Assembly (NCBI GenBank): GCA_964441265.1
Contig: CAYYKJ010000003.1
Coordinates: 23,428-87,427, forward strand
Length of the DNA: 64,000 nucleotides
From: an uncultured archaeon
GTDB taxonomy: Archaea > Aenigmatarchaeota > Aenigmatarchaeia > QMZP01 > QMZT01
Direction: 5' to 3'
Shown: in pieces, positions 1-64,000 of the stretch
Position numbering within the stretch: position 1 is the first letter of the stretch
Layout: each line of letters begins with the position of its first letter
The notes under the pieces: model-generated
Told to the model about the DNA's origin: nothing
Databases searched by the model: none
Seen by the model: only the letters and a program-made list of their open reading frames with translations
Position numbers and translations under genes: made by a program

Positions 1-1834
1 AAACCCCTATGGTCTGGGAAGTGTGGATTTCGGTCAGCGGCGTTCCGGAGTCGGTTGTATAACTGGTGTTGCCGGTGAAGTTGTACGTGTCTCCGGTGGT
101 CATGCTAGAATGGGATATGCAGTCGTATGTCAGCTTTATCAGCTCGTTGCTGTCCCTGGCGCCGAGGGAATCGCCCACCGTTCCCCCTCCGCTTAAATCG
201 GCCGCGGAGAAGTCCGGTATGGTGATGTTCACGAGTCCATCTGAGGTCCCGTCACCGGCGGGATCGGTCACCGTGACCGATATGTCCGTGTCGGATGTGT
301 CCAGTTCGTAAGAGCCGGTGTTGTTCACGAAGTAAAGCTGCACAGAGCTCGTATTGGCGTCGAAAGCGCCGTGGAAAAGCCCCGCCGTCGTGTTCGCCGG
401 GACGACCGAAAGCAACACCACCTTTTCGGCGGCGGCGGAGGTGCTTCCCATGTGCGTGGAGTTGTCGTTTATGGTGATTACATCGCCTCCGCTATCCGGG
501 TTTATGGTACCGGATATGGATTTGACGTTGGCCATGTCCACCTTGTAGAGTATGGGCATGTCCAGGGTGGTGTTCACGAAGCCATGGTAGTTGTCCGAAC
601 CGGTGTCGTTCCACTCAGCGTGCCATGCCAAATATACAGTGAAATACGGCTTGCTCGTGGAGCCGGTATTGAACCAGGAGGTGTTCGAAGACCTGTCCTT
701 CTCGGTGGTGTATATCCTCCCGTCTGAGGGCGTCAGAAGCTCGTCGTTGGCGCTCTGGTTGAACTTCCCGCTCTGGTTCGCGGTACCGTAAGGCGCCCCT
801 GTGGAGGGATTTATCTCGTATATCCTCCATTCCGTGACATTGTACGTCAGGGAATGCCCGCTGGAAGGGCTTTCGTTGGCCATGTTCCTCATGAATCCCC
901 TCACCGACCACTCGTTGCTGGAATCCTGGGACATGTCTATGCCCTGCCTCACCGGTCCCTTGGCCGACTTGCTGGAAATGGTGAGCCCGGTCAGAGTTCC
1001 TGACTGGGAATAATCCGCGCTCACTCCGGCCCCCGCCGAATCCGTGTCAATGCTGTTGACGCCAAGACCTATGTGAGTCCCTTCCTCCAGTGTGGCATTC
1101 CAGGTGACGTAGACGATCGATCCCGCGTTCAGGTCTCCTGTCCATACGATCCTGTCGTCGTCAGAGTCTCCTCCGTCTGAGTTGGATACCACGGTCGAGC
1201 CGCTGGTCGAGGAATTGGTGTCTGTATCTATGGACATCACATCATTCGAGCCGCTCGTGTCGGTGCTGAACTGGATCGTGACCTGGGAACTGGGAAGATC
1301 GACAGAAGAGCTTGGGTTCTCGAGGCTCAGGTTGAACTCCAGAGTGTTTTCACTGTTCCCCATGTTATCCGCGTCGAAAATGTCATACCCTCCCTCGCTG
1401 TTGTTGTATATCATCTTAAGCTTTATGACTGGGGCGGCGGTGGTGTTGGTGACATTGTAATAATCGCCGTCGGTCGTTTTGTTGCAAGTAAGCTTGCTCC
1501 TGGAATAGGCGGTGGGATAAGAAGTTATCACGTTCTTGTATGCAGTGGCGTCCTCAAGGTTGGTTTCGTCCGTGGAGGAAAGTGTCACCCTTACCTGCTG
1601 GAGGGTGTCCCAGTCGTTGGGAACGGAAGCCTCCACGTATCCGTAGCGGCAGGGGTTCGCCGCAGGACTGCATTCGGAATACGTGTTGGCGCCCTCTGAC
1701 CCCCATGTACTGTAATTCGCCTTTACCTGCTCCACCACGAAGGCCCTGGGCCCCCAGGCGGCGGAAGAAAAATTAGCCATCAAAATCAAACTTATAACGA
1801 AAACTAGAACACCACAAACGACATTCAACCTCAT
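1..1834 (-). CDS. Secreted or surface glycoprotein-like protein, partial (continues beyond the window start). N-terminal signal/TM segment followed by a long Asn/Ser/Thr-rich region with many N-x-S/T sequons.
   Basis: Manual translation of the minus strand from the ATG at 1834..1832 gives MRLNVVCGVLVFVISLILMANFSSAAWGPRAFVVEQVKANYSTWGSEGANTYSECSPAANPCRYGYVEASVPNDWDTLQQVRVTLSSTDE... as one open frame for the first ~106 codons; beyond that the open frame was not verified codon by codon. Only short plus-strand ORFs are listed for 66..1776. The ORF track does not list it, presumably because it is partial. Confidence 0.5.
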   Translation of the reverse strand, partial: MRLNVVCGVLVFVISLILMANFSSAAWGPRAFVVEQVKANYSTWGSEGANTYSECSPAANPCRYGYVEASVPNDWDTLQQVRVTLSSTDETNLEDATAYKNVITSYPTAYSRSKLTCNKTTDGDYYNVTNTTAAPVIKLKMIYNNSEGGYDIFDADNMGNSENTLEFNLSLENPSSSVDLPSSQVTIQFSTDTSGSNDVMSIDTDTNSSTSGSTVVSNSDGGDSDDDRIVWTGDLNAGSIVYVTWNATLEEGTHIGLGVNSIDTDSAGAGVSADYSQSGTLTGLTISSKSAKGPVRQGIDMSQDSSNEWSVRGFMRNMANESPSSGHSLTYNVTEWRIYEINPSTGAPYGTANQSGKFNQSANDELLTPSDGRIYTTEKDRSSNTSWFNTGSTSKPYFTVYLAWHAEWNDTGSDNYHGFVNTTLDMPILYKVDMANVKSISGTINPDSGGDVITINDNSTHMGSTSAAAEKVVLLSVVPANTTAGLFHGAFDANTSSVQLYFVNNTGSYELDTSDTDISVTVTDPAGDGTSDGLVNITIPDFSAADLSGGGTVGDSLGARDSNELIKLTYDCISHSSMTTGDTYNFTGNTSYTTDSGTPLTEIHTSQTIGV

Positions 1835-1927
1835 AAGCCACCCCAAATATTCATAGGCCGAAAAACGACCGGAATACATTCAAACATTTATATAGAATAA
1901 TTGGAGCATTAGCTATAAAAATATTCA

Positions 1928-2854
1928 TTGTCTCAAAAGCACCCTCCGGGCCACAAAGGCGGGGAAAATCATATTTATATGTCCTTCGCACAAAAGATTT
2001 CCATGGCACCTGGCATCGAGACTCTGCTGCAGACCGTGTATGCATGGATAATGGGCTTCATTGAGGGCTTTCTGCCCAAATATGTTCTGCCCAACCTGCA
2101 GCTCATAATACAGATAATACTGATACTTCTGGTAGGGTACATAATAGGTAAGGCGGCCAAGGCGATCGCCAGGAAGATACTCAACGTGGCCGGTCTCAAG
2201 CGCATAACCTCCAAGAGCCTGACGGAAGATATACTGAAGATAACCGGATACAAGGGAAACATAGTGGAGCTGATAGGTGACCTGGTCAAATGGACCATAT
2301 ACATAATCACGCTCGCAGTGGTGGTCCAGGTCCTCGGATTCACCACCGTCTCCCTCATATTCAACCAGATACTCATCATAGTTCCCAGGTTCATAGTGGC
2401 CATACTGGTCATCGTCATAGGGTTCATAATAGCCGATTTCTTCAGCAAGATATTCGAGGAGGCCGCCTCGAGGATGCTGGGAGAGGAAACCCTGAGCAAG
2501 TTCTCCGGGGGGCTGATAAAATACAGCGTCTCCATGATAGCCATAGTAATCGCCCTGGCCCTGATAGGGCTGGACATCACCGCCATCGTCATACTCTTCG
2601 GGGCCATACTGGTGATAGTGATAATCATAACCACCTTCGGAATGAAGGACCTCATCCCCAACTTCACCGCAGGGCTTTCCCTGAGGGGGGACTTCAGGGT
2701 GGGCGAAAAGGTAAAGATCAGAAACTGCTCCGGGAAGCTGGTGAAGATCGGCCCGTATTCGGCCGAGCTTACGGACGGGAAGAGGACTTTCAGGGTGCCG
2801 AATTCGGTCCTCTACAACGAGATATCCGAAAAGGGTGTCAGCGGAAAGGAATAG
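1928..2854 (+). CDS. MscS-family small-conductance mechanosensitive channel
   Basis: 308 aa with three N-terminal TM helices and the MscS-like core ...LSLRGDFRVGEKVKIRNCSGKLVKIGPYSAELTDGKRTFRVPNSVLYNEIS (beta-domain pattern). Confidence 0.7.
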   Translation: MSQKHPPGHKGGENHIYMSFAQKISMAPGIETLLQTVYAWIMGFIEGFLPKYVLPNLQLIIQIILILLVGYIIGKAAKAIARKILNVAGLKRITSKSLTEDILKITGYKGNIVELIGDLVKWTIYIITLAVVVQVLGFTTVSLIFNQILIIVPRFIVAILVIVIGFIIADFFSKIFEEAASRMLGEETLSKFSGGLIKYSVSMIAIVIALALIGLDITAIVILFGAILVIVIIITTFGMKDLIPNFTAGLSLRGDFRVGEKVKIRNCSGKLVKIGPYSAELTDGKRTFRVPNSVLYNEISEKGVSGKE

Positions 2855-3112
2855 ATTCGCCCCGCAAAGAAAATCCTATTTCTTCTTGAGTAATTTGTCA
2901 AGCTTCTTGTCTATCCGGTTCATCCTTTCCTTCATGTCATCCCACGCCTCCAGCATTATCCGTGGGGCGGCTTGGGCCGGAACCTCGCAGGGACGGGCTT
3001 CCTGTCCCTCAGAAAATGGACGATCTCCCTGTTTATCAGCCTGTAATATTTCTTCCCCTGCTTCCATTCGGATTCCACGAGGCCTATTTCCTGAAGGAGA
3101 TTCAGGTGAAAG

Positions 3113-3532
3113 TCAATCGTCTGCGGTCTCTTTCCCCGTTCTATCGTAGTATTGCAGATTTTTTATGACATTTTCGGCACAACCCCGTATGAGTTCCCTT
3201 GCTATTCTCAACCTCTTCCCGTGATCGGTGTAATGCCCCACTTGCTTTATCAAAAGATCCCCCGACAAAAGCTTTTCGCGGGGATAATAACTGCCTTCGT
3301 AATTTTCATACTTGCCAAAAAAATGTATGGGCACGCCATGCTTTGAGAGGTACGAAACGACACCAGAGGAAAAACTCAGTCGACCATGGGCATATATTGA
3401 ATATATCTTCTCTATGGGGAGGATTCTCCTTTCCATCTTCCCCTCTTCGTTGTTTCTGACAAAATAAACTGTGTTCTGCTTTCTTTTGAGTATGCCGTCC
3501 TTTGTTATGAAAAAATTGACCTTCATTTCCAT
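3113..3532 (-). pseudogene. cas1: cas1 N-terminal fragment, 139 aa, truncated before the catalytic domain
   Basis: YFVRNNEEGKMERRILPIEKIYSIYAHGRLSFSSGVVSYLSKHGVPIHFFGKYENYEGSYYP...LLIKQVGHYTDHGKRLRIARELIRGCAENVIKNL matches the Cas1 N-terminal beta-sandwich domain and the first helices. The ORF stops about 190 aa short of a full Cas1, and no cas2 follows. Confidence 0.7.
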
Positions 3533-3551
3533 ACCACCGATTATGTGACAA

Positions 3552-4952
3552 CTAAAGCTTATCCATAGCTATTATTTCTACCCCGAACTTCTCTCCGGCT
3601 TTCCCGGGCCCATCAAAACCAGAGCACACTATTATGAATTTCTCCGAGAAGTTTAAGCTGGCATTTATTTTTGATGATTTCTCCTTAAGGGATTTGGATA
3701 TCCTTTCAATGTCCCTGTCTTTGAGGCGACCAAGTTTGGCTTCGCCAATCAGAAGCTTCCTGCCTATCCTGTCTATGCCCAGTATGTCCACCTCAGACTT
3801 CCTGTCCCACCAGCGGCCGAATATGTAGTCCTTATATTTGTCCATATGAACAAGTTCAGATATTGCTACTTCTTCAAACGCATGCCCTGCGAATGAACCG
3901 AGTTCCATTAATATCTTATTATCCACAAGGTTTTCCTGCCGGCCCTGTTCGACATATTCCAGATTTTCAAAAACAAACCTGAACCAGAATCTGAAGAAGT
4001 TGTCCTTTATGACATATATGCCATTCCTCGAGCGGGAAGCGTTTTTTTCTGTTACCGGAACCCTTCTTTCAATAATGTGTAGGTTTGACAGCGTATCCAA
4101 ATATTTGTTGACAAAAGACTTCTCAAAGCCCGTGTCGTTAACTATCTGGCCGGGCCTTGTATTTCCCTTTGATATCGAGTATAATATGGAGAAATAGTTT
4201 TTTGGCTCTTTCAGTTCCTCTCTCAGGGTGAAGAGGACGTCCTGGAAAAGGAACCTGTTTTTCATCAGTACATTCCGAAGGATATTCTCCCTTATGCCTT
4301 TGTCGAAGTTAAACTCAAGCAGGTATGCCGGCATGCCGCCGAGCACGGCGTAATTCATCACCTTTTCCCTGAAGGGCATTCTTTCCGGGAAAAAGCGGCA
4401 CGCGTCCCTGAAATTAAGCGGCTCCAGCAGCATCTGCTCAGTTCTCCTGCCATATATGGGGCTTTTATGTCCGAGGAGCCTCTCCATCATCGACATTGAC
4501 GAGCCGCACAGCACGATAAATGCATTTTTTTCCGAAAGGTTATTATCCCAATGGTCCTGAAGTATGGAAGTCACCTTCTTCGAGGACTGTACCATGTAGG
4601 GAAATTCATCGAAAACAACCGGCATCCTGGGTTTTGACGCAATATAAGCGAAAAGTGCGTCCCAACTGGAGAAGGGGCTCAGCCTGAGCACGTCATCATT
4701 GAAAAACTCCGCCACCGAGCGACTGGCGCTCCTCAGTTGTTCCCTCTCTGATTCCTGCCTGGCAAGTATGTACAGCCCTTTATGTTTTTTGAGGAATTCC
4801 TTCAAGAGTTCTGTCTTCCCGACCCTTCTTCTCCCGTAAAGTATTATGAGCTTTGGGGCACCTTTTTCATAAAGTCCGTTCAAAAGCTTCAGTTCAGATA
4901 CCCTGTTTTTGAAATTTGCGCCCTTTGCTCTGTTGGATTTAGTATACTTCAT
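3552..4952 (-). CDS. AAA+ ATPase of the archaeal-ATPase type with a C-terminal DUF234-like PD-(D/E)xK nuclease-fold domain
   Basis: Walker A motif LILYGRRRVGKTELL. The C-terminus ...SEVDILGIDRIGRKLLIGEAKLG... shows a D...EAK nuclease-like motif. It lies 40 bp downstream of cas4 and 20 bp upstream of the cas1 fragment. Confidence 0.7.
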   Translation of the reverse strand: MKYTKSNRAKGANFKNRVSELKLLNGLYEKGAPKLIILYGRRRVGKTELLKEFLKKHKGLYILARQESEREQLRSASRSVAEFFNDDVLRLSPFSSWDALFAYIASKPRMPVVFDEFPYMVQSSKKVTSILQDHWDNNLSEKNAFIVLCGSSMSMMERLLGHKSPIYGRRTEQMLLEPLNFRDACRFFPERMPFREKVMNYAVLGGMPAYLLEFNFDKGIRENILRNVLMKNRFLFQDVLFTLREELKEPKNYFSILYSISKGNTRPGQIVNDTGFEKSFVNKYLDTLSNLHIIERRVPVTEKNASRSRNGIYVIKDNFFRFWFRFVFENLEYVEQGRQENLVDNKILMELGSFAGHAFEEVAISELVHMDKYKDYIFGRWWDRKSEVDILGIDRIGRKLLIGEAKLGRLKDRDIERISKSLKEKSSKINASLNFSEKFIIVCSGFDGPGKAGEKFGVEIIAMDKL

Positions 4953-4991
4953 AGTAGTATAATGTATAATATACTATTTAAAGGTTTTTCC

Positions 4992-5543
4992 TCACTTCAC
5001 CCAGCAAAATTCAAAATAGCTGCATTTTCTACACATTTTCCTCTTTTCTGGTTCCGGTGGCTTCTCCATTGAAACTATATCACTTATATTTCTCAGGATG
5101 TCTTTTATTCTAGTTTCATTGTCCTCGGTAAGAATGATGGATTTTGTCTTCCTTAATTTGGGGTAATCTATCACCCCCTCAGCATCTACGCCTTTCTGTT
5201 TGAGATAATAAAGGTAATACAGGAGCTGGCAGACGTGGGCGTCTTCCATCTTGTTTGACTTCTTGATGTCGTGGAGCAACAGCTTGCCGCCTCTTTTCAT
5301 GAAATCTATGGATATCCTGGAATCTATCATTATTTCTTTCTTGGCGCCGGCATAGCTTGCTTCATGAATCACCCTGCCCATGGCCACGGCATCGGATTCG
5401 CGCTCCTGCCTTATGAAATGCGAGAAATACCAGAGTTTGGTGGGGCATATCACGTAATAGTTTACCTGCGTCCCTGTGAAGACACATTGCTTCGAAATCA
5501 TACGAATGGCCTCAGAACTCAAGAATCTCATCAACAAATGCAC
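4992..5543 (-). CDS. cas4: Cas4 RecB-like nuclease, apparently intact
   Basis: N-terminal FTGTQVNYYVICPTKLW, a QLLYYLYYLKQKG (QxxxY) motif, an IDF...LLHDIKK (D...DxK) motif, and a C-terminal CRKCSYFEFC cysteine cluster. All four Fe-S cluster cysteines are present. Confidence 0.8.
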   Translation of the reverse strand: MHLLMRFLSSEAIRMISKQCVFTGTQVNYYVICPTKLWYFSHFIRQERESDAVAMGRVIHEASYAGAKKEIMIDSRISIDFMKRGGKLLLHDIKKSNKMEDAHVCQLLYYLYYLKQKGVDAEGVIDYPKLRKTKSIILTEDNETRIKDILRNISDIVSMEKPPEPEKRKMCRKCSYFEFCWVK

Positions 5544-6882
5544 AGAAGACCAATGCAGGAATCAGCATTATATTGATGTTCTTGTCTTTAACTATCCTGA
5601 AATCGCTCTTTGTTATTATGAATCCACTGCTGCATCCGATCTTCCTCATCTCTTCTTTTACTTTCTTGATGTCCTTTTTTGTTACCCTTTCCCTGTATTT
5701 GACCTCGATTAACGTCGTCTTTTCGCCTTTGACCACAAAATCTATCTCACCGTTGCTTCTGAGATACGTCATCCTCTTTCCATGCTTCGAACAACTGATG
5801 AAACAGTGAACTCCCACTATGTTTTCAATGACAAACCCTTCGTTGTCTTCCTTTATCTCATAGTCCCTGAGCAATGAGTTCCTTATGCCCTGGTCCACGC
5901 ACAGGAATTTCTTTTTGGATTTCAGCTGCTCCTTAACCGTTTTGGCAAGCTTCAGTATTTCGATTATGAGATAGGATGATTTCAAATACTCTATATAATT
6001 TGTGAGTATCTCATGCTTCAGCCTTGCCGCCTCGTTTATTTTTTCATAGCTTAATATCCTTGACTGGTTTGCAATGATGAAAACGAAAATCTGCTCCAGA
6101 ATCTTTGCATTCCTTATTCTGAAAGTAGTCGTTATGTCCTCGTATATCGCCTTGTTTGAAATTGAGTTTTTCAGTATTCTGAACCAGTCCCTGAAGTCTT
6201 TCACCTCAAAGAATTCGGGAAATCCTCCTGCAAGCATGTACTGCCTGAAATCCTTTTTGTACGCATCAAGGATTTTATCAACCGAAACGGCATCTGTTTT
6301 AAAATGAGTGACCTCCGTCCCCTTAAGCTCCATGAACTGCCTGAAGGACAAGGGCCATACCTCATGCAGAATGTATCTGCCCCTCAGGTACCTGTTGGCT
6401 TCTTTTTGCAGGGTCAGGCTTGACGAACCCGAAATGAATATCTTTATGTCTTTGTGTCTGTCGTATGCAACCTTAAGCCATTTGTACCACTCACTAACAA
6501 AATGTACCTCATCGAAAAACACGTATTTTTTACCTTCTTCCGCTATATTTTCCAGCCAGTAATCAAAAATGTCCTTGATAAGGTTATCAGAATATATCTT
6601 AAGATATGGATCCTCAAGAGAATAGTACAGAATGTTCCTGGGCTTTGCTCCCTGCTTGATGAGCCTCGCCATGATGTGCTTCATCAGGACGCTCTTGCCA
6701 ACCCTCCTCGGCCCGGTAATTATGGATATCTTTTTCAGCCGGGCGTCGCTGTGAATCTCCTCGACCTCGTCCCTCTCCAGGGGGTAATCCTCCTTCTCCT
6801 CAACCTTCCCGGTAAGCCAGAACCTGTTCGCCTTCTCAAGCTCCTGCCTGAAGACCCCCCTGTCCTTTATCATATTAACCAT
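5512..6882 (-). CDS. AAA ATPase of the AAA_14/DUF4143 type with a C-terminal PD-(D/E)xK-like domain
   Basis: Walker A motif ISIITGPRRVGKSVLMKHI, Walker B motif VFFDEVH, and a C-terminal GEIDFVVKGEKTTLIEVKYRE nuclease-like motif. Its 3' end overlaps the cas4 start, which suggests an operon. Confidence 0.7.
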   Translation of the reverse strand: MVNMIKDRGVFRQELEKANRFWLTGKVEEKEDYPLERDEVEEIHSDARLKKISIITGPRRVGKSVLMKHIMARLIKQGAKPRNILYYSLEDPYLKIYSDNLIKDIFDYWLENIAEEGKKYVFFDEVHFVSEWYKWLKVAYDRHKDIKIFISGSSSLTLQKEANRYLRGRYILHEVWPLSFRQFMELKGTEVTHFKTDAVSVDKILDAYKKDFRQYMLAGGFPEFFEVKDFRDWFRILKNSISNKAIYEDITTTFRIRNAKILEQIFVFIIANQSRILSYEKINEAARLKHEILTNYIEYLKSSYLIIEILKLAKTVKEQLKSKKKFLCVDQGIRNSLLRDYEIKEDNEGFVIENIVGVHCFISCSKHGKRMTYLRSNGEIDFVVKGEKTTLIEVKYRERVTKKDIKKVKEEMRKIGCSSGFIITKSDFRIVKDKNINIMLIPALVFCAFVDEILEF

Positions 6883-6984
6883 TATAGTGGAACATATTTA
6901 TATATTTTTATGCCAGTATAGTGGGAGAAAAGAAAAAGCAACGTCGAGCTCAAGACTTATAACTTTTGGTGATTTTTTAAGAAA

Positions 6985-7066
6985 GCCTGACCGGGCATAC
7001 AATGTAATGATTTACATGGGTTCCTGTGAAGAGATATTCCTTCGCCAGTAGGTCTTGCATAATACC
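6985..7066 (-). pseudogene. cas4: Remnant of a second cas4 gene (N-terminal 27 codons, then a stop)
   Basis: The minus strand translates to MQDLLAKEYLFTGTHVNHYIVCPVRLS*. Compare the intact Cas4 KQCVFTGTQVNYYVICPTKLW. DNA identity with the 5457..5489 region is about 75%. Confidence 0.5.
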
Positions 7067-7288
7067 TCACACAAGCAATAAAAATAACCAGGCAGGAACA
7101 AACATAATCCTTTTTTGTTTAACTCTTTTTTCTTCCAACCTTTCCCGCGTTCATAACGTATTTTATTTGTATTATGGCACAAGTAACCTTTAAGTCTACT
7201 TGTAGAATCATATAAGTAAATTTTGGCGAGTTTTTGGCACGGCTGTTAGGAAAGCGGGTTTAAGACGGGATCTGATTCGGGTTTTGGG

Positions 7289-8506
7289 TTAGATGATGTT
7301 ATTTCCAAATTGATTTATTTCCTCTTTGTCTATATCTTTTATAACATCGATTCCCTTTTCTCTTATACTGTCCATGGTTTCTTTTTTCTGCTTTTTCATG
7401 ACAAAAAATCCTTTGAATTCATGGGAGACTAATCCCCACTTAAGCCAGGGCTTTGCCAGATAAAATTCTGGCAAATTCACTGAATATTCATACAGTATTT
7501 TCTTTAATTTCCATCTTAGGTTTTTTCTTTCTTGATTATTCTCACTTATTTCGATTCCATCTTTTTGTAACTTGTCTAGTATCTCATTCCAAGAAATATT
7601 ATTATTTTCTCTATCATTAATTATTTTAGCAAATGTTTTTCTCAATTTCACATCATCCTCCTCTTTTTCATTTTCTTCTTGCTCTTCAATCTCCATCAAT
7701 TGAGGAATAACCATTTGCATTCCACCAAGTCTTCTGAAAATTCTTTGGGCGTCACTTCTTTTTTCAGCTGTAAGGTACTTTAAATAATCTAGATTTTTCT
7801 TTATCTCTAGTATGTATTTTGAAGTTAGCGAATTTCCATCCTCCTCCTTTCCAAAAACATCATCGATCAGCTCTCTTTCTTTTTCATAATTGAGCGGTTG
7901 ATTCTCAAATTTCTTTAGAATTTTCACAGTGGATTCCATTACTTCTTCATCATAAATTGCCTTGCTTCCCCTGTCTTTACTGAAATTTGAAAAGACAATT
8001 ATGTTTGGTTCAACGACTTTATTTTCCTTATTCCTATTTATTCTCCCCCATCTCTGAATTTGGCTATCAATAGGGGAAACCTCCGTGATCATAAAATCGA
8101 AGTCTACATCTACAGATGCCTCAACCATCTGAGTAGATACCAAGATTACTTTTTTGCCTTCATCCAACCTCTCTTTAATTTTCTCTATTCTTTTACCTTT
8201 TACTTTCTCTGTTAGCCGTGAATTTAGCAAGAAAAAGCCGTCTTCTTCATTTTTTCCAAATTTTTCATAAAGTTCTATTGATTTTTTTACATTGTTTACT
8301 ATTATCATGGTACTGACTTCGTTTTCTTTAAAATCCTTCACCGGGAATATATTGGAAAAGCAGAAGTATTTGTATGTCCTTTTGTCGTGAAGCTCATCAT
8401 AGGCACTGCCCTTCAATAATTTATAGAAAAAACCCTGCAATTTTTTATAATACAACATATCATAAACACAATCCTTCTCAACATTGAAATTCAGGAGAAT
8501 TCTCAT
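7289..8506 (-). pseudogene. cas3: In-frame fusion of a Cas6 N-terminus (about 58 aa) to the Cas3 helicase C-terminal half. This is a remnant of a type I-B-like cas operon.
   Basis: The N-terminus MRILLNFNVEKDCVYDMLYYKKLQGFFYKLLKGSAYDELHDKRTYKYFCFSNIFP looks like a Cas6 N-terminus with the F-x-F-S motif. It is followed by MIIVNNVKKSIELYEKFG...FFLLNSRLTEKVKGKRIEKIKERLDEGKKVILVSTQMVEASVDVDFDFMITEVSPIDSQIQRWGRINR, which matches Cas3 helicase motifs IV to VI plus the Cas3 C-terminal domain. The HD domain, Walker A and DEAH motifs are absent. Confidence 0.65.
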
Positions 8507-8619
8507 TCAATCGCTTGATTTTTGGATTATTATTATAAAAGTTTTCTATGGGAAAAACAGAAATATTACGGCGCCGTATTATTTCGAAATACAGCCCGCA
8601 AATAAACGTTAGTTGCCGC

Positions 8620-9918
8620 CTATCCCTTCAGCCTCTTCATCAGTTCCCCGGCCGGGAGCATCTCTTCCCTTCCCGACTTCATGTCCCTGAGCTTGACCTT
8701 GTTTTTCTTCAGCTCCTTCTCCCCCAGAAGGATCACGTAAGGGATTCCCAGGGAATTGGCGTAGCTCAGGTTCTTTGATATTCCCCTTCCCATCAGGTCG
8801 ATTTCGCAGGGTATGCCGCCCTCCCTGATCTTCCCGGCAACCGGAAGGGCCTTTTCGAACGTGTCACCGATAGGGATCACCAGAACCCTGCTGACGGTCC
8901 TACCTTCCCCGGCCCTCTTCTCCAGCTTGAGGGCCTCGAATATGGGCTCTATCCCGAAGGAGACGCCCGTTGCCGGGAAATCTCCCTTACCCAGGTACAT
9001 TCCGATCATCCTGTCGTATCTCCCCCCGCCGGCGAGGGACGAGGTGATCCTGGACTTCCTGAGATAGACCTCGAAGACGGGCCCCGTATAATACTCCAGC
9101 CCTCTCGCCAGGGAGACGTCCAGCTCTATGTTATCTATCCCCATTTTCTTACAGTATCCGAGCAGCTCCTCCAGCTCCCCGATGCCCTCCTTTCCTTCAC
9201 CGCTTTTGACGTATTTCTTTATCTTTGAAAGTATCTCGGAGTTCTTCCCTTTGATCTTCAGAATTTCGAAGACCTTGTCCACCTCTTCCTTCTCAAACCC
9301 CAGCGTCAGTAGCTCCTCGCGTACCCCCATCGTGCCTATCTTCGATAGCTTGTCCACGGCCAGTATGGCCTTCATCTTGTACTCCCCGAACCCGGCGTAA
9401 TCCATTATGCCGTTCAATAACTTTCGGGAGTTGACCTTTATCACGAAATCGAACCCAAGCTCCCTGAATGCAGTATCTACCACCGAAAGTATCTCGGCAT
9501 CCGCGACCATGGACCTTACCCCGACCACGTCGACGTCGCACTGGAGAAACTCCCTGTATCTGCCCAGCTTTATGGGCCCGTCCCTCCAGACCGGCTGTAT
9601 CTGGTAGCGGCGGAATGGCTTGGGGAGGTTGGGATTCATGCCCACCACCTTGCACATGGGGACGGTGAGATCATAACGGAGCCCGAGCTTCCTGTCGCCC
9701 TGGTCACTGAAGCTGAATATCTCCTTCATTATCTCCTCCCCGCCGGCGAACTTGGCCGCCAGAACGTCCATGCGCTCGACCGCAGGGGTCTCCAGCGGGG
9801 AATAGCCGTAGGTCTCGAATATCCTCCGGAGCGTATCCACTATCATTTTCCTGGGGATCTCCTCCTCCGGGAGGAAGTCCCTCACTCCCTTCGCGTTCAT
9901 CAGCCTGACATCTGCCAT
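8620..9918 (-). CDS. hisS: Histidyl-tRNA synthetase
   Basis: 432 aa class II aaRS with HisRS-type motifs (FRRYQIQPVWR, GGGRYD) and a C-terminal anticodon-binding domain. Confidence 0.85.
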   Translation of the reverse strand: MADVRLMNAKGVRDFLPEEEIPRKMIVDTLRRIFETYGYSPLETPAVERMDVLAAKFAGGEEIMKEIFSFSDQGDRKLGLRYDLTVPMCKVVGMNPNLPKPFRRYQIQPVWRDGPIKLGRYREFLQCDVDVVGVRSMVADAEILSVVDTAFRELGFDFVIKVNSRKLLNGIMDYAGFGEYKMKAILAVDKLSKIGTMGVREELLTLGFEKEEVDKVFEILKIKGKNSEILSKIKKYVKSGEGKEGIGELEELLGYCKKMGIDNIELDVSLARGLEYYTGPVFEVYLRKSRITSSLAGGGRYDRMIGMYLGKGDFPATGVSFGIEPIFEALKLEKRAGEGRTVSRVLVIPIGDTFEKALPVAGKIREGGIPCEIDLMGRGISKNLSYANSLGIPYVILLGEKELKKNKVKLRDMKSGREEMLPAGELMKRLKG

Positions 9919-9950
9919 TCTATCACTTTAATATTGTTTTACCTGTTATT

Positions 9951-10661
9951 TTAATTTCCGTCTCCGGACATAACCCGGTTAACCGATGCCTCCGCAAGTA
10001 TTTTTATCGTATTGAGTGTTTTTATTCCGAAATCCTCCTCCTTAACAAGTACAGGCAAATCAGTACATCCAAGTATAATGCATCCCGCCCCTTCTTTCAT
10101 AAATCTTTCAGCGATTTTCATTATTCTTCTTTTATCATCCGGCTCCTTTTCTCCGTTCAGTATTTTCATTATTGCTCCTGAAACCTCTCTCATTTCGTTT
10201 TTATCGGGTTTTACAATTCCTATTCCGTATTTTTCCAGATATTTACCATATAATCCGCTTTTTATCAGCGTTTCAGTCGCCAGCAGACCAACTTTCTTGA
10301 AACCTAAAGACTCTATTTTCTTTTCGGTTTCCTTTATTATATTCAGAACCGGGACGGAAACGGCTCCCTGAATAGAATCGAAAAACAAATTCACGGTATT
10401 GCAGGGAACCGCTATGAAATCCGCTCCCAGCCATTCGAGTTTTTTCGAGGTAACTGACAGCATTTCCCTGATCCTCCCGCTATCATTAATGCCTTTTACT
10501 ATGTCGGGAATTGGGAAATTGCATATCCACATTTCCGGATAATCGGAATCGTATTTGGCTCCGTATTCCTCCTGGAATATCCTTATTATTTCCTTGTAGA
10601 ACATTACAGTGGATTCCGGTCCCATTCCTCCGATAATTCCGATTTTTTTCATCCGGATCAT
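9951..10661 (-). CDS. Aspartate/glutamate racemase family protein
   Basis: 236 aa with MKKIGIIGGMGPEST and two conserved Cys regions typical of Asp/Glu racemases. Confidence 0.75.
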   Translation of the reverse strand: MIRMKKIGIIGGMGPESTVMFYKEIIRIFQEEYGAKYDSDYPEMWICNFPIPDIVKGINDSGRIREMLSVTSKKLEWLGADFIAVPCNTVNLFFDSIQGAVSVPVLNIIKETEKKIESLGFKKVGLLATETLIKSGLYGKYLEKYGIGIVKPDKNEMREVSGAIMKILNGEKEPDDKRRIMKIAERFMKEGAGCIILGCTDLPVLVKEEDFGIKTLNTIKILAEASVNRVMSGDGN

Positions 10662-10894
10662 CCCCCAGTCTCACAATGTCGGATACCTTCCCCGAAATTC
10701 TCGGGAACGAGGATCAGGCAGTTTTCCTTCAGGTTGAAAACAAGACTTATATCTGACTCTTTACCCATGTTAAAGTTCTTCCGTATTTCCGAGGGTATCG
10801 AAATCCTCCCTTTGGAGTCTATTCTTACTTTCCTGGATTTGAACTCTTTTCCAAAAATAGTCTCAGGGCTGACATTGGAGATGAACTGCATCAC
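10658..10894 (-). CDS. AbrB/SpoVT/MazE-family swapped-hairpin DNA-binding protein
   Basis: KVRIDSKGRISIPSEIRKNFNM is a SpoVT/AbrB-like motif. 78 aa, overlaps the racemase start by 4 nt. Confidence 0.5.
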   Translation of the reverse strand: MMQFISNVSPETIFGKEFKSRKVRIDSKGRISIPSEIRKNFNMGKESDISLVFNLKENCLILVPENFGEGIRHCETGG

Positions 10895-11043
10895 CGATGA
10901 ACGTATTCACCCTTCATCTTGATCACTTAAAGATAGTCATTTAATGTTATATAAAGATTCGGTGGGACGGAGGAGATTTTATTTCTGGGAACCGGGAAAA
11001 TATAATAAATTCTTATTTAAATTCTTATTTACTATCAATATTC

Positions 11044-11664
11044 ATGTTCGCAATAATCGCTCTTGGGGACAGCATCACCTTCGGGAAGGGGGCTGAACCG
11101 GGGAAGGGATGGGCCGACCGGATGAGGGCATTTTTCGAGCCGAAGGGGGAAAACAACGCGCTTTATAATCTGGGGATTCCCGGAAATTCTTCGACGGAAC
11201 TGCTGGAGAGGGCCGGGAAGGAGCTGGAGGCAAGGGTAAGTTACGTTTATCCGGAAGACAGATTCGTCATACTCATCGCGATCGGCACGAACGACTCGAG
11301 GGGACTGGGGAGCCCGGAAAACATCCAGACAAAACCGGAAAAATACAGGGAGAACATCGAAAGGATAATTGATCTCGCGAAGGATCACACAGAGCACGTC
11401 GTCCTCATAGGGCTGACCCCGGCCGATGAAGGTCTCATGCCTTTCGAGGACACGTATTTCAACAAACAGACAATCGAAAAATTCAACGGAATCCTGAAAG
11501 GCATCGCAAAGGACAAGGATGTCCCGTACTGCGAAATATACGAAGAATTCTCCCGGAATGATCACAGGAAACTGCTCGCGGACGGGCTGCACCCGAATAA
11601 TAAGGGCCACGAACTGATTTACGAAAAAATCAGGGATTTTCTGAACACTGAAAGACTTATGTAA
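11044..11664 (+). CDS. SGNH/GDSL hydrolase family protein
   Basis: N-terminal IIALGDSITFG (GDSL block I), a GxND block, and a C-terminal DGLHP block. The overlapping minus-strand ORF is judged spurious. Confidence 0.7.
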   Translation: MFAIIALGDSITFGKGAEPGKGWADRMRAFFEPKGENNALYNLGIPGNSSTELLERAGKELEARVSYVYPEDRFVILIAIGTNDSRGLGSPENIQTKPEKYRENIERIIDLAKDHTEHVVLIGLTPADEGLMPFEDTYFNKQTIEKFNGILKGIAKDKDVPYCEIYEEFSRNDHRKLLADGLHPNNKGHELIYEKIRDFLNTERLM

Positions 11665-11681
11665 ACACCTTCCGCCCGGAC

Positions 11682-12290
11682 TCACACCTTTATCTCCTTC
11701 ACCGATCTCTTCGGGAGGGTGACCATGTATGCCCTCCTCCTCTCCACCACGGCGGCGTTGATGAAAAGCGTCCTGCCGTGCTCCAGCACCCCCGCTGATT
11801 CGTGGATGTGGCCGAAGACGTGGAGTACCGGGCCCTTGGTCTCGGCGAACTCCCGGAACTCGAGGAGTCCTGCATTGTTCCCGAAAAAGGACAGGTCCAG
11901 TATCCCGTAGGGCGGCTCGTGGGTGATCAGGATCAGTTTCTTGGGGTCGATATCCTTGGTTATCTCATACATTTCCTTGCCCAGGAAATACCTGGAGTCC
12001 ACCCCCAGGAAATGGTATCCTCCGTATTCCTCCATCATGTTGTTCATTACGGTGACCTTCCCGTTTTTGGTCTTCAGGTTCACGTCCCAGTTCCCGTGGA
12101 CGAAGAATGTCTTTATGTTCGCTCTGTCGAATGCTTTCCTGGCGTCCCCCCTGTCCATGAAGTCGCCGGCGTTGATCAGGACGTCAGGCTTGTGCTTTTT
12201 CACGGCGGATTCTATGTTCTCCCATATCTCCTTCTCCTGGTGGATGTCCGCGACGCAGAGTATTTTCAGTGCCATTTTCAACAACTTCAC
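11682..12290 (-). CDS. Calcineurin-like metallophosphoesterase
   Basis: ILCVADIH...GDFMDRG...GNWD...HEPP...GHIH metallophosphoesterase motifs. Confidence 0.75.
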   Translation of the reverse strand: MKLLKMALKILCVADIHQEKEIWENIESAVKKHKPDVLINAGDFMDRGDARKAFDRANIKTFFVHGNWDVNLKTKNGKVTVMNNMMEEYGGYHFLGVDSRYFLGKEMYEITKDIDPKKLILITHEPPYGILDLSFFGNNAGLLEFREFAETKGPVLHVFGHIHESAGVLEHGRTLFINAAVVERRRAYMVTLPKRSVKEIKV

Positions 12291-12502
12291 AGGTTTTTAT
12301 CAATGAGGCCGTCCAGAAGATCGGACATGATCTCTCCCTTCTCCTTCGAACTCCTTTTTAACTTATTCACATTCGCTCTTTTTAAGGTAAAGCTGCGCCT
12401 GATCTTTTCCAGGGGGAACTCCCCTGTCCTTTCGTATTCCTCCAGCATATCCGTATATTTCTTGTTCTCTCTCATTATTCTCTCAATGTCCTTCAATCGC
12501 AT
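12287..12502 (-). CDS. Small hypothetical protein immediately downstream of the Doc-like gene (possible partner)
   Basis: 71 aa, no recognisable motif. A 4-nt overlap with the metallophosphoesterase start suggests co-transcription. Confidence 0.3.
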   Translation of the reverse strand: MRLKDIERIMRENKKYTDMLEEYERTGEFPLEKIRRSFTLKRANVNKLKRSSKEKGEIMSDLLDGLIDKNL

Positions 12503-12525
12503 ACCTCACCAACCTCTCTATTCTG

Positions 12526-12804
12526 TTAATCTCGGTTATGTTTTCGGATGATATTTTCGTTTGCGGCCATCTTGGAATTTCCAAGAATGGTCAGTGCAAC
12601 CACAAGCGCCGTTCTTTTGTTAACATCCGTGAATGGGTGTCCCGAGAGTATGGACCTCCACAAATATGCAATCTTCCTGTATACTGACTTTCCTTTGCCC
12701 GTATCCAAAGCAGTTTCGATTTCCGCATCGGTTCTCAGACTCCCGCCGTATTTATCGTTTATCCATTTTATTCTTTCCTTTCCTATGACATATTCCGAAT
12801 TCAT
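12526..12804 (-). CDS. Fic/Doc-family protein (Doc toxin-like)
   Basis: GHPFTDVNKRTALVVALTIL matches the Doc-type H-x-F-x-D-x-N-K-R motif. At 92 aa it is shorter than P1 Doc. Confidence 0.6.
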   Translation of the reverse strand: MNSEYVIGKERIKWINDKYGGSLRTDAEIETALDTGKGKSVYRKIAYLWRSILSGHPFTDVNKRTALVVALTILGNSKMAANENIIRKHNRD

Positions 12805-12847
12805 ATGTATTATTTTGTAGATTTCCGAACACGGAGGTATCGAAAAA

Positions 12848-14008
12848 TCATGCCAAAAGCTCTTCCGAGGTCATGCAGAAAATCTTGGCGAGGTCGAGCA
12901 GATCCCGGACATCCACGCATTCATTGGCCTTGTGGGCCATTTCCTTTCCCGGGGAAAACATCGCTGTTACTATCCCGTGCTCTGCGAGGGGCTTGGCGAC
13001 CGTCGTGGCGGGAGAACCGTACGTCTCCGGTGTGATTCCCCTCACTTTATTGAAGCTCTTCCGAAGGGAACTTACAAGCTCGTTCTTCCTTTTTTGTATG
13101 AATGGTCTCTGGTCATCTATGATCTCTGTCTCGAACCTGGCATTTTTGTTCCTCTTTTTGACCCTCTCCAGCATCCCCTTCACGTCCTTCAATATCTTTT
13201 CCATGTTCATGGAGGGAAGGTAGCGGAAATCTATGGCGCACTCACACCTGGCGGGGACAGTGTTCACCGAGGATCCTCCCTTTATGGTACCTATGTTCCT
13301 GGTGGGGTCCGAGAACATCGGATTCGGGCTGTAGTTGTATCTGTACTTCCTGAATTCTTGCAGAAAATCCAGCATGTTCTCGATGGCGTTGACCCCCTTG
13401 TGGGGCCTTGAGCCGTGCGCCTGCTTCCCGTGGGAGATGACCCTGAGGAAGAGCAGCCCCTTCTCTCCGACGGATATCCTCTTCATGTCCGTTTCCACGT
13501 CAGGGACTATTGCATAATCCCCGGATATCTTCTTTTCGTCCAGGAGATATCTCAGTCCAAATTTAGATCCCAGCTCTTCATCAGCAACGCAGGCAATCAC
13601 CAGGGATCCCTTCATCTCCCTTTCCATGGATTTCATGATCTTGCCGCAGATCAGGGCAGAGGCCAGCTGACCCTTGTTGTCCATGACCCCCCTCCCGAAG
13701 GCCTTCCCGTCCCTGACGACCATTCTGAAGGGATCGGTCTTCCAGCCCTCTCCCGGAGGGACGACATCCATGTGAACCGCTATTATCACGGAAGGATTAC
13801 CCTTTCCTATGTATCCTATGACGTTCGTTCTTCCCTTCTCCCTCTCGAAAACTCGGTACCTGATGCCATTTTCCCGGAAAAAGCGCTTTATCACCTCCGC
13901 GGCCATGTGTTCGTTGCCGGGAGGGTTGGTGGTGTCCTTTTCCACCAGTTTGCCCAGAACCGATAAAAGTTCGTTCTTCTCCTTTTCGACATCAGCAGAA
14001 AAATCCAT
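12848..14008 (-). CDS. M20 family metallopeptidase (ArgE/DapE-like deacylase)
   Basis: HMDVVPPGEGW, GRGVMDNKGQ and DEELGS motifs. 386 aa. Confidence 0.75.
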   Translation of the reverse strand: MDFSADVEKEKNELLSVLGKLVEKDTTNPPGNEHMAAEVIKRFFRENGIRYRVFEREKGRTNVIGYIGKGNPSVIIAVHMDVVPPGEGWKTDPFRMVVRDGKAFGRGVMDNKGQLASALICGKIMKSMEREMKGSLVIACVADEELGSKFGLRYLLDEKKISGDYAIVPDVETDMKRISVGEKGLLFLRVISHGKQAHGSRPHKGVNAIENMLDFLQEFRKYRYNYSPNPMFSDPTRNIGTIKGGSSVNTVPARCECAIDFRYLPSMNMEKILKDVKGMLERVKKRNKNARFETEIIDDQRPFIQKRKNELVSSLRKSFNKVRGITPETYGSPATTVAKPLAEHGIVTAMFSPGKEMAHKANECVDVRDLLDLAKIFCMTSEELLA

Positions 14009-14041
14009 AATAAATTTTAAACCCGCATCTAATTAATTGTT

Positions 14042-14458
14042 ATGATCGAGCACGAGACCATCCGGGTCTCCACCAGGGGGCACTGCGATATAATAAACAT
14101 AACACCCCAGGTGGAGGGAATCCTCTCCAAATCCAAGATCAAGGAAGGTCTGGTAAACGTATTCATCTCCGGTTCCACCGCCTCCGTATCGACCATAGAG
14201 TACGAGCCCAATCTGGTGAAGGACATGCAGGAGGCACTGGAGAAGATCGCCCCGGAGGACAAGGCGTACCACCACAAGGAGACCTGGAACGACGACAACG
14301 GATTCTCCCACGTGAGGGCGACACTGATGAAGCCCGGAATCACGGTGCCCTTCAGGAACAAAAAACCCTTACTGGGGACATGGCAGCAGATCGCCTTCCT
14401 GGATTTCGACAACAGACCCAGGGACAGGGAGATAAAGGTGACTGTGAGCGGGGAATGA
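14042..14458 (+). CDS. YjbQ/UPF0047 family protein
   Basis: 138 aa with GHCDIINIT...FISGSTASVST...HHKETWNDDNGFSHVRATL, typical of the YjbQ family. Confidence 0.7.
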   Translation: MIEHETIRVSTRGHCDIINITPQVEGILSKSKIKEGLVNVFISGSTASVSTIEYEPNLVKDMQEALEKIAPEDKAYHHKETWNDDNGFSHVRATLMKPGITVPFRNKKPLLGTWQQIAFLDFDNRPRDREIKVTVSGE

Positions 14459-14460
14459 AG

Positions 14461-15270
14461 TCATTCCGAATACTTCCACAGGAGATTGAACCATTTGACG
14501 TAGGAATCCGCGATTTTCCTGTTTATTATCATGAAACAGGTAGGATTGTCGCCATCCCACAGGACGTTCACTACCCTGTCGGCATAGATGTTGATTATGG
14601 CAGGCGTGGAGAACTCCTTCGGCAGGAACTTCACTTCCATGAGTTTGAGTCTGGATATGTTCTTCCCCTTCACCTCGTGATCGTACAAAACCCTCCATTT
14701 GATGTTGTTCTTTATCCTCTCCCGGTTGAAGCCGGGGAAGAAGTATTTCAGGAATCTGTCCTCCTTCCCCACTCCCCCTATCAGGTATATGTCCTCCCCC
14801 TGCCGTAGTATGTCCCTCCGTACTGCCTTGAACCCATCCTTCCCCGCAAAAACGTGCGCCTCTGAGCGGTGTCTCCTGGCAGACGGCATTTTCTCGAGTT
14901 CGGGTATGATTTTTTTGATCTTTTTCTTCTTTTCCTCCAGCTTCTCCTTCTCCTCCTCGATGTATAACACAAGATTGTTGGGATCGGACGCCTCGAAGAA
15001 TTTGACGTTTTTCACTATCACGTATGAAACCAGTCCCTTGTCGGAAAGCTTGTTCACCGCCTCGTACACCCTGCTCCGGTGAAGCCCGACCTCCTTGGTC
15101 AGCTCGCCTATCTTCGTGGATCCCGTCCGTATCAGCGCCAGATATACCTCGACCTCGCTCTTTGTGAGGTTGGTGTTTTCGAGCACGCCCGGACTGAGGG
15201 GCAGTTCTTCGGATTCCATGACCATTAAAGGCGACAAATCTTGGATCCTTCGATTCCATGCTTTTTTCAA
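14461..15270 (-). CDS. TrmB-family transcriptional regulator
   Basis: N-terminal wHTH LTKSEVEVYLALIRTGSTKIGELTKEVGLHRSRVYEAVNKLSDKGLV, a coiled-coil linker, and a C-terminal TrmB-like sugar-sensor domain. Confidence 0.65.
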   Translation of the reverse strand: MKKAWNRRIQDLSPLMVMESEELPLSPGVLENTNLTKSEVEVYLALIRTGSTKIGELTKEVGLHRSRVYEAVNKLSDKGLVSYVIVKNVKFFEASDPNNLVLYIEEEKEKLEEKKKKIKKIIPELEKMPSARRHRSEAHVFAGKDGFKAVRRDILRQGEDIYLIGGVGKEDRFLKYFFPGFNRERIKNNIKWRVLYDHEVKGKNISRLKLMEVKFLPKEFSTPAIINIYADRVVNVLWDGDNPTCFMIINRKIADSYVKWFNLLWKYSE

Positions 15271-15411
15271 AATGGGATCTCGTCACGTTATTTCCTTTGA
15301 GCGTCAGCGGTTTTATGCCATTCTTTTCAGCTTTTTTAATAATTTTTCTGCTCCATCTGCTTGCATACTGAACGGTGGAATCAGAATTGGGTAACGTTAT
15401 CAACATGTTCT

Positions 15412-15779
15412 TCACTGTTTTTTAAATGATCTCAAATAAGAAAGCTGCATTTCGATTATACTTTCCCCTATGGAATCACCTTTCCTGACGTGTTCTATTA
15501 ACTCGTCCCTGCTCATCGGCTTGCCTGAAAATCCAATAGAAAGCAAAGCGTTATCGGGTATTGCCCTCAGACGGGCGATAACAAGCTCGATCTCGTCTTT
15601 CCCCATATTGATCATATTATCCCAAGTTTTATAAGTTTTTCAATTATTTTCTTTCCCTTCTCAGTTTTGTGATTGATTTCCTTATACGCGACGTTCCAGC
15701 TAACGGGTTCTCCGTCGATGACAACTACTATTTCCTGCCTTGTCTTTAATGGCAAATTAGAATAAACCCGCATGAACCT
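15412..15779 (-). CDS. Two small overlapping ORFs of 54 aa and 67 aa. The upstream ORF's stop (ATAATATGA) overlaps the downstream ATG. Function unknown.
   Basis: Upstream ORF MRVYSNLPLKTRQEIVVVIDGEPVSWNVAYKEINHKTEKGKKIIEKLIKLGII (15618..15779). Downstream ORF MINMGKDEIELVIARLRAIPDNALLSIGFSGKPMSRDELIEHVRKGDSIGESIIEMQLSYLRSFKKQ (15412..15615). Confidence 0.3.
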
Positions 15780-15861
15780 TGACGTGCTCATATCAAACCA
15801 CAGGGATTCCTGTAATATATAATTATCACCGGTGTGATAAAAAGTTGTTCGTGTTTCTTTG

Positions 15862-16278
15862 TTATCCGTCCAGAATATCCATTACGTCGTCTTTCATCTT
15901 CTTCAGAAGATGGATTTTAAGGCCCTTCTCGATCCTCCTGAGCGTCTTGTCGTCCGGGCGGAAACCCTGGGACTCGATCCTCCTGAGCACTGATTCCTGT
16001 ATGCCGATCTTACTGGCAGCGTCCTTCTGCCTGAGACCGAGCTTTTCCCTGGCGCACCTGACCCTTCCGGCCAGATCGGAGACCACTTCCCTCTCCTCTA
16101 TTTCGGGGATGAAATCCCCCTTCGGGACATGGTGGGGGACATTGACCCCCCTCCTTTGTATCTCCTCGCCCAGGGAGGAGCATTCACTGCACACCTCAAG
16201 CTCGCTCCTGCCCATCCTGATCCTCCGGGTTTCAGAAACCTCTTTCCCGCAAATCTCGCACTCGGGCATGCCAATCAC
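15862..16278 (-). CDS. mbf1: Archaeal multiprotein-bridging factor 1 (Zn-ribbon plus HTH XRE)
   Basis: N-terminal CEICGKE...CSEC zinc ribbon and a C-terminal HTH LRQKDAASKIGIQESVLRRIE. Confidence 0.7.
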   Translation of the reverse strand: MIGMPECEICGKEVSETRRIRMGRSELEVCSECSSLGEEIQRRGVNVPHHVPKGDFIPEIEEREVVSDLAGRVRCAREKLGLRQKDAASKIGIQESVLRRIESQGFRPDDKTLRRIEKGLKIHLLKKMKDDVMDILDG

Positions 16279-16292
16279 TCAGAATTCTATAA

Positions 16293-17429
16293 TCAAAATA
16301 TGGTCATGTTGACCTCGGATATGTCCCAGCTACCGCTTCCCATGAAGGAGACGGTATTGCCCCCTTCAACGAGGTCGGATTTCTCGAAGGAAACCGTGTT
16401 GTTACCCTCCCTCACCGACTGGACACCCATCTCGTTGCCGTTGATCCTTATCTTCAGTATACCGTCCTTGTGTATCTCATCGACTATGAAGATTATGTTT
16501 CCCTCTGTGAAAGCGTCCATGTCTTCCTGCGTGACCTGGAAATCCTTCTCCTGCACCACGTCGTTGGTGGAGAGGTAAAGCTCAAGAACCGCGTTGTCCA
16601 CGGCGAAAACGTCGTTGGACTTGAAGGCGAGTATGTTATTCCCCACCTTCATTGTGTCGGAGATGTCCGAGTATTCGAGCTCTATGGTCTCCAGGTTCTC
16701 GGGATCGGTCTCGCTGTATATCTCCCTGCCGTTAAGGAGTATGGTCATTTTACCCTCCTGGCTGGTGGTGGTGTAGAATTTCAGCCTCCCCATATCCCAT
16801 GACTCCAGCTCGTTGGAATATATGTCGAAAGCGAGCAGCTTCTCCGGTCCGTATTCCGCGGTGACCTCCATGTCGTCCAGGGTGTACATGGTGTTCCAGC
16901 CCCAGCAGGTGATGGGCGGGGTACCTCCCAGGAACTCCAGGGTGTTGGAGGTCTTTACGTAATCGGGTTCCACGGCCACGTCGTAATGATAAAGCTTGGG
17001 GACCTTGCTGAAGAACGACCTGTCGTTCCACCTCATTATCAGGTTGGAACACTCGGACATCTTGCCCGGATCGTCGTTTATGTTGAATCCCACGTTCACC
17101 TTCCTGAGGCCGCTCAGTATTCCCTGGTCCACGTCAATCCTGAATTTCTTGGAGTCCTCTCCCCCCAGAAGGGAAGTGCTCACGGTGAAAGAGGGCATGG
17201 TCTCAAGGGTCTGGGTGTTGGTCTCCCCCACGGCGAAGGATCCGAAGGTTATGGTCCTGGAGACCTCGTCGGCCTCGGCCAGCCCCACCCTTCCCAGGGA
17301 TTCGAAGTGGGCGATCTGGTTGTCCGCCGGCTGGAGCACGCCCGTCCACTCCCCGAGGGGGATACCTACGAGGAGCATGACCCCCACTATAACAATCCCG
17401 GCTATCAGGACCAGAAGGAATTCGTCCAT
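16293..17429 (-). CDS. Membrane-anchored extracellular protein of unknown function
   Basis: N-terminal TM segment LLVLIAGIVIVGVMLLVGI, then 350 aa of acidic, Thr/Ser/Asn-rich sequence with no recognisable catalytic motif. Confidence 0.45.
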   Translation of the reverse strand: MDEFLLVLIAGIVIVGVMLLVGIPLGEWTGVLQPADNQIAHFESLGRVGLAEADEVSRTITFGSFAVGETNTQTLETMPSFTVSTSLLGGEDSKKFRIDVDQGILSGLRKVNVGFNINDDPGKMSECSNLIMRWNDRSFFSKVPKLYHYDVAVEPDYVKTSNTLEFLGGTPPITCWGWNTMYTLDDMEVTAEYGPEKLLAFDIYSNELESWDMGRLKFYTTTSQEGKMTILLNGREIYSETDPENLETIELEYSDISDTMKVGNNILAFKSNDVFAVDNAVLELYLSTNDVVQEKDFQVTQEDMDAFTEGNIIFIVDEIHKDGILKIRINGNEMGVQSVREGNNTVSFEKSDLVEGGNTVSFMGSGSWDISEVNMTIF

Positions 17430-17490
17430 ATTTAATTTATCTCGGAGCTAAATTTTATATGTATAGGTTAAACAAGGCATAAAACCGGAT

Positions 17491-18516
17491 TTGAACGGAT
17501 TCGAGGCGATAAACTTGAAAATGCTCAGAAAGGACCTGAAGAACGACACGGTGAAAATATTAGTCGAATCTCCGGATGATTTATGGCACCTCTCCAACAT
17601 AATCGGGAAGGGAGACCTGGTCAGACTGAGGACCTTCCGGAAGGTCATAGTCAAATCCGGCGGGGACTTCAAGTACGGGGATAAGAAGCCCATGGTTCTT
17701 ACATTAAGGACAGACACGGCGGATTTCCAGAAGGATACGGGAGTTTTCAGGCTGGGAGGGGAGATAGTCGAGGGCCCGGACTCGGCAAAGAAATCCGCCC
17801 ATCACTACGTGAACTTGGAGGAGGGGACACGGCTCTCCATAATCAAGAAATGGAAACCTTACCACCTGGAAAGGATAAAGAAGGCGGGAAAGAGGAAGCC
17901 CGCCCTTTTGGTGTGCGTTATAGACAGAGATGAGGCAGACCTAGCCGCCGTGATGGAATCCGGTGTGGAAATGAAGACCAGCATAGTCAATCAGGACGCT
18001 GAGAGGATGGAGGAGTTCTATGACAGGGTCATCAAGTGCATGGAAGGAGAGAAGGGATACGAGAGGATAATCCTTGCCGGTCCCGGTTTCGAGAGGGAGA
18101 ACCTCCTGAAATACATGAAGCAGAAGAAATCCCTTCTGGTAAAGGACATCATACTCGAGAAATCATCCTCCACCGGCATAAACGGAGTGAACGAAGTGAT
18201 CAGGAGCTCCTCGGTTCGCATCCTGAAGGATACCAGAATATCAAAGGAGAGCAGGCTGGTGGAGGACGTTCTGGGACGGATAAAGAGCGGAGGGATGGCA
18301 GTCTACGGCCCCGAGGAGACCAGGAAAGCGGTGAAGTCCGGGGCGGTGGAGAAACTCATGGTCTCGGATAAGAAGGTCTACGAGAACGAGGGGCTCATGG
18401 AGGAAGCCGAGAAGCAGGCCGGAGAGGTGGTCATAATCGGCTCGGACCACGAGAAGGGCGAGCAGTTCCTCCACCTGGGAGGGATCGCCGCGTTCACCAG
18501 GTACAAGCTGGATTAG
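17491..18516 (+). CDS. pelA: Pelota (Dom34) mRNA surveillance protein
   Basis: 341 aa with the eRF1-like three-domain pattern of aPelota, including the central-domain motif LAGPGFERENLLKY. Confidence 0.8.
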   Translation: MNGFEAINLKMLRKDLKNDTVKILVESPDDLWHLSNIIGKGDLVRLRTFRKVIVKSGGDFKYGDKKPMVLTLRTDTADFQKDTGVFRLGGEIVEGPDSAKKSAHHYVNLEEGTRLSIIKKWKPYHLERIKKAGKRKPALLVCVIDRDEADLAAVMESGVEMKTSIVNQDAERMEEFYDRVIKCMEGEKGYERIILAGPGFERENLLKYMKQKKSLLVKDIILEKSSSTGINGVNEVIRSSSVRILKDTRISKESRLVEDVLGRIKSGGMAVYGPEETRKAVKSGAVEKLMVSDKKVYENEGLMEEAEKQAGEVVIIGSDHEKGEQFLHLGGIAAFTRYKLD

Positions 18517-19157
18517 AGTCTCTTCTTGCAGAATCCTTCCAGCGGGCATTCGCCGCAGAGGGGCCTAGGCCTGCACACGTCTTTTCCCAGTTCGACTATG
18601 AGGGCGTGGAACTCCTTATAAATCCCGATGTCTCCCGGAATCCTCTTCTCGAAAAATCCCCTTATTTTCTCATAACCGATATCCTTTCCAAACAGACCCA
18701 TCCTGGAGAATATCCTCCTTGTGTAGGTGTCGGCCACGAATAACGGCCTACCTGCGGCATAAAGGAGTATCGAATCCGCCGTCTCGGGTCCGATACCGTT
18801 CACTTTCAGCAAAAGGTCTCTTTCTATCTTTTTCAGGAAATTGTTTACACCACCATAACCCTTCACAAAATTCGCGAATCCCCTCAGCTTGACCGCTTTC
18901 TGGTTGTAATAACCGCTGGGCCTGATCAGTTCCGCCAGTTTGTTTTCATTCATCTCAAGAAGTTTTTCGAGGTCGGTTATTTTTTCCCTTTTCAGGTTCT
19001 CAAGGGCCCTCTCCACGTTCTTCCAGCTGGTGTTCTGGGTCAAAATCGCCCCTATACAGACTTCCCATTCCTTAGGGACGAACCCACCTTCCATGGGCCA
19101 CCATTCCTGCGGTCCGAAATGATTAAGAAGCTTGCGGTAAACCTCGATGATTCTCAT
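18513..19157 (-). CDS. nth: Endonuclease III-like HhH-GPD DNA glycosylase with a 4Fe-4S cluster
   Basis: GAILTQNTSWKNVERAL (HhH-GPD) and a C-terminal CRPRPLCGECPLEGFC cysteine cluster. Confidence 0.75.
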   Translation of the reverse strand: MRIIEVYRKLLNHFGPQEWWPMEGGFVPKEWEVCIGAILTQNTSWKNVERALENLKREKITDLEKLLEMNENKLAELIRPSGYYNQKAVKLRGFANFVKGYGGVNNFLKKIERDLLLKVNGIGPETADSILLYAAGRPLFVADTYTRRIFSRMGLFGKDIGYEKIRGFFEKRIPGDIGIYKEFHALIVELGKDVCRPRPLCGECPLEGFCKKRL

Positions 19158-19186
19158 AAGATTATTAAGAAAACAATGATTAAAAA

Positions 19187-19501
19187 TCAGTCTCCCGGGG
19201 GGAAATCCGGAATGACGCTGTCAAAGAATTTCCTGACGGGCTCAAGTTTCACTTCGACCACTTTTCCCGTGTAATGCCGTTTGATGGCCTGCCTCAGTCC
19301 GTTGAGGCTTTTGTATCCGAACTCGCTGGGATGATAGCCTGTCTTGCTCTCGTGTCCTTTCTCTCCTATTATTTTAACCATGACATAACGGGGCGTCAGT
19401 GAAGTCTCAAATCTTTTGGGATTGTGTCCGTGACGTTCAATAAAACCGTCCCATGGCCGATCAAGACTTTCATATAAGCCCGGTTCTTTTCCTTTTCCCA
19501 T
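19187..19501 (-). CDS. Hypothetical protein, 104 aa
   Basis: ORF only, no recognised motif. Confidence 0.3.
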   Translation of the reverse strand: MGKGKEPGLYESLDRPWDGFIERHGHNPKRFETSLTPRYVMVKIIGEKGHESKTGYHPSEFGYKSLNGLRQAIKRHYTGKVVEVKLEPVRKFFDSVIPDFPPGD

Positions 19502-19548
19502 GAACAGGATTTGTCCGTGAGCTTTTTAAAAACTGTCTTTCCCGAAAA

Positions 19549-20949
19549 TCAGACCCGCTTCCACTTGAAGGACTTGGCGAGGGTGTAGACAAGGACCAGG
19601 AAGGGAAGTATCTCCAGCCGGCCCAGCAGCATGCAGACCATGAGCACGACCTTGCCGGCCAGCGGGACCAGGGCGACGTCGATGGTGGTGAGCCCCACCG
19701 TCCCTTCCGCGGAGGCGGAGACGAAAAGCGAATCCACCGGGGCGTATCCCATGGCGCTGAAGATCAGTGTGGAAAGCACCAGTATGAGTATGTAAATGAA
19801 CGAGAACAGGGATATGATGGTGAGCTCCTCCTGCTGTATGGCCTTGCCGTGGAACTTGAAGGGCAGAACCGCGGACAGCGGATAGGTTATCTTCTTGGAG
19901 AGCCAGGGTATTGCCTTGGCTATTATCCCCACCCTCACCAGCTTGATGCCCCCGGCAGTCGAGCCCGCGAATCCCCCCACGGTCATGAGTATTATTATCA
20001 GTATCTTTGAGACCGCTGGCATCTCCATGCCCATGGTCGTGAACCCGGTGGTGGTGATGGCGGAGAAGGCGTGAAATATACCGATCCTGAAAGGCTCGAG
20101 CGTGCCAAGGAATGAAAGGGAGAGGAACAGGGAAAAAACTATCGCTATTATCCAGAACAGCTGGGTCTCCCCGTTCTTCAGGTATTCCACGAATTTCTTC
20201 TTGAACATCTTGTCATGCACGAAAAAGGAGGTGGCTCCCAGAACCATGAGCAGCACTATCACTGCCTCTATCCCGACGTTCGAATACGAACCTATGGAGC
20301 CCGCCGCAGGGGAAAAGCCTCCCGTGGAAAGGGAGGTGAAGGTGTGGAGTACGGAATCGAAAACCGGCATGCCCGCCAGGGAAAGGAGGAGGAATCCCGC
20401 GAATGTATATATACCGTATATCATGAATATCCTCTTGACCGTGTGGTGTATGCCTGCCTCGATCCTCTGGGACCGTCCTTCCGCCTTGTAGATATAATAT
20501 GAGGACATACCGGGCGAGGAGAGGAGCAGGAGGAATATGACCAGTATCCCGACCCCCCCTATCCACTGGGTGAAGGACCGCCAGAACAGTATGGAATTGG
20601 GCAGTGTCTCGGGATTTACCACGGAAAGTCCGGTGGTGGTGAATCCGGAAACGGATTCGAACAGGGCGTCAGCCGGGGCCATGTGGTCCAGATAGGCGAC
20701 CGACCCGAAGGCGGATATCACTATGAAGGTGACCGCGGAAAGCACCATGGCGGACCCCAGGGAAAGCGGGGACCTCTGGAACCTCCTATCCAGCAGGAAT
20801 CCTATGACGAGGGAAACCGACGCCATGGTGAAGAACGGGATGTACACCGCCTCCTGAAAGGCCCAGGAAACTATGAGCGGAATGAGTGACAATATGCCGA
20901 ATATCTCCAGTATGAGCCCAAGGTAGGAAAGCAACGAACGAAACTCCAT
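19549..20949 (-). CDS. trkH: TrkH/KtrB-family K+ transporter. The start was moved to MEFRSLLSYL, so the 92-aa low-complexity extension in the ORF track is not counted.
   Basis: Multiple TM helices and selectivity-filter-like GFTTTG/GFSPAAGS/TTTGFT motifs. ATG at 20949. Confidence 0.8.
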   Translation of the reverse strand: MEFRSLLSYLGLILEIFGILSLIPLIVSWAFQEAVYIPFFTMASVSLVIGFLLDRRFQRSPLSLGSAMVLSAVTFIVISAFGSVAYLDHMAPADALFESVSGFTTTGLSVVNPETLPNSILFWRSFTQWIGGVGILVIFLLLLSSPGMSSYYIYKAEGRSQRIEAGIHHTVKRIFMIYGIYTFAGFLLLSLAGMPVFDSVLHTFTSLSTGGFSPAAGSIGSYSNVGIEAVIVLLMVLGATSFFVHDKMFKKKFVEYLKNGETQLFWIIAIVFSLFLSLSFLGTLEPFRIGIFHAFSAITTTGFTTMGMEMPAVSKILIIILMTVGGFAGSTAGGIKLVRVGIIAKAIPWLSKKITYPLSAVLPFKFHGKAIQQEELTIISLFSFIYILILVLSTLIFSAMGYAPVDSLFVSASAEGTVGLTTIDVALVPLAGKVVLMVCMLLGRLEILPFLVLVYTLAKSFKWKRV

Positions 20950-21022
20950 ATCTTTTATAATAATATTATTTAATATAAAATCAGGTGTTGCAGCCTTCTT
21001 CCGGTCAGCGGGTGTCTTTGAA

Positions 21023-22072
21023 ATGAAAAAAGGATTCATGCACATAATAGAGATCGTACTGGTGACTCTCCTCCTCTTCTTCATATTCTCACAGTTCGTC
21101 AGCATACCCAAGACGGCGACGGACTGGCCGGAAACCAAGCTTTTCCTGATGGCGAGGGACGTACTTGAGGTACTCGACGAAAGGGATGTGGACTGGCTCA
21201 ATGAGACCGAGGTCAAAGGCAACATAACCGAACTTCAGGACAAGGGGATGATACCGGGCAACATCATATATTCCCTCAGGGCAGAGAACGTGATTAAGCC
21301 GGATATGAGGGTCGCCTGTGCCGGGTGCACTGAGGAGGACTACGGGAACCTGACCTCCGTGCTGGAGGGCTTTGAATGGAACGGGAAGGAGATCAACTTC
21401 ACGGTCCAGAGGGAAGAGAACTTCGGGAGCTCCTTCTATCCGTATTACGACGTGGTTGTGATCATGGACGGATCGCTCCCCCAGGACACGGATAGCATGG
21501 AGAATTTCCTGGGGATGGACAAGGGAATCGTTGGTATATTCGAGCCTTCCTTCACCCCCTCACAGGAGAAGTACTTCGGAGTGATGGAAGGCGGCACGAC
21601 GGCGGGCACAGGCGAAGTGCGGTTCTCCCCCGAGGCCAGGAGGGCGGGAAGCCAGATATACGGAATATACAAGGTCTTCACCAACATGGGAGCGGACGGG
21701 GAGGAATTCCCACTGGAATACGGATTCAGCAACACCGAACGGGATTTTCTTGAATCTGGAGAAAAAACTATATGGGACGAGGGAAGGAGCGAGGTGGTTC
21801 TAATCCAAGAAGGGAGCGGAGTTGCCGCCTGCATCTCCAGATATTACGTATCTGACGGCAAGGGCAGAATCGCTTGGGTCTCCGGGGGAAACTTCTCCAG
21901 AACGGATTACTCCTCGCTGGTGAAATCCCTGGTGTGCTGGGCGGCCGGGGACGAGGTTAATGTCATTGAATCAAAGATATCCGAACCCGTTTCCGCCTCC
22001 ATATACAGGAGCATGAACCAGGACGCCTTCCAGGGGGCCAGGATAACGCTAACCGTGGGATACCCTTTTTAA
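21023..22072 (+). CDS. Membrane-anchored protein with a type IV pilin-like (class III) signal peptide. Function unknown.
   Basis: MKKGFMHIIEIVLVTLLLFF resembles prepilin leaders (KG|F followed by a hydrophobic stretch with Glu). The rest is a soluble domain of about 320 aa. Confidence 0.4.
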   Translation: MKKGFMHIIEIVLVTLLLFFIFSQFVSIPKTATDWPETKLFLMARDVLEVLDERDVDWLNETEVKGNITELQDKGMIPGNIIYSLRAENVIKPDMRVACAGCTEEDYGNLTSVLEGFEWNGKEINFTVQREENFGSSFYPYYDVVVIMDGSLPQDTDSMENFLGMDKGIVGIFEPSFTPSQEKYFGVMEGGTTAGTGEVRFSPEARRAGSQIYGIYKVFTNMGADGEEFPLEYGFSNTERDFLESGEKTIWDEGRSEVVLIQEGSGVAACISRYYVSDGKGRIAWVSGGNFSRTDYSSLVKSLVCWAAGDEVNVIESKISEPVSASIYRSMNQDAFQGARITLTVGYPF

Positions 22073-22094
22073 TATTCCCCTTCAATCTTATTGT

Positions 22095-22388
22095 ATGGAA
22101 CACAACCAGGAAATAGTGAGGGTAAGGACCCCCAGGGGAAGAGAGGTAATCGGAGTGATAGAAGAGATGCTCGGGGGCGGAAGGTTCAGGGTCAGCTGTA
22201 CGGACAACAACAGCAGGATATGCAAGGCAGCGGGGAGATTCAAGAGGAAGCGCTGGATAAAGCCCGGGAACGTCGTCATAATCGAACCGTGGGAAATCGA
22301 GAGCGACGAGAAAGGGAACATAATATGGAAATACACCAAGGCCCAGACCAGATGGCTGCAAAAAAAGGGATTTCTTGAAGGGCTCTGA
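22095..22388 (+). CDS. eif1a: Translation initiation factor aIF-1A
   Basis: 97 aa with an OB fold: RVRTPRGREVIGVIEEMLGGGRFRVSCTDNNSRICKAAGRFKRKRWIKPGNVV. Confidence 0.8.
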   Translation: MEHNQEIVRVRTPRGREVIGVIEEMLGGGRFRVSCTDNNSRICKAAGRFKRKRWIKPGNVVIIEPWEIESDEKGNIIWKYTKAQTRWLQKKGFLEGL

Positions 22389-22452
22389 TGCCCGGATTCA
22401 AACTATATTTAAGTTTTCAGCCAACTTATAATATAACCCGGGGGATCTTCTC

Positions 22453-22935
22453 ATGGATATCGTAAACATACCGGAAAGAAGAAAGGGCGTGCTGATTGGA
22501 AAGGACGGGAAAGTCAAAAGGGGCATAGAAAAGGCCACCGGCACGACCATAGAGATAAACAGCGGTGTCGAGATCGAGGGAAATAGTCTCGGCGTGCTGA
22601 AAGCCAGGGATATAGTAAAGGCGATAGGAAGGGGATTCTCTCCGGAAAAGGCGATGCTCCTTCTGAAAGAGGAGAACCGGCTGATAATAATATCCATGGA
22701 GGGGAAGAGCAGGAAGACCATAAAGAGGCTCTTCGCCAGGGTCATAGGGACCAATGGAAGGACGAAGAGGATAATAGAGAGGAACACGCATACCTGCCTG
22801 TCCGTGTTCGGGAAGACGGTCTCTGTTATAGGAAAATGGGACTCCGCGGAAAGGGCGGAGGAGGCAGTGGAGATGCTGCTTCAGGGAAAAACCCATACCT
22901 ACGTCTATAAATTCCTTGAAGGAGGGAAAAAATGA
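22453..22935 (+). CDS. KH-domain RNA-binding protein
   Basis: VLIGKDGKVKRGIEKATGTTIEI and a second KH-like repeat (GxxG loops). Confidence 0.65.
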   Translation: MDIVNIPERRKGVLIGKDGKVKRGIEKATGTTIEINSGVEIEGNSLGVLKARDIVKAIGRGFSPEKAMLLLKEENRLIIISMEGKSRKTIKRLFARVIGTNGRTKRIIERNTHTCLSVFGKTVSVIGKWDSAERAEEAVEMLLQGKTHTYVYKFLEGGKK

Positions 22936-24626
22936 GGGCTGAGGACCTCGCGAAAAGGCAGAGATCAATAAGCATTTCCGAATTCTTCGAGAAGAACCGC
23001 CATCTGCTCGGTTACGACAACAAGACCAAGGCGCTGCTGGTTATAGTCAAGGAAGGGGTGGACAACGCCCTGGACGCCGCGGAAGAGTCGGAAATACTAC
23101 CTGAGATCTACGTGAGGGTGTCGGAGGCCGGAGAGGAAAAATACGAAATCGTCATCAGGGACAACGGCCCGGGTATCGTCAGAAAGCAGATACCCCGGAT
23201 ATTCGGCAAGCTACTTTACGGGTCGAAGTTCCACCGTCTGAAGCAGAGCAGGGGCCAGCAGGGCATAGGCATCTCAGCGGCGACACTTTATTCCCAGCTG
23301 ACCACGGGAAATCCTCTGAAAATCACGACATCCACCGGGAACGGAAAGACCCATGTTTACAGCATAAAGATAGACGTGAAAAAGAACGAGCCTATAATTC
23401 ACGAAAGCGAAACGAGGGAGGGAGAGCAATGGCACGGCGTCGAGCTCAGGTTCCTTGTGGAGGGATTATACAGGGAGCACAGGCAGTCAATACTGGAGTA
23501 CCTGAAAGAGACCGCCATATCCAACCCCCACGCAAACATAGTCTTCTCTTCTCCCAACGGGAAGCACGAGTTCAGGAGGGGTGTGGATGTTCTCCCCAAG
23601 GAACCGAGGGAAATAAAGCCGCATCTGGAAGGCATCGAGATGGGCATACTCCTGAGGATGATGAGGGACACAAAGGCCAAGACACTGTCCGGCTTCCTGA
23701 CAACCGAATTCACAAAGGTGGGCAGGAAGAGCGCCAAGGAGATATGCAGAATCGCCGAAATAAAGGAAAGTACCAGGCCGAAAAGGACAAAGGACGAGGA
23801 GGCAAAAAGGATATTGGATGCCGTCAAGAAGGTCAAGCTCCTAAAGCCTCCGCTGGACTGCCTCTCACCGCTGGGCAGTGATTTCATATCCAAGGGAATG
23901 GAAAAGGAGCTGAACCCGGAATGGGTCGGGGCGGTTACCAGGCCCCCGGCCGTTTACAGGGGATGGCCGTTCCAGATTGAAGTAGGAATAGCGTACGGGG
24001 GATCAATAGAGTCCTCAAAATTGATGAGGTTCGCCAACAGGGTGCCACTGCTCTACCAGGCAGGGGACTGCGCCATAACCAAATCGGTCAACGGGACCGA
24101 ATGGAGAAGGTACGGGCTCAGCAAGAAGCTCGAGGAAGACCCGGTGGTCATGTTCGTTCACATGGTTTCCGTATGGGTTCCCTTCACCTCCGAATCCAAG
24201 GAGGCTATCGCCTCCTATCCGGTGATAGTCAAGGAGATGAAGCTGGCGCTCCAGGAATGCGCCAGGAAGCTCTCCAGATTCCTTTCCGGTAAGAGGAAGG
24301 AAGCCCACCGAAAGGAGAGGATCAGGATATTCGACAAATACGCTGAAGAGACCGTCGACGCCCTCTCCGAACTCACCGGAAGGGAGAGGACAGAGGTGGA
24401 GAGGGAAATGAAGAAGCTCATAGAAAAAATGAAGGGCGGGACCGGTAATAAAAATCAGGCAAAGGATTACGAGATAATAACCACAGGAGAAGGAGAGGAT
24501 TCGAATGGAGAAGAGGGAAGAGGGAAAGCTGAAGGGAATGGGCCGGAAGGTTCTGGAACAGATATCAAAGGAAAAGAACCCAAAGATAGACCTTCCCATC
24601 AGGTCACTCTCAAACATCTACTTTGA
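22932..24626 (+). CDS. top6B: DNA topoisomerase VI subunit B
   Basis: GHKL ATPase N-box VKEGVDNALDAAEE, G-boxes DNGPGI and GQQGIGIS, H2TH and transducer domains. Confidence 0.9.
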   Translation: MRAEDLAKRQRSISISEFFEKNRHLLGYDNKTKALLVIVKEGVDNALDAAEESEILPEIYVRVSEAGEEKYEIVIRDNGPGIVRKQIPRIFGKLLYGSKFHRLKQSRGQQGIGISAATLYSQLTTGNPLKITTSTGNGKTHVYSIKIDVKKNEPIIHESETREGEQWHGVELRFLVEGLYREHRQSILEYLKETAISNPHANIVFSSPNGKHEFRRGVDVLPKEPREIKPHLEGIEMGILLRMMRDTKAKTLSGFLTTEFTKVGRKSAKEICRIAEIKESTRPKRTKDEEAKRILDAVKKVKLLKPPLDCLSPLGSDFISKGMEKELNPEWVGAVTRPPAVYRGWPFQIEVGIAYGGSIESSKLMRFANRVPLLYQAGDCAITKSVNGTEWRRYGLSKKLEEDPVVMFVHMVSVWVPFTSESKEAIASYPVIVKEMKLALQECARKLSRFLSGKRKEAHRKERIRIFDKYAEETVDALSELTGRERTEVEREMKKLIEKMKGGTGNKNQAKDYEIITTGEGEDSNGEEGRGKAEGNGPEGSGTDIKGKEPKDRPSHQVTLKHLL

Positions 24627-25590
24627 CGAGAAAAAGGGACTCATAAAGCTGGGAGACAAGTCCAGCCAGAGGTATTACTTCAACACCGCCCACACCAAGA
24701 AGTTCATGCAGACGCTCATGGTGGCGGCGGAGTGCAAGAAGATAATGGATCAGAAGGTAACCACATCCATCAGGGACCTTTATTACGCCCTTAAGAGGAC
24801 GCTCGCGGGAACCAAGGAGAACACCTTCGACGAGCAGAGCGAATCAGACCCGATAATCGAGGACGTCGAGGCGGCCCTCAACATGATAAGGGAAAAGCTC
24901 CACCTGAAGGCGGACAGGAAGGGGTACATGGCCGGCGACATAATCATAAGGGACTCCGGCGACCGAATCGATTGCTCCATGATGGGCTCGAGTGGGTGGG
25001 CCATACCCAGCAACGTGGAGCCCGAAGTGATAGAATTCGAAAAGGTGGATACCGATTTCGTGCTGGTCATAGAGAAGGACGCGGTGTGGCAGCGCCTGAA
25101 CGAGGACAAATTCTGGAAGAAGCAGAACTGCATCATACTCACGGGAAAGGGACAGCCTGCGAGGGGCTGCAGGAGGCTGATAAACAGGCTGCACAAAGAG
25201 CGGGGGCTTCCCGTATACGTCCTGGCGGACGCGGATCCGTGGGGGTATTACATCTATTCCGTGATCAAGCAGGGATCGATAACCCTCTCCTTCCTATCCG
25301 ACAGACTGGGGACACCGGATGCGAAGTTCATAGGCCTGACCACCAGGGACGTGGATAAGTTCGGGGTAAGCAGAAACGTGACCATCCGGCTGAGCGACAA
25401 GGACAAGAAGCGCGCAAAGGAGATGATGAAATACAGGTGGTTCAAACCCAAGGAATGGCAACGCGAAATCAAGCACATGCTCAAGATGGGTTACAAGCTC
25501 GAACTGGAGGCCCTTTCCTCCAAGGGAATCAGGTTCATCTCCGAAGAGTACCTCCCGAAGAAGCTGGCCGAGAAGGATTTCCTGGGATGA
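24505..25590 (+). CDS. top6A: DNA topoisomerase VI subunit A (Spo11-like)
   Basis: Winged-helix region with catalytic Tyr (YYALKR) and a Toprim domain (VLADADPWGYYI). Overlaps the top6B 3' end. Confidence 0.9.
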   Translation: MEKREEGKLKGMGRKVLEQISKEKNPKIDLPIRSLSNIYFDEKKGLIKLGDKSSQRYYFNTAHTKKFMQTLMVAAECKKIMDQKVTTSIRDLYYALKRTLAGTKENTFDEQSESDPIIEDVEAALNMIREKLHLKADRKGYMAGDIIIRDSGDRIDCSMMGSSGWAIPSNVEPEVIEFEKVDTDFVLVIEKDAVWQRLNEDKFWKKQNCIILTGKGQPARGCRRLINRLHKERGLPVYVLADADPWGYYIYSVIKQGSITLSFLSDRLGTPDAKFIGLTTRDVDKFGVSRNVTIRLSDKDKKRAKEMMKYRWFKPKEWQREIKHMLKMGYKLELEALSSKGIRFISEEYLPKKLAEKDFLG

Positions 25591-25625
25591 TCCAAGGTTT
25601 TATTTCTTTCCGGGAAAACCTAAAC

Positions 25626-26135
25626 ATGAAGATCCATGGAGCCGAAGAAAGGGCCAGGAAAATCATTAATTATATAGGTTCGCAGGACTCCTCCGTTAGA
25701 AGCATAAGTATATCATACGATGAGTTGAACAATGAAGTCTGGAAATCACAAATAGAATACAAAATCATTTACGAAAACAATTATCTCCAAAAGGAGGCAT
25801 TCCCATTTAACAAAAAAATGAAGAAGGTAAAGGTCCTGAAGAATGAGCTTTCAGCCCTTAAGAAGATTCTGTCGGAAAAGATGAAATATTCCGGTTCCTT
25901 TAACCTCAATGTATTCAAAGGTTCCGAAAACGAATTTGTGAAAATATCCTTCTGCCCGGAGAAGGTCGAACCCGATTATGAGAAGCTGAGGAAAACGTTC
26001 AGGGTTGATTACGGAAATGCCGACACGGACGGGTGGAGGAAGAAATACGTTCCCCATACATCACCAGAGATGAAGGTCGTAAGAACGAACAAAAATGACC
26101 ACGAGATCACGGACGGGAAAGAGCAATTTATTTAA
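25626..26135 (+). CDS. Hypothetical protein (start adjusted to MKIHGAEE)
   Basis: ORF only. Confidence 0.3.
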   Translation: MKIHGAEERARKIINYIGSQDSSVRSISISYDELNNEVWKSQIEYKIIYENNYLQKEAFPFNKKMKKVKVLKNELSALKKILSEKMKYSGSFNLNVFKGSENEFVKISFCPEKVEPDYEKLRKTFRVDYGNADTDGWRKKYVPHTSPEMKVVRTNKNDHEITDGKEQFI

Positions 26136-26160
26136 ATTACTGCAGTATAATTAAGCTTAT

Positions 26161-26394
26161 GCCCCGGTAGCTCAGTGGTAACCTTTTTACCCAAAAAGGT
26201 CAATCAAACCAGCAGCTAACGCTTGCGGAGGTTACTAAAGAGCGCTCGGCTGTTAATGAAGGACAACAAGACCAGATGAGTAGCAGGCACCGAAAGGCCG
26301 CACGCGGGATGGGAAACCAATCCGTGGGCCAAAGGTTCAAAGGAGTATTTGACGCAGATTTTATCCGCGTCCTTTGAAATTCCTGCCCGGGGCG
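26161..26394 (+). tRNA. Heavily interrupted tRNA-like gene, 234 nt. The 5' part is a canonical tRNA-Asn(GUU)-like sequence with a 59-nt D-loop insertion. The 3' structure is unresolved.
   Basis: GCCCCGG-TA-GCTC-AGTGGTA-[59 nt]-GAGC-G-CTCGG-CTGTTAA... The 3' end ...GAAAT-T-CCTGC-CCGGGGC-G complements the acceptor stem, with a T-stem partner GCAGG at 26283, followed by a T-tract. No 3' anticodon-stem strand (CCGAG) was found, so the gene may have several introns or be a pseudogene. Confidence 0.4.
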
Positions 26395-26406
26395 CTTTTT
26401 TATTTT
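26395..26406 (+). terminator. T-tract (CTTTTTTATTTT) immediately after the tRNA-like gene
   Basis: Archaeal oligo-T terminator signal seen in the sequence. Confidence 0.4.
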
Positions 26407-26428
26407 AAGCAACTCGCCAAAAATAATC

Positions 26429-27448
26429 ATGGGATTAACGAGGAAGGAAAGCGAAATACTCGATTCGATAAAGGTGCCCTCTGAAGACAACCCGGAAATG
26501 CCAGAGTTTCCCCCGGGAAACCCCGAATGGCCTTCAACTCCCATAAAAAAGATAGATGTGAAGGGATTTCCTAACGTCTTTCTCAAGGATGAGAGCGTCA
26601 ATCCGACGGGTACCCACAAGGACAGGATGGCATGGGAAATAATAGTCACATACAGGCAGCTTCTGCTTTCGAAGAAACGGGGCAATCTCAAAAAATTACC
26701 CCAGATGTCGATAATATCCTCAGGTTCTGCGGCATTCGCCATCCAGACCCTCCTAAAAAAACATGGCCTGCCTAATCTCAAGGTGCTGGTTGATCATAAT
26801 CTGGACGGGTCCGTCAAGAAATCCCTCGAACGGATAGGATGTGAACTGTATGAAACCGATCTTTCGAAAAAGGAGCTTTTCACCGATGACATACTTAAAC
26901 TTACTAATAATGCGGACGGGATCGATATCACGTCTGATGACTCCCTGGGACCATTCACTGTGTTTTACGACTGGATGGCTTATGACATCATCAACCAGAG
27001 CGCGGATTACGTTTTCATTCCATACGGGACAGGCCATCTGTATGAAAACATAGTGAACGTCGCGGTCAGAGAAGGAAAGACAAAGAACCACGACAAAAGA
27101 TTCAGCGGCAATCCTAAAAAAATCAGGAAATGCAATTTCATCGGGGCAACCACGAACAACCCTCTCACAAAGGCGGACAAACTCTATTCTCCTCACCTGC
27201 CTTTCGTGCATTTCGATAAAAAATGGATAAAAATGGCCATAAGTAACGGTTTCATAGGCCCGAAATCGGACGTGTGTGTCGTGAGGGAGAGATTCCTCGG
27301 GAAAGCGATGAAAACAGCTGAAAGCAACGGGATAGATTGCGAAGCTTCTGGGATAGCCGGACTGGCGATGATGCTCCAGATGAGGGGGCAGATCAACAGG
27401 AACAAAAAGATGCTTATAATAAACACGGGAAAAACAAAATACAGATAA
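26429..27448 (+). CDS. PLP-dependent fold-type II enzyme (threonine synthase/cysteine synthase-like)
   Basis: LKDESVNPTGTHKDRMA PLP-lysine motif and ISSGSAAFA. 339 aa. Confidence 0.65.
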   Translation: MGLTRKESEILDSIKVPSEDNPEMPEFPPGNPEWPSTPIKKIDVKGFPNVFLKDESVNPTGTHKDRMAWEIIVTYRQLLLSKKRGNLKKLPQMSIISSGSAAFAIQTLLKKHGLPNLKVLVDHNLDGSVKKSLERIGCELYETDLSKKELFTDDILKLTNNADGIDITSDDSLGPFTVFYDWMAYDIINQSADYVFIPYGTGHLYENIVNVAVREGKTKNHDKRFSGNPKKIRKCNFIGATTNNPLTKADKLYSPHLPFVHFDKKWIKMAISNGFIGPKSDVCVVRERFLGKAMKTAESNGIDCEASGIAGLAMMLQMRGQINRNKKMLIINTGKTKYR

Positions 27449-27482
27449 GTATTATTTTAAACAAAGCTATGAATAATTTATC

Positions 27483-28277
27483 ATGGTCTTAGACGCCGCC
27501 CTTTTCGGGATAATCCAGGGGATTTTCGAATGGCTGCCCGTATCCAGCCAGGGCAACCTCGTGCTCCTGATGGTCTCCCTGTTCGGCTATTCCTCCGGAG
27601 AGGCGGTATCATATTCAATCTTCCTGCATACCGGAACCATGCTGGCGGCGTTGGTCTACTTGAGGAAGGACGTGAGAAATATACTGGAATCGCTGCCAAG
27701 ATACAGGGTAAACTACGAGGGAAAGAACGGCCTGGTCAGCTTCCTGATCATGGCGACCGTAATAACGGGGATAGTGGGTTATCCGATATATATTTATCTG
27801 GAAGCGAGCCCCTTCGCGGGAGAAATGTTCATAGGATTGGTAGGGGCGGCCCTCATATTCACCGGTCTGGTCCAGAGGACGGTCAAGGGGTCGGGGAGCA
27901 AGACCGGAAAAGACCTGAACCTGAAGGACACCGTCCTCCTGGGTATAGCACAGGGTCTTTCCGTCATCCCGGGGGTCTCCAGATCCGGTATAACGACATC
28001 CTCCTTCCTGTTCAGAAATTATGACTCCTCGAGCGCCCTGAAGCTCTCGTTCCTGATGAGCATACCGGCCATCATCATCGCCGAGATAGGGATGGGCCTG
28101 ACCGGGGGGATCCCTTCCATTGGGATTGCAGATGCGCTTACTGGAATTGCCTTTTCATTCGCATTCGGTATGCTGACCATTCACGCGCTGATAAGGATAG
28201 CGAGAAGGTTCGCCTTCTGGAAATTCTGCATAATACTGGGTATTATCGCTTTGGTTCCGCTCGCCTTTTACGCCTGA
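27483..28277 (+). CDS. uppP: Undecaprenyl-diphosphatase (UppP/BacA family)
   Basis: GIIQGIFEWLPVSSQGNL and PGVSRSGITT motifs. 8 TM helices. Confidence 0.75.
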   Translation: MVLDAALFGIIQGIFEWLPVSSQGNLVLLMVSLFGYSSGEAVSYSIFLHTGTMLAALVYLRKDVRNILESLPRYRVNYEGKNGLVSFLIMATVITGIVGYPIYIYLEASPFAGEMFIGLVGAALIFTGLVQRTVKGSGSKTGKDLNLKDTVLLGIAQGLSVIPGVSRSGITTSSFLFRNYDSSSALKLSFLMSIPAIIIAEIGMGLTGGIPSIGIADALTGIAFSFAFGMLTIHALIRIARRFAFWKFCIILGIIALVPLAFYA

Positions 28278-29142
28278 TCTTCCTCTTTCTGACCTCCTTC
28301 TCCACCATCAGGTTCGCTATGATGAGCAGCACGCCCCCCGCGAACACATGGGGGGTTATGACCTCGGAGAGGACCAGCCACGCCAGAACGACTGCAGTGA
28401 CCGGCTCGGCGATGAGTAGTATTATTGGTGCGTTGTGGGCACGTACTGTCTTGAGACCCAAGGCATAGAACGTGTACATGAGAAAGCTCGAAACCACCAG
28501 GCAGGAAACGAAGAGAAGGACGGGACCGTCCGGCAAAAAGACGACCGGCTCCAGGGGTATGAACAATATGCTGATCAGCCCGCCGATGAAGAACACCCAG
28601 AAAACGACCTTCCAGTACGGCTCCCCGTGCCTCTCGAAATATCTTGTGGTGACCATGAAGCTCGCGTAGAAAAGGCCCGAAAGCAGTGCCAGCACGTTTC
28701 CGAGCATGTGCCCGCCGGCGAATTCGAACCCGTATATTATCCACACACCGGCTACCGCCAGCACTATGGCGAACGCCTCCCATTTCTTTATTCTCTCCTT
28801 CAGAAAGAACCAGGAAAGCACAGCGGCGAAAACTGGATAGAAATACAGGAGTATGACCACATTTGAAACGGGGGCGAGAGTCATTGCCTTGACGTAAGAG
28901 ATGATGCTCAGTGTCCCTCCCAGGAATCCCGCCGCGAGGAAGGGCAGGACCTCTTTCCTCTTTATCATGAGTTTTTCGATGTCTCGCCTGAAGGCTACCA
29001 GAAAGAACATGAGCACCGCCACGAAGAATATTCTGAAGAAGGAGAGGAGATAAGGGGAAACGCCGCCCCCTATAAGCTTGACCCATATGCCGATTGTCCC
29101 GGCGAAGAATCCCCCCAGAACTAGGTAGGTGAAGCCCTTCAT
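28243..29142 (-). CDS. EamA/DMT-superfamily transporter
   Basis: Ten TM helices with two EamA-like repeats. 299 aa. Confidence 0.7.
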   Translation of the reverse strand: MKGFTYLVLGGFFAGTIGIWVKLIGGGVSPYLLSFFRIFFVAVLMFFLVAFRRDIEKLMIKRKEVLPFLAAGFLGGTLSIISYVKAMTLAPVSNVVILLYFYPVFAAVLSWFFLKERIKKWEAFAIVLAVAGVWIIYGFEFAGGHMLGNVLALLSGLFYASFMVTTRYFERHGEPYWKVVFWVFFIGGLISILFIPLEPVVFLPDGPVLLFVSCLVVSSFLMYTFYALGLKTVRAHNAPIILLIAEPVTAVVLAWLVLSEVITPHVFAGGVLLIIANLMVEKEVRKRKIRRKRRAEPKR

Positions 29143-29204
29143 GGATAACTCTTGTTTCCGCTAGTATAAATCCTGTTTAAAAATATGGAATACAAACCAT
29201 TCAC

Positions 29205-29477
29205 ATGAACATTCTCGAGGTCCTCCCGGAATACGAGGTGAGGAGAATGAGGTCCAGATGCAACTACGGGAACTGCCGGAAGAAGCCCGGAAAGAAGCTC
29301 ACCCTGTTCGAGAAGGACCGCATATCCGGGGAGGAGAGGGATCTCATATCCCTTTTCCTCTGCACAGAACACTACAGGAAGACCATAGATGAACTCCCGA
29401 AGAGGATGGAGCCCATAAGGGATGGCAGGAAATCAATAAAGGGTAGGGTCGCCAACACAGGAATGGTGACACACTGA
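29205..29477 (+). CDS. Small hypothetical protein with a Cys/His cluster
   Basis: RCNYGNC...LCTEHY. 90 aa. Confidence 0.3.
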   Translation: MNILEVLPEYEVRRMRSRCNYGNCRKKPGKKLTLFEKDRISGEERDLISLFLCTEHYRKTIDELPKRMEPIRDGRKSIKGRVANTGMVTH

Positions 29478-29537
29478 CGGAAAACCTATTTAAATTATTA
29501 AAGACAATAGCAAAAATAATCTCATGGCCGCCTGAAC

Positions 29538-29647
29538 GGGACGGTAGCTCAGTTCGGGAGAGCACATGGCTGAAGACCATGGAGTCGTGGGTTCAAAAAC
29601 GCTTGAAGCCGAATGGTCGGCTTCCGTCGAAATTCCCACCCGTCCCA
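29538..29647 (+). tRNA. tRNA-Phe(GAA) with a roughly 36-nt intron in the T-loop at position 59/60
   Basis: GGGACGG-TA-GCTC-AGTTCGGGA-GAGC-A-CATGG-CTGAAGA-CCATG-GAGTC-GTGGG-TTCAAA-[intron 29598..29633]-T-CCCAC-CCGTCCC-A. All stems pair, and a T-tract follows. Confidence 0.7.
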
Positions 29648-29681
29648 CTACATTTTTTAATCATCGGGCTCAATTAGTAGT

Positions 29682-30818
29682 ATGCTTTCTGAAAGAGCGA
29701 AAAACTGCAGTCCTTCCCCGACACTCGCCATTTCCGCGAAGGCTAAGGCCCTGAAGTCTCGGGGGGAGGATGTGGTCGACCTGGGGGCAGGCCAGCCGGA
29801 TTTCGACACTCCGGAACACGTAAAGAGGGCAGCCATAAGGGCAATACAGGAGGGGTTCAACAAATATACCTCCGCCTCGGGCATGCCGGAACTGAAGAAG
29901 GTCATATGCGAGAAATTCAGAAGGGACAACGGGATATCCTACAGGCCGGAGCAGATAGTGGTATCCTGCGGGGCGAAGCATTCCATACACAACATCATCC
30001 AGGCAATGATAGGTCCCGGAGACGAGGTAATGATTCCCAGACCATACTGGGTCACTTACCCGGAGCAGGTCCGACTGGCGGGAGGGAAACCAGTAGTCAT
30101 CGAAACCGGTGAGGATTTCAAGCTGAGATCCGAAAACGTGAAAGACGGTATAACCAACAAAACGAAACTGCTTCTGATGAACTCACCTAACAACCCCACG
30201 GGAGCGGTTTACGAGAAGGGGGAGATGATGAAGATAGCAGAGATCGCCCTGGAAAACGACTTCATGATAATTTCAGACGAGGTGTACGAGAACATAATCT
30301 TCGATGCTGAGCACTTCAGCGTGGCATCCATGGGGAACAAGATAAAGAACATCACCTTTACAGTGAATGCGATAAGCAAGACCTACTGCGTGACCGGTTG
30401 GAGGCTGGGATATACTGCAGGTCCTGCGAAGGTAATGAAAGCTATAGGAAACATCCAGAGCCACACCACCTCCAATCCCGCATCCATGGTCCAGAAGGCA
30501 GCCCTGGAAGCGATTTCCGGGCCGCAGGACTTTCTGAAAGGCATGAAAGATAGATTCAGGGAAAGGAGAGACTACATACTCAAGAGGATGGACGAGATGG
30601 GGCTGGAATGCCCCGAACCGGAGGGCGCTTTCTACGTCTTCCCCGGAATCCCCGACAATTCCAGCAAGTTCTCAGAAGAGCTCCTGGACACCGAAAGGGT
30701 GGGAGTTGTTCCGGGTATCGGATTCGGCATGGAAGGTCACATCAGAATCAGTTACGCAGCTTCTCTGGAAAGGATAAGGGAAGGCATGGACAGGATGGAG
30801 AGGTTCCTGAAGAAATAA
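29682..30818 (+). CDS. aspC: Aspartate aminotransferase (class I aminotransferase)
   Basis: 378 aa with the PLP-lysine region SKTYCVTGWRLGY and class-I aminotransferase blocks. Confidence 0.8.
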   Translation: MLSERAKNCSPSPTLAISAKAKALKSRGEDVVDLGAGQPDFDTPEHVKRAAIRAIQEGFNKYTSASGMPELKKVICEKFRRDNGISYRPEQIVVSCGAKHSIHNIIQAMIGPGDEVMIPRPYWVTYPEQVRLAGGKPVVIETGEDFKLRSENVKDGITNKTKLLLMNSPNNPTGAVYEKGEMMKIAEIALENDFMIISDEVYENIIFDAEHFSVASMGNKIKNITFTVNAISKTYCVTGWRLGYTAGPAKVMKAIGNIQSHTTSNPASMVQKAALEAISGPQDFLKGMKDRFRERRDYILKRMDEMGLECPEPEGAFYVFPGIPDNSSKFSEELLDTERVGVVPGIGFGMEGHIRISYAASLERIREGMDRMERFLKK

Positions 30819-30819
30819 T

Positions 30820-32286
30820 TCATCCCAGAAATCCGCGTATCCAAGCGGCCTGGGTCACATGGTCCTTTATGGATTCCATGCGGTTCTTCCCGAGATCGGA
30901 TATTATCTCCCCGGTGACCTTCCTGTGTTTTTCGTTTTCGCTGAACTCGACCAGCTCCAGGGACCTTTTCATGTTCTTCTCCAGGCCCGGAGGGAGGATT
31001 TTGAAAACCTCCTTGTTGAAGTAGGGGAACGAGCATTTCAGGTCGTTGTCAAACCCCCTATATACTTCCCTCACATATTCCAGATCCTTCTCGCTGAGGG
31101 CGTGGAGTCCCAGCATCTCCGGGGGTAGGCCTATCGAATAAAGGGAGGCGCAGAATTTGATTGCCCTCGGAAGGGAAATCCCCTTCGTGCTCCTTGAATA
31201 GCCGAAAAGTCCTATATGGAGCTTCCTCTTCCTTCTGGGGGGCACATTTCTCGAGACCATGTTTATGAGGGGGGCGAGTGCCTGTATCTGTTTCTGATAC
31301 TCTCCTGAAACCTTGTCTATTATTGCCCTGCATCTATCGACGTCCATCATCGTGGGCCTGCCCCTGTTCGTGGAGTTGAGCGTATCGATCGCCCTGGTCA
31401 CGTCCCTTTCCGCGTGATCGTACTTGAAGGAGGACTGGGCGGAAAAGGTCTGGACGCTGGGGTATTCCCTGAGGGTGTTGTTGAGATTGGGAGGATTGAA
31501 GTTTCCCCTGAAAGGAACGGAACCCACCCCTATTACAGGGAGAATCGGGATTGACAGCTCCTCCTCCAGGGAATGCAGCTTGCTGAGAGCTATCTTGTTG
31601 ATCAGGACCGCGTTCATGAGACCGTAGTTGAGCGCGGGATCGCTTCTGGCCAGGAACACCCTCTGATAGTCGGGATCCTTCCCCTCAAGATATTTCCTTA
31701 CCAGGTCGTCCGAGTTTATCATGCTCTCCCTGTTTTCCACCAGGGGAGTCACTTTGATCTCTTCGGGTCTGAAATCCCCTATCCATTCGGAAATGCGCTT
31801 CCCGCCCGGAAGCGATTTCTGCTTCTTCCCGACCACGAAATCCCTGTAGTAATTGTATATCATCTCCAGCGACTCGTAGTTTGTGGTCATTGGCAGGAAC
31901 ACCTCGAATATGGGAGGTATGTCGTCTCCGTAGAATAACTTCGCTATGTCATAGCTCCTGGGTATGCTTTCCAGCGTTTCCAGGAGTATCTTGGCCTCGG
32001 GCTTCTCGACCTCCGGGTTGGGAACCCTCAGTGTGAGGAAGAAATCCCTGCCCAGTATGTTTTTTCGGAAGAACGACTCGTACTTGGAGACCAGCTTCTT
32101 CACAACGAAGGAATCCACTTCCTTCCCCTCGGCGTCCCACATCTGCTCCCTGGCTCCCAGATGGGAGAAAACGAAGAATGCCTCCTTTATCTCGTCCTCC
32201 CCTCCCATGACCTCGTTCTCCGCGAAGAAGGGCGTGTTCACGTTGTCCGGGTGCTGGGTGCTCATGACCCGTGATACCTTGATCAT
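30820..32286 (-). CDS. ppcA: Archaeal-type phosphoenolpyruvate carboxylase (start adjusted to MIKVSRVMSTQHPDN)
   Basis: VMSTQHPDN, the N-terminal hallmark of archaeal-type PEPC. About 489 aa. Confidence 0.7.
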   Translation of the reverse strand: MIKVSRVMSTQHPDNVNTPFFAENEVMGGEDEIKEAFFVFSHLGAREQMWDAEGKEVDSFVVKKLVSKYESFFRKNILGRDFFLTLRVPNPEVEKPEAKILLETLESIPRSYDIAKLFYGDDIPPIFEVFLPMTTNYESLEMIYNYYRDFVVGKKQKSLPGGKRISEWIGDFRPEEIKVTPLVENRESMINSDDLVRKYLEGKDPDYQRVFLARSDPALNYGLMNAVLINKIALSKLHSLEEELSIPILPVIGVGSVPFRGNFNPPNLNNTLREYPSVQTFSAQSSFKYDHAERDVTRAIDTLNSTNRGRPTMMDVDRCRAIIDKVSGEYQKQIQALAPLINMVSRNVPPRRKRKLHIGLFGYSRSTKGISLPRAIKFCASLYSIGLPPEMLGLHALSEKDLEYVREVYRGFDNDLKCSFPYFNKEVFKILPPGLEKNMKRSLELVEFSENEKHRKVTGEIISDLGKNRMESIKDHVTQAAWIRGFLG

Positions 32287-32329
32287 ATCATTCGCCTTGG
32301 AGTTATATTGCAAGAAAAGCAATAAAAAG

Positions 32330-33427
32330 ATGAAATATTCATTTAAACCCATGAGAAAAACCAGAGAGGGCGGGGTAGAATTCTTCGTGCCCGATGAATC
32401 TCTGACCAGGAAGTCAAGGGTTTTCTACAACCCCGCCATGGAATACCAGAGGGACGTGACCATATCCTGCCTGAAGGTCTCGAAGCCCTCGGAAGCTCTC
32501 CTCCCTCTGGCAGCCTCCGGGGTCCGGGGGATCAGGATACTGAAGGAGGTCCCGGATGCTGAAAAGGTCACCTTCAACGACGCCAACCCCAGCGCATGCA
32601 GGCTGGCGGAGAGGAATCTCATGCTGAACAGGATCCCGAAGAAATCCTTCGATATAAGGAATGAAGACGCCCGGAAAGTGTTGCTGGAGGGGAGATACGA
32701 CTACGTGGACATCGATCCCTTCGGGTCGCCGATAGACTTCCTCAGAAATGTGGGATCGTGTGTGAAGGACGGGTCGCTTCTCGGGGTCACGGCCACCGAT
32801 TCCGGCGCCCTCGCGGGTAAATTCACCAAAGCCTGTCTCCGCAGATACGGTGTCAGGGTGATCAGGACGGATTTCCCCAAGGAGCTGGGCGTGCGGGTAC
32901 TCATAACCTCAATAATGCAGAATCTATCCTCCAGCGACATGACCTTCATCCCCCTTTATTCCCACGGGAACCATTACTTCAGGGTGATCGGGAGGATTGA
33001 GAGGGGAGCAAAAAAATCAGACCGGGACCTGAAAAAAATACGGATGGTGTCCTACTGTCCCAAATGCATGAGGAGAGAGATAGGGATCAGGGAAACATGC
33101 GATTGCGGATCCCCTTATTCGCACATAGGGCCCATATGGACCGGGCCCACGAAGAGCACGGATTTCGTGAAAAAGGCATTGCAGGAATTCCTGAACTCCG
33201 GTTTCAGAAAACCGAAGGAACTGCAGACCTGCTCCGAGGAGATCGACCAGCCGTTCTATTATGATCTCCACTCAATATCCAAGAAACTGAGAAAGGGACC
33301 GCCCAAGCTGGACCACCTCATGTCGGAACTGAAAAACAAGGGCTTCAAATGCTCAAGGACCAGGTTCCTACTGAACGGCTTCAGAACGGATGCTGGCATC
33401 GGGACGATAAATAAGATAATAGGATGA
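32330..33427 (+). CDS. trm1: tRNA (guanine26-N2)-dimethyltransferase Trm1 (start adjusted to MKYSFKPMRK)
   Basis: FYNPAMEYQRD...DPFGSP motifs and a C-terminal Cys4 zinc finger. Confidence 0.8.
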   Translation: MKYSFKPMRKTREGGVEFFVPDESLTRKSRVFYNPAMEYQRDVTISCLKVSKPSEALLPLAASGVRGIRILKEVPDAEKVTFNDANPSACRLAERNLMLNRIPKKSFDIRNEDARKVLLEGRYDYVDIDPFGSPIDFLRNVGSCVKDGSLLGVTATDSGALAGKFTKACLRRYGVRVIRTDFPKELGVRVLITSIMQNLSSSDMTFIPLYSHGNHYFRVIGRIERGAKKSDRDLKKIRMVSYCPKCMRREIGIRETCDCGSPYSHIGPIWTGPTKSTDFVKKALQEFLNSGFRKPKELQTCSEEIDQPFYYDLHSISKKLRKGPPKLDHLMSELKNKGFKCSRTRFLLNGFRTDAGIGTINKIIG

Positions 33428-33432
33428 GGAAT

Positions 33433-34395
33433 TCACTCTTTTATTTCCTCTTCGTCTTCCTTGACCTTTTCCTCGACCTCGTCCTTTATCCCCAGCTTCT
33501 CCACCACCTCTTTGTACCTGTTGCGGATGGTGACCTCGGTGACGCCTATGGCGTCCGCCACCTCCCTCTGGGTCTTCTTCTTTCCCTCGAGGACGGCAGA
33601 TATGTAAAGTGCAGCGGCCGCGACCCCGATCGGACCCTTTCCGGAGGTCACGTCATAGCTGGTGGCCTTGTCGAGTATCTTTACAGCCCTGACCTGGACC
33701 TTTTCGTCCAGACCGAGCAGCGAACCGAATCTAGGGATGTAATCCTGGGGCTTTGCGGGCAGTATCCTTATGCCCAGCTTTCTCGCTATGTATCTGTATG
33801 TCTTGCCTATGTCCCTCTTGGATATACCGGATGCGTTGGAAATCTCGTCCAGCGTCCTGGGAGCTCCCTCCTCCCTGCAGGTGGTATAAAGCAGGGCGGC
33901 AATTATGGACTCGGTCGATCTTCCCCTCACCAGACCCCTTTCCACTGCCTTTTCGTAGAGCTTGGCCACCCTCTCGTGTATGGCCTGGGAAAGGTTGAGA
34001 TAGGATATGAGCCTCTGAAGTTCTGAGAATGCGAATGAAAGGTTTCTGTCTTTTGATTTTATGAGCCTCTTGTGCCACTTGGAGAGCCTGTAATACTGGG
34101 CCCTTTTCTTGGCGGCTACCTTGAAGAGTTCACCCCGTCCCTTTCCGATCTCGGTGGTGATCCCCTGGTCGTGCTTGGTGACGGTCAAGGGGGCTCCTGT
34201 CCGGACCCTTCTCGACCTCTGGTTGTCGTCGAAGGCCCTCCATTCCTGGCTTGTGTCTATTACCGACTGGTTTATGACCAGCCCGCACTTGGAGCAGACC
34301 ATCTCCCCCCTCGAAGAATCATAACGTATGTTTTCGCTCTTGCATTCCGGACAAACTGTCTTTCTTTCCTCTTTCTTTTTGATTTTTTGGGTCAT
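33433..34395 (-). CDS. tfb: Transcription initiation factor TFB
   Basis: N-terminal Zn ribbon CPECKSENIRYDSSRGEMVCSKCG and two cyclin-like repeats. 320 aa. Confidence 0.9.
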   Translation of the reverse strand: MTQKIKKKEERKTVCPECKSENIRYDSSRGEMVCSKCGLVINQSVIDTSQEWRAFDDNQRSRRVRTGAPLTVTKHDQGITTEIGKGRGELFKVAAKKRAQYYRLSKWHKRLIKSKDRNLSFAFSELQRLISYLNLSQAIHERVAKLYEKAVERGLVRGRSTESIIAALLYTTCREEGAPRTLDEISNASGISKRDIGKTYRYIARKLGIRILPAKPQDYIPRFGSLLGLDEKVQVRAVKILDKATSYDVTSGKGPIGVAAAALYISAVLEGKKKTQREVADAIGVTEVTIRNRYKEVVEKLGIKDEVEEKVKEDEEEIKE

Positions 34396-34595
34396 TTTAC
34401 CCCCTTTTAGTGATTATAAACTCGTAAACGTTAATATAAATTTGCATAAGTTATATATAAAGATTTCTATACTCAAGTAGCGGTTTGGGACGGGCAGGAA
34501 AAACGGAACAAATCATGAAGGAACAAAACCCTTTATTAATCACCATGACAAATTACTAAGATAAGGATTTTCTCAACCAGAAACTGCTGATCACC

Positions 34596-34985
34596 ATGGC
34601 GAACAAAGTTGGCGAAATAAAGGATCTGAAACCGGGGGCTTACGTCATGATGGACGGGGAGCCCTGTAGGGTGACCAAGATCACCAAATCGAAGCCGGGA
34701 AAGCACGGCTCCACCAAGGCCAGGGTCGAGGCCGTGGGCATCTTCGACGACAAGAAGAGAACCCTGCTGAAGCCGACTTCCGCATCATGCCAGATACCAA
34801 TCATACTCAAGAAGGGCGCCCAGGTTGTCAGCATAAGCGGAGGGACAGCCCAGCTGATGGACCTCGAGGACTACTCCATGTTCGACACGGTCATCCCGGA
34901 AGGGCTCAAGAGCAAGATAGCGGCCGGGAAGGAAGTGGAATACTGGAAGATCGGTGACAGGGTAATGATAAAGACGGCCAAGTAG
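34596..34985 (+). CDS. eif5a: Translation initiation factor aIF-5A
   Basis: Hypusination loop TKSKPGKHGSTKARV. 129 aa. Confidence 0.85.
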   Translation: MANKVGEIKDLKPGAYVMMDGEPCRVTKITKSKPGKHGSTKARVEAVGIFDDKKRTLLKPTSASCQIPIILKKGAQVVSISGGTAQLMDLEDYSMFDTVIPEGLKSKIAAGKEVEYWKIGDRVMIKTAK

Positions 34986-35281
34986 AACGAATTTCTAAAT
35001 TTGCGTAATCCCCAGTTTCTCGCGATAAATTTTATCGGTCATGGCTTTCGATGCCGATTGAAAAAGGATTTCCATCGGATCCTTCCCGGTCTTTTCGCAT
35101 GGTGTTTTGAAATGCTCGACATAAGTGGGCCAGAGGGTGCCGCCCCATGCCTTTATATCTTTTTCCATGAGATAATTTTTTCCGATTTTTAAGGCATCCT
35201 CCAAAAGCTGCTGCATCGAATGTTCCGGGGTATAATTCCTGTTTCCCATGAAAAAAGAAAGAATCTAAATGTTTTAAATCA

Positions 35282-36106
35282 TTGTTTTATCCTAAATCTA
35301 TGCTCTACAGCAAAAAGACCTTCGAATACGAACATCCCCCGGAAGAGGCGGATGTCGTTCTTATCGGGATTCCATGGGACTTCTCCCAGACCGGCTACCC
35401 GACCAGGTACGGCCCGCTTTTCATCCGGGAGGCGATCAGGGGAATGATCGGGTATGACCCGGAGACCGGGACCAGCATATTCAAGAAATACAAATTCGCT
35501 GATCTGGGTGATGTGGAGGTTGTCCCGGGAAACTGGAAGCTCACAGAGGAGAGGATACTGGATACTGTCAAATCAGTTTTCGAAAAAAACCCGAAAATAT
35601 TCCCTGTTTTTCTCGGAGGTGACCATCTCATCACTCTGGGAATACTCAATGCAATGAAAGACACAGTGAAGGATAAAATCACGGTCGTGGATTTCGACGC
35701 CCACAGGGACCTTCTCCCGGAATTCATGGGGGAGAAATTCTCCCACGTCACCTGGATCAGCCACGCCCTGAAGCATTCCGACGTGGTCCAGATAGGGACG
35801 AGGGCATGGTCGGAGGAGGAGAACGGGATCCTCAAAGGATCGGGGATAAAGGACGGCTTCGAAAAGACCGACAGGCCAGTTTACCTGACCGTGGACATGG
35901 ACGTCTTCGATCCGGGTATCGCCCCGGAGGTCGGAACCCCGGAGCCCAATGGAATGGATCTCAAGGGTTTTCTGAAGATTCTCAGAAGGGTGGCCGGTTC
36001 AAACGTGATCGGTATGGACATAACGGAATGCGGCTCCACCGGAGTCAACTCGCCGACAGCGACGCTGGCGGCAAACATTTTCAAGAAGTTCTTCTGTTAT
36101 AAATGA
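35282..36106 (+). CDS. speB: Agmatinase (arginase/ureohydrolase family)
   Basis: GGDHLIT, DFDAHRD and VDMDVFDP Mn-binding motifs. Confidence 0.8.
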   Translation: MFYPKSMLYSKKTFEYEHPPEEADVVLIGIPWDFSQTGYPTRYGPLFIREAIRGMIGYDPETGTSIFKKYKFADLGDVEVVPGNWKLTEERILDTVKSVFEKNPKIFPVFLGGDHLITLGILNAMKDTVKDKITVVDFDAHRDLLPEFMGEKFSHVTWISHALKHSDVVQIGTRAWSEEENGILKGSGIKDGFEKTDRPVYLTVDMDVFDPGIAPEVGTPEPNGMDLKGFLKILRRVAGSNVIGMDITECGSTGVNSPTATLAANIFKKFFCYK

Positions 36107-36483
36107 AGCCCGCTGTTCCCCGGCATGAAAGGTCTGTGAAGCCGAAAATACATATAGGAAGAAGCTCCCGGGGCATTGCTTCAGCCTCAGCTCACAGGGA
36201 ACAGCCAACTTCAAAGGAATCCCGCCGAAAAGTGTGGTCATCCAGCCGGTTCGCACCGGACAGGGAATCATCCCAACAGACAAGACTTCATCCTGACTGT
36301 CGAGACGGTGAGATAGCTGACAATATCCCAGAAATTGCACGCCCAAACATGGATATTGCTTTTCATGCTATCCCAATCCATATTTTGTCAGGGATTTTTA
36401 TATATCTGATCTCCAGATTTTTCCGGAGTAAAATCCCTTATTTAAACCAATCTTTCAAAATAAAAACATGAAGAAAACAAGGA

Positions 36484-36642
36484 TGGTCCTGTGCCCTCAC
36501 TGCGATCAGGAGCAGAGGGTCAAACTCAACGCATCAAAGGTGAAATGCAAGAAATGCGGGAAGACCTTCCAAGCGGGCAAGGAGGAGTACAAGCACCCCA
36601 ATCACTTCTGGCACAACCCGGACACTTCTCACCATTTCTAGA
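36484..36642 (+). CDS. Small zinc-ribbon protein, 52 aa
   Basis: MVLCPHCDQEQRVKLNASKVKCKKCGKTF... (Cys4 ribbon). GGA-rich RBS-like sequence upstream. Below the ORF-track size cutoff. Confidence 0.35.
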
Positions 36643-36660
36643 GAAACATAATCACGATCA

Positions 36661-37065
36661 TCATTTCTTTTTACTGAGAATTTTGCTCACCGAATAGCCC
36701 TTCTTCCTTCTTCTGAGCCTGACCACCCTGCAGATCAGTCTCCTTTTCCTGAGCTCTTCCTCAAGCCTCTTCTTGCTCATCTTCTGGTCCTTGCCGAGAA
36801 CGATCACATCGGGGTCCTCCCTCTCCACCACTTTCATGAAGTCAGTGTCGTCCCCCATCACCACCTTGTCGGCGATTCCGGTCTTCTCCAGGGCCTTCTT
36901 CCTCTTCTCCGCGGAGAACAGGGGATAGGTCTTGGTCAGCACCGCGGTCCTGTCGCTGGCCACAACCACCACCAGCTTGTCCCCGCGCTTCCTGGCCTCC
37001 TTCAGGAAGAAAAGGTGGCCCGCATGGACTATGTTGAACACACCTCCGACAAGTACCTTGGTCAT
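36661..37065 (-). CDS. Cytidylyltransferase-like nucleotidyltransferase (RibL/FAD-synthase-like)
   Basis: GGVFNIVHAGH (HxGH motif). 134 aa. Confidence 0.55.
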   Translation of the reverse strand: MTKVLVGGVFNIVHAGHLFFLKEARKRGDKLVVVVASDRTAVLTKTYPLFSAEKRKKALEKTGIADKVVMGDDTDFMKVVEREDPDVIVLGKDQKMSKKRLEEELRKRRLICRVVRLRRRKKGYSVSKILSKKK

Positions 37066-37142
37066 GAATAGATTTGGGAACGAATGAATATATTTTTAAG
37101 ACAAAAACATAACAATAATTATAAAAGAAAGGCGGTGATCTT

Positions 37143-38081
37143 TTGATTAAAAACATTGGATACGGAAAGACTATACTTTTCGGTGAGCATTTCGTGGTTT
37201 ACGGGCTGCCAGGTATAGCAGCCGCACTGGAAGACTACAATGTTGCTAAAATCGAGAAGGGAGAAGGAAGCGGGTTCGTCCTTGTTGACAACAGGAAGGA
37301 GACCCCGGGATACAAGGAGAAGAAGAAAGATGAAATCCATAAAGCGATTGATCTCATGATAAAATTTCTGAAAATCGACACTGAAAAGAATCCGATAAAG
37401 ATCACTCTTGAGGGCACGCTCCTCTGCACGAGCGGGAACGGCTCCTCCTCTGCGATGTCGACTGCCATTGCCCGTGCCCTCTCGGAATATTTCGGCCTCG
37501 GGCTGGACGAAGACCAGATAAACGAGGTTTCCTACGAGGGAGAGAAGGCGTCCGCGGGAACGCCCTCCGGGATCGACAACTCCTGCGCCACATACGGGGG
37601 AATCATCATCTTCAAAAAGAACCTAAAAGTCGGCCCCAATTTCATCGACCAGTTCAAGATAAAGGAGCCGTTAAGTATCGTGCTCGCAAATACGGGAATA
37701 ACACAGAGCACCGCGGAGGTCGTGGGGGACGTGAGGAAGGAAAAGGAGGCGAATCCGGAGAAATACGAAAGGATATTCAGGGAATACAATGAGATGTTCG
37801 AGAGAGGAAAGAAGGCACTTGAGGATTACGACCTGGAAGAAATCGGAAAACAGATGGAAAAGAACCAGGATCTCCTCAGGGAAATCACGGTGTCCTGCCC
37901 TGAAATCGAGAAAGTGATCAAGGTTGCCAAGGCCAATGGCGCGATAGCAGCAAAACTGACCGGTACAGGAAGGGGCGGCAACGTCCTGATTCTTGTCAGG
38001 GACGGCGAAACCCAGGACAGGGTGGCGGAATCGATTGAAGGGGAAGGGTTCAAGACGGTTAAGACAAGGATAGGGGTTTAA
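37143..38081 (+). CDS. mvk: Mevalonate kinase
   Basis: GKTILFGEHFVVYG and GNGSSSAMSTAIARAL GHMP-kinase motifs. Confidence 0.8.
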   Translation: MIKNIGYGKTILFGEHFVVYGLPGIAAALEDYNVAKIEKGEGSGFVLVDNRKETPGYKEKKKDEIHKAIDLMIKFLKIDTEKNPIKITLEGTLLCTSGNGSSSAMSTAIARALSEYFGLGLDEDQINEVSYEGEKASAGTPSGIDNSCATYGGIIIFKKNLKVGPNFIDQFKIKEPLSIVLANTGITQSTAEVVGDVRKEKEANPEKYERIFREYNEMFERGKKALEDYDLEEIGKQMEKNQDLLREITVSCPEIEKVIKVAKANGAIAAKLTGTGRGGNVLILVRDGETQDRVAESIEGEGFKTVKTRIGV

Positions 38082-39193
38082 ACGACCCCTTTCTTCGCCA
38101 TTTTGACGTCCAGCAGGTGTATTCCCTGCTCTTCCCAGGAATTCCTGATTTTTCCGGCGGTTTCCTCGTCAAAGCATATCGCTATTCCGCAATCCCCTCC
38201 GCCGGCTCCGGAGAGCTTTCCTGCACCGCCGTTGTCCTTTGCGAGTTCGCTGAGTTTTCTGAGGTCATCGGTTTCGATATTGACTCCTGTTTTTTCACCC
38301 AATTCCCTCAGGTAATCCTCGTTCCTGCTCAGTAGTTCGAGTATTTTTTCCTTATTCCTCTTCTTCCAATCAGTAATCAAGTCTCTGACAAGGTTAGCGA
38401 TCTGTTCGAAGAGGCGATTGTATTCCTCCCGGTTGTCCTCTGCCCATGCATTGAGCTGCTTGACCATGGCAGAGGTGGACGCGGATTTCTTTGTCCATCC
38501 GACGAGCATTATCAGGTCGTCAGAAACTTCAAGCTCCTCGACCATGTAACTCGGCCATTCCTGTTCAGCGACCTCTTTCACCGATGCTCCGCTTTCCAGC
38601 CTCTCCATTAGCCACTTCGGATCGAAACGCTGGTAGACGAATACCCCTCCGAACGTGGAAGCGGCTACGTCGAAGGCCGAGCCGACCTTTCCCTGCGCGA
38701 AATAATGGGTCATTGCGGAGAGCTTGTATATCAGGTCCTTGGTCTCCCTCTTGGAAATGTCCCTTCCTTGGAATGCAAGGATCCCGGAAACTGCAGCCAC
38801 GACCGCCGCAGCAGAGCTCCCGAAACCGATCTTCCTCATTTCCCCGTCAACCTCTATCTGGGACATCTCGCCCCAGGAACGGATCGAAAATGGCATGAAA
38901 TCCCCCAGATATCGAAGGGTGGTCTCGATGGAACCCTTGACGAATTTCAGGTATTCCTTTTCCTCTTCGGATATATCTCTTGACCATTTGAGCTCCGATC
39001 CGTCGAACTCACCCTCCAGATTCTCGATCTTGAAATCATCCAGAGTTATCCGTATCTTATCGCTTTCCTCGACCTTTGCGTGGACCCTCTTGTCCACCGC
39101 AGTAACTATTCCGGGGTTCCCTACCTCCAGAACGCTCCATTCCCCAGAAAGGAACAGCTTCCCCGGGGCGCTTACCTCAACCATCCATAACAC
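38078..39193 (-). CDS. pmk: Phosphomevalonate kinase, ERG8/bacterial-type GHMP kinase
   Basis: APGKLFLSGEWSVLE, GFGSSAAAVVAAV, LVGWTKKSASTSAMV and KLSGAGGGDCGIAICFD match bacterial PMK block for block. Confidence 0.75.
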   Translation of the reverse strand: MLWMVEVSAPGKLFLSGEWSVLEVGNPGIVTAVDKRVHAKVEESDKIRITLDDFKIENLEGEFDGSELKWSRDISEEEKEYLKFVKGSIETTLRYLGDFMPFSIRSWGEMSQIEVDGEMRKIGFGSSAAAVVAAVSGILAFQGRDISKRETKDLIYKLSAMTHYFAQGKVGSAFDVAASTFGGVFVYQRFDPKWLMERLESGASVKEVAEQEWPSYMVEELEVSDDLIMLVGWTKKSASTSAMVKQLNAWAEDNREEYNRLFEQIANLVRDLITDWKKRNKEKILELLSRNEDYLRELGEKTGVNIETDDLRKLSELAKDNGGAGKLSGAGGGDCGIAICFDEETAGKIRNSWEEQGIHLLDVKMAKKGVV

Positions 39194-39196
39194 CTC

Positions 39197-39724
39197 CTAT
39201 TTACGGCCCTTTGCTTTCAAGTATTCATTCAATGATCTCTCGAAATGCTCTGTCAGCTTCATCTCACCGGATTTCTCCTTTTCGAGCAGTTCTTCCATGG
39301 GGATGAATTTCGCCTCGTCCGCCTCCTTCCTGTCAACCCTGAAAGGTCCCTCTTGCCTCGCTTCCATCACAGCGACGAATTCCCTCTCGTCGAACGTCTC
39401 TAACATGTATTTGGTCACGAAAATCGGATTGATCTCGACTCCCAGTTCCTCCCTGCACTCCTTTTCCGTCGCCTGTTCATAAGTATCCCCGGACTTGACG
39501 TGGCCTGCGGCAGAGGACTGCCAGTAACCGGGCCGCTGCTTTCTCTTCATGGACCTCCTCTGCACGAATATCTCACCCTTTGAATTGAATACGAGCACAT
39601 GGATCTTACGGTGGATTTTCTTTTTTCCTGTATGGGCCTCGCCCCTCCTCATTTTACCGATCACTTCATCATTCTCATCCACCACGTCGAACATCTCTTC
39701 CGGGTTGTCAACCTTCTCTTTCAT
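39197..39724 (-). CDS. Nudix hydrolase
   Basis: Nudix box GHVKSGDTYEQATEKECREELGV. No IDI-1 catalytic Cys is present. Confidence 0.65.
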   Translation of the reverse strand: MKEKVDNPEEMFDVVDENDEVIGKMRRGEAHTGKKKIHRKIHVLVFNSKGEIFVQRRSMKRKQRPGYWQSSAAGHVKSGDTYEQATEKECREELGVEINPIFVTKYMLETFDEREFVAVMEARQEGPFRVDRKEADEAKFIPMEELLEKEKSGEMKLTEHFERSLNEYLKAKGRK

Positions 39725-40464
39725 ATCAATTCCATCAACTGCTGCTTTAAATTATTCAGGGAAAGCAAACGGATTCCTATCTCCTTGGCCTTCATTCGCT
39801 GCTCTTCAGTCGAATAACCCCAGTCCGCGAACAGAATGTTGGCGCCTGAATTGAGGACGGATTCGATCTGGAAGAAAACATCATCGATGAAGTAAATGTT
39901 CTCCATTGGGACGTTGAATCTCTTTGAAAACTCACTCAGGTGTTCGTTCTTGTCGGTAGAAAAGTCCTTGTCCAGGACCCTTTCTTCGGGCATCTTCACG
40001 CCGTGCTTTTCCAAGAATAAGATTGTCGCTTCCCGGTTCTTTGCCGTGCTTATGGCGACCACACACCTTTTCTGAAGGCTCTTAATCAGATCGATCAGAC
40101 AGGGATAAACCTTTATAAGACTAAATAATCTGGAATAGTTCTTTTCTGTGATCATCTTCCTCGTTTCGAAAAATATGTCCCGGAACTCCTCTGCTTTCCC
40201 CCCTGATTCCGAAATCAAAAGATTGAGATCCTTTGCTCCCATGACCCGAAAATCTTTTCCTTCCAGTATGGTTTTAATTAAAACATAAATATCCTGGGCC
40301 ATCCTCACGTAGGGTCTTGCATCAATCAATTTTTGGTAAAAATCCTTATCTACTGAAAGGTCTCTGCCCTCCATTCTGTCGAAGGCTTCCAGTGCCACAT
40401 GATATGTCTCGTGCTTGGTATCAGCTATAACACCGTCAAAATCGAAAACGAACATCTTCATCAC
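39721..40464 (-). CDS. HAD-superfamily hydrolase
   Basis: Motif I FVFDFDGVIADT, and FIDDV toward the C-terminus. Confidence 0.65.
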   Translation of the reverse strand: MMKMFVFDFDGVIADTKHETYHVALEAFDRMEGRDLSVDKDFYQKLIDARPYVRMAQDIYVLIKTILEGKDFRVMGAKDLNLLISESGGKAEEFRDIFFETRKMITEKNYSRLFSLIKVYPCLIDLIKSLQKRCVVAISTAKNREATILFLEKHGVKMPEERVLDKDFSTDKNEHLSEFSKRFNVPMENIYFIDDVFFQIESVLNSGANILFADWGYSTEEQRMKAKEIGIRLLSLNNLKQQLMELI

Positions 40465-40470
40465 ACCACT

Positions 40471-41463
40471 TCAGAAAAGGTGTTCATCCGTCATTTTCGC
40501 CGGCCCGCCGACCTTGCAGATGTGGGTGTCCTCCACTACCCCGAGGTCTTTCAGCCGCTTCTCGATTTCTTCCGAATCCTTGGACCAGCAAAGCACCTTT
40601 ACCTGGGGACCTCCATCTATGGTGAAATAGCATTCCAGACCACCGTCCCTCCATTCCATTACCGAATGTATTATCTTTATCGTGGAGGGGTTCCAGTATA
40701 TTATAGGCGGTGTCGTGGTCATCATTACCGCGTGCATCTTCAGGCAGTTCATTTCAACCGTTTCCCCGAGAAGCTTGAAATCCTTCTCGGTGATCGCCTT
40801 CCTCACGTTTTCGATGTCCTTCCCGCACTCTTCTACCCATTTCCGGTAATATGGGCAGTTATCCACGCTCATGGCCATACCGGCCCTGCTCTTGATTTTC
40901 TTCTCCTCCTTGGTTGTCACCGCAACGACCATGTCGAGGTCCCAGTGATCAGGAGAAGCGATCTGCTCCGCAAAGGAGTCGGTACCGTCCTCCTTCTCCC
41001 CCCGGTGCCACCATACGAAGCCGCCTGCTATGGACCTGGATGCGGATCCCGATCCCCTTCTGGAGAGCATGGACAGCTCTTTCTCGCCGAGATCGAGGCC
41101 GGCGGCCTTCGCACCTGCCATGCTCAGGGCAGCAAATCCTGAAGCGGAAGATGCCAGCCCGGCGGCCGTGGGAAAATTATTCACCGACATCACCTTGGCC
41201 TTCTCGGATATTCCTGCCATCTCCCTGATCAGGTCGATGTGCTTGATCACCTTGGAGAGCTCCTTTCCCTCTGTCAGCTCCTCCCCGTTCAGAATTACAA
41301 TGTCCTCATCATACTTTGAATCGAATTCCACCGTGGTGGTGGTTGTCATCCCGTCCAGAGTCATGGACGTGCTCCCGGCCTGCGGGAGCATGAGCTTCTT
41401 GTCTCTCTTGCCCCAATATTTGGTGAGGGCAATGTTAGCATTGGCAATGGCTGTCGCCTTCAT
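40471..41463 (-). CDS. mvaD: Diphosphomevalonate decarboxylase family protein
   Basis: NIALTKYWGKRD, AAGLASSASGFAAL and RRGSGSASRS motifs. Confidence 0.75.
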   Translation of the reverse strand: MKATAIANANIALTKYWGKRDKKLMLPQAGSTSMTLDGMTTTTTVEFDSKYDEDIVILNGEELTEGKELSKVIKHIDLIREMAGISEKAKVMSVNNFPTAAGLASSASGFAALSMAGAKAAGLDLGEKELSMLSRRGSGSASRSIAGGFVWWHRGEKEDGTDSFAEQIASPDHWDLDMVVAVTTKEEKKIKSRAGMAMSVDNCPYYRKWVEECGKDIENVRKAITEKDFKLLGETVEMNCLKMHAVMMTTTPPIIYWNPSTIKIIHSVMEWRDGGLECYFTIDGGPQVKVLCWSKDSEEIEKRLKDLGVVEDTHICKVGGPAKMTDEHLF

Positions 41464-41518
41464 GGAAAATCACCTCAGGATTTTATAATCTAAGAATTGG
41501 AAGGGAAATATAAAAAGA

Positions 41519-42706
41519 CTAGAGTGCCTCTTTCATCAAACCGTCAAGAATCTTAACGTCTTTAATTGTTTCGCCGCTATTGTATTGCTCTTCAAATGTC
41601 TTCCTATGTCTATCGGCCTCTTTCGGATCTATTATTGTGACATTATGCGCGATCTTGCTTTTTTGTTCCTTGTCCCTCACGGAATAAACCACACCTATAT
41701 CTCCGACTAGTGTCGCCTTTCTCATCCTCGGGTCCTGTTCGCCCAGTCTGATCTCGAAACTCTTTCCCAGATCGATATAACCTCTGAGTATGTCTTTTGC
41801 CGCCTCCAGCAGCTGTGGGTATGCCTGCAGATTTTTTGCGGTTCCCTTCCTGTTCGCTGAATATCTCCGCTTTCTTTCGGGATCCAGATCTATAGCATGC
41901 CTGAGCATCTCGAAATAGGTCGGCCGGAGAAGATTTTTCTTCAGTATATCCACGCTGTCCTTGTACTTCAACGGATCGGCCTCGGTAGGAAGAATTACTC
42001 CGGGAGACGTGGATGTCACATCCACAGTCTTGTTTGAAGGGAACAAATGAAATATCCCGAAAAGTTCATATGCCTGGGTAGAACCGACCGCGGGATAAGC
42101 GGATTCGATCTGCGCCGCATCTTCACCGATTTCACCGAGCAGTCTGAACCTTTCAATGAGCTCTGCGGGATCTTTCAGAATGTCCGACGCCTGTGCAAAA
42201 TAGATATCCCGGAGCTCTTTCAGCTCATCCGGTGAGTATTGAAGCAAATTGGGATCAGTGTAAATAGCCAACTCTTCAGTATCTGTCGGATAATTTTCGA
42301 TATAACCGTCAATCATTCTCGGTATCGTGAACATTCTCGCTAAAATGTGATTGAAAGGTCCGATGATTTTTTTCCCGTCCTCTGCTCCAATCATTTTGAA
42401 GAACCCGGTCTTTAGCTTATCCTTGGGCGCTTCAACACAGGAATCAATCATGTCTCTGTGATCAGTAACATCGTGCATGCTGTCAGGCACGGGCATGCGC
42501 AGAGGATAAACATCTTGTTTCTCCATATAATACTGAGAAAGCCTTCCCGCTTCCTCCACAATTGAATCACTATACAAACCGGAAAAGAGTTCCGTGACTT
42601 TATCCCCGAATTTTTTCATCAGCATCACTTCTTTTGCGTTATTATTCGGTGAAAGACATTTATCTCTTCTGGGCGAATCCAGGAGGAAAATTATCATCCA
42701 AAACAT
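41519..42706 (-). CDS. Hypothetical protein embedded in the mevalonate cluster. The start may be the internal MLMKKFGDK.
   Basis: 395-aa ORF with no recognisable motif. Confidence 0.35.
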   Translation of the reverse strand: MFWMIIFLLDSPRRDKCLSPNNNAKEVMLMKKFGDKVTELFSGLYSDSIVEEAGRLSQYYMEKQDVYPLRMPVPDSMHDVTDHRDMIDSCVEAPKDKLKTGFFKMIGAEDGKKIIGPFNHILARMFTIPRMIDGYIENYPTDTEELAIYTDPNLLQYSPDELKELRDIYFAQASDILKDPAELIERFRLLGEIGEDAAQIESAYPAVGSTQAYELFGIFHLFPSNKTVDVTSTSPGVILPTEADPLKYKDSVDILKKNLLRPTYFEMLRHAIDLDPERKRRYSANRKGTAKNLQAYPQLLEAAKDILRGYIDLGKSFEIRLGEQDPRMRKATLVGDIGVVYSVRDKEQKSKIAHNVTIIDPKEADRHRKTFEEQYNSGETIKDVKILDGLMKEAL

Positions 42707-42758
42707 TTAAATACCCATTAAATAACTACTATTAGATAACAAAATAATTAGTGATTAT

Positions 42759-43898
42759 ATGACATTGTACATACCAAAATTCGATGTAAAGGGGATTCCA
42801 GCAGCTTTCCCTTTATACAGGGTTCCGCTTCAAGAAACCGGTAAATGGGGAATCAGATATGATAACGCAAGTGATCTGAAGAAGCTTCTGGAGATGGACA
42901 GGAGTCTTTACAAAAAGGAATGGGAAATGGGGAAAGGTGCCCAGATGGACAATGTGACAAAGGCTTCTGAAGAGGCCGGGTTCGGACCCATGACAAAGGT
43001 CCTGCAGAAGGCAGGCGGTGCGCTGTGTTCATATTTATGTGATAAGATCGACGGTGAAATCGTAATACTGGACAACGGAGCGGGTCCCGGTCAGTCAGCG
43101 AGGAAAGTAGCTGATTCACTGACCAATAGGGAAAAATCAAGGGTCAAGATCCTTCTTCTGGACCCATCGGGAGAGAAGCTCGCTGAAGCGAAAAGGGCAT
43201 TGGGAACCGAAATAGAATATGAAGCTCTTCCCCCATGCAGTGATTACGAGGCTCTGGAAAAAACCAATTTAAAACCGGGGGAAGTCGACATCGTGCTCAA
43301 CGTGGCCGGGGGGAAACATCACAACATGCTGGCCCCATGGGGTTTGTACAAAGACATATTGAAACAAAACGGTTACTTTGTCGACATAGACTGGAACACC
43401 GACTGCTGGAGGCCGGCGATAGTATACGACATGATGGATTCCTGGGAGTGGGAAGACAAGGAGGAAATCCTGAAAGGATTCGCTGACATGTTCATACCTG
43501 AACTGACGGGAAACAAAGAGATGGATCTGGAACTGGCAAGAAAAAGGGATTACTCCGAGAACGAACTGGACGCACAGGCAGTGAAGGACATGATTTCTTT
43601 CTGGACCGGTTACGGACGGTTTGAACTGAAGAGCGGTGCCCAGGGAAAACACGCAATCTTCTGGCCGGAAGGCCACATGAACAGCAAAAAGATATTGGAA
43701 TATATGACTACAGCAGGGCTTAACCCCAATTCCGATGATTTGAAAAGAATGAAATCCGAGGGGCTGGAGATAGACTACAGCGTCATAAGGGGCGGGAGTT
43801 TGAAAGAGGGAAAGACGAAAATAAAGGATTTCCCCCACAACATATGTCCTGACACATCGCTCTGGTCTATAAACATCGGTCAGAAAGAATCGAAATGA
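42759..43898 (+). CDS. Putative class I SAM-dependent methyltransferase-like protein
   Basis: VILDNGAGPGQSA (motif I-like) and DIVLNVAGGKHH. Confidence 0.45.
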   Translation: MTLYIPKFDVKGIPAAFPLYRVPLQETGKWGIRYDNASDLKKLLEMDRSLYKKEWEMGKGAQMDNVTKASEEAGFGPMTKVLQKAGGALCSYLCDKIDGEIVILDNGAGPGQSARKVADSLTNREKSRVKILLLDPSGEKLAEAKRALGTEIEYEALPPCSDYEALEKTNLKPGEVDIVLNVAGGKHHNMLAPWGLYKDILKQNGYFVDIDWNTDCWRPAIVYDMMDSWEWEDKEEILKGFADMFIPELTGNKEMDLELARKRDYSENELDAQAVKDMISFWTGYGRFELKSGAQGKHAIFWPEGHMNSKKILEYMTTAGLNPNSDDLKRMKSEGLEIDYSVIRGGSLKEGKTKIKDFPHNICPDTSLWSINIGQKESK

Positions 43899-43946
43899 AA
43901 TATCCCCTTCCAGCTTTTTATATGATCCGTTTCAATACTTATCATT

Positions 43947-44957
43947 ATGCAGGGAAAGATCACCGGTTCCAGGAAGGCTGATCACATAGACATCTGCCTC
44001 GGGAAGGACGTTGAGTACTCCAAGAGCAACGGCTTCGGGAGGTATGACCTTCCCCACAGGGCTCTGCCCGAGGTTGATCTTCAGGAGATAGACTGCTCGT
44101 GCAAGTTCTTCGGGAAGAAGCTGGGCTATCCATTGTTTGTGACTGGGATGACCGGAGGGACCGACCGGGCACTGGAGATAAACAGGAACATAGCCAGGGC
44201 AGCGGAGGTGCTGGGGATCGGCTTCGGAGTGGGTTCCCAGAGGGCAATGCTGGAGAATCCCTCGCTGACAAGAACTTACAAGGTCCGCAAGCTGGCGCCC
44301 AACGTCCTTTTTCTGGGCAACATAGGGGCGGGCCAGCTCCAAGAATATGACCCGGGGAAGATAAAGCTCATGGTGGAGAAGATCGAGGCGGACGGGCTGG
44401 CCCTGCACCTGAACCCCGCGCAGGAGATGGCCCAGGACGAGGGGGATTATTCATGGTCGGGGGTGCTGGACATGATAAAGAAACTTACCAGGTCAGTTGA
44501 TTTCCCGGTGATGGCGAAGGAGGTCGGGACGGGAATATCGGGAGACGTCGCCAGGATGCTTGCGGGTGCCGGCGTGAAAGCCATAGACGTGTCCGGGGCA
44601 GGCGGGACCTCCTGGATAAAGGTGGACTCCTACAGGAGCGGAAGGGAGATGGATTCCTTTTTGGAATGGGGCATCCCGACCGCGGAGGCCCTGAAAGATA
44701 CGGTTTCCAAGGTAAGGGTCCCGGTGATGGCGAGCGGGGGCATAAGGAACGGCATAGAGGCGGCGAAGGCCATTGCTATGGGCGCCTCTCTCGCGGGTTT
44801 CGCGCTCCCGGTGCTGGAGCCCGCCACGAGGGGATGGGAAGCGGTGAAGGAGAGGATGGAAAGGATCATCTTCGAGCTGAAGACTGCCATGTTCCTTTCG
44901 GGGGCGAAAAACCTCGCGGAGCTGCGAAGAAACAGGCTAACAGAAAGATATAAGTGA
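43947..44957 (+). CDS. fni: Isopentenyl-diphosphate isomerase type 2 (FMN-dependent)
   Basis: KADHIDICL...FVTGMTGG...MASGGIRNGIEAAKAIAMGA TIM-barrel IDI-2 pattern. Confidence 0.8.
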   Translation: MQGKITGSRKADHIDICLGKDVEYSKSNGFGRYDLPHRALPEVDLQEIDCSCKFFGKKLGYPLFVTGMTGGTDRALEINRNIARAAEVLGIGFGVGSQRAMLENPSLTRTYKVRKLAPNVLFLGNIGAGQLQEYDPGKIKLMVEKIEADGLALHLNPAQEMAQDEGDYSWSGVLDMIKKLTRSVDFPVMAKEVGTGISGDVARMLAGAGVKAIDVSGAGGTSWIKVDSYRSGREMDSFLEWGIPTAEALKDTVSKVRVPVMASGGIRNGIEAAKAIAMGASLAGFALPVLEPATRGWEAVKERMERIIFELKTAMFLSGAKNLAELRRNRLTERYK

Positions 44958-44976
44958 GCCCTTCCAATTATGAAAC

Positions 44977-45600
44977 ATGGTCAACAAGGAGCTTTTTGAC
45001 TACATAAAATCCCAGCTTGAGTCAGGGCAGAATCCGGACGAGGTCAGGAAGATCCTCCTCCAGGCGGGATGGACTTCAAACGACATCAGAGAAGCCGCCG
45101 AAACCGTCAGGAAGGTAATAGAGAACCAGAGAATCGCCAGGGAGAAAATGGCAGAGCAGAAGAAATCCGGGGAGAAGCGTCCTTCAGAAAGTAATTACAC
45201 ATATGGGCTTCTGCTTTCCATGCTGGGAGGCATGCTGATACTCATAAACGGCGTATACACCTCGGTCTTCAGGACAATGTCAATGGATTTCTTCTCAAGC
45301 ATCGGAATGGGTTTCTACCTGTTCTCAAACGAGGCCTCCGCCAACACGATTTTCGGGATAACAGGGGCGGTGATAGGGCTGATAATAATGGCTGTGAACA
45401 TCCATAAAATGAAACCGGGGGGTTCGCAGGGCGTGCACAGGAGGATAATAGACAGGATAGAGAACCTGCTGGAAGGCAGGACCGGATTCAGCGGATTGAT
45501 CACCTTCCTGCTATCGGTGCTGGGGTTGCTCTTCGGAGGACTTTACATCGGGCCGGCCATAGGGGTTATCGGCGGAATTCTCCGGTACCTCGGGAAATAA
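44977..45600 (+). CDS. Membrane protein of unknown function
   Basis: Soluble N-terminal part of 60 aa followed by four TM helices. Confidence 0.4.
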   Translation: MVNKELFDYIKSQLESGQNPDEVRKILLQAGWTSNDIREAAETVRKVIENQRIAREKMAEQKKSGEKRPSESNYTYGLLLSMLGGMLILINGVYTSVFRTMSMDFFSSIGMGFYLFSNEASANTIFGITGAVIGLIIMAVNIHKMKPGGSQGVHRRIIDRIENLLEGRTGFSGLITFLLSVLGLLFGGLYIGPAIGVIGGILRYLGK

Positions 45601-45875
45601 AATCTAGAGCGGATTCTCTATTTTGTCCCTGAAATATTCGCATTTGCCGCAGTAACTGCCGTCTCCCAGATTAGCAAGCACTCCCCGGGGGCAGGGCGAA
45701 AAAGTCTTCAATCCGCTCAGGGCTATAACATCCGGACTGCTGCAGAATATCCCGTCTGTGGGAAAATCCTCCCCGTGTTCTTTCGGGCGGTTTCCCCATA
45801 CGCATCTTTTATACGTCTGTGCCTGCGCTCCCATGGATTAGAATAGTGAGGAAAATCTTATAAGCGAGAGCGGGG

Positions 45876-46271
45876 TCATCTCATGCTGAAAGAATACCTT
45901 CCGGGAGCCCATTTACCTCCCGAGGCCCGGTAGCCACATTTGGGGCATTTAGCTCCGGATACGAGCTTACGGCCCTTCAGGTTCTTGGTGTAGAATCTTC
46001 GGAGGCCGTGGCCGCAGGAGGGGCATTTTTTTCGGGACTTTCCTTTTTTCGTGCGGATGATGACCCTGATTCCGCTGGCTTTCAGGCAGATTTTCCTTAT
46101 CCTGGAACCGGAAATGGTATATCTCGGCTCGACCTTCTTGAGGTCGGCATTCACCATCTCGCCCAGCTTCTTCTGTGAATCCACTTCCCTCTTCTTCAGG
46201 ATCTTTCTGAGAATGAAGACCACCACGTCCTCCTTGGGACGCTTGGAACCCTTAACTTTCGCCCTGGGCAT
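45876..46271 (-). CDS. Basic zinc-ribbon protein (putative nucleic-acid binding)
   Basis: C-terminal CPSCGH...CPKCGY ribbon. Lys/Arg-rich. Confidence 0.4.
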   Translation of the reverse strand: MPRAKVKGSKRPKEDVVVFILRKILKKREVDSQKKLGEMVNADLKKVEPRYTISGSRIRKICLKASGIRVIIRTKKGKSRKKCPSCGHGLRRFYTKNLKGRKLVSGAKCPKCGYRASGGKWAPGRYSFSMR

Positions 46272-46308
46272 GATTAAGATTTAAATCGCGGATTTTTAAG
46301 TAAAATTT

Positions 46309-46611
46309 ATGGGCTTTGATTCGGAAGTGATGTTCCTTGTCAAGAAAATACCCAGGGGGAAGGTCACCACATACAAGGAGATGGGCAGGGCGCTCGGCAG
46401 CAGGGGCTACCGCTCGGTGGGGCAGGCGCTGAAAAGGAACCCGAGGCCGGTGGTGATACCCTGCCACAGGGTCGTTAATTCAGACGGCAGTATAGGGGGG
46501 TACCACGGAAAATCTGACAGCGATGAAAAGGAGAGAATCCTCAGGGAGGAAGGGGTGGAGATAAGACAGGGAAAAATAAACCTCAAAAAACACTTCTTCC
46601 GGATGGTTTAG
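46309..46611 (+). CDS. ogt: MGMT-family (O6-alkylguanine-DNA alkyltransferase C-domain) protein
   Basis: Active-site IPCHRVV motif. 100 aa. Confidence 0.65.
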   Translation: MGFDSEVMFLVKKIPRGKVTTYKEMGRALGSRGYRSVGQALKRNPRPVVIPCHRVVNSDGSIGGYHGKSDSDEKERILREEGVEIRQGKINLKKHFFRMV

Positions 46612-46769
46612 GTCCAGAGTTCGGCCTTCTCCTCGTCTGTTTCTGTCTCCAGGATAAGGCCGTATCTGCTGAAAAAAGTGGAGCACTTGGGACACATGAA
46701 AGCCTCCGGCCTTCTGTTCCAGAGCTTCCCCACAGTACCGCAAACAGGACATTTATTAGTGCAAATCAT
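46608..46769 (-). CDS. Small zinc-ribbon protein, 53 aa
   Basis: MICTNKCPVCGTVGKLWNRRPEAFMCPKCSTFFSRYGLILETETDEEKAELWT. Its stop codon overlaps the stop codon of the convergent MGMT gene. Confidence 0.35.
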   Translation of the reverse strand: MICTNKCPVCGTVGKLWNRRPEAFMCPKCSTFFSRYGLILETETDEEKAELWT

Positions 46770-46788
46770 GAAAAGACACCAGTGATAT

Positions 46789-47157
46789 TTATTTGTTCTT
46801 GACTCTTATATCCCTTTTTTCGGCGTTCTCGAGAATTTCGAGCCTTTTCTTCTTCCCGACGGTTCCGGAAATAACCGCGATTTCTTCGTCTTTTTTTATT
46901 CCTTCCAGTCCGGAGGGGTTGTACACGAGGACCTCTTTCATGCCTTCCCTGTCGAGCCCCCTAACACCGGAAGGGCTTCCGTAACCGGGATTTGGCGGGC
47001 TGGATTTGCCCTTGAGCCGCATCCTCATCTTGGAGCGTATTCCCCTGGGCTTCCTCCACTTGTCCTTGAGTCCCTTCCTCTTGTATTCCTGCCTCTTGAA
47101 CCGGGGCTTCTTCTTCTTTATCTCTTTCCTTATCTCAATCTTTTCCTTCATTTTCAT
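46789..47157 (-). CDS. rpl32e: Ribosomal protein L32e
   Basis: RQEYKRKGLKDKWRKPRGIRSKMR...GYGSPSGVRGL...EVLVYNPSGLE...VGKKKRLEIL. Confidence 0.7.
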   Translation of the reverse strand: MKMKEKIEIRKEIKKKKPRFKRQEYKRKGLKDKWRKPRGIRSKMRMRLKGKSSPPNPGYGSPSGVRGLDREGMKEVLVYNPSGLEGIKKDEEIAVISGTVGKKKRLEILENAEKRDIRVKNK

Positions 47158-47683
47158 CCTCTGTGTATGGCTTTCTGACTATGTAGCATCCGTCCTGGAA
47201 CACCCTCTTGTCGTATCCCTTTATTTTGGTGCTGTGTTCTATCCTGGCGCACAGCTGGCCCACCCTTTCCTTGTCAGTCCCTGACACACGGATGGTGCTC
47301 TTGTCTATGTCAACCTTCAGGTCTTCCGGTATGGAAACGTACCTGGGATTCTTCTGCCCCAGGAAGTTTTCTATCACCAGCTTCCCCTGATCGGACTTCA
47401 TCTTGACCGGGAAATGGGAATAGACCATCTTCACTTCCCCATTCCATCCCTTGGTCACGCCGAGAATCATGTTGTTTATGACCGCCTTCCAGGTTCCCAT
47501 GACAGCCCTGACTTTTTTCCTCTCGTTTTTCGAGGAAAGGGTTATCTTGCCGTTTTCTATTTTCACCTCTACGAACGGGTTGGAGAACCTCCTGGAGAGT
47601 TCTCCCTTGCTGCCGCTGATTTTAAGATTTCCGTTTTCTTCTTTCACATCGGCCCCTTCAGGGATCTCGATTTCATGCATCAT
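47135..47683 (-). CDS. rpl6: Ribosomal protein L6 (uL6)
   Basis: Two-domain L6 pattern with C-terminal RVGQLCARIEHSTKIKGYDKRVFQDGCYIVRKP. Confidence 0.75.
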   Translation of the reverse strand: MMHEIEIPEGADVKEENGNLKISGSKGELSRRFSNPFVEVKIENGKITLSSKNERKKVRAVMGTWKAVINNMILGVTKGWNGEVKMVYSHFPVKMKSDQGKLVIENFLGQKNPRYVSIPEDLKVDIDKSTIRVSGTDKERVGQLCARIEHSTKIKGYDKRVFQDGCYIVRKPYTEDENEGKD

Positions 47684-47758
47684 GATTTACCTTCCGGAAT
47701 CAAACGCGTAATAGTGAAATTGTTATTAAAGGTATTTAAAAGTTTCAGAACGCAGGTT

Positions 47759-50590
47759 TTACTTCTTTCCTCTCTTTTTCTTTCCCGATTTTTTCCCGGA
47801 TTTCTTCTTCTTTGTGGTACCTTTCTTGCCAGCGGATTTTGTTTTCCCGGTCTTCTCCCCGGTTTTACTGCCGGCCTTCTTTCCGGAAGACTTCTTTTTC
47901 TCGGATTTTGTCCTGGCTGATTTCTCTCTCTTGGACTTCTTTGTTTTCTTCCTGCCGGAGGACTTGGGTTCCCCGGCCTTCTTTTTCGTTTTCTTTTCAG
48001 TTTTTTTCTTCTTGCTTCTCTTTCCGGAGCCCGGCCCCTTCATACCCTTCATTCCGCTTATCTTCCCGCTTTCCTCCGGTTTCTCCCTTTCTTCTCTGGG
48101 AATCTGCTCCCCGGGGAACCTTCCGATCAGCCTGAAAGCCCCTGTCCCCAGGGGTATGACCTGATTCATTATTATGTTCTCCACCTGCCCTCGAAGGGAA
48201 TCCCTTTCACCGTTTATTGAGGCGTTGATTATGTGCTTTTTTGTCTCCTCAAAAGACATCCTGGCGATCACAGAGGGCTTGCTCCCTGCGATTCCGTACC
48301 TCCCAATCCCCATTATATTACCCGAATACGTCATCAGGTCGGCCAGAAGGGAGACGTATCTCGGGTCGACCCCCAGCCCCTGCTCCTCTATGGTGTGGAC
48401 GGCCTCCTGTATTATCGCATTCCTGGCCGCCTCTATGCCGAGAACACTACATATCTCAAATATGTTGTTGCAGGTGGTCTTTGTCGGATCCACCCCTTCC
48501 ACAGCCAGTATCTTCTTGAGGTTGGAACCGAGGGTGCTTATTATCCATCCCTCATCCTCTTTGCTCACAATAACGTGGGAAATGCCCTTTACTCCCTCTA
48601 TATGGGACTCCATGACCTTGTATTTCAGCTTGTGGAGGTTGATGTTCTCGGTCTTCTTGGAGGTCACGGATATCTCGGAACCCTGGACATCGACATCCAC
48701 GTTCTTTATCTTTATGTGCTTCTTCAGGTCTTCCACGTCCAGATTGAAATCCCTGAGCTTTTTCTTGTTGAGCTTGAGCCTTATGACCAGGTTTATGAGA
48801 TCTATAACGTCACCCACCACGAAGTCCCTGAGCTTGACCTCCTTTATTTTCTTTGCTACCTTGAGCGCCTTTTCCTCGCTCTGGTAGTCCTTCATAAGGT
48901 GTATGGTCATGCTGGGCGTTTCCGGCTTTTTCTTCGCGTCGTATATCTCGATTAGACGTGGCAGACCCAGGGTTACCTGTATGCCTGCGACCCCTGCGAA
49001 ATGGTAAGTCCGCATCGTATTGTGGGTTACGATCCCGTCGAAAGTAGTGAACGTTTCCGTCCCCTCCACGGTGAAATCATATACATAATCATTGGACGGC
49101 CTTACGCGGGAAATCTCGGTTATCTTATCCCAGACCACGTCCGAATTGAGCATTGTCTTCATGACCTTCAGTTCATTTTCTATGTCGATGCCCTTTGATT
49201 CGGAGAGTCTTTCAAAAATACCCACGTATTTGGCAAGGGTCGATCTTCCTATTCTCTGTCTCCCGGTGAAATTGTTGACATATCTCGTGGGGTAGCCCAG
49301 CTTTTTCGCCGTCCTTAGGAACAAATCCCCGAATCCTCCCACCATGTCGGTGAAGTCCTGGAATTTACCATTCTTCCCAAAAAACCCGCATAGCCTCTCG
49401 AGTCTCTCCTTCTTTTCGTCAACGGAAAATCCTATATTCTCCCTGAACAGACCGGCATATTTATAGGGTATCGCCAAATTGAACTGTTTGTCAATGCTCT
49501 TGTTTGCAAATATCCCGAACCTTGTCAGCAAGAGCTTGATACCGTCAATGAGCTCCTCCGAATTGGACGATGCCCTTATCATCCCCCTGTCCACTGAGAC
49601 ATTGCCGTCCCCGTCGAAATACCCCTTCAGCAGCCCGGACACGAACTCCTTCTTTGCGCCATATGAGAAATATGGAACCCTTTTCGAGCCCGAGCCGGTA
49701 CCGCAAACCGCCTTCATCAGTCTGCTCAGGATAATGGAGTTTATCCTTATGTCATGTCCCTTTGAGAAACCGCGGAAATTGTCATATTCATTGAAGGTGA
49801 ATCCGTGCGATCTGGCGAACTTCCTGATTTTTGAAAGGAATTCACTGTCTACGTTGGAGAAGGAAACGTAATATTTCGTGGATTGACCTTCGGAAAGGTA
49901 TGCCCCGAAAATCCATCCCAGGGACTTGTCAAGGTCGATTTTTTCGGGGAGGGGCTTCCTAATGAAAGAATCGGTTTCCCCTATGGCATCCTTCAAATCA
50001 AGGGACTGGAGACAATTTTCAGACAGAAATTTCATAGAGGGAATCCTGCTACCGATTTTCAGTTGTTTTCCAGATATCGGGACTATTTTGTTGTTTTCCC
50101 TGACAACGAAAGAATGGGAATCGGTGGCCGTTATTTCTCTTCCTGAAAGGGTTCTGATTTTTATCAGTTCTTCGGGTGCCTTGTGCCTGCTGCATGAAGA
50201 AACCCTTTTCCACTCAATCTTCTCCTTGCCAGTTATGCTGGGGACAAAAACTTCCCCATCAGAAAAATCGAATATCTCCCAGCCGTTCTCTTCTTTCTTC
50301 CCGAAGACATCCATAACACTGTCCACGAATTCCCCGATTTTAGGTGTTATTATGCATCCATTATTCTTCAGTATTACCCTTTCGTTGTGATCTAGGGACA
50401 TCTGGGTGGCCGGCTCGGATAGCGACTGGGCCGCAACGACGCCCATGGCCTCCTCCGGATAATAGAGCGCCTTGTTGTAAAGCACCCTGACCCTTCCGAT
50501 CAGTTCTGCGGAGTCCATGCCATTCTCTTTGGCGTATTCCTCCACTTCCTTCCTTATCTTCAAAGGCAGTTCTCTCATTTTATCATCCAT
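47759..50590 (-). CDS. rpoA2: DNA-directed RNA polymerase subunit A'' carrying an intein and a C-terminal Lys-rich tail
   Basis: Exteins ...VVAAQSLSEPATQM | TMRTYHFAGVAGIQVTLGLPRLIEI... match conserved A'' blocks. The 943 aa total breaks down to a normal A'' of about 360 aa, a 460-aa intein, and a tail of about 120 aa. Confidence 0.9.
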   Translation of the reverse strand: MDDKMRELPLKIRKEVEEYAKENGMDSAELIGRVRVLYNKALYYPEEAMGVVAAQSLSEPATQMSLDHNERVILKNNGCIITPKIGEFVDSVMDVFGKKEENGWEIFDFSDGEVFVPSITGKEKIEWKRVSSCSRHKAPEELIKIRTLSGREITATDSHSFVVRENNKIVPISGKQLKIGSRIPSMKFLSENCLQSLDLKDAIGETDSFIRKPLPEKIDLDKSLGWIFGAYLSEGQSTKYYVSFSNVDSEFLSKIRKFARSHGFTFNEYDNFRGFSKGHDIRINSIILSRLMKAVCGTGSGSKRVPYFSYGAKKEFVSGLLKGYFDGDGNVSVDRGMIRASSNSEELIDGIKLLLTRFGIFANKSIDKQFNLAIPYKYAGLFRENIGFSVDEKKERLERLCGFFGKNGKFQDFTDMVGGFGDLFLRTAKKLGYPTRYVNNFTGRQRIGRSTLAKYVGIFERLSESKGIDIENELKVMKTMLNSDVVWDKITEISRVRPSNDYVYDFTVEGTETFTTFDGIVTHNTMRTYHFAGVAGIQVTLGLPRLIEIYDAKKKPETPSMTIHLMKDYQSEEKALKVAKKIKEVKLRDFVVGDVIDLINLVIRLKLNKKKLRDFNLDVEDLKKHIKIKNVDVDVQGSEISVTSKKTENINLHKLKYKVMESHIEGVKGISHVIVSKEDEGWIISTLGSNLKKILAVEGVDPTKTTCNNIFEICSVLGIEAARNAIIQEAVHTIEEQGLGVDPRYVSLLADLMTYSGNIMGIGRYGIAGSKPSVIARMSFEETKKHIINASINGERDSLRGQVENIIMNQVIPLGTGAFRLIGRFPGEQIPREEREKPEESGKISGMKGMKGPGSGKRSKKKKTEKKTKKKAGEPKSSGRKKTKKSKREKSARTKSEKKKSSGKKAGSKTGEKTGKTKSAGKKGTTKKKKSGKKSGKKKRGKK
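49019..50398 (-). mobile_element. Intein with a LAGLIDADG homing-endonuclease domain inserted in rpoA''
   Basis: Begins SLDHNERVIL right after TQM and ends ...FDGIVTHN followed by the extein T. Two LAGLIDADG motifs (LGWIFGAYLSEGQS and LLKGYFDGDGNVS). Confidence 0.8.
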
Positions 50591-53076
50591 TAAATATTCA
50601 TCTTCCAGTTGAGTTGTCCCCAGTCGGTCTTCGATGGGTCCATCCCGTCCTCGCCAGCAAAGAACTGTATGACATTGTTATTGGAATCCCTGACCGCCAT
50701 GTCCTCGCAGACCTTGAGGTCCTGAAGAGAATTCATGAGCCTTCTCTGCATGTAACCGGACTTTCTGGTACGGAGCGACTTGTCCATGAGCCCCTCCCTG
50801 CCGTTCATCACGTTCCAGAAGAACTCGAAAGGGGTGAGCCCCTGTTTGAATCCCCTCGAAACGAAGCCGTGCGCCTCTGCCGAAAGGTCTCCCTTGGCGA
50901 AATGGGGAAGTATCCTATCCATGTAGCCTCTCTCTATCCTCTGACCAAGTATGGTTTCCGATCCGACGCAGGCGGACATCTGGGTAGTGTTTATGTTAGA
51001 ACCCTTGGCTCCGGAAGAGGACATCACGAGTATGTCGCTGGGGCTTATCTTCTCAACCATTATCTCGCTGACCCTGTTCAGCCCCTCCGCAAGCGCGGAG
51101 AGTATCTGGGTCTCCAGTGACTCCTTGGGGGTCATCCCGGGAAGCACTTTTATCTTCTTATTCTTGTATTCCCCGATGAGCCTGTCCGCATCCACCTTCG
51201 ACTTGTCTATTTCCTTTTTTATGTCCGAGAGAGTCCTCTTGGGAAGGTCAAGGTCTGTCAATCCTATGGAAAATCCCCTTTCCATGAGATAGGAAACCGA
51301 AATTCTTCCGAGATGGTCTATGAAATTCTTGAGTTCCTCGTTGTTGACGTTCCTCCTCACCTTGTTTATCATCTTCCCCTTGAAGGCTCCCACTGCAGAA
51401 CTGTCCAGAACTCCGCTGACAAGCTCCCCGTTCTTGATTGACACCCATGCATCATAGGGACATTTTTCCCTCGTACACTTTTCGCATTCCCTGCATATCC
51501 CCGCCTTGTATTCCATGTTGAGCCCCTTCGGCAACAGGAGGCTTATGACTTCTTTCCCGGTGAACTTCTCCTTGTCGGGAATCTCGGCTTCAATTCTCGC
51601 CCGGGCGAAGAGTTCAGATGCCTCCTCTTTCGTGAAAACATTTCCCTTCTGGCTAAGCAGGAATATTCCTGATATCTGGTCCAGGTCCAGCCCCACCAGG
51701 GGCCCCCCGAATCTGGGTGATATTATATTGTTCTTGACGTCCATGAGCTCCAGTGCCTCCACCTGGGCCTCTTCGGACTGCAGGGCATGTATGTTCATCT
51801 CGTCCCCGTCGAAATCCGCGTTGTAAGGGGCACAGACGCTCGGGTTCAGCCTGAATGTCCTGTGGGGAGTCACCTTTACACGATGGGCCATTATGGACAT
51901 CCTATGAAGGGAGGGTTGCCTGTTGAACAGAACCACGTCCATGTCCTTCAGCTGCCGGTCTATTATCCATCCTTTCTCGAGAGAGGAAAGTATTTCCTTC
52001 TTGTTTTCCTCGGTCACCTTTATCTTCCTGCCATCGAGCCTGGTGACGTAGTTGACCTTGCCGTCTTTCAGCATGCTCTTGACGTCCTTCATGTTTAGCG
52101 AGGTTATGGTCTGGGGTATGGTCAGCTCGCTGGCCACTATGTCCGGTATGCCCACCTCGTTTATGGAGAGCGTAGGGTCGGGGCTGATAACGGTCCTTGA
52201 CGAATAATTCACCCTCTTTCCGAGAAGGTTGCCCCTGATCCTTCCCTCCTTGGCCTTGAGCCTCTGTATCATTCCCTTCAGCGGCCTCCCTGACCTGTGT
52301 CTTGCCTGGGGAACACCCGTCAGCTGGTTGTCGAAATAGGTGGCCACGTGATACTGGGAAAGCTCCCATAGGTCATTGAGTATGAATTCGGGCGCTCCTA
52401 TGTCTATGTTCTCCTTCAGGGACTGGTTTATCCTCACTATGTCCACCAGCTTGTGTGTCAGGTCGTCCTCTGACCTCTCCCCCGTCTCCAGCGTGATGCT
52501 GGGCCTCATGGTCACGGGGGGTATCGGGAACAGCGTGAGTATGAGCCACTCCGGCCTGCCTCCCCGGAAACCCAGCTTCTCCAGGTCATCTTTGGATATC
52601 CTTTCCATCCATTCCCGGATAAATATGGGATTGAGCTCCTCTTTTCCGGCGTAATAGGTGAATGGCTTGGAAAACTTTATCTTCTTCTGTTGCTTGCCGC
52701 AGTGGGGACACCTCTTGGTAGCGCTCTTGGAGGCCTGCTTGAGGGAGACCGGATTCTTGGATAGTATCTTACCGCACTTCATACAGGTCGCCTTCATGAG
52801 CTGGTAAATCTGCTTCGTGTAAAGTACGTGGACCACCGGCCTGGCCAGTTCCAGATAACCGAAATGCCCGGGGCAGTCCCCTATGCTTGCCCCGCATGTC
52901 CTGCACCTTATACCGGGATCAACGACTCCCATCCTCGGGTCCATCACTCCGCCGTCTACGGGGTAACCGTCCGCATCGTAAAGGTCGGAAGTGACGATCC
53001 TGACGGTAGCCAGCGATTTGATTATTTCCGGGGACAATATTCCGAAACCCATGGCTTCTATTTTTGCAGTGTTCAT
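50590..53076 (-). CDS. rpoA1: DNA-directed RNA polymerase subunit A'
   Basis: N-terminal Zn motifs (CRTCGASIGDCPGHFG), NADFDGDEMN and other RNAP largest-subunit blocks. 828 aa. Confidence 0.9.
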   Translation of the reverse strand: MNTAKIEAMGFGILSPEIIKSLATVRIVTSDLYDADGYPVDGGVMDPRMGVVDPGIRCRTCGASIGDCPGHFGYLELARPVVHVLYTKQIYQLMKATCMKCGKILSKNPVSLKQASKSATKRCPHCGKQQKKIKFSKPFTYYAGKEELNPIFIREWMERISKDDLEKLGFRGGRPEWLILTLFPIPPVTMRPSITLETGERSEDDLTHKLVDIVRINQSLKENIDIGAPEFILNDLWELSQYHVATYFDNQLTGVPQARHRSGRPLKGMIQRLKAKEGRIRGNLLGKRVNYSSRTVISPDPTLSINEVGIPDIVASELTIPQTITSLNMKDVKSMLKDGKVNYVTRLDGRKIKVTEENKKEILSSLEKGWIIDRQLKDMDVVLFNRQPSLHRMSIMAHRVKVTPHRTFRLNPSVCAPYNADFDGDEMNIHALQSEEAQVEALELMDVKNNIISPRFGGPLVGLDLDQISGIFLLSQKGNVFTKEEASELFARARIEAEIPDKEKFTGKEVISLLLPKGLNMEYKAGICRECEKCTREKCPYDAWVSIKNGELVSGVLDSSAVGAFKGKMINKVRRNVNNEELKNFIDHLGRISVSYLMERGFSIGLTDLDLPKRTLSDIKKEIDKSKVDADRLIGEYKNKKIKVLPGMTPKESLETQILSALAEGLNRVSEIMVEKISPSDILVMSSSGAKGSNINTTQMSACVGSETILGQRIERGYMDRILPHFAKGDLSAEAHGFVSRGFKQGLTPFEFFWNVMNGREGLMDKSLRTRKSGYMQRRLMNSLQDLKVCEDMAVRDSNNNVIQFFAGEDGMDPSKTDWGQLNWKMNI

Positions 53077-54884
53077 ATCTCATCAACCGTAAGTCTGGGG
53101 TATACCCCCATGGACTTGAACTCGTCAAGTGTGAGCTTGAAAGCATAAGATGTGTTGACCCAGAGGACCTTTGAGTTTTTGCAAAGCAGGCAACGGGCCG
53201 AATTCTTTGCCCTGTCGTAAATGGCTATCAGGCCGCATTTCTGGCATATGGGAATGACAGTCTCGTCCGAGCTGAACCTCTCCTTCAGCGTCATCGCGGC
53301 TCCGTGCCCCACCAGGCACTGCTGCTCCATCTCTCCCAGACGAAGGCCTCCCCTCTTGGAGCGCCCTTCCGTGGGCTGCCTCGTAAGTAGGGTCACGGGT
53401 CCCTTCGACCGGGCGTGTATCTTGTCAGCGACCATGTGGTCGAGCTTCATGTAATAGGTTATACCGGTAAATATCATGACTTCATATTTCTTTCCACTCC
53501 TCCCGTCGTAGAGGGTCTCCTTCCCGTCATCTCTGAAGCCGAGCTTGAGCATCTCTTTCCTTATGTCATCTTCCTTCGCGCCTGAGAACGTGGATCCGTC
53601 GACTATCTCCCCGGAGTAAGCGGAATACTTCCCGGTGAGCACCTCCATCAGCTGGCTCACGGTCATCCTGGAGGGTATGCCGTGGGGATTGAAGACCACG
53701 TCAGGGACCACGCCGTCCTTGGTGAAGGGCATGTCCTCGTGGGGCACCAGAAGAGAGGTGACCCCCTTCTGCCCGTGCCTGGTGGCGAACTTGTCACCGA
53801 GTTCCGGAATCCTCTGGTCCCTTATCCTCACCTTGAGCATGTGCTCTCCGTTTGTGGTTTCGCTTATGAGGACCTTGTCAACTACTCCCCTTTCCCCGTG
53901 CCTCACCGTGACGGAGGACTCCCGCTTGTTCTCTATGTCCATGGTGAAATCCCCCCCGGTCAGGAACCTGAGAGGAGAAACCTTACCCACGATTATGGAA
54001 TCAGATTCAACCGGGGTCTCGACGTTTATTATCCCGTCCTCGGCCAGGTCTTCGTAGGCATCGTCCCCCCTGTATCCCTTTATGCCTGGCTCGGGAACAC
54101 AGATGCTGTCCTCCTGGCCGCCCCAGTACCTTTTCTTTGAAGTCTGATATGTCCTGAAGTAAAAAGACCGGAACATTCCCCTCTCCACTGAACTCCTGTT
54201 CAGAACCACGGCGTCGTTCATATTGAAGCCGTCCCAGCACATTATAGCTATCACAACGTTCTGGCCGTAGGGATGATATTTGAGTATGTCGTCCGTTTTG
54301 GTCCTGACCAGCGGACGCTGAGGATAGGAAAGCACGTTGAACTTCGTGTCGCTCCTTATGAGGAAGTTGTCCACCGGGGCGCCTATCGCCTGCCCCACCA
54401 TCTTGGCGCCGTAGTTTACCCTGTCGCCCCTGTTATACTCCGAATACGGAGTCAGGCTTGCGGATATTCCCAGGACAAGTATGGGATTGAGCTCCAGGTG
54501 GGTGTGGTCCTTGGTGACCTCAGAGGGGTCAATCGCTATGTATGCGTTCTCCTCCTCCTCCGCGTCCAGGTATTCTATTATCCCGTGCTTTATCAGGTAT
54601 GTCCAGGTGATCTTGCCTGACATGAGCTTTTTTACCAAGGAATCGGTAAGTTTGGGCTTCCCGTTGCTGACTATTATTAGCGGCCTCCTTGCCCTACCGG
54701 AGTCGCAGTTTACCCGTATTTCGGAGAACCTTTCGTTGTACGCAACGTTTATCTGGTCCGGCAGTATGCTGTGCCTTCTCCTTTTCTTTATGTTGCCTAT
54801 GAAGGCCGAGGCGTCCCTTACAGAACCCATGTAATTGCCGTTGAAATACACGTCTACCGGTTCCCTCGAAGATTTTTTCGTCAT
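53073..54884 (-). CDS. rpoB1: DNA-directed RNA polymerase subunit B' (C-terminal part of a split RpoB)
   Basis: GDKFATRHGQKG...PSRMTVSQL and a C-terminal Zn motif CQKCG...CLLC. 603 aa. Confidence 0.9.
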   Translation of the reverse strand: MTKKSSREPVDVYFNGNYMGSVRDASAFIGNIKKRRRHSILPDQINVAYNERFSEIRVNCDSGRARRPLIIVSNGKPKLTDSLVKKLMSGKITWTYLIKHGIIEYLDAEEEENAYIAIDPSEVTKDHTHLELNPILVLGISASLTPYSEYNRGDRVNYGAKMVGQAIGAPVDNFLIRSDTKFNVLSYPQRPLVRTKTDDILKYHPYGQNVVIAIMCWDGFNMNDAVVLNRSSVERGMFRSFYFRTYQTSKKRYWGGQEDSICVPEPGIKGYRGDDAYEDLAEDGIINVETPVESDSIIVGKVSPLRFLTGGDFTMDIENKRESSVTVRHGERGVVDKVLISETTNGEHMLKVRIRDQRIPELGDKFATRHGQKGVTSLLVPHEDMPFTKDGVVPDVVFNPHGIPSRMTVSQLMEVLTGKYSAYSGEIVDGSTFSGAKEDDIRKEMLKLGFRDDGKETLYDGRSGKKYEVMIFTGITYYMKLDHMVADKIHARSKGPVTLLTRQPTEGRSKRGGLRLGEMEQQCLVGHGAAMTLKERFSSDETVIPICQKCGLIAIYDRAKNSARCLLCKNSKVLWVNTSYAFKLTLDEFKSMGVYPRLTVDEI

Positions 54885-56350
54885 TTCACGCCCATCTCCT
54901 TTATGCTGCCCAGCAGGTCTTCTTCGTCCTTGGCGGAAAGGCCGGAGGTGATTTCCGTCAGAAGCGCCAGGTGCTTTCTGAGGCCTATCGAGGATCCCTC
55001 AGGGGTCTCGGCGGGGCAAAGCCTCCCCCACTCCGTGGGATGTACCTGCCTTGCCTTGAAATGCTCCTGAGTGGAAGTCAGCGGCGAGAGCACGGATCTC
55101 AGGTGAGAGACCGATTTTATGAATGAGCTCCTGTCCAGCCTCTGGGACACCCCCGTTCTCCCTCCTATCCAGGCCCCCGTAGCCAGTGAGGAGAGTATCT
55201 GTTTGGTTACCGTATTGGCCTCTATAATGGACTGGACTGAAGGGAATTTTCCCCTCTTGACCAACTTCTGGTAATTATAAGTCATCTTGGCTATCAGGCC
55301 CCATCTCCCCAGGAGTATGGATCTGAATAACTGCTCGAAAAGTTCCCCGGACATGAGAAGTCTCTTGTTGGAATAGTGATCTATGTCGTCGTCGGGGGAG
55401 ATGCCCAGCTTAACCGCTATGCATTTCCTTATCACCCTTGCCAGGTATTTGTCCTTCTTGGGCCTGTCACCTATCTCCTGGCCCAGATGAGGGAAAAGGT
55501 ACCTGTCCAATATCTGGTTTACCCTCTCTTCCACGTAATCCTTGCTGACCTTGAGCTTCCTGCCCATGAAAGCCTTGGCTTCCTCTGTGGTTATGACGTC
55601 CGTCTCGTAGAGGTTGGTGTAGAATTCGTTGAGTATCTTGCTGTCGTTGGAAATCATGGAGCAAAGCTCCTTGTCGTTCTCCTGTCCGAGCGCCTTCAGA
55701 AGAACCACTATGGGAAGGCGCTTTATGTTGGCGAAAGATATGGTAAGCTCGCCGTCGGGCTTCATCTCGATGAGGTGCCTCTGCTTGAAACCCGATTTTT
55801 CGGAATTTATCCTTATCATCACCCCGTCATCCGGGGTCTTCTCGAATATGGGCTTGTTGGAGGTGATTTCTTCTATGAGCACGAGCACCCTCTCCGTGCC
55901 GTTTACTATGAAATATCCACCGGGATCCATGGGATCCTCGCCCACCTCCACCATATCCTTGTCATCGAGGTCTGAAAGGTTGCAGACCTTCGAGCGGACC
56001 ATTATGGGAAGGTTTCCTATGTGGACCCTCTCTACCTTCTCCTGGACGCCGTTGAAAATGGGGATTATGTTAACGTAAAGAGGGGCCATGTAAGTGAGGT
56101 CGCGTATCCTTGACTCGTTGGGGTAGATCGTCCTGGTGGAGCCGTCCGCCTCGTGTATTGTGGGGACACCCACCTCGACCTTGCCGAACTTCAGCTTCAG
56201 ATCCTCCGCCTCCTGGATGACCCTGACGGTTCCCACCTCGTCTATTATTTTCTGGAGGCCGAAATCTATGAAATTGTTGAATGACTCGATCTGGTATTTG
56301 ACCCATTCCTTTTCCTTCTCGAAGCCCTTGACTAGAGACACGAATGACAT
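54881..56350 (-). CDS. rpoB2: DNA-directed RNA polymerase subunit B'' (N-terminal part of a split RpoB)
   Basis: 489 aa matching the N-terminal protrusion/lobe blocks of RpoB. A 4-nt overlap with B' confirms the split. Confidence 0.9.
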   Translation of the reverse strand: MSFVSLVKGFEKEKEWVKYQIESFNNFIDFGLQKIIDEVGTVRVIQEAEDLKLKFGKVEVGVPTIHEADGSTRTIYPNESRIRDLTYMAPLYVNIIPIFNGVQEKVERVHIGNLPIMVRSKVCNLSDLDDKDMVEVGEDPMDPGGYFIVNGTERVLVLIEEITSNKPIFEKTPDDGVMIRINSEKSGFKQRHLIEMKPDGELTISFANIKRLPIVVLLKALGQENDKELCSMISNDSKILNEFYTNLYETDVITTEEAKAFMGRKLKVSKDYVEERVNQILDRYLFPHLGQEIGDRPKKDKYLARVIRKCIAVKLGISPDDDIDHYSNKRLLMSGELFEQLFRSILLGRWGLIAKMTYNYQKLVKRGKFPSVQSIIEANTVTKQILSSLATGAWIGGRTGVSQRLDRSSFIKSVSHLRSVLSPLTSTQEHFKARQVHPTEWGRLCPAETPEGSSIGLRKHLALLTEITSGLSAKDEEDLLGSIKEMGVK

Positions 56351-56359
56351 TTCAAAACC

Positions 56360-56605
56360 TCACACCACAATCCTGTAATAAACCGATTCCCCGGCCATGG
56401 GAGAACGCCTCATGATTTCCAAAAGGTCGCCTGGTTTCGCTTTCAGTATTTTTACGACCGGGTCGTCAGACAGTATCTTCGGGAGTTTGTCTTCGGTGGT
56501 ATTGAACTTTTCAATGACCTGATTCTTTTCTTCTTCCGATAGAATTCGGAACTTCGGTACGAGTTCATGTATTAGTTTTTCAATCGATTTGATCACCTTT
56601 GACAA
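56360..56605 (-). CDS. rpoH: RNA polymerase subunit H (Rpb5-like)
   Basis: 81 aa ending ...KPGDLLEIMRRSPMAGESVYYRIVV. Confidence 0.8.
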   Translation of the reverse strand: MSKVIKSIEKLIHELVPKFRILSEEEKNQVIEKFNTTEDKLPKILSDDPVVKILKAKPGDLLEIMRRSPMAGESVYYRIVV

Positions 56606-56685
56606 CTCTCGTGGCTAAACAGCCCAACGGAGTCGTTAGGCCCTTTCCGGCGGGATTTCCACAGATAATAATCACGGGCGTTAAC

Positions 56686-56695
56686 ATAACTATAT
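56686..56695 (-). promoter_or_regulatory. Candidate TATA box (TTTAAATAC on the minus strand) for the rpoH-B-A operon
   Basis: Archaeal box-A-like TTTAAATA located about 80-90 bp upstream of the rpoH ATG. Confidence 0.3.
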
Positions 56696-56828
56696 CTAAA
56701 TTAAGTATTTAAAGTTTATGGTTGAGACGGTATAAATATCCGTTTTAAAGCTATTTTTTTAGTATTTTGACGAAAAAAACACTAAAAAGGACATGATGAG
56801 AGAAGAAAAACCGGATGGAGATCGCATT

Positions 56829-56940
56829 TCCCTTTTGGTCCCACGCTTTTGTCGGGAAAAGGAAAAGCGTGGAGTGGAAGCGGTCAGCTCCCTTTTGGTC
56901 CCACGCTTTTGTCGGGAAAAGGAAAAGCGTGGAGTGGAAG
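56829..56940. repeat. Two identical tandem copies of a 52-bp unit (period 60 bp, 8-bp spacer). Each unit contains a 10-bp-stem hairpin.
   Basis: tcccttttggtcccacgcttttgtcgggaaaaggaaaagcgtggagtggaag occurs twice. The internal palindrome is CCACGCTTTT/AAAAGCGTGG. Confidence 0.6.
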
Positions 56941-56946
56941 AATGAA

Positions 56947-57181
56947 TGGGCCCGACGGGAATTCCGAACAGCGGATCCCTTCTTTTGGGATCTCCTTCCT
57001 TTCGGAAGGGCTGATTCGAACCCGCGACTCCCGGATGTCTTTCTGTCATCCGCCCGTGAGGGCGTCAGCATACTTTTATGCCCAGATAAAAGTTTCACAC
57101 GTCCAGGAAAAACCCGAGTTTCCTTGGAAACCGGTGCTCTAATCCCCATCCTCGGGGGATTCCAGGCTGAGCTACGAGCCC
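56947..57181 (-). tRNA. tRNA-Trp(CCA)-like gene, 235 nt, with predicted introns in the D-loop (20 nt), the anticodon loop (about 90 nt) and the T-loop (about 53 nt)
   Basis: GGGCTCG-TA-GCTC-AGCCTGG[AATCCCCCGAGGATGGGGAT]TA-GAGC-A-CCGGT-TTCCAA|...|TCCGG-GAGTC-GCGGG-TTCGAAT|...|CCCGT-CGGGCCC-A. Removing the 20 nt restores a canonical D-arm. The T-stem pairs GCGGG/CCCGU. The acceptor pairs GGGCTCG/CGGGCCC. The 31:39 pair is U-U, so the anticodon-stem junction is uncertain. Confidence 0.4.
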
Positions 57182-57183
57182 AA

Positions 57184-57255
57184 CGCCTCGGCCGGGATTT
57201 GAACCCGGGTCCTGGGAGTGACAGTCCCAGATGATAACCACTACACTACCGAAGC
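57184..57255 (-). tRNA. tRNA-Asp(GUC), 72 nt, no encoded CCA
   Basis: GCTTCGG-TA-GTGT-AGTGGTTA-TCAT-C-TGGGA-CTGTCAC-TCCCA-GGAC-CCGGG-TTCAAAT-CCCGG-CCGAGGC-G. Only 2 nt separate it from the downstream Trp-like gene. The D-stem has one mismatch. Confidence 0.75.
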
Positions 57256-57327
57256 ATTAATTCCGGACTGACTGATGTCTTCTTTATTTATTTACAAATT
57301 TAAATATATTCTTATTCGTGGTTTCTT

Positions 57328-57678
57328 ATGGAAGACAGGCTGGAGACGATGTTCAGGGAACAGGAAAAACTGGACGATTACATAAGAAAATCAAGGGAAA
57401 AGCAGGGATCAGGATACCAGTATTCGGAGAAGGAATGGATAGACAGGCTCACCACCGCCATGATAGAGGAAGCGATGGAGATAAAGGAACATTCCGACTG
57501 GAAATGGTGGAAGAAGCCCATGGATTTCAGCAGGGAGGATCTCAAGGAGGAACTGGCCGATCTCCTCCATTTCTGGCTGTCCCTGTGCCTGAAGCTGGGA
57601 TTGACCCCCGAAGAAATGTTCGAGAAGTACATGAAAAAGAACCGCAAGAACGCCGAGAGGCAGGACAGGGGGTATTGA
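57328..57678 (+). CDS. MazG-like nucleotide pyrophosphohydrolase (dimeric dUTPase-like)
   Basis: EEAMEIKE...E...EELADLLHF all-alpha NTP-PPase motifs. 116 aa. Confidence 0.65.
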   Translation: MEDRLETMFREQEKLDDYIRKSREKQGSGYQYSEKEWIDRLTTAMIEEAMEIKEHSDWKWWKKPMDFSREDLKEELADLLHFWLSLCLKLGLTPEEMFEKYMKKNRKNAERQDRGY

Positions 57679-57712
57679 CAATATCTCTTGGTTCACGAAG
57701 ATATTTATCAAA

Positions 57713-59434
57713 TTATCCGTGTTTTTCGTGCTTTGGGTGCTCATGTTTCATTTTGGTTCTCGTTTTCAAATGATTGATGTGATTCGTTTTCTCTTTAAGA
57801 AATCCATTTAAATTCATACCGTACTTGGATATAAGCGTTGAAGCATGCTGACCTCCTAAAAAATACGGCATTAAAACGTACGTTGCCCCGTTTTCGTACA
57901 ATTTAAGTGCCTCGTCAATTTGATGGCACACGATTATTACTATTGAGTCTTTGTTGGATTCTCTCACCTTTTTTATCAGCAGCAAACTGGTTTCAACGTC
58001 GGGGATTGTTGAAATTATCATTTTTGTTCTTGAGAAATCCAGTTTATTCAACAAATCTATGTCATTAGCATCGCCATATCTGCATTCATAACCCTCACTC
58101 GCAAGCTTGGTGATCACTTCGGGATCATAATCGACAATGAGAAACTTCTTCTTGAGATTCTTGATGGAACCCAGCAGGCTGAAACCTATCCTGTCATATC
58201 CGAACAAAATGATGTTATATTTTTTGCCCTCGTGGTGAATATGTTCATCGATTTTTCTTCCTCTTCTTTCAAAAATACCAAGATATTTGGAAATATGAGA
58301 ATATAATTTGTTTGAGTGCATTATCATATATGTGGAGCCAAGGATTGTCATCAGTCCTATCGCAGTCACCATCGACAGTATTTCATTTGAAACATGGCCC
58401 ATTTTCACTCCCAGGGCCACCACTATGAGGGAAAACTCGCTTATTTGGGCCACGGTCAATCCGGCCATAAACCCGTTCCGTTTCGTGTATTTGAGCAGGC
58501 CCATCAGAATCATCACTATGAGCGGGTTTCCCACCAGAACGAATGCTGAAAAAACCGCAACAGGGAGCAGAAACTCTGAAATGTTCACGAAAATCATCTG
58601 GGACCCGAGCAAAACAAAAAAGAAAAGGATGAAGAAGTCCCTGAGCACGTTCATTTTTAATTTAATTTCATAGTGGTAGGGAGATATGGACAGTGATATT
58701 CCCGCAAGCAACGCCCCGATTTCTATTGACAGGTTCAAATAATCGAAAGCAACAGCCAGCAATAACAGCCATCCTATAGAAAAGAGTAATAAAAATTCCT
58801 GATATCTGCTGATTGCTTCAGTAATTCTGGGCAAGACAAAAATGCTGAACACTGAAATGAATGCCAATATCCCTGCTCCGATGAAAATATTCTCTACGGT
58901 AAGCGTTAGAATATCAAATCCGCTTGTGAAAGAGGATATCATCATTAAAATTATTATTGCGGTCACATCCTGCACAATGAGAAAACCCACTGATATCCTG
59001 CCGTAAAGGGTCTGCAGATCGCCTTTGTCCGAAAGGAGTTTCACGATAATTATAGTGCTGCTGAAGGTCAGAGCTATAGCAACATAGAGGGCAGTGATAT
59101 CAGAAAAACCAAAGAATTTTGAAATAAAAAAACCTATAATGGTGGTGAATAATATTTGACCTACTCCCGTTATGAGAGAAACCTTTCCAACGTTCTTCAT
59201 CACCTTCGGGTTCAGGCTGAGCCCTGCAATAAACAAAAGGAAAACCACCCCGAACTGGGAAAGAGTCGCTACTATGTCAGCGGACTTGACAATATTCAGA
59301 AACAGGGGCCCCGCAACAATACCTGTGATTATGTAACCTACTATGAGGGGTTGTCTAAGCAGTTTCATAAGTCCGGAGACAAAAACAGCAAGAATGATAA
59401 TTAAGCTTATCTCGATAAACATGCTTTCAATCAT
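57713..59434 (-). CDS. CPA2-family K+/H+ antiporter (Kef-type) with a C-terminal RCK/KTN domain
   Basis: About 12 TM helices and a TrkA-N-like domain (ILFGYDRIGFSL...DANDIDLLNKL). Confidence 0.75.
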   Translation of the reverse strand: MIESMFIEISLIIILAVFVSGLMKLLRQPLIVGYIITGIVAGPLFLNIVKSADIVATLSQFGVVFLLFIAGLSLNPKVMKNVGKVSLITGVGQILFTTIIGFFISKFFGFSDITALYVAIALTFSSTIIIVKLLSDKGDLQTLYGRISVGFLIVQDVTAIIILMMISSFTSGFDILTLTVENIFIGAGILAFISVFSIFVLPRITEAISRYQEFLLLFSIGWLLLLAVAFDYLNLSIEIGALLAGISLSISPYHYEIKLKMNVLRDFFILFFFVLLGSQMIFVNISEFLLPVAVFSAFVLVGNPLIVMILMGLLKYTKRNGFMAGLTVAQISEFSLIVVALGVKMGHVSNEILSMVTAIGLMTILGSTYMIMHSNKLYSHISKYLGIFERRGRKIDEHIHHEGKKYNIILFGYDRIGFSLLGSIKNLKKKFLIVDYDPEVITKLASEGYECRYGDANDIDLLNKLDFSRTKMIISTIPDVETSLLLIKKVRESNKDSIVIIVCHQIDEALKLYENGATYVLMPYFLGGQHASTLISKYGMNLNGFLKEKTNHINHLKTRTKMKHEHPKHEKHG

Positions 59435-59448
59435 TCACAAACCTCAAA

Positions 59449-59868
59449 TTACTTTTTTGCTTTAACCAGTCCGTACACCAATTCGAATGCATCAAGCTCA
59501 CCGACAAGTTTCCCCTTTTCGCACACAGGTATGTCCTGAATCTTGAAAACCTTGGCTACCCTCAGAGCGTCCTCCAGATCATCATCCAGCGTTACAGTTT
59601 CAGGCTCAATCATCACATCTTTTGCCGTTTTTATGGCCTTCTTTCCGAGAAAAAAAATAATCTTATTCGGACCTATGTCAGGTCTTACGCATTTAAATAT
59701 TTCATTGGTCGTTATTACGCCGATTAGTTTATTGGAATTGCCCACTACGTATACGTTTCTCCTTCCTCTGTCTTTAATGAAAATATCTATAACTTTGTCT
59801 ATTGGTTTGTCCGGATTTACTGTTTTTACTTTATCTGAAAACGCCCTATAAACATCCCCCACTTTCAT
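59449..59868 (-). CDS. CBS-pair domain protein
   Basis: Two CBS motifs (VYVVGNSNKLIGVIT...; VCEKGKLVGELD). 139 aa. Confidence 0.7.
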   Translation of the reverse strand: MKVGDVYRAFSDKVKTVNPDKPIDKVIDIFIKDRGRRNVYVVGNSNKLIGVITTNEIFKCVRPDIGPNKIIFFLGKKAIKTAKDVMIEPETVTLDDDLEDALRVAKVFKIQDIPVCEKGKLVGELDAFELVYGLVKAKK

Positions 59869-60504
59869 ATTTTTTTCTCCCCTAAGGTATGATTTATTAT
59901 TTGAAGGCGTCTGTATATAAGTTTACGAGTTTCCCGATTGTCCAATTAAGAAATACCGAACATCCGCAGAAAATGTCATATAACTTTCAAACAAAATATC
60001 GTTGTGTCAGATGAAAAATTTGCCAGGGCAATGAGAACATAATTGAGAGGGGATGTTCTGCACACACTGGATGAAAAAGGATCCGTTTCGGTGCATGAAA
60101 TAAAAAATGAACTGGGAATAGCAGAATCCCGTCATCAAGAAATCTTAAATTTCTCCATGATCTGGGTTCAGCGTATTTTGGAAAAAACATCCTGAAAAGC
60201 TCTACTCCCTGAAGCTTAAAGAAATCGGTGAATTGTTCAGGGTTTTATGACAAAATTGCTGAAAGAATGGAAAATAAACAAAGCTGCGTTTTAAATCAAC
60301 GATGATCATCACAAAAAAACCCAAAACAATAATAACATGGTGATTTGTCACCGGAACCGGTCACACGGTCACAATTACATCCGTTACCAAAACAGTCACA
60401 GAGATACTGTTTTTTTTATCGCTGTCGGGAACAGAAAATAGTCTAGATGAATTTTGGATTTTATTCCCACTCAAGCATGGAACAAAATACCACGTTAAGC
60501 TGTT

Positions 60505-60534
60505 TGAAAACTAAAATGAAGCGGGTAACCCCGC
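60505..60534 (-). terminator. Hairpin (GCGGG-GUUA-CCCGC) plus U-tract downstream of the 5S rRNA
   Basis: The minus strand reads ...CAGGCGGGGUUACCCGCUUCAUUUUAGUUUUC immediately after the 5S 3' end. Confidence 0.45.
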
Positions 60535-60544
60535 CTGAAAATTA

Positions 60545-60712
60545 GGGAGCAGCGTTCTGGATTTCCCACCTATCACCGCCGAAAGAAACAGGCACGCCTG
60601 TTTCCTGCGAAACCCGAAACCTCCGGTTTCGGCAGTAATTCCCAGACCGCGGGGAGTCTTAACTTCTGTGTTCGAAATGGGAACAGGTGATCCCTCCCGC
60701 TTTGGCCGCTCG
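60545..60712 (-). rRNA. rrf: 5S rRNA, orphan gene, with an extended helix IV region (about 165-170 nt)
   Basis: Minus strand GAGCGGCCAAAGCGGGAGGGAUCACCUGUUCCCAUUUCGAACACAGAAGUUAAGACUCCCCGCGGUCUGGGAAUUACUGCC... aligns to archaeal 5S helices I-III, loop C and loop E (compare GCGGCCAUAGCGG...CCCAUCCCGAACACGGAAGAUAAGCC...AGUACUG). Helix V closes as GCGGUCUGG/CCAGAACGC and helix I as GAGCGGC/GCUGCUC. About 45 extra nt lie between the loop E strands. Confidence 0.6.
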
Positions 60713-60734
60713 ATATTCTAATTGCCGGGCAAGG

Positions 60735-60742
60735 TTTATAAA
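60735..60742 (-). promoter_or_regulatory. TATA box (TTTATAAA) about 25 bp upstream of the 5S rRNA 5' end
   Basis: Seen in the sequence and correctly spaced for an archaeal promoter. Confidence 0.45.
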
Positions 60743-61344
60743 TCTTATTCCTCCATCAGAAGAGCGGCCTTCATGGTCCCCTGTGGCATGAATCCATCGC
60801 GGAGTTATAGGTCTTGAAGTCGATTTCATCCATCCCGATGGTACCGGGATTGGGTCTGAAAGAGCTTCCGTATATGTTTTTTTCGATTTGGGACTCGAAT
60901 CCGCGATTCCAGATTCCCCCCACGTAGCTTTTCTTTGTTACTGTCATTTTTTTCACCTCCTTTTTTCGAAACACGTTTGCAGGGAGATCATACCGGATCT
61001 AGAATCAGCGCCCCTCCAGACCCGGGTAACCCCCTGGATCTAGATGAGCAGTATGATAACGACTAGGATAAGCAGGAGCAGCATCACCGGGATTTCTTTT
61101 ACTTGATCCATAGCCGTTACCTCTTGAGAGCAGAAGAGAAACCGTAGAATTCCAATCCGCGGCATCCCTTCCGCGGATTTATGCGAGCAGTATGATGCCG
61201 AGGACAGGGCTGGCCATGACATCTTCAAAATGCATGTTTAGCGAACCGTCCCCGCGCATGATTACCTGAAAAACATTACGTTGCGCACTTATTTAAACAT
61301 TTTCTCCAGAAAAAACTGGACATTCCGGGGGAAATTAACAAAAA

Positions 61345-62067
61345 ATGTTTTTAGATATATTTTTTAAGGTTTTGCATAGAAGACTATTAATGGTACAGGT
61401 GGCCGTGAAAAAACGTGCCGGTAAGGCGGAAACGGGAATGGAACACTTGACCCGGAGAATAAGCTACCTCAGGGGAACGGAGATCGGCAACATAATTTCT
61501 GAGCGAATGAATCATTTCAGGGAGAAGAGCGAAAAGGAGAACGAGGAATGGTTCTCCGAGATGTGCTTCTGCCTTCTAACTGCCAACTCCACCGCCAGGC
61601 TGGGAATATCCATACAGAACGACATCGGTTTCGACGGGTTCTTCCACATGCCCCAGGGACACCTTTCATCCTATCTGAAGGGAAGGGGCCACAGGTTCTG
61701 GGGGAAGAGGGCGGAATTCATCGGGTGCGCCAGGGAGCACAGGAACGTGAAGGACACCCTCAGCGAAATGAACGATCCAGTAATGATGAGGGACTGGGTG
61801 GTCCAGAACGTCAAGGGACTCGGATTCAAGGAAGCGAGCCATTTCCTGAGAAATGTGGGACAGAAGGATCTCGCCATAATAGACAGGCACGTCCTCGACG
61901 TTATGCAAGGATTCGGGATGATAGAGGAGAAGCCAAAGACGCTGACCCCGAAAAGGTACGTTGAATTAGAAAACAAGCTCAAGGTCCTCGCCGAAAAGGT
62001 GGGAATGAGCATGGCGGAACTTGATCTCTATTTGTGGTACATGAAAACCGGAGAAATACTGAAATAA
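61345..62067 (+). CDS. ogg: HhH-GPD N-glycosylase/DNA lyase (archaeal Ogg2-like 8-oxoguanine glycosylase). The true start is probably the internal Met MEHLTRRI.
   Basis: VKGLGFKEASHFLRNVG...IIDRHV helix-hairpin-helix plus the catalytic Lys/Asp pattern. Confidence 0.55.
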   Translation: MFLDIFFKVLHRRLLMVQVAVKKRAGKAETGMEHLTRRISYLRGTEIGNIISERMNHFREKSEKENEEWFSEMCFCLLTANSTARLGISIQNDIGFDGFFHMPQGHLSSYLKGRGHRFWGKRAEFIGCAREHRNVKDTLSEMNDPVMMRDWVVQNVKGLGFKEASHFLRNVGQKDLAIIDRHVLDVMQGFGMIEEKPKTLTPKRYVELENKLKVLAEKVGMSMAELDLYLWYMKTGEILK

Positions 62068-62075
62068 TAAAAAAT

Positions 62076-63557
62076 CTATCTGAGGAACTCGGCCAGTAGG
62101 CGCACACCGAAGCCGGTCGCGTTCTTGGGCTGATAGCTCCTCTGTTTCTCATACCATGCGGTCCCGGCTATGTCCAGGTGAACCCACTTCTTTGATTTTA
62201 TGAACTTCTTCAGGAACATTCCGGCGGTTATCATCCCCCCGTATCTGCCCCTCTTGTAGCCGAGGTTCTTGACATCGGCTATTTCCCCCTTCATCTCGTC
62301 CGAATATTCCTTGTAAGAGGGCATCCTCCATACCCTCTCGTAGGTCTCCTCTCCTGCCTTGGACATTTTCTCCGCGATTCCGTCGTCATTTGATAGCATC
62401 CCGGCAGCATATTCCCCGAAGGAAACCATGCAGGATCCGGTCAGCGTGGCCATGTCTATTATGGTATCCGCCTTCATGTCTTTCTCCGCATAGGCCATTG
62501 CATCCGCGAGTATGAGCCTCCCTTCCGCATCGGTATCGACTATCTGGACCGTTTTCCCCGAATAGGACTTGATCACGCTGCCCTGCTTGAACGACTTGGG
62601 CCCCACCATGTTCTCCGCCAGGGGCATCAGGCCTATCACGTTCTTCCTGATCTTCAGATCGGCTACGGTCTTCATTATGCCGAGTACTGTGATAGCTCCG
62701 GCCTTGTCCATGCGCATGTTCTCCATGTAGGGAGACGGCTTTATGTCCAGGCCGCCGGAATCGAAGGTGACCCCCTTGCCGACCAGAGCTGTCTTCTTTT
62801 TAGTCTTTGATCCGGTGTACTCAAGGACCACCAGCTTGGTCCCGTATCTGGAGCCCTTGCCGACCGCAAGCAGAAGGTTCATACCCTTTTTTCTCAGTTT
62901 TTTCTCGTCGAGTATGCTTATCCTGAGCTTTGTCTTCCCGGCCAGTCCTTCCGCTATCCTGGCTATCCTGTCCGGGTTCATGACGTCGCTGCCCTCGTTC
63001 ACCATGTCCCTGACCCAGTTCGTGTTCTCGCATGTTACCTTGGCGTCACGAGCGGCCTTCTTGACCCTCTCTATGTCCGGAAAGTTGTAGTATATTGTGA
63101 ACTCCTTGATATCTTTCTTTTTCTTCTTCTCCTCCTTCTTGTATTTGTCGAAGGAGTAATCTCCCAGGATTATTCCCTCCACAATCGCGGTTACTGCGCT
63201 CTTCTTCTGTATCTTACCGGACTTCTCGAAGAATACGGAAAAACCGTTCAGCTTGAGGGATTTTGCGACTCCCAAGGCAAGACAGGAGATTTTGCGTATG
63301 ACTTCCGGATCGAGCTTCTTTTCCTTTCCCAGCCCGATCAGAAGTATCCTCTTCTTACCGCCGACGTTTCTGAGAAGCGCGGTTTTCCCCTCCTCCCCGG
63401 TGAAGTCCTTTGAATTGACCAGATCGGAAATCTCCTTGTACTGGTGGCTCTTGTCCTTCATCTTCTTCACCTCTTCCTCGGTGAAGAAGAGAGCAAGCAT
63501 GCCGGATCTTATTCTGGAAAGACTCTGTTTCTCTATGAACATCCTCATGGAAATCAC
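62076..63557 (-). CDS. pepA: Leucyl aminopeptidase (M17 family)
   Basis: NTDAEGRL and VGKGVTFDSGG motifs. Confidence 0.85.
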   Translation of the reverse strand: MISMRMFIEKQSLSRIRSGMLALFFTEEEVKKMKDKSHQYKEISDLVNSKDFTGEEGKTALLRNVGGKKRILLIGLGKEKKLDPEVIRKISCLALGVAKSLKLNGFSVFFEKSGKIQKKSAVTAIVEGIILGDYSFDKYKKEEKKKKKDIKEFTIYYNFPDIERVKKAARDAKVTCENTNWVRDMVNEGSDVMNPDRIARIAEGLAGKTKLRISILDEKKLRKKGMNLLLAVGKGSRYGTKLVVLEYTGSKTKKKTALVGKGVTFDSGGLDIKPSPYMENMRMDKAGAITVLGIMKTVADLKIRKNVIGLMPLAENMVGPKSFKQGSVIKSYSGKTVQIVDTDAEGRLILADAMAYAEKDMKADTIIDMATLTGSCMVSFGEYAAGMLSNDDGIAEKMSKAGEETYERVWRMPSYKEYSDEMKGEIADVKNLGYKRGRYGGMITAGMFLKKFIKSKKWVHLDIAGTAWYEKQRSYQPKNATGFGVRLLAEFLR

Positions 63558-63698
63558 ACGTTATTTCGGAAGACGGCTTTGTCCAATCGGTTCAATCCGC
63601 CACCTGCTATTTCGGAAGACGGCTTAATGCACCCGGTTCAGGCCGTCATGCGCTACGTTATATTATAATATTCTTTTTGGAATATTAATGTTCCTGCA

Positions 63699-64000
63699 TC
63701 AGCCACCCATTTTCCTGAATTTATTCTGCATGAGAATTGCGTCCTGCTCTATGTTCGGGCTCTCGGAAATGACGACTCCCCTTATCCCGAATTCCTTCCA
63801 GGCCCTGAGCATCTCCATGTAATTTAATCCCGAATCCCCGAGGGGAAGGTGGTTCCTTTCACCCTTAGGTCCGTACCTTATTCCCGACATGTGGATGTGC
63901 ATATTGCGTATCGCCTCTTTTCCGAGACCCCTTTCTATTTTCCCGAGCACCCCGCAAAAACCATCGTAACTGTTGATCTTCCCTGTGCTCCTCGCGTGGA
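63699..64000 (-). CDS. nfo: Endonuclease IV (Nfo, AP endonuclease family 2), C-terminal part. The gene continues beyond the window end.
   Basis: ...HARSTGKINSYDGFCGVLGKIERGLGKEAIRNMHIHMSGIRYGPKGERNHLPLGDSGLNYMEML... The frame stays open to position 64000. Confidence 0.6.
   Translation of the reverse strand, partial: HARSTGKINSYDGFCGVLGKIERGLGKEAIRNMHIHMSGIRYGPKGERNHLPLGDSGLNYMEMLRAWKEFGIRGVVISESPNIEQDAILMQNKFRKMGG

Follow-up and report, generated by a model that had tools for sequence, protein, structure and literature searches.

The stretch of DNA analyzed in the current work, referred to as the window, is 64 kb in length and carries on its plus strand, at positions 29538-29647, a tRNA-Phe gene composed of a 60-nt first exon, a 36-nt insert (AACGCTTGAAGCCGAATGGTCGGCTTCCGTCGAAAT) and a 14-nt second exon (Table 1). 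Divided into its structural elements, the first exon reads GGGACGG-TA-GCTC-AGTTCGGGA-GAGC-A-CATGG-CTGAAGA-CCATG-GAGTC-GTGGG-TTCAAA and runs directly into the insert, after which the gene continues as T-CCCAC-CCGTCCC-A, the CCA 3' end not being encoded. When the insert (29598-29633) is deleted, the joined exons form a 74-nt sequence which is recognized by ARAGORN as tRNA-Phe(GAA), with a T-loop that reads UUCAAAU and an A as discriminator base. The acceptor (7 bp), D (4 bp), anticodon (5 bp) and T (5 bp) stems of this 74-nt call consist exclusively of Watson-Crick pairs, in agreement with an earlier note on this DNA, which had described all four stems as canonical once the insert is removed.

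The gene is flanked by two elements that may govern its transcription. Upstream, an A/T-rich block (TATTTAAATTATTAAAGACAATAGCAAAAATAATC), separated by 16 nt from the tRNA 5' end, probably corresponds to the archaeal TATA/BRE promoter region of tRNA-Phe. Downstream, the earlier note had reported a T-tract following the discriminator base; a run of six T is indeed present, with its start located 5 nt past the discriminator rather than immediately adjacent to it, and this run is likely to act as an archaeal transcription stop signal for tRNA-Phe. The tRNA-Phe gene adjoins a gene encoding a class I/II aminotransferase (29682-30818).

Table 1 Features of the tRNA-Phe locus and of its predicted bulge-helix-bulge (BHB) motif. 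Positions are those of the window; a slash within a bulge marks a predicted splice site; L001 and L002 are the two syntenic loci described in the text; MFE, minimum free energy.
Feature	Position	Strand	Description	Basis
Upstream A/T-rich block	29487..29521	+	Near-invariant in window, L001 and L002; neighbouring spacer diverges	
Exon 1	29538..29597	+	tRNA positions 1-59, acceptor 5' strand to T-loop UUCAAA	ARAGORN on spliced form
Exon 1 contents		+	Acceptor 5' strand, D arm, anticodon arm, variable loop, T-stem 5' strand, UUCAAA	
Anticodon GAA	29572-29574	+	Within exon 1	
Intron	29598..29633	+	36 nt, BHB-type, position 59/60; ends contribute to splicing motif	
Exon 2	29634..29647	+	tRNA positions 60-73: U60, CCCAC T-stem 3' strand, CCGUCCC acceptor 3' strand, discriminator A	
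Run of six T	29653..29658	+	T-run at equal relative place in L001 and L002	
h, outer helix	29587-29591 with 29635-29639	+	GUGGG/CCCAC, identical to T-stem; 5/5 pairs, invariant	
H, central helix	29592-29595 with 29628-29631	+	UUCA (U54 U55 C56 A57)/CGAA: U-A, U-A, C-G, A.C mismatch	
B1, 5' bulge	29596-29598	+	A58 A59 / A (intron base 1); predicted cut after 29597	
B2, 3' bulge	29632-29634	+	A U / U60; predicted cut after 29633	
h', inner helix	29599-29601 with 29625-29627	+	ACG/CGU	Present in MFE fold

Elsewhere in the window, CRISPR-associated genes occupy positions 3113-8506 of the minus strand and comprise a Cas1 fragment (3113-3532) of only 139 aa that covers profile positions 1-125 out of 283, Cas4 (4992-5531) and the C-terminus of a Cas3-like helicase (7289-8506). 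The G+C content of this stretch is 0.41 versus approximately 0.50, and no CRISPR array was detected in the 64 kb. A cluster resembling the mevalonate pathway, located at 37356-41463, includes two GHMP kinases, a NUDIX hydrolase, a HAD hydrolase and a diphosphomevalonate-decarboxylase-like protein, and an FMN-dependent dehydrogenase is encoded at 43947-44957. The 131-aa product of an ORF at 45876-46271 (minus strand) displays a weak match to the Cas12f1-like TNB (zinc-ribbon) domain that falls short of the Pfam cut-off (E 2.7e-4) and may reflect a remnant of TnpB/IS200-605 type or chance. With regard to other RNA genes, an intact, intronless tRNA-Asp(GUC) is present at 57183-57256 of the minus strand (60.9 bits), at a distance of 3.3 kb from a 5S rRNA gene on the same strand (60602-60713; 46.4 bits), while neither 16S nor 23S rRNA was found in the window. 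A sub-threshold match to the archaeal C/D-box sRNA sR3 was obtained at 59560-59620 (minus strand; 22.8 bits), and a weak match to C/D-box sRNA sR58 at 29644-29668 (minus strand; 15.8 bits against a gathering threshold of 55), overlapping the T-run downstream of tRNA-Phe, was judged to be probably due to chance.

In its unspliced form the tRNA-Phe locus did not elicit an ARAGORN call, with the intron option either on or off, nor was it detected by Rfam at the gathering threshold. A permissive search with the Rfam tRNA model, the gathering score of which is 29, returned a partial match of 20.3 bits restricted to tRNA positions 8-63 (29545-29602). These missed calls are attributable to limits of the tools and do not constitute evidence against the gene.

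The boundaries of the insert can be assigned without ambiguity for the spliced sequence. The last base of exon 1 is A and the last base of the intron is U, while the first base of the intron is A and the first base of exon 2 is U, and therefore the intron cannot slide along the exons. Its middle portion forms an 8-bp hairpin (29605-29612 with 29617-29624) that is closed by an AUGG loop and preceded by a CUU bulge. No target-site duplication borders the insert, and a second copy of the intron, which was sought as a sign of intron transposition, was not found in the 64-kb window at up to three mismatches. Group I and group II introns possess a catalytic RNA core and span hundreds of nucleotides; a self-splicing intron of either group was ruled out for this insert, which is only 36 nt in length and does not match any Rfam intron family.

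The adjoining aminotransferase gene allowed the locus to be compared with its relatives. The closest non-identical aminotransferases are 77% and 74% identical to that of the window and are encoded at the loci here named L001 (GCA_016932215.1, a metagenome-assembled genome (MAG) annotated as ‘Candidatus Aenigmarchaeota archaeon’) and L002 (GCA_964447525.1), respectively. The phylum Aenigmatarchaeota belongs to the DPANN group (kingdom Nanobdellati), and it is from these relatives that the taxon of the window is deduced. All three loci have in common the gene order BacA - EamA - 90-aa ORF - tRNA - aminotransferase, and further along both L001 and L002 encode a long unannotated protein, Trm1, TFIIB and aIF5A, the slot of the long unannotated protein being taken in the window by PEP carboxylase. 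The tRNA-Phe gene of L002 is devoid of an intron (67.2 bits against the Rfam tRNA model), and has a T-arm, GTGGG-TTCAAAT-CCCAC, identical to the spliced T-arm predicted for the window. The L001 gene harbors a 31-nt insert at the same bond, so that the three sequences align with a clean indel between TTCAAA and TCCCAC. Exon 1 of the window differs from its orthologues in L001 and L002 at one to three positions, with no indels. At acceptor pair 7-66 the window has G-C, whereas A-U is found in L001 and G.U in L002, a pattern expected of a gene under purifying selection.

The inserts of the window and L001 are alike at their ends (A[A/G]CGCTTG...CCGT[C/T]GAAAT) and differ in their apical hairpins, the hairpin sequence of the window intron being absent from all orthologous loci compared. 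Aminotransferase identity amounts to 89% between L001 and L002, as opposed to 77% and 74% with respect to the window, which makes L001 and L002 sisters. The simplest history would be one in which the intron was present in the common ancestor and was precisely lost in the L002 lineage. The intron is apparently old and subject to quick turnover, its ends being kept, its interior replaced and the entire element precisely lost in one close relative.

In order to sample tRNA-Phe genes more widely, a set of species-representative genomes (one per species) was scanned with a pattern that extends from the anticodon arm to TTCAAA and is blind to the sequence that follows, which retrieved ten tRNA-Phe genes from DPANN MAGs. 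In five of these (L005, L006, L007, L009 and L010, L007 being the contig of L002) TTCAAA runs straight into TCCCAC. The other five carry an insert at 59/60, of 31 nt in L012 (the contig of L001), 38 nt in L011, 58 nt in L008 and 124 nt in L003, while in L004 the contig ends inside the insert. A metagenome scan, restricted by its pattern to inserts of 20-50 nt, contributed L013 (37 nt) and L014, the latter being identical in sequence to L011. Six complete introns, of 31-124 nt, were thus available for comparison (window, L001, L003, L008, L011 and L013).

Several genes in this sample display further irregularities. L003 (CAYMDJ010000026.1, minus strand, ~2410-2640) contains two inserts, the 124-nt insert at 59/60 and a 23-nt insert at 9/10 (GGGACGGTA/ATCC...GCAA/GCTCAG) that is BHB-like with three of four pairs in its central helix; with both inserts removed by a multi-intron solver, the sequence is called by ARAGORN as tRNA-Phe. 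L004 (WAQT01000020.1, Ca. Aenigmatarchaeota, ~2460-2645) carries an extra D-loop insert of ~20 nt (GCTCAGCCCGGT-AGGCCGTAACGGCTTGGGCA-AGAGAGC), and the start of its 59/60 insert, AGAACCCTTTTGG, resembles that of L003, TGAACCCTTTTGC; L004 could represent a gene with a long intron or a split gene. In L013 (Ga0315536_1000666, 2407-2565; 34.3 bits for the whole tRNA-Phe against Rfam) the 37-nt intron at 59/60 is accompanied by a surplus of ~48 nt that separates the anticodon loop from the variable region; these nucleotides look like two more inserts and would bring the total to three. L009 (JBDRJQ010000003.1, ‘Nanoarchaeota archaeon’, minus strand, ~6263-6330) has an intact T-loop, and its acceptor 5' bases 1-3 (AUA) are unpaired with CCC while GGGGG is found ~18 nt upstream, an arrangement that suggests an intron at 3/4, or else a 5' end that is split or misassembled; a search of this gene gave no convincing BHB. 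The automatic multi-intron solver returned no credible solutions for L004, L009 and L013. Finally, both L003 and L013 possess an intact tRNA (2751-2823, minus strand, and 2206-2278, plus strand, respectively; 74.5 bits each) at a distance of ~130-200 nt from their disrupted tRNA-Phe, so that in these genomes intronless and multi-intron tRNA genes occur side by side.

These comparisons bear on the possibility that the window carries a dead tRNA-Phe gene, the T-loop of which was destroyed by a 36-nt insertion (for example a mobile-element scar or a replication slip) while another copy is used. The failure of standard tRNA finders to call the locus fits such a scenario, and a second tRNA-Phe copy may exist outside the 64-kb window. 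Against it, both exons are preserved intact and differ little from those of the intronless orthologue, with a compensatory change in the acceptor stem, and conservation extends to the upstream block and the T-run. Six or more other lineages have inserts at the same bond, in every case combined with BHB geometry and covarying helices, and neither a target-site duplication nor a second copy of the insert was found in the window. A dead gene is considered very unlikely.

The canonical archaeal tRNA introns at position 37/38 adhere to a strict hBHBh' geometry. In the motif recognized by the archaeal endonuclease, a helix H of 4 bp lies between an outer helix (h) and an inner helix (h'), and either strand bears a 3-nt bulge that is cut after its second base (PMC3239211, PMC5829648). 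The earlier note had named the lack of a predicted BHB at the junctions as a finding that would speak against its intron; a BHB is present there, nearly strict with one mismatch, and its central helix is open in the plain MFE structure. In a purely geometric scan for the hBHBh' layout, the 59/60 bonds represent the top-ranked candidate in the window, L001, L003 and L008, and are joint first in L011. In the window the A57.C mismatch within H adjoins the 5' bulge, and beyond h' the intron continues into the CUU bulge and the 8-bp hairpin. H is fully paired (4/4, UUCA/UGAA) in L001, L011 and L013 and contains three of four pairs in the window, L003 and L008, while h' ranges from 2 to 6 bp across the six complete introns. 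Both 3-nt bulges can be formed in the window and in all five complete orthologous introns. The window motif is a nearly strict hBHBh', slightly relaxed by a single mismatch in H.

With the junction held fixed, 0.9% of shuffled window introns, and 0.02-0.2% of shuffled introns from the other loci, form an H and h' as good as the real ones. Once the junction segments are aligned, pairing is seen in 93% of cells, as compared to 33-54% when the 3' partners are slid by one to three columns; this alignment is anchored on the inferred splice sites, so that its pair counts and covariation lean towards the model. All three h' pairs vary on both sides among the orthologous introns, and the resulting covariation score was reached by none of 500 shuffles, the six introns being not fully independent in that those of the window and L001 share ancestry. 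As the covariation of the helices indicates, what is conserved in the motif is structure rather than sequence.

The unconstrained MFE fold of the window precursor retains the T-stem, h' and the intron hairpin, and leaves UUC/GAA open within a 7x7 internal loop. This plain fold was rejected as a refutation of the BHB, considering that the BHB conformer lies only 1.9 kcal/mol above it and that in L013 the BHB conformer is itself the MFE fold; in four orthologues the difference amounts to 1.3-5 kcal/mol. The same fold could be taken to indicate a real intron that is cut at other bonds, for instance 58/59 or 60/61, or one in which the CUU bulge at 29602-29604 acts as cleavage bulge, given that it presents a 3-nt CUU bulge beside a 3-bp helix and lacks a central UUCA/CGAA helix, and given that the second-best BHB candidate of L003 lies one base to the left of 59/60. 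Cleavage at the CUU bulge, however, would leave a T-loop far too long for a tRNA, and the UUCAAAU found in the intronless genes of L002, L005, L006, L009 and L010 is obtained only from cuts at 59/60. As 59/60 is also the top BHB candidate in the complete introns, and the window sequence permits no sliding, alternative cut sites are regarded as extremely unlikely and 59/60 is retained as the predicted site of splicing. It is also extremely unlikely that the insert escapes removal and persists as an additional hairpin that projects from the T-loop of the mature tRNA at 59/60, where the bases point outwards at the elbow. Such a reading would be compatible with the stable hairpin, closed by ACG/CGU, into which the insert folds, its removal being a prediction. 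However, the inserts range from 31 to 124 nt and are unconserved in sequence save for the ends that build the BHB, a close relative has no insert, the exact 3-4-3 geometry would serve no role in a retained arm, and no such T-loop arm was found in the archaeal tRNA-intron literature searched, nor do we know of any retained arm of this 59/60 kind.

Positions 29538-29647 therefore very probably constitute a functional tRNA-Phe(GAA) gene with a protein-spliced 36-nt BHB intron at 59/60, in a DPANN archaeon related to the Aenigmarchaeota/Aenigmatarchaeota MAGs. The earlier note had delimited this T-loop intron to 29598..29633, and exactly these coordinates are upheld by the ARAGORN call on the spliced form, the intronless L002 gene, six further contigs and the BHB.

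Because the junctions fit the archaeal hBHBh' geometry in six complete introns, the mechanism is taken to be ordinary splicing by the endonuclease EndA and a ligase; the enzymes, the order of processing and the expression of the gene as described here are inferred. Transcription would start from the putative TATA/BRE promoter within 29487-29521. In the precursor, the T-stem (GUGGG/CCCAC) would serve as outer helix, U54-A57 would pair with the intron sequence CGAA ahead of the 3' bulge to form the central helix (three pairs plus A.C), A58-A59-A (the last being intron base 1) and A-U-U60 would constitute the bulges, and ACG/CGU together with the 8-bp intron hairpin would make up the inner helix. 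EndA would then cleave after 29597 and after 29633, i.e. after the second base of each bulge, and an RtcB-type ligase would join the halves to restore the T-loop UUCAAAU, the predicted spliced junction reading ...GGGUUCAAA/UCCCAC... Since CCA is not encoded, it would be added after ligation. Splicing probably precedes those processing steps that read the tRNA elbow, because the T54-A58 and elbow contacts cannot form beforehand.

The type of endonuclease involved is of interest in view of the different motif requirements of the archaeal enzymes. The alpha4 and alpha'2 forms of EndA need a strict hBHBh', whereas the (alpha-beta)2 and epsilon2 forms accept relaxed motifs (HBh', hBH/BHL), in which a bulge is absent, disrupted or not 3 nt in length, and several DPANN lineages possess an alpha4 EndA with an extra ‘L3’ loop, which has been tied to more disrupted tRNA genes (PMC3239211, PMC5829648). 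None of the bulges in the window intron or in the five complete orthologous introns was found to be absent, disrupted or of a length other than 3 nt. A relaxed-specificity enzyme, which the earlier note had taken such introns to suggest, is not required by the window intron alone, because both of its bulges can be formed and H is perfect in three orthologues. The A57.C mismatch and the relatives with multiple inserts make a broad-specificity EndA in the window organism plausible, if unproven. A Pfam scan of the ~40 ORFs in the window, which covers 64 kb of the genome, revealed no tRNA_int_endo (EndA) domain, and a tblastn search of the window and the orthologous loci with an approximate M. jannaschii EndA probe produced only a chance-level match at 52702-52854 (E 0.039). 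Nor was an RtcB gene seen in these 64 kb.

Introns at 59/60 had been described in the earlier note as rare and lineage-restricted in Archaea, which is only roughly right: 59/60 is among the recurrent non-canonical sites of archaeal tRNA introns, with examples in tRNAs of Thermoproteales/Crenarchaeota (reviewed in PMC4090602), and has been documented experimentally in ARMAN-2 (Ca. Micrarchaeum, DPANN), where the 13-nt 59/60 intron of pre-tRNA-Cys(GCA) is cleaved in vitro by the organism's own EndA, and where tRNA-Pro(GGG) carries introns at both 53/54 and 59/60 (PMC3239211). The window intron shares with these ARMAN-2 59/60 introns the bond, the use of the T-stem as BHB outer helix and a DPANN host (PMC3239211). 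It differs in that the tRNA is tRNA-Phe and the phylum Aenigmatarchaeota-like, in that the intron is 36 nt long with a hairpin of its own as compared to the 13 nt of the ARMAN-2 tRNA-Cys intron, and in that both bulges are present in its nearly strict hBHBh', as opposed to the relaxed hBH (bulge-helix-loop) of the latter (PMC3239211). Closely related species of Thermoproteales are known to differ in the presence of tRNA introns (PMC4090602), just as intron presence varies between close relatives of the window gene.

Compared with canonical 37/38 introns, the window intron has the same 3-4-3 geometry, with cuts after the second bulge base and presumed processing by EndA and RtcB, and is set apart by its location in the T-loop, the T-stem as outer helix, the participation of bases 54-57 in H and the fact that standard finders miss the gene. 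Relatives of the window with at least two inserts in tRNA-Phe (L003, L004 and L013) are reminiscent of the disrupted genes of Nanoarchaeum, Caldivirga and other Thermoproteales, while the window gene itself, unlike the split and multi-intron genes of those organisms, is contiguous with a single intron, and no signs of trans-splicing or permutation were seen for it. The window intron is thus a correct but ordinary case, since 59/60 BHB introns are already well described and it does not call for a new mechanism. A limited full-text literature search found no paper dealing specifically with tRNA introns in Aenigmatarchaeota.

The practical consequence lies in annotation. The only tRNA-Phe seen in the window is invisible to default finders, so that automated annotation would wrongly report tRNA-Phe as missing, and the same error is expected for half of the window's relatives. 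Beyond this, the six complete introns at one bond, together with one precise loss (between loci whose aminotransferases are 89% identical), form a comparative series that could be used to study the specificity of EndA and the way in which introns are gained and lost. In the small sample at hand, the number of inserts per tRNA-Phe gene ranges from zero to at least two, with apparently three in L013, and the sites include 9/10, the D-loop, a position 3' of the anticodon loop and 59/60. It is tentatively proposed, as an idea that falls somewhat short of probable, that Aenigmatarchaeota-like DPANN lineages are, like Thermoproteales and ARMAN-2, a hotspot of tRNA gene disruption, and one that has so far gone undescribed. 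If true, this would explain ‘missing’ tRNAs in such MAGs and would predict a broad-specificity EndA in the phylum, for example an alpha4 enzyme with the L3 loop as proposed for other DPANN lineages (PMC5829648).

Follow-up and report, generated by a model that had tools for sequence, protein, structure and literature searches.

A lower mevalonate locus in a DPANN-type archaeon and its candidate route-independent accessory module

We analysed a window of 64,000 nucleotides (GCA_964441265.1 CAYYKJ010000003.1:23428-87427, on a contig of 164 kb) from an uncultured DPANN-type archaeon, kin of Aenigmatarchaeota genomes. Positions 37143-44957 probably form a working lower mevalonate locus that is cassette-swapped among relatives and carries a route-independent accessory module whose action would lie at the IPP/DMAPP end. 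This reading builds on observed gene identities, diagnostic residues, synteny and a HAD-Nudix fusion, and all eight genes (MVK, PMK, Nudix, HAD, MVD, UNK, MT379 and IDI-2) were confirmed at the coordinates given in Table 1. An earlier note made from the sequence had regarded the full kinase-kinase-decarboxylase set as unusual in archaea. The set is indeed genuine, bacterial-like and unusual, but it is not new, as the classical mevalonate route has already been reported in Sulfolobales, Asgard and some DPANN genomes (PMC6107057, PMC11052028); what is new is the four extra genes.

Table 1. Features of the locus and its flanks (the left and right anchors are not counted in the pathway)
Feature	Coordinates	Strand	Length	Evidence
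Left anchor, agmatinase	35282-36106	+		Pfam Arginase
Left anchor, small cytidylyltransferase-like gene	36661-37065	-		Pfam CTP_transf_like
MVK, mevalonate kinase	37143..38081	+	312 aa	TIGR00549 223.9 bits vs cut-off 163; GHMP_kinases_N and _C
PMK, phosphomevalonate kinase, bacterial (Gram-positive) type	38078..39193	-		TIGR01220 246 bits vs 165.7
Nudix hydrolase, IDI-1-like	39197..39724	-	175 aa	Pfam NUDIX 65.6 bits
HAD-family phosphatase	39721..40464	-	244-247 aa	HAD_2 45.8 bits, Hydrolase 37.5 bits; motif I DFDGVIADT (DxDG)
MVD/MDD, diphosphomevalonate decarboxylase	40471..41463	-	330 aa	TIGR01240 309.7 bits vs 171.35
UNK, orphan family	41519..42625 (ORF to 42706)	-	~366 aa	No Pfam/NCBIfam match
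Intergenic region UNK/MT379	42626..42758	.		A+T-rich, divergent; TTTAAATA and AAATAA stretches
MT379, divergent class I SAM-dependent methyltransferase-like	42759..43898	+	379 aa	Conserved GAGxGxS, LLDPS, HH, DW motifs
IDI-2, type 2 IPP isomerase	43947..44957	+	336 aa	TIGR02151 384.8 bits vs 281.3
Right anchors: 207-aa membrane protein, 131-aa protein, MGMT-like DNA_binding_1 gene	44977..46611	.

The classical pathway genes

In the proposed order of reactions, mevalonate would be phosphorylated by MVK, mevalonate diphosphate would be formed by the bacterial-type PMK, IPP would be released by a true diphosphomevalonate decarboxylase (MVD), and IDI-2 would yield DMAPP. The mvk and IDI-2 genes had been named in the earlier note, and both proteins pass their curated cut-offs. 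IDI-2 is 58% identical to the UNK-adjacent IDI-2 of three related loci (L004, L007 and L012), and the MVK gene overlaps the convergent PMK gene by 4 nt at their 3′ ends.

PMK likely starts at the ATG at 39184, giving a protein of 368 aa. The motif blocks from which a bacterial type had been proposed were all located (APGK 9-12, SGEW 16-19, GFGSS 123-127, VGWTK 231-235 and SGAGGGD 328-334), and the model passed is that of the "Gram-positive" PMK. Its best solved relatives are Listeria Lin0012 (3k17, 172 bits) and the S. pneumoniae PMK (110 bits), and both PMK and MVD score highest against bacterial models and structures. The ERG8 model and the Sulfolobus-type Arch_PMK were also tried for this protein and rejected, at 112 and 109 bits, far under their cut-offs. 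Classical PMK/MVD orthologues were found in L008/9, L010, L017 and L020, with PMK identities of 62-65% in L008, L017 and L020 and 47% in L010. Since the GC3 of PMK and MVD resembles that of their neighbours, the two genes are not a recent import.

MVD carries KYWGK at 15-19 and GSGSA at 137-141. Judged by published residue criteria (PMC3857490 Table 4; PMC9254496), its sequence assigns it to the MDD type and not to PMD, M3K or MBD, with Tyr16, Lys19, Ser138, Ser140, Ser192-Arg193, Met196 (GM) and the catalytic Asp283; M3K identity is excluded because Asp283 is present. The active-site check proposed along with the original call of a classical MVD thus returned MDD-type residues and no M3K- or MBD-type substitutions. 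It is very improbable that the enzyme is instead a phosphomevalonate decarboxylase (or M3K or MBD), which would make the cluster a haloarchaeal- or Thermoplasma-type one mislabelled as classical. Such a mislabelling is suggested by the nearest solved structure by sequence, the Anaerolinea thermophila phosphomevalonate decarboxylase (6n0x/6n0z, 286-291 bits, 47% identity), and PMD and DMD are often confused by automated annotation (PMC11052028). However, the diphosphate-contacting positions are all MDD-type, namely Lys19 (not Asn/Leu), Ser192-Arg193 (not Ser-Thr) and Met196 (not His), where the Anaerolinea PMD has N, S-T and H, and 6n0z, an engineered MDD-like double mutant, outscores the wild-type PMD against the window protein. 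The competing models all fall below their cut-offs (PMD 215 < 475, MBD 67.9 < 560, M3K 43.3 < 440), and the true M3K-like and MBD-like genes of L004 are quite unlike this MVD. Furthermore, a PMK that passes its curated model lies two genes off in the same co-directional array, and no IPK, AcnX, UbiD or UbiX homologue was found within the 64-kb window; other parts of the genome could encode IPK, UbiX/UbiD or a second route.

The window resembles the classical operons known from Gram-positive bacteria, and the archaeal examples in the literature (Sulfolobales, some Micrarchaeota, other DPANN and Asgard), in having MVK, PMK, MVD and an IPP isomerase. It differs from these systems in that the isomerase is IDI-2, that the locus is a spot where close relatives hold other routes, and that four further conserved genes are interspersed in the cluster, which are unmentioned in PMC6107057 and PMC11052028, two papers on the evolution of the mevalonate pathway in archaea.

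Probable route exchange between conserved flanking genes

The locus is probably a cassette-swap site: where the window has the classical route, close relatives have an archaeal or Thermoplasma-type route between the same flanking genes. Both left anchors (35282..37065) recur beside the Thermoplasma-type cluster of L004/L016, at 56-58% identity, and beside the archaeal-type cluster of L018, at 56-67%, and right-anchor homologues flank the cluster in L004/L016, L007, L012, L015 and L018. L018 is the closest relative found, with identities of 91.6% for TFB, 81% for aIF5A, 67% for agmatinase, 67.5% for MVK (54-55% with the MVK of L003, L005 and L008), 63% for MT379 and 61% for UNK. Its anchor genes are the same as those of the window, and UbiD-AcnXL-AcnXS-UbiX-IPK together with a true IDI-1 stand where the window has PMK-MVD and IDI-2. 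In L004/L016, M3K-like, M3P5K-like and MBD-like genes and IPK are bordered on one side by the two left anchors (agmatinase, cytidylyltransferase-like) and on the other by IDI-2, a 129-aa gene and an MGMT-like gene.

At this site the archaeal route would use the phosphomevalonate dehydratase AcnX, a UbiD-type decarboxylase, UbiX and IPK, the Thermoplasma-type route would use M3K-like, M3P 5-kinase-like and MBD-like enzymes and IPK, and the type of isomerase differs as well, being IDI-1 or IDI-2. The archaeal mevalonate clusters (L018, L002, L003, L005, L007 and L012) have their chromosomal position, flanks, MVK, UNK, MT379 and HAD/Nudix partners in common with the window, which lacks AcnX, UbiD, UbiX and IPK and has PMK and MVD in their place. 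The Thermoplasma-type set of the Aenigmatarchaeota loci L004/L016, lying between the window's anchor genes, is likewise accompanied by UNK, IDI-2, a HAD, a Nudix and an MT379 homologue. In contrast to that set, the decarboxylase of the window keeps the ATP-/diphosphate-binding residues and the catalytic Asp, and the window holds no M3K-like or 2-phosphoglycerate-kinase-like gene.

The four extra genes as a candidate module

Conservation of the extra genes, the check asked for at the outset, was examined across relatives, and the accessory genes were found to be syntenic with mevalonate genes there; for that reason the suggestion that they simply hitch-hike was rejected. The same genes also accompany archaeal-type and Thermoplasma-type clusters and are not tied to the classical pathway. 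Since they occur with every route, their role would lie where the routes coincide, at the entry of mevalonate or the exit of IPP/DMAPP, away from the phosphomevalonate intermediates. Most likely, the four extra genes constitute a route-independent accessory module acting on shared compounds, chiefly the products IPP and DMAPP.

UNK lies within ~3 kb of a mevalonate-pathway gene, mostly adjoining it, in all 14 distinct contigs of at least 6 kb, in which its identity is 47-64%, gene order and strand vary, and the route is classical, archaeal-type or Thermoplasma-type. Loci of the three types are intermixed in one clade of the UNK tree.

It is unlikely that the four genes are passengers kept together by inherited gene order in related genomes, with no isoprenoid role. 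UNK homologues are restricted to one very small lineage, with 29 representatives in 1.84 billion proteins and 3 of 185,579 species genomes, the flanking housekeeping genes are likewise syntenic, the GC3 of UNK, HAD and MT379 is lower than that of the pathway genes, and UNK is broken by a frameshift in L016 and L017 and missing from L014, where the other accessory genes are present. All of this would suit passengers. Against it, gene order, strand and neighbours vary widely across loci and the pathway enzymes themselves are exchanged, but in 14/14 informative contigs UNK remains in the company of mevalonate genes at the low identities given above. IPK-UNK-IDI2 forms a tight co-directional triplet with gaps of 28-45 nt in L004, L007, L012 and L015, and HAD and Nudix, overlapping genes in the window, form one fused protein in L010. 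Furthermore, the cluster Nudix genes are not all orthologous, being IDI-like or MutT-like, and the recurrence of non-orthologous types in these clusters argues for selection for function rather than inherited position. The sampled loci all come from one narrow lineage, so inheritance of gene order, rather than functional coupling, could account for some of the co-localisation.

Candidate roles of the individual extra genes

The statement that the Nudix protein is not IDI-1 proved correct. Its scores against IDI-1 models are under the cut-offs (90.2 vs 127; 57.2 vs 105.8), as they are for every curated model, and alignment to E. coli and Salmonella IDI placed Ala at the isomerase Cys ("SSAAGH" vs E. 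coli "NSVCGH"). The Nudix box is nearly intact (G74-x5-D80-x7-K88-E89-C-R-E92-E93-L-G95-V96), and weaker matches were obtained to YfcD and the Methanosarcina Nudix model NF041653 (47 bits). The protein has the Nudix fold in common with E. coli NudB/F/I/J and IDI-1, its closest sequence relatives being IDI-1, YfcD and DR0079. The adjoining HAD phosphatase, also called beforehand, was recovered by the HAD_2 model and its DxDG motif. The HAD stop overlaps the Nudix start codon (ATGA, 4 nt), and in L010 (6520-7746) HAD followed by Nudix is a single fused protein of 408 aa, whose Nudix half is 42.5% identical to the window Nudix. No Nudix was recognised on L007, L012 and L015.

E. coli NudB/F/I/J, plant NUDX1/3 and an IPP/DMAPP-specific Nudix of Methanosarcina mazei act on IPP/DMAPP. 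Dephosphorylation of both compounds by Nudix enzymes, including DMAPP to DMAP, has been documented (PMC12359138). The window protein resembles such systems in its retained box glutamates and its place among isoprenoid genes, and differs from them in being coupled to a HAD phosphatase, with which it is fused in L010. A role of the pair in salvage or regulation of phosphorylated isoprenoid intermediates is a reasonable hypothesis. The Nudix would take the terminal phosphate off IPP/DMAPP, the translationally coupled HAD phosphatase would take off the second, and together they may provide a valve for overflow or homeostasis, or may supply the monophosphates.

There is a small chance that the Nudix, with or without HAD, instead makes dimethylallyl phosphate for UbiX, and hence prenylated FMN for a UbiD-type decarboxylase. 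The same UbiX-supply role has been proposed for E. coli NudJ and for the M. mazei enzyme. The IDI-like Nudix clusters with UbiD in the archaeal-type loci L002, L003, L005, L014 and L022, and with UbiX too except in L014; the weak match to NF041653 and the documented formation of DMAP from DMAPP point the same way. However, the classical loci (window, L008, L010 and L017) keep the Nudix with no UbiX/UbiD on the available sequence, and the DMAP needed by UbiX would be lost to a monophosphatase coupled or fused to the Nudix.

UNK opens the co-directional array UNK-MVD-HAD-Nudix-PMK. It had been described as a 395-aa protein of unknown function; no family was indeed matched in Pfam, NCBIfam, PDB-sequence or PADLOC searches, but the length did not stand. 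All 23 of 23 homologues start ~29 codons downstream of the start of the 395-aa ORF, so the ORF is over-extended and the protein starts near 42619-42625. A total of 24 homologues were found among 5.8 billion clusters. The AF2 model (pLDDT 91.6) predicts that the N-terminal half is helical and the C-terminal half PLD/Nuc-like, with Foldseek matches to TrmBL2 (E 4e-5, best), PssA, Nuc and the TrmB effector domain. The part of the model covering residues ~175-367 resembles Nuc and PLD-type phosphatidylserine synthase of the PLD superfamily as well as the effector-binding domain of TrmB (Foldseek E 4e-5 to 7e-3, with a TM of 0.67 when normalised to Nuc). UNK differs from these proteins in that it lacks an HxKxxxxD motif, shows no sequence similarity to them in the searches made and has an additional helical N-terminal domain of 170 residues; it is also without the DNA-binding domain of TrmB proteins. 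The HKD motif defines catalytic PLD enzymes, and the top structural match of UNK, the TrmB family, is non-catalytic.

Tentatively, UNK may be a soluble binder or converter of a phosphate ester, with a PLD-like fold and non-canonical chemistry. A somewhat less favoured possibility, though not a negligible one, is that it is a non-enzyme, a ligand-sensing or regulatory subunit that, like the TrmB effector-binding domain, reports the level of a pathway metabolite. The best Foldseek matches (TrmBL2 and the TrmB sugar-binding domain) and the missing HKD motif are consistent with a sensor, which would be compatible with any route. On the other hand, UNK has no winged-helix or TrmB Pfam match, and its N-terminal half shows no helix-turn-helix-like pattern of secondary structure. 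Its conservation is high and enzyme-like, with a hydroxyl-, Arg- and His-rich block (STxAYExFGxFHL...TSTSPGxILPTEADP, SVRD, KIAHN), and its evolutionary rate is about as slow as that of the neighbouring enzymes.

Taken by itself, the window's MT379 gives poor grounds for the call of a SAM-methyltransferase-like protein (Methyltransf_25 18.3 bits, below 27), but the call holds better for the family, whose motifs are conserved and whose L020 member passes Methyltransf_11 (26.6 vs 21.2). Foldseek matches of a low-confidence model (pLDDT 59) are to class I, small-molecule methyltransferases. Homologues occur in the mevalonate clusters of L003, L004/L016, L005, L014, L018, L020 and L022, and MT379 might, with low confidence, methylate a small molecule of isoprenoid metabolism. 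The intergenic region between UNK and MT379 presumably holds two divergent promoters.

A classical lower mevalonate set in an archaeal neighbourhood

All eight ORFs that the earlier note had named were found in the window, and an independent assembly of the same contig yielded identical eight gene calls. Four of the cluster proteins pass curated NCBIfam equivalog models: MVK (TIGR00549, 223.9 bits against a cut-off of 163), PMK (TIGR01220, 'Gram-positive' type, 246 bits against 165.7, with intact GHMP motifs), the diphosphomevalonate decarboxylase MVD (TIGR01240, 309.7 bits against 171.35) and the type 2 IPP isomerase IDI-2 (TIGR02151, 384.8 bits against 281.3). Five genes, those of an orphan protein (UNK), MVD, a HAD protein, a Nudix protein and PMK, are closely packed in one orientation on the minus strand, with gaps of 55, about 6 to 15, -4 (an ATGA overlap) and about 3 to 12 nt from UNK to PMK. 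MVK and PMK are convergent, with 3′ ends overlapping by 4 nt, and the genes of a methyltransferase-like protein (MT379) and IDI-2 diverge from UNK across a 133-nt A+T-rich spacer. The neighbourhood is archaeal and includes TFB, aIF5A, agmatinase, RNA polymerase subunits, ribosomal proteins L6 and L32e, topoisomerase VI and an archaeal-type PEP carboxylase. When the relatives' proteins were used as tblastn queries, no homologue of IPK, AcnX, UbiD, UbiX or the mevalonate 3-kinase M3K was found in the 64-kb window. A motif search of the window for HMG-CoA reductase, HMG-CoA synthase and thiolase returned nothing convincing, and the upper mevalonate pathway is therefore taken not to lie in it.

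By sequence, the solved structure nearest to the window MVD is of a phosphomevalonate decarboxylase (PMD or MPD), that of Anaerolinea thermophila (6n0x, 6n0y, 6n0z), and the assignment was therefore checked residue by residue. The positions that set PMD apart from diphosphomevalonate decarboxylases (MDD) were taken from the sequence difference between 6n0x and 6n0z and from PMC3857490. According to Dellas et al. (PMC3857490, Table 4), the terminal phosphate is contacted in MDDs by Tyr, Lys, Ser, Ser and Ser, whereas MPDs have Leu, Met or Tyr instead of the Lys and Thr or a polar residue instead of the last Ser. In the window protein, Tyr16 and Lys19 (KYWGK), Ser138 and Ser140 (GSGS) and Ser192-Arg193 (KSR) are all of the MDD type; the Anaerolinea PMD carries Asn at the Lys19 position and Ser-Thr at the Ser-Arg position. 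Two differences separate 6n0z from the wild-type 6n0x (N to K in KYWGxRD and H to M in G[HM]A), and the window protein has K and M at these 6n0z-specific positions and scores higher to 6n0z than to 6n0x. Thomas et al. reportedly defined PMD-to-MDD specificity switches in 2019.

Loss of the catalytic Asp makes kinases of decarboxylases and is a hallmark of M3K, and MBD has lost the residue for phosphotransfer from ATP (PMC9254496). The window MVD keeps Asp283, within FTIDGGP, as well as the P-loop PTAAGLASS and Ser192-Arg193. Identity as a PMD was rejected on a score of 215 against 475 (NF040704) and the retained Lys19 and Ser192-Arg193, identity as an M3K on Asp283 and a score of about 43 against 440 (NF040848), and identity as an MBD on 67.9 against 560 (NF040847) and the retained P-loop and Ser192-Arg193. 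By contrast, the M3K-like protein of L004, a contig of a related genome, has Gly at the catalytic Asp position and is devoid of KYWGK, and the MBD-like protein of that contig has a different P-loop. The M3K- or MBD-type substitutions that had been set beforehand as the refuting test were not found, the residues being of the MDD type. Together with the model scores, the presence of PMK two genes away in the same array and the absence of IPK, AcnX, UbiD and UbiX from the 64 kb, these residues argue for an enzyme that is probably specific for the diphosphate substrate, and the classical assignment stands as far as can be judged from sequence.

By model and structure scores, PMK, as the earlier note had suggested, and also MVD are bacterial-like, and neither resembles the Sulfolobus or eukaryotic type. 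PMK scored 112 bits with the ERG8 model and 109 with the Sulfolobus-type model, versus 246 with the Gram-positive one, and its best matches among solved structures are the Listeria and pneumococcal enzymes. MVD scored 241 to 291 bits against Anaerolinea and Firmicute chains versus 166 to 176 against eukaryotic and Sulfolobus/Saccharolobus chains. A recent horizontal import is unsupported: GC3 is 0.63 for PMK and 0.71 for MVD, similar to the neighbouring genes (0.63 to 0.80), and orthologues with 47 to 65% identity occur in four other related contigs. Thus, the acquisition should be old within the lineage.

The classical route is rare in archaea, documented, and established in Sulfolobales (PMC6107057, PMC11052028). 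Hoshino and Gaucher reported it for a few Micrarchaeota and found PMVK and DPMD largely missing from Aenigmarchaeota (PMC6107057), and Zhu et al. described it in 'several DPANN MAGs' as well as in Asgard archaea, and also recorded mixed gene sets and, in Aenigmatarchaeota, Thermoplasma-type genes (PMC11052028). Thus, the earlier note was right about the classical lower set but not about its being without precedent, and the headline finding is real, not new. Neither paper refers to accessory genes in such clusters, Nudix genes included (PMC6107057, PMC11052028).

Different cassettes at one chromosomal site

Fourteen distinct UNK-bearing contigs of at least 6 kb were compared with the window after annotation with Pfam, NCBIfam and cross-tblastn. 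UNK lies among mevalonate genes in 14 of the 14 and in the window, and the route varies. PMK and MVD, the classical pair, are present in the window, L008/L009, L010, L017 and L020, the last being a fragment with PMK and MVK in which no MVD was seen. The archaeal-type set (large and small AcnX subunits, UbiD, UbiX and IPK) occurs in L002, L003/L006, L005/L021, L022, L007, L012 and L018, and L015 shows only IPK, UNK and IDI2 on the sequence available. L004/L016 carries a Thermoplasma-type set, consisting of an M3K-like gene (best match NF040848), an MBD-like gene (best match NF040847), an IPK that passes its model and a 2-phosphoglycerate-kinase-family gene matching mevalonate-3-phosphate 5-kinase. 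IPK, UNK and IDI2 form a tight co-directional triplet in L004, L007, L012 and L015. As to whether the accessory genes are functional or simply hitch-hike, a choice that the first reading had left open, their association with the cluster is kept in relatives, but it is tied to no single route.

In a neighbour-joining tree of UNK, four archaeal-type loci fall into one clade (95% bootstrap), and the other clade (76%) mixes all three route types, with the Thermoplasma-type L004 as sister to the archaeal-type L007 (97%); finer branching is not supported. This mixing indicated at least two changes of route inside the UNK-bearing lineage.

The flanks of the cluster are shared, and the loci are therefore orthologous chromosomal sites. 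L018, the closest relative found, is 91.6% identical to the window in TFB, 81% in aIF5A, 67.5% in MVK, 67% in agmatinase, 63% in MT379 and 61% in UNK. Its anchors are those of the window on one side (tRNA methyltransferase, TFB, aIF5A, agmatinase and a cytidylyltransferase-like gene) and on the other (207-aa, 131-aa and MGMT-like genes). Between UNK and MT379, however, L018 carries UbiD-AcnXL-AcnXS-UbiX-IPK, and its MVK adjoins UNK. The Thermoplasma-type set of L004/L016 is likewise flanked by agmatinase and the cytidylyltransferase-like gene and by IDI-2, 129-aa and MGMT-like anchors, and L015 resembles the window in that L32e, L6 and RpoA'' are linked to its mevalonate genes, there IPK-UNK-IDI2. 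Both L018 and L010 carry a true IDI-1, so that the isomerase type, as well as the route, has been swapped within the lineage. The simplest reading is that the lower-pathway cassette was replaced in place.

The cytidylyltransferase-like gene adjoins the cluster in L004/L016 and L018 as it does in the window; this adjacency spans all three route types, and the gene may be only a synteny anchor.

The accessory genes and their possible role

The Nudix protein matches the Pfam NUDIX model with 65.6 bits (cut-off 21.1). Its box, G74-x5-D80-x7-K88-E89-C-R-E92-E93-L-G95-V96, departs from GX5EX7REUXEEXGU by two conservative changes, E to D and R to K, and keeps the catalytic glutamates. The protein aligns to IDI-1 across its N-terminal half, with Ala ('SSAAGH') at the position of the catalytic Cys (E. 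coli Cys67). This substitution and the scores of 90.2 against 127 (NF002995) and 57.2 against 105.8 (TIGR02150) agree with the earlier statement that it is not an IDI-1. Unlike IDI-1, it keeps the box glutamates (KECREELG), and on this ground it should be a hydrolase. Motif I (FDFDGVIADT) at the N terminus and a HAD_2 match of 45.8 bits (cut-off 23.8) place the neighbouring protein as a predicted member of the HAD phosphatase superfamily.

Among the collected loci, the closest match of the window Nudix is the Nudix half (42.5% identity) of a HAD-Nudix fusion protein in L010, whose domain order, HAD and then Nudix, is that of the two overlapping window genes. IDI-like Nudix genes also lie beside HAD and UNK in L002 and L003, beside UNK in L005 and L022 and beside HAD in L014; the clusters of L004/L016, L008/9 and L017 contain MutT-like, non-orthologous Nudix genes, and no Nudix gene was recognised on L007, L012 or L015. 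Small proteins that joined the Nudix/HAD group by single linkage (113 to 165 aa in L007, L012 and L015, 271 aa in L004 and 342 aa in L014) were not counted, because Pfam gave no confirmation.

Other genes were also noted in or near these loci. HD-domain phosphohydrolase genes, a third phosphohydrolase kind, recur in the mevalonate clusters, in the UbiD-AcnX interval of archaeal-type loci and in the HAD-PMK interval of one classical locus. In archaeal-type loci, the interval from the Nudix gene to MVK holds two more recurrent families: one, of about 190 aa and often in two copies, matches no known family, and the other, of about 214 aa, matches NUDIX weakly; paralogues of those in L002 are present in L003, L005 and L022. 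Ten kilobases upstream of the window cluster lies a BacA/UppP-type homologue, another prenyl-diphosphate phosphatase.

UNK is a rare protein. Only 24 relatives were found in 5.8 billion protein clusters and 29 among 1.84 billion representatives by an exhaustive profile search, and it occurs in 3 of 185,579 species genomes, one of which is labelled Candidatus Aenigmatarchaeota. The start of every homologue falls about 29 codons into the window ORF, which had been described as a 395-aa protein without a known family; searches of Pfam, NCBIfam, PDB and PADLOC indeed gave no sequence match, and a profile widened with remote relatives still found nothing in Pfam, NCBIfam or PDB. The most divergent homologue, P0024, comes from a 2-kb contig on which its sole neighbour is a PLP-binding-protein gene. 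Highly conserved blocks are STxAYExFGIFHLFPSN, TSTSPGVILPTEADP, NLLRPTYFEML, VVYSVRD and KIAHNVT, and Arg316 is kept without exception, the remotest relatives included. A 342-aa protein at the UNK position in L014 was rejected as a homologue (hhalign probability 0.3%).

In a confident AlphaFold2 model built with the family alignment (pLDDT 91.6, pTM 0.91), the N-terminal half is helical and the C-terminal half is alpha/beta. With Foldseek against PDB, the C-terminal half matched TrmBL2, a PLD-type phosphatidylserine synthase, Nuc (TM 0.67 normalised to Nuc) and the TrmB effector domain, and it is thus predicted to adopt a PLD/Nuc-type fold. The family alignment contains no HxKxxxxD (HKD) motif, and conserved His residues lie in FHLFPSN and KIAHNVT. 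Given this and the lack of any sequence-level match, we regard UNK as an orphan family with a PLD-like scaffold and non-canonical residues. The scaffold, the invariant blocks rich in Ser, Thr, Arg and His and an enzyme-like evolutionary rate would fit a phosphate-ester-binding protein with an enzymatic function, the reading preferred here at low confidence, and a TrmB-like sensing protein is about equally likely. A TrmB-type regulator was rejected: there is no DNA-binding domain, the N-terminal secondary structure is not winged-helix-like, and none of the 24 members has any Pfam match, to the winged-helix PF01978 or otherwise, even at E up to 10. UNK and the methyltransferase as a restriction-modification or defence pair were likewise rejected on the absence of PADLOC matches and of a DNA-methyltransferase motif and on the stable mevalonate neighbourhood.

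UNK is split into two ORFs in L016 and L017, which could reflect assembly frameshifts or genuine gene decay; the near-identical L004 copy is intact. GC3 is clearly lower in UNK, MT379 and HAD (0.51 to 0.56) than in the pathway enzymes and flanks (0.63 to 0.80).

MT379 relatives are present in eight loci (the window, L018, L020, L003, L005, L022, L014 and L004), directly upstream of UNK in L020, and all homologues keep LDNGAGPGQS and LLDPS. The window protein scores 18.3 bits in Pfam, below 27; the L020 homologue passes Methyltransf_11 (26.6 against 21.2), and that of L016 has a Methyltransf_31 match. The structural model is poor (pLDDT 59) and gave a Foldseek probability of 1.0 to many class I methyltransferases; the matches to small-molecule enzymes, including geranyl diphosphate C-methyltransferase, are generic. 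By its SAM motif and low-confidence fold, MT379 is predicted to be class I SAM-dependent methyltransferase-like.

The routes share only mevalonate as input and IPP and DMAPP as output, which makes the product end the most probable point of action of the accessory module. Conversion of DMAPP and IPP to monophosphates is a known Nudix activity (PMC12359138). If the cluster Nudix has it, the coupled HAD would finish the dephosphorylation, the two forming an overflow or homeostasis valve, and in IPK-bearing relatives Nudix and IPK would make a cycle. Alternatively, Nudix could supply DMAP to UbiX, a role that suits the archaeal-type loci; it does not suit the classical loci, which retain Nudix although their available sequence shows neither UbiX nor UbiD. 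We tentatively propose, at somewhat less than an even chance, that UNK, possibly with MT379, is a dedicated isoprenoid-precursor component at the IPP/DMAPP node and that the locus is a natural site of cassette replacement. UNK would then be a new enzyme or metabolite sensor with a PLD-like fold and non-HKD chemistry, needed under any of the three mevalonate routes, and classical, archaeal and Thermoplasma-type cassettes, with IDI-1 or IDI-2, would have replaced one another among close DPANN archaea.

The chief interest is a natural swap locus for mevalonate routes together with a route-independent accessory module that includes an orphan family. How the four mevalonate routes arose from one another is an open question of archaeal and early-cell biology. 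Within the single narrow lineage studied, three routes are exchanged between the same flanking genes, as are both isomerase types, and one genome pair (TFB 92% identical) is near enough for a step-by-step reconstruction of the swap. The constant companions, namely an orphan protein with a PLD-like fold, a divergent methyltransferase and the coupled Nudix and HAD, point to unstudied handling of isoprenoid precursors. Since IPP toxicity limits terpenoid yields, a natural module for IPP/DMAPP control or overflow would interest terpenoid engineers.

Coordinates of features in the window and in contigs of related genomes (L numbers)
Feature	Locus	Position	Strand	Remarks
Nudix gene	window	39197-39724	-	
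HAD gene	window	39721-40464	-	
UNK	window	41519-42625	-	
MT379	window	42759-43898	+	
Cytidylyltransferase-like gene	window	36661-37065	-	134 aa
BacA/UppP-type undecaprenyl-diphosphatase homologue	window	27483-28277	+	167.5 bits
HAD-Nudix fusion	L010	6520-7746	-	single 408-aa protein; IDI/YfcD-like Nudix domain
True IDI-1	L018	1842-2420	+	catalytic Cys kept; NF002995 180 bits against 127; at window's IDI-2 position
True IDI-1	L010	2073-2585	-	161 bits
HD-domain phosphohydrolase	L002	7899-8483		
HD-domain phosphohydrolase	L003	6930-7511		
HD-domain phosphohydrolase	L005	7927-8508		
HD-domain phosphohydrolase	L022	5924-6508		
HD-domain phosphohydrolase	L017	7045-7671		
Recurrent family, about 190 aa	L002	13182-13754		
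Recurrent family, about 214 aa	L002	12501-13145		
Split UNK	L016	10001-11108		287+87 aa
Split UNK	L017	10001-11130		250+131 aa
CRISPR-Cas remnants	window	3113-8506	-	
Large ORF	window	2-1879	-	626 aa
Large ORF	window	14369-15415	-	348 aa
Large ORF	window	16293-17429	-	378 aa
Large ORF	window	21023-22072	+	349 aa
RNA polymerase A''	window	47759-50590	-	943-aa product

Other features of the window

Four large ORFs have no Pfam match at E ≤ 1e-4. CRISPR-Cas remnants comprise Cas4, a C-terminal helicase fragment of Cas3 and a truncated Cas1 of 139 aa, which spans no more than the N-terminal 125 positions of a 283-position model. Two archaeal AAA ATPase genes (ATPase_2/DUF234 and AAA_14/DUF4143) are interspersed among them, and the whole window showed neither CRISPR repeats nor an array. 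The gene of RNA polymerase A'' contains an intein with a LAGLIDADG homing-endonuclease domain, as judged from Intein_splicing and LAGLIDADG_3 matches, and the match of the L015 orthologue to the window protein is broken into two parts (residues 7-66 and 522-903), as expected of an intein-free copy.

Follow-up and report, generated by a model that had tools for sequence, protein, structure and literature searches.

The window analysed here, a 64-kb stretch of archaeal DNA, contains an RNA polymerase (RNAP) operon of the order rpoH-B''-B'-A'-A'', all on the minus strand, the last gene of which encodes a protein with a long lysine-rich C-terminal tail. The features of the locus are as follows.

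47759..50590, minus strand: whole rpoA'' (Rpo1C) ORF, 943 aa, made of N-extein, intein, C-extein and tail
50399..50590, minus strand: N-extein of A'', aa 1–64, C-terminal letters SEPATQM
49019..50398, minus strand: LAGLIDADG intein, 460 aa, aa 65–524, with Ser1, C-terminal His-Asn and Thr+1
48119..49018, minus strand: C-extein core of A'', aa 525–824, with the conserved PLGTGAFRLIGR at its end
48059..48118, minus strand: proximal tail part, aa 825–844, FPGEQIPREEREKPEESGKI, acidic-to-neutral (net charge -2 over these first 20 aa)
47762..48058, minus strand: polycationic K/G/S/T-rich tail part, aa 845–943, KKKRGKK at its end
47759..47761, minus strand: rpoA'' stop codon TAA, with a TATA-like intergenic sequence directly after it
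47684..47758, minus strand: intergenic region with a conserved AACTTTTAAATA...CAATTTCACTA element, putative rpl6 promoter
47135..47683, minus strand: rpl6, downstream of rpoA''
46789..47157, minus strand: rpl32e, downstream of rpoA''
50590..53076, minus strand: rpoA' (Rpo1N), 828 aa, without tail, its stop overlapping the rpoA'' start
53073..54884, minus strand: B' part of the split rpoB (53073..56350 overall), without tail
54881..56350, minus strand: B'' part of the split rpoB, without tail
56360..56605, minus strand: rpoH, 81 aa, first in the rpo operon, assigned from sequence reading and operon position

The core of the rpoA'' ORF is a bona fide archaeal A'', as seen from the match to a curated model together with the operon context. 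The NCBIfam model NF011491 for A'' matches residues 12–821 (1.1e-262, 874 bits versus a cutoff of 783), and the match to TIGR02389 stops at residue 822, corresponding to position 365 of the 367 in that model; its score of 380 bits lies under the cutoff of 420 because the intein splits the match. The Pfam domains found in the ORF are RNA_pol_Rpb1_5, Intein_splicing and LAGLIDADG_3. Other genes of the window include those for TFB, Topo VI A/B and OGG, and an Rfam search detected one tRNA and one 5S rRNA elsewhere and no non-coding RNA over the tail.

The ORF owes its length of 943 residues to the intein lying within it, an element missed in the preliminary description of this DNA. It is matched by Pfam Intein_splicing (9.9e-21) and LAGLIDADG_3 (2.8e-15), as well as by TIGR01445 and TIGR01443, starts at Ser65, ends in THN524 and is followed by Thr525, as is proper to an intein of the LAGLIDADG type. 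In the related locus L002 the insertion site is intact and reads SEPATQMTMRTYHF.

Composition of the C-terminal tail

The preliminary description had noticed a Lys/Ser/Gly-rich tail of about 120 residues after the normal A'' C-terminus, and the sequence it quoted is present exactly as given. It comprises 119 residues (47762..48118), from Phe825 (codon 48116–48118) to Lys943 (codon 47762–47764), with the composition K44 G18 S15 E11 T9 R7 P5 A4. Its net charge is +40, to be compared with +4 for the 364-residue spliced core, and the probability of finding at least 44 lysines in 119 residues at the lysine frequency of the core (9.9%) is 2.7e-15. The charge is carried by residues 845–943, where it amounts to +2 to +6 per 10 residues, and the basic stretch of about 100 residues consists of 40–50% lysine. 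In total, 126 residues follow PLGTG here, against 7–25 after GTG in typical A'' proteins. The length of the ORF alone proves nothing, since AAR-rich DNA is open in other frames too. When all six frames of the 64 kb were scanned, no other stretch with at least 15 lysines per 30 residues was found. A proteome-wide habit of lysine-rich tails was likewise rejected, none being present elsewhere in the window in spite of the candidates at hand (RpoA', RpoB'/B'', RpoH, TFB and Topo VI).

Searches for known motifs and domains in the tail were largely negative. The suggestion of an AT-hook-like character did not hold, as neither RGRP nor GRP occurs in the tail, each of them being found in only 1 of 107 tails of the clade described below. 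S/TP[KR][KR] motifs are also missing here (4/107 in the clade), and so are motifs of the type found in the C-terminal domain (CTD) of RNA polymerase II (Y.P..P., SP and TP: 0; no Tyr). The spacing of Lys and Arg has no clear periodicity (top autocorrelation 0.24, at lag 5; none at lag 7). Strong tandem repeats were sought and discarded, the DNA of the tail containing two weak 12-nt repeats of about 2.2–2.3 copies. As to known domains, Pfam returned nothing within the tail and NCBIfam only compositional overlaps with two long models, PRK02597 (residues 772–899) and PRK14900 (residues 859–938), both far under their cutoffs.

Attachment point and predicted disorder

In an AlphaFold2 model built from a 60-sequence alignment, the tail has pLDDT values of 37–45 and no secondary structure, while the core reaches 90–97. 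The tail is predicted to be intrinsically disordered, low pLDDT being compatible with disorder rather than proof of it. Residues 734–822 align with residues 1356–1444 of yeast Rpb1 (1733 residues), so that residue 822 corresponds to Rpb1 residue 1444, where the linker and CTD of Pol II start, after the homologous GTGAF motif. The same residue aligns within the last 3–9 residues of the Rpo1C chains of solved structures. In Pol II, the CTD is located close to the Rpb4/7 stalk and to the channel through which the RNA leaves (PMC5389574). Position alone does not give the ligand of the tail, because a flexible chain of 119 residues is long enough to touch nearly every part of the RNAP surface.

Conservation among related archaea

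The 120 closest homologues, all of them A'' of the Aenigmarchaeota type, were compared, an extension being counted when it had at least 30 residues. The preliminary description had proposed such a comparison, and an equivalent extension was indeed recovered in 107 of them: in frame, lysine-rich, 30–146 residues long (median 53.5) and placed after PxGTGAFxLxGRxP. Pooled, these tails contain 40% K, 13.5% A, 13% E and 9.5% P, with a K/(K+R) ratio of 0.92; AKK is found in 92/107 and KKP in 67/107. They share a layout in which an acidic start (28% D+E in the first quintile) gives way to a progressively basic stretch that closes with KKK(K): along the tails the acidic fraction drops from 0.28 to 0.03 and the basic one climbs from 0.22 to 0.59, and at least three of the last four residues are K or R in 90/107. 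The cores of the tail-bearing clade have diverged to about 53–58% identity. Sequence conservation of the tails is low, and their length varies more than tenfold, from 4 to 146 residues.

The closest comparison is provided by L002 and L003, whose cores are 81% identical. After GRFP, 119 residues are found in the window, and 69 and 74 in these two relatives, respectively; all three conserve GRFP on the upstream side and, on the downstream side, the TATA-like intergenic element, which we infer to be a putative rpl6 promoter and which, lying after the stop codon, defines where the tail ends on its 3' side. For the pair L002/L003, dN/dS is about 0.37 in the tail, an estimate based on 63 low-complexity codons and a dS close to saturation, and about 0.035 in the core. 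Judged from these sequences, the tail evolves faster than the core, yet it does not look neutral.

Some members of the group lack the tail. P0051 (locus L007) stops at GRIGKKGK with rpl6 starting 32 nt further on, synteny being kept, and the ends of P0045, P0047 and P0100 are very short too. L004 and L005, from a more distant lineage of Aenigmatarchaeota, and L006 (Methanofastidiosia) have the canonical A'' end. In the tail-less L004, L005 and L007 no separate basic ORF is present and the next gene comes directly after rpoA''. Beyond the tailed clade, most of 150 representative A'' proteins stop 7–25 residues after GTG, and solved A'' chains (391–397 residues) end 3–9 residues past the aligned core, in agreement with the preliminary view that archaeal A'' does not normally carry such a tail. 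From the homologues available, the tail is characteristic of one Aenigmarchaeota (DPANN) clade, the taxonomic limits of which are coarse because a scan of GTDB genomes gave only 5 loci.

A general DPANN trait was considered and rejected. In a second set of 120 proteins of the Micrarchaeota type, obtained with P0236 as query and judged by length, only P0236 (433 residues) and P0273 (425 residues) are lengthened, by about 90–100 residues relative to the usual 319–372; the lysine-rich tail was read in P0236, where it contains clear tandem repeats. Among other tailed lineages, P0135 belongs to the Nanohaloarchaea, in which the extension is made of acidic duplicated modules.

Comparison with known systems

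Canonical A''/Rpo1C proteins (Thermococcus, Sulfolobus, Saccharolobus) share with the present one the A'' core and the rpoH-B''-B'-A'-A'' operon; their solved chains have the length given above, whereas here a spliced core of 364 residues is followed by 119 more. The Pol II Rpb1 linker and CTD resemble the tail in being long, repetitive or of low complexity, disordered, attached at the same point of the largest subunit, close to the stalk and to where the RNA exits, and in evolving by repeat expansion. However, the archaeal tail has no YSPTSPS heptads, Tyr, SP or TP and no detectable sequence homology with the CTD, is polycationic whereas the CTD is a neutral phosphorylatable scaffold, and occurs in a DPANN clade, outside the lineage leading to eukaryotes.

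The best functional precedent is the tail of Sulfolobus Rpo13, which is also disordered, lysine-rich, C-terminal and part of an archaeal RNAP subunit, and the removal of which abolishes non-specific binding to dsDNA (PMC3479171). Rpo13 differs in being a separate small subunit, which sits at the downstream DNA flanked by Rpo5 and the clamp head, and its tail has about 20 residues (85–104) instead of 119, is a feature of Sulfolobales and has no homology with the tail described here. The charged, mostly disordered C-terminal extension of Pol I A34.5/RPA34 is similarly divergent in sequence between species (10.1101/2021.05.31.446457), but its first 40 or so residues are ordered and anchor the heterodimer to the core, the remainder contains a nucleolar localisation signal, and both the subunit and its location are different.

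A histone-H1-like nature had also been put forward, and this may hold at most for composition and predicted disorder. K/A/P-rich tails resembling the H1 C-terminal domain, such as those of AlgP, histone-like proteins, topoisomerases and Ku, form a compositional class and not a homology family; the pooled clade tails, rich in K, A, E and P, are comparable to them in composition and in predicted disorder, and those regions are linked to non-specific DNA binding. The tail of the window itself, on the contrary, is K/G/S-rich (A 3%, P 4%, G 15%, S 13%) and devoid of S/TPKK, and the archaeal tails are carried by a catalytic RNAP subunit and not by a chromatin protein.

Possible role of the tail

We hold with high confidence that the tail is real, in the sense that it exists and is maintained at the level of the clade. 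As to its role, the nucleic-acid-binding extension suggested in the preliminary description is the most plausible: the charge of +40 and the precedents suggest a polycationic disordered tether for nucleic acid, which we favour over the alternatives below, with about even confidence that it is right. The tail extends from region H (PLGTGAF...), where conservation of the largest subunit ends, close to the RNA exit channel and the stalk, and would act as a flexible electrostatic tether binding nucleic acid without sequence specificity, either the nascent RNA or upstream or flanking DNA. It would thus raise the general affinity of the polymerase for template or transcript, and this gain may affect nucleoid retention, template search or processivity. 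Composition and charge pattern are kept, and sequence and length drift via slippage and short duplications. Lysine-rich low-complexity regions of prokaryotes are over-represented among proteins that bind DNA and have been connected with non-specific binding of DNA and RNA (PMC6821194). Against the proposal stand the low conservation and variable length, which fit a weak constraint, and the tail-less syntenic members, in which the tail is dispensable.

The same variability may be read as a (nearly) neutral expansion of low-complexity sequence, in which an ancestral extension was inflated by replication slippage in AAR-rich DNA and tolerated, the A'' C-terminus being solvent-exposed and small DPANN populations purging poorly. 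The wide range of lengths with little sequence conservation, the short tandem repeats in tail DNA (clear ones in P0236), the loss of the tail in some lineages with intact synteny and the roughly tenfold higher dN/dS of the tail relative to the core are all in its favour. We nevertheless consider it unlikely, since about 90% of the clade retains the tail despite the divergence of the cores, the shift from acidic to basic and the final KKK(K) are common to the clade, Lys is strongly preferred over Arg (92%) and no tail has the richness in E or R that translation of this DNA in its other frames would produce, the dN/dS of the tail stays below 1, comparable growth is seen in no other gene of the 64 kb, and such tails are almost absent from the sister DPANN lineage Micrarchaeota.

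Another reading likens the tail in function to the Pol II CTD and sees more in it than a clamp for nucleic acid, namely a platform that recruits proteins (acidic factors, processing or translation machinery, ribosomes) or drives charge-based clustering or condensation of RNAP and RNA, and that lysine acetylation or methylation might regulate. It agrees with the attachment point shared with the Rpb1 linker and CTD near RNA exit and stalk, with the long, disordered and repetitive nature of the tail and with the residues it offers for possible modification (24 Ser/Thr, 44 Lys); methylation is reported for a lysine in the basic segment of Rpo13, and lysine-rich disordered regions of snoRNPs act electrostatically in nucleolar compaction (PMC11528048). 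Heptads, conserved short linear motifs and a clear K/R periodicity are however missing, no kinase, phosphatase, acetyltransferase or partner gene is linked to the tail within the window, and the turnover of the sequence is too rapid for recognition of a specific motif, which makes this reading quite improbable.

Binding to polyanions other than nucleic acids (docking on polyphosphate or anionic membrane lipids, by which RNAP would be localised), or folding back on acidic surfaces of the enzyme itself or on the acidic proximal segment of the tail with an effect on autoinhibition or solubility, appears very unlikely. The H1-like AlgP organises polyphosphate granules (PMC9239181), and the conserved order of an acidic segment and then a basic one makes the tail a polyampholyte that could interact with itself; but this reading is drawn by analogy, no gene of the window points to polyphosphate or membrane association, and the natural ligands of RNAP are nucleic acids, the local concentration of which is high. 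The fusion of rpoA'' with a once-separate gene for a small basic chromatin or ribosomal protein, which the rearranged operon after rpoA'' (compared with the canonical rpl30e-nusA order) could recall, is extremely improbable, given that the tail has no predicted fold and no domain beyond the low-scoring overlaps, that tail-less relatives have no free basic ORF between rpoA'' and rpl6, and that tails of every length begin at the same conserved motif.

Finally, the possibility raised earlier of a sequencing or assembly error, or of a recently lost stop codon or frameshift by which the ORF would run into non-coding or out-of-frame sequence, for which the AAR-rich DNA open in several frames and an A7 homopolymer inside the tail (48001–48007) could speak, is negligible, since the 107 homologues come from many independent assemblies, the junction ...GTGAFRLIGRFPG is colinear with L002 and L003, both flanks of the tail, including the promoter-like element directly after the stop, are conserved, a second, independent assembly (Logan SRR7048220) encodes an identical 943-aa protein, and none of the relatives stops at the canonical position and has the tail in a different frame.

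Significance and annotation

Textbooks present long C-terminal disorder in the largest RNAP subunit as an invention of eukaryotes (Pol II), and let archaeal A'' stop right where the conserved core does. The present data describe an archaeal clade that keeps a polycationic, predicted disordered domain of 30–150 residues at the CTD position, where other DPANN lineages carry different extensions. Full-text literature searches retrieved no description of a lysine-rich A'' tail; a 2026 survey of archaeal RNAP subunits covers the Rpo6 forms of Aenigmarchaeota, and the terms 'lysine', 'C-terminal extension', 'Rpo1C' and 'CTD' are absent from it. If the tail binds DNA or RNA as a tether, it would provide organisms of very reduced genome with a built-in, factor-independent tuning of the affinity for template or transcript. 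It also offers a simple graftable system for probing appended disorder at the RNA-exit side of a Pol II-like enzyme.

A more far-reaching proposal is that the clade, like other DPANN (the lysine-rich Micrarchaeota branch, the acidic Nanohaloarchaea), independently evolved at the site of the Pol II CTD a long disordered domain acting as a functional organiser and more than a passive clamp. By its charge, and possibly by lysine modification, the tail would then couple the exiting transcript to ribosomes, RNA-processing factors or RNAP clustering. We think this quite unlikely; if true, evolution would have turned repeatedly to the C-terminus of the largest subunit as a docking site for co-transcriptional coupling, and the tail would be a prokaryotic model of the origin of the CTD.

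For annotation, two ORFs on the opposite strand of the tail (47812..48135 and 47814..48164) were rejected as genes, because their F/S/L-rich translations are the complement of its Lys/Glu/Ser/Gly codons, and A'' tails of this kind should not be trimmed as read-through errors.

Organization of rpoA'' and its C-terminal extension

The RNA polymerase genes of the window follow the order rpoH-rpoB''-rpoB'-rpoA'-rpoA'', with rpoB split and rpoA'' as the last gene of the operon. Between rpoH and a tRNA-Asp gene (57183-57256) there are two copies, at 60-nt spacing, of a perfect 52-nt direct repeat (56829-56880 and 56889-56940), which contains an internal palindrome CCACGCTTTT...AAAAGCGTGG. The last ORF of the operon encodes a member of the A''/Rpo1C family (NCBIfam profile search, NF011491 at 1.1e-262, aa 12-821), in which Pfam also detects an intein splicing domain and a LAGLIDADG endonuclease. 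The corresponding features are:

53073-56350 (-), split rpoB: B'' (489 aa) and B' (603 aa), stop and start codons overlapping
47759..50590 (-), rpoA'' ORF, 943 aa, from ORF translation
49019..50398 (-), LAGLIDADG intein, 460 aa (aa 65-524), boundaries from comparison with an uninterrupted homologue
47759-47761 (-), stop codon TAA of rpoA''

The intein is inserted between ATQM and TMRTYHF of RpoA'', starts with Ser1, ends in ...THN before Thr+1, and contains the motifs LGWIFGAYLSEGQ and LLKGYFDGDGNV. It is probably mobile, since it is missing from the A'' of L002 and L003, two Aenigmatarchaeota-type MAG contigs whose A'' core is 81% identical to that of the window, and only some homologues carry one.

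The match to the NCBIfam A'' model TIGR02389 ends at aa 822 (model position 365/367), and the ORF continues after ...PLGTGAFRLIGR for 119 codons, from F825 (48116-48118) to K943 (47762-47764), exactly the basic tail reported in the preliminary description. The tail comprises 44 K, 18 G, 15 S, 11 E, 9 T and 7 R, the first F being its sole aromatic residue, and has a net charge of +40, versus +4 for the spliced 364-aa core; at the lysine frequency of the core, such a lysine count has p = 2.7e-15. Its charge layout consists of FPGEQIPREEREKPEE, followed by +2 to +6 net per 10 residues and KKKRGKK at the end. No other stretch with 15 K in 30 aa occurs in any frame of the whole 64 kb, and none of TFB (gene at 33433..34395), Topo VI A/B, OGG and the remaining RNAP subunits of the window has such a tail. 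At the DNA level the tail contains weak 12-nt repeats only, and an A7 homopolymer (plus strand T7, 48001-48007; AAG AAG AAA AAA ACT) leaves the frame intact, though slippage or sequencing indels could arise at such a run.

Conservation of the extension within the clade

Comparison with related rpoA'' genes, as suggested in the preliminary description, reveals a common layout: of the 120 nearest homologues, which represent 90%-identity clusters and come from numerous independent assemblies, 107 extend at least 30 aa past the conserved PxGTGAFxLxGRxP, the median extension being 53.5 aa (range 4-146 aa). Counted from this motif the window tail measures 110 aa, within the top eight by length. Pooled extensions contain 40% K, 13.5% A, 13% E and 9.5% P, with lysine accounting for 92% of basic residues; along the tails acidic residues drop from 28% to 3% while basic residues climb from 22% to 59%, and 90 of the 107 tails have at least three K/R among their last four residues. 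Composition and layout are shared but sequence is not, and the window tail has this layout too. Between core and K-rich tail, P0048, P0049, P0050, P0053 and P0056 have a conserved helix-like charged segment, PKVPxExKKEYEK...EAERLK..., which may be a structured adaptor.

Source names and the 81% core identity to L002 and L003 place the organism in the Aenigmarchaeota (DPANN). In the window, L002 and L003 the tail is framed by the same two anchors, ...GTGAFxLIGRFP upstream and a TATA-like AACTTTTAAATA...CAATTTCACTA directly past the stop codon, between which its length is 119, 69 and 74 aa, respectively. Moreover, an independent Logan assembly (SRR7048220) contains a contig encoding the identical 943-aa protein. 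Given the extended homologues, the conserved anchors and this identical protein, the lost stop codon or frameshift considered earlier has a negligible probability, and we are highly confident that the tail exists and is maintained at the clade level. Between L002 and L003, dN/dS is approximately 0.37 for the tail (63 codons, with in-frame indels) and 0.035 for the core, the tail estimate being rough because of low-complexity sequence and high dS; the tail seems to evolve fast, yet does not look neutral.

Distribution among archaeal A'' subunits

The earlier remark that such a tail is not standard for archaeal A'' holds: the archaeal Rpo1C chains of solved structures, 391-397 aa long, stop 3-9 residues past the aligned core, and among 150 representatives at 50% identity the tail is shared by none but the four nearest clusters (55-58% identity), most of the others ending 7-25 aa past GTG. 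In L004 and L005, from a more distant Aenigmatarchaeota lineage (49% identity), A'' ends in ...PIGTAMCDLVFKPKTSKEK with rpl30e directly next, and it likewise ends canonically before rpl30e in L006, a Methanofastidiosia locus; further on lie nusA (L004 and L006) and rps12-rps7 (L006). In the tailed clade, rpl6 and then rpl32e follow rpoA'' behind the conserved TATA-like element (46789-47758 (-) in the window; also L002 and L003). At 45876-46271 (-) an unannotated gene encodes a basic protein of 131 aa, which has two pairs of CxxC (zinc ribbon) and gives a weak Cas12f TNB-like match, below cutoff (E=2.7e-4); an ORF of near-identical length occupies the corresponding place in L002, and an unannotated 126-aa gene a similar place in L007, the locus of the homologue P0051.

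Nearly the whole tail has been lost, while synteny is preserved, in a few members of the tailed clade, such as P0051, which ends in GRIGKKGK with rpl6 32 nt on; on this comparative evidence the tail is not essential. Other DPANN lineages show sporadic extensions. Among 120 Micrarchaeota-type A'' only the query P0236 and P0273 (425 aa) far exceed the usual 319-372 aa, the tail of P0236 being K-rich with 17-aa tandem repeats. In P0135 (Nanohaloarchaea) the extension is acidic and about 140 aa long, and it includes a roughly 45-aa module in duplicate (...DRVTLVEWLxGR); a duplicated module in P0147 resembles it. As far as these homologues tell, the A'' C-terminus is thus recurrently extended, and a polycationic extension is kept throughout only in the Aenigmarchaeota clade.

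Full-text searches of the literature yielded no account of a lysine-rich tail on A'', and a 2026 survey of how archaeal RNAP subunits evolved, which includes Aenigmarchaeota Rpo6, is without terms signalling one; the tailed proteins are already in public databases, labelled just A''. The tailed A'' is a real variant of a core transcription enzyme, conserved in its lineage and not remarked on before.

Possible role of the extension and relation to known systems

An AlphaFold2 model (60-sequence alignment) gives pLDDT 90-97 for the core and 37-45, without secondary structure, for the tail. In a sequence alignment, window aa 822 falls on residue 1444 of yeast Rpb1 (1733 residues in all), where conserved region H closes and past which the Rpb1 linker and CTD begin. 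Rpo6/omega holds this part of the largest subunit at the rear of the enzyme. The CTD is situated close to the RNA exit channel and to the Rpb4/7 stalk (PMC5389574). Anchored at the end of region H, a 119-aa chain of charge +40 would most simply tether nascent RNA, or upstream or flanking DNA, by non-specific electrostatic binding, and could influence transcription in this way. We give nucleic-acid tethering an even chance of being the main role, by analogy with two precedents: deletion of the 20-aa lysine-rich C-terminal tail of Sulfolobus Rpo13, which would be the nearest analogue in function, abolishes dsDNA binding (PMC3479171), and prokaryotic lysine-rich low-complexity regions are enriched in DNA-binding proteins and tied to non-specific DNA/RNA binding (PMC6821194).

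Neutral expansion driven by slippage, which would fit the variable length, the losses and the rapid sequence turnover of the tails, is unlikely, as it is opposed by their retention across the clade, their common charge polarity, the preference for lysine, a dN/dS below 1, and the lack of anything similar in neighbouring genes or in almost any Micrarchaeota-type A''. A CTD-like platform for recruitment or clustering is a still weaker candidate. The nearest analogue in position is the Rpb1 CTD. A motif scan of the window tail found no heptads, SP/TP dipeptides, S/TPKK motifs or AT-hook cores; the tail thus falls outside the CTD family and equally outside the AT-hook family, contrary to the preliminary 'AT-hook-like'. 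As for the accompanying 'histone-H1-like', the tails at the clade level resemble K/A/P tails of the H1 type, both in composition and in predicted disorder, but the window's own tail is a K/G/S/T variant without S/TPKK. Another polyanion as ligand, or an intramolecular role, has a low probability. Gene fusion is very improbable; no Pfam domain was found in the tail, and NCBIfam gave two compositional overlaps only, far below cutoff.

Other features of the window

A stand-alone 5S rRNA gene (60602-60713 (-), Rfam 46.4 bits) has neither 16S nor 23S rRNA close to it within the window. The stretch 3552-8506 (-), of lower GC (0.38-0.43), encodes ATPase_2/DUF234 and AAA_14/DUF4143 proteins and a protein with a Cas3-like C-terminal helicase domain only, and may be a mobile or defence-related island.
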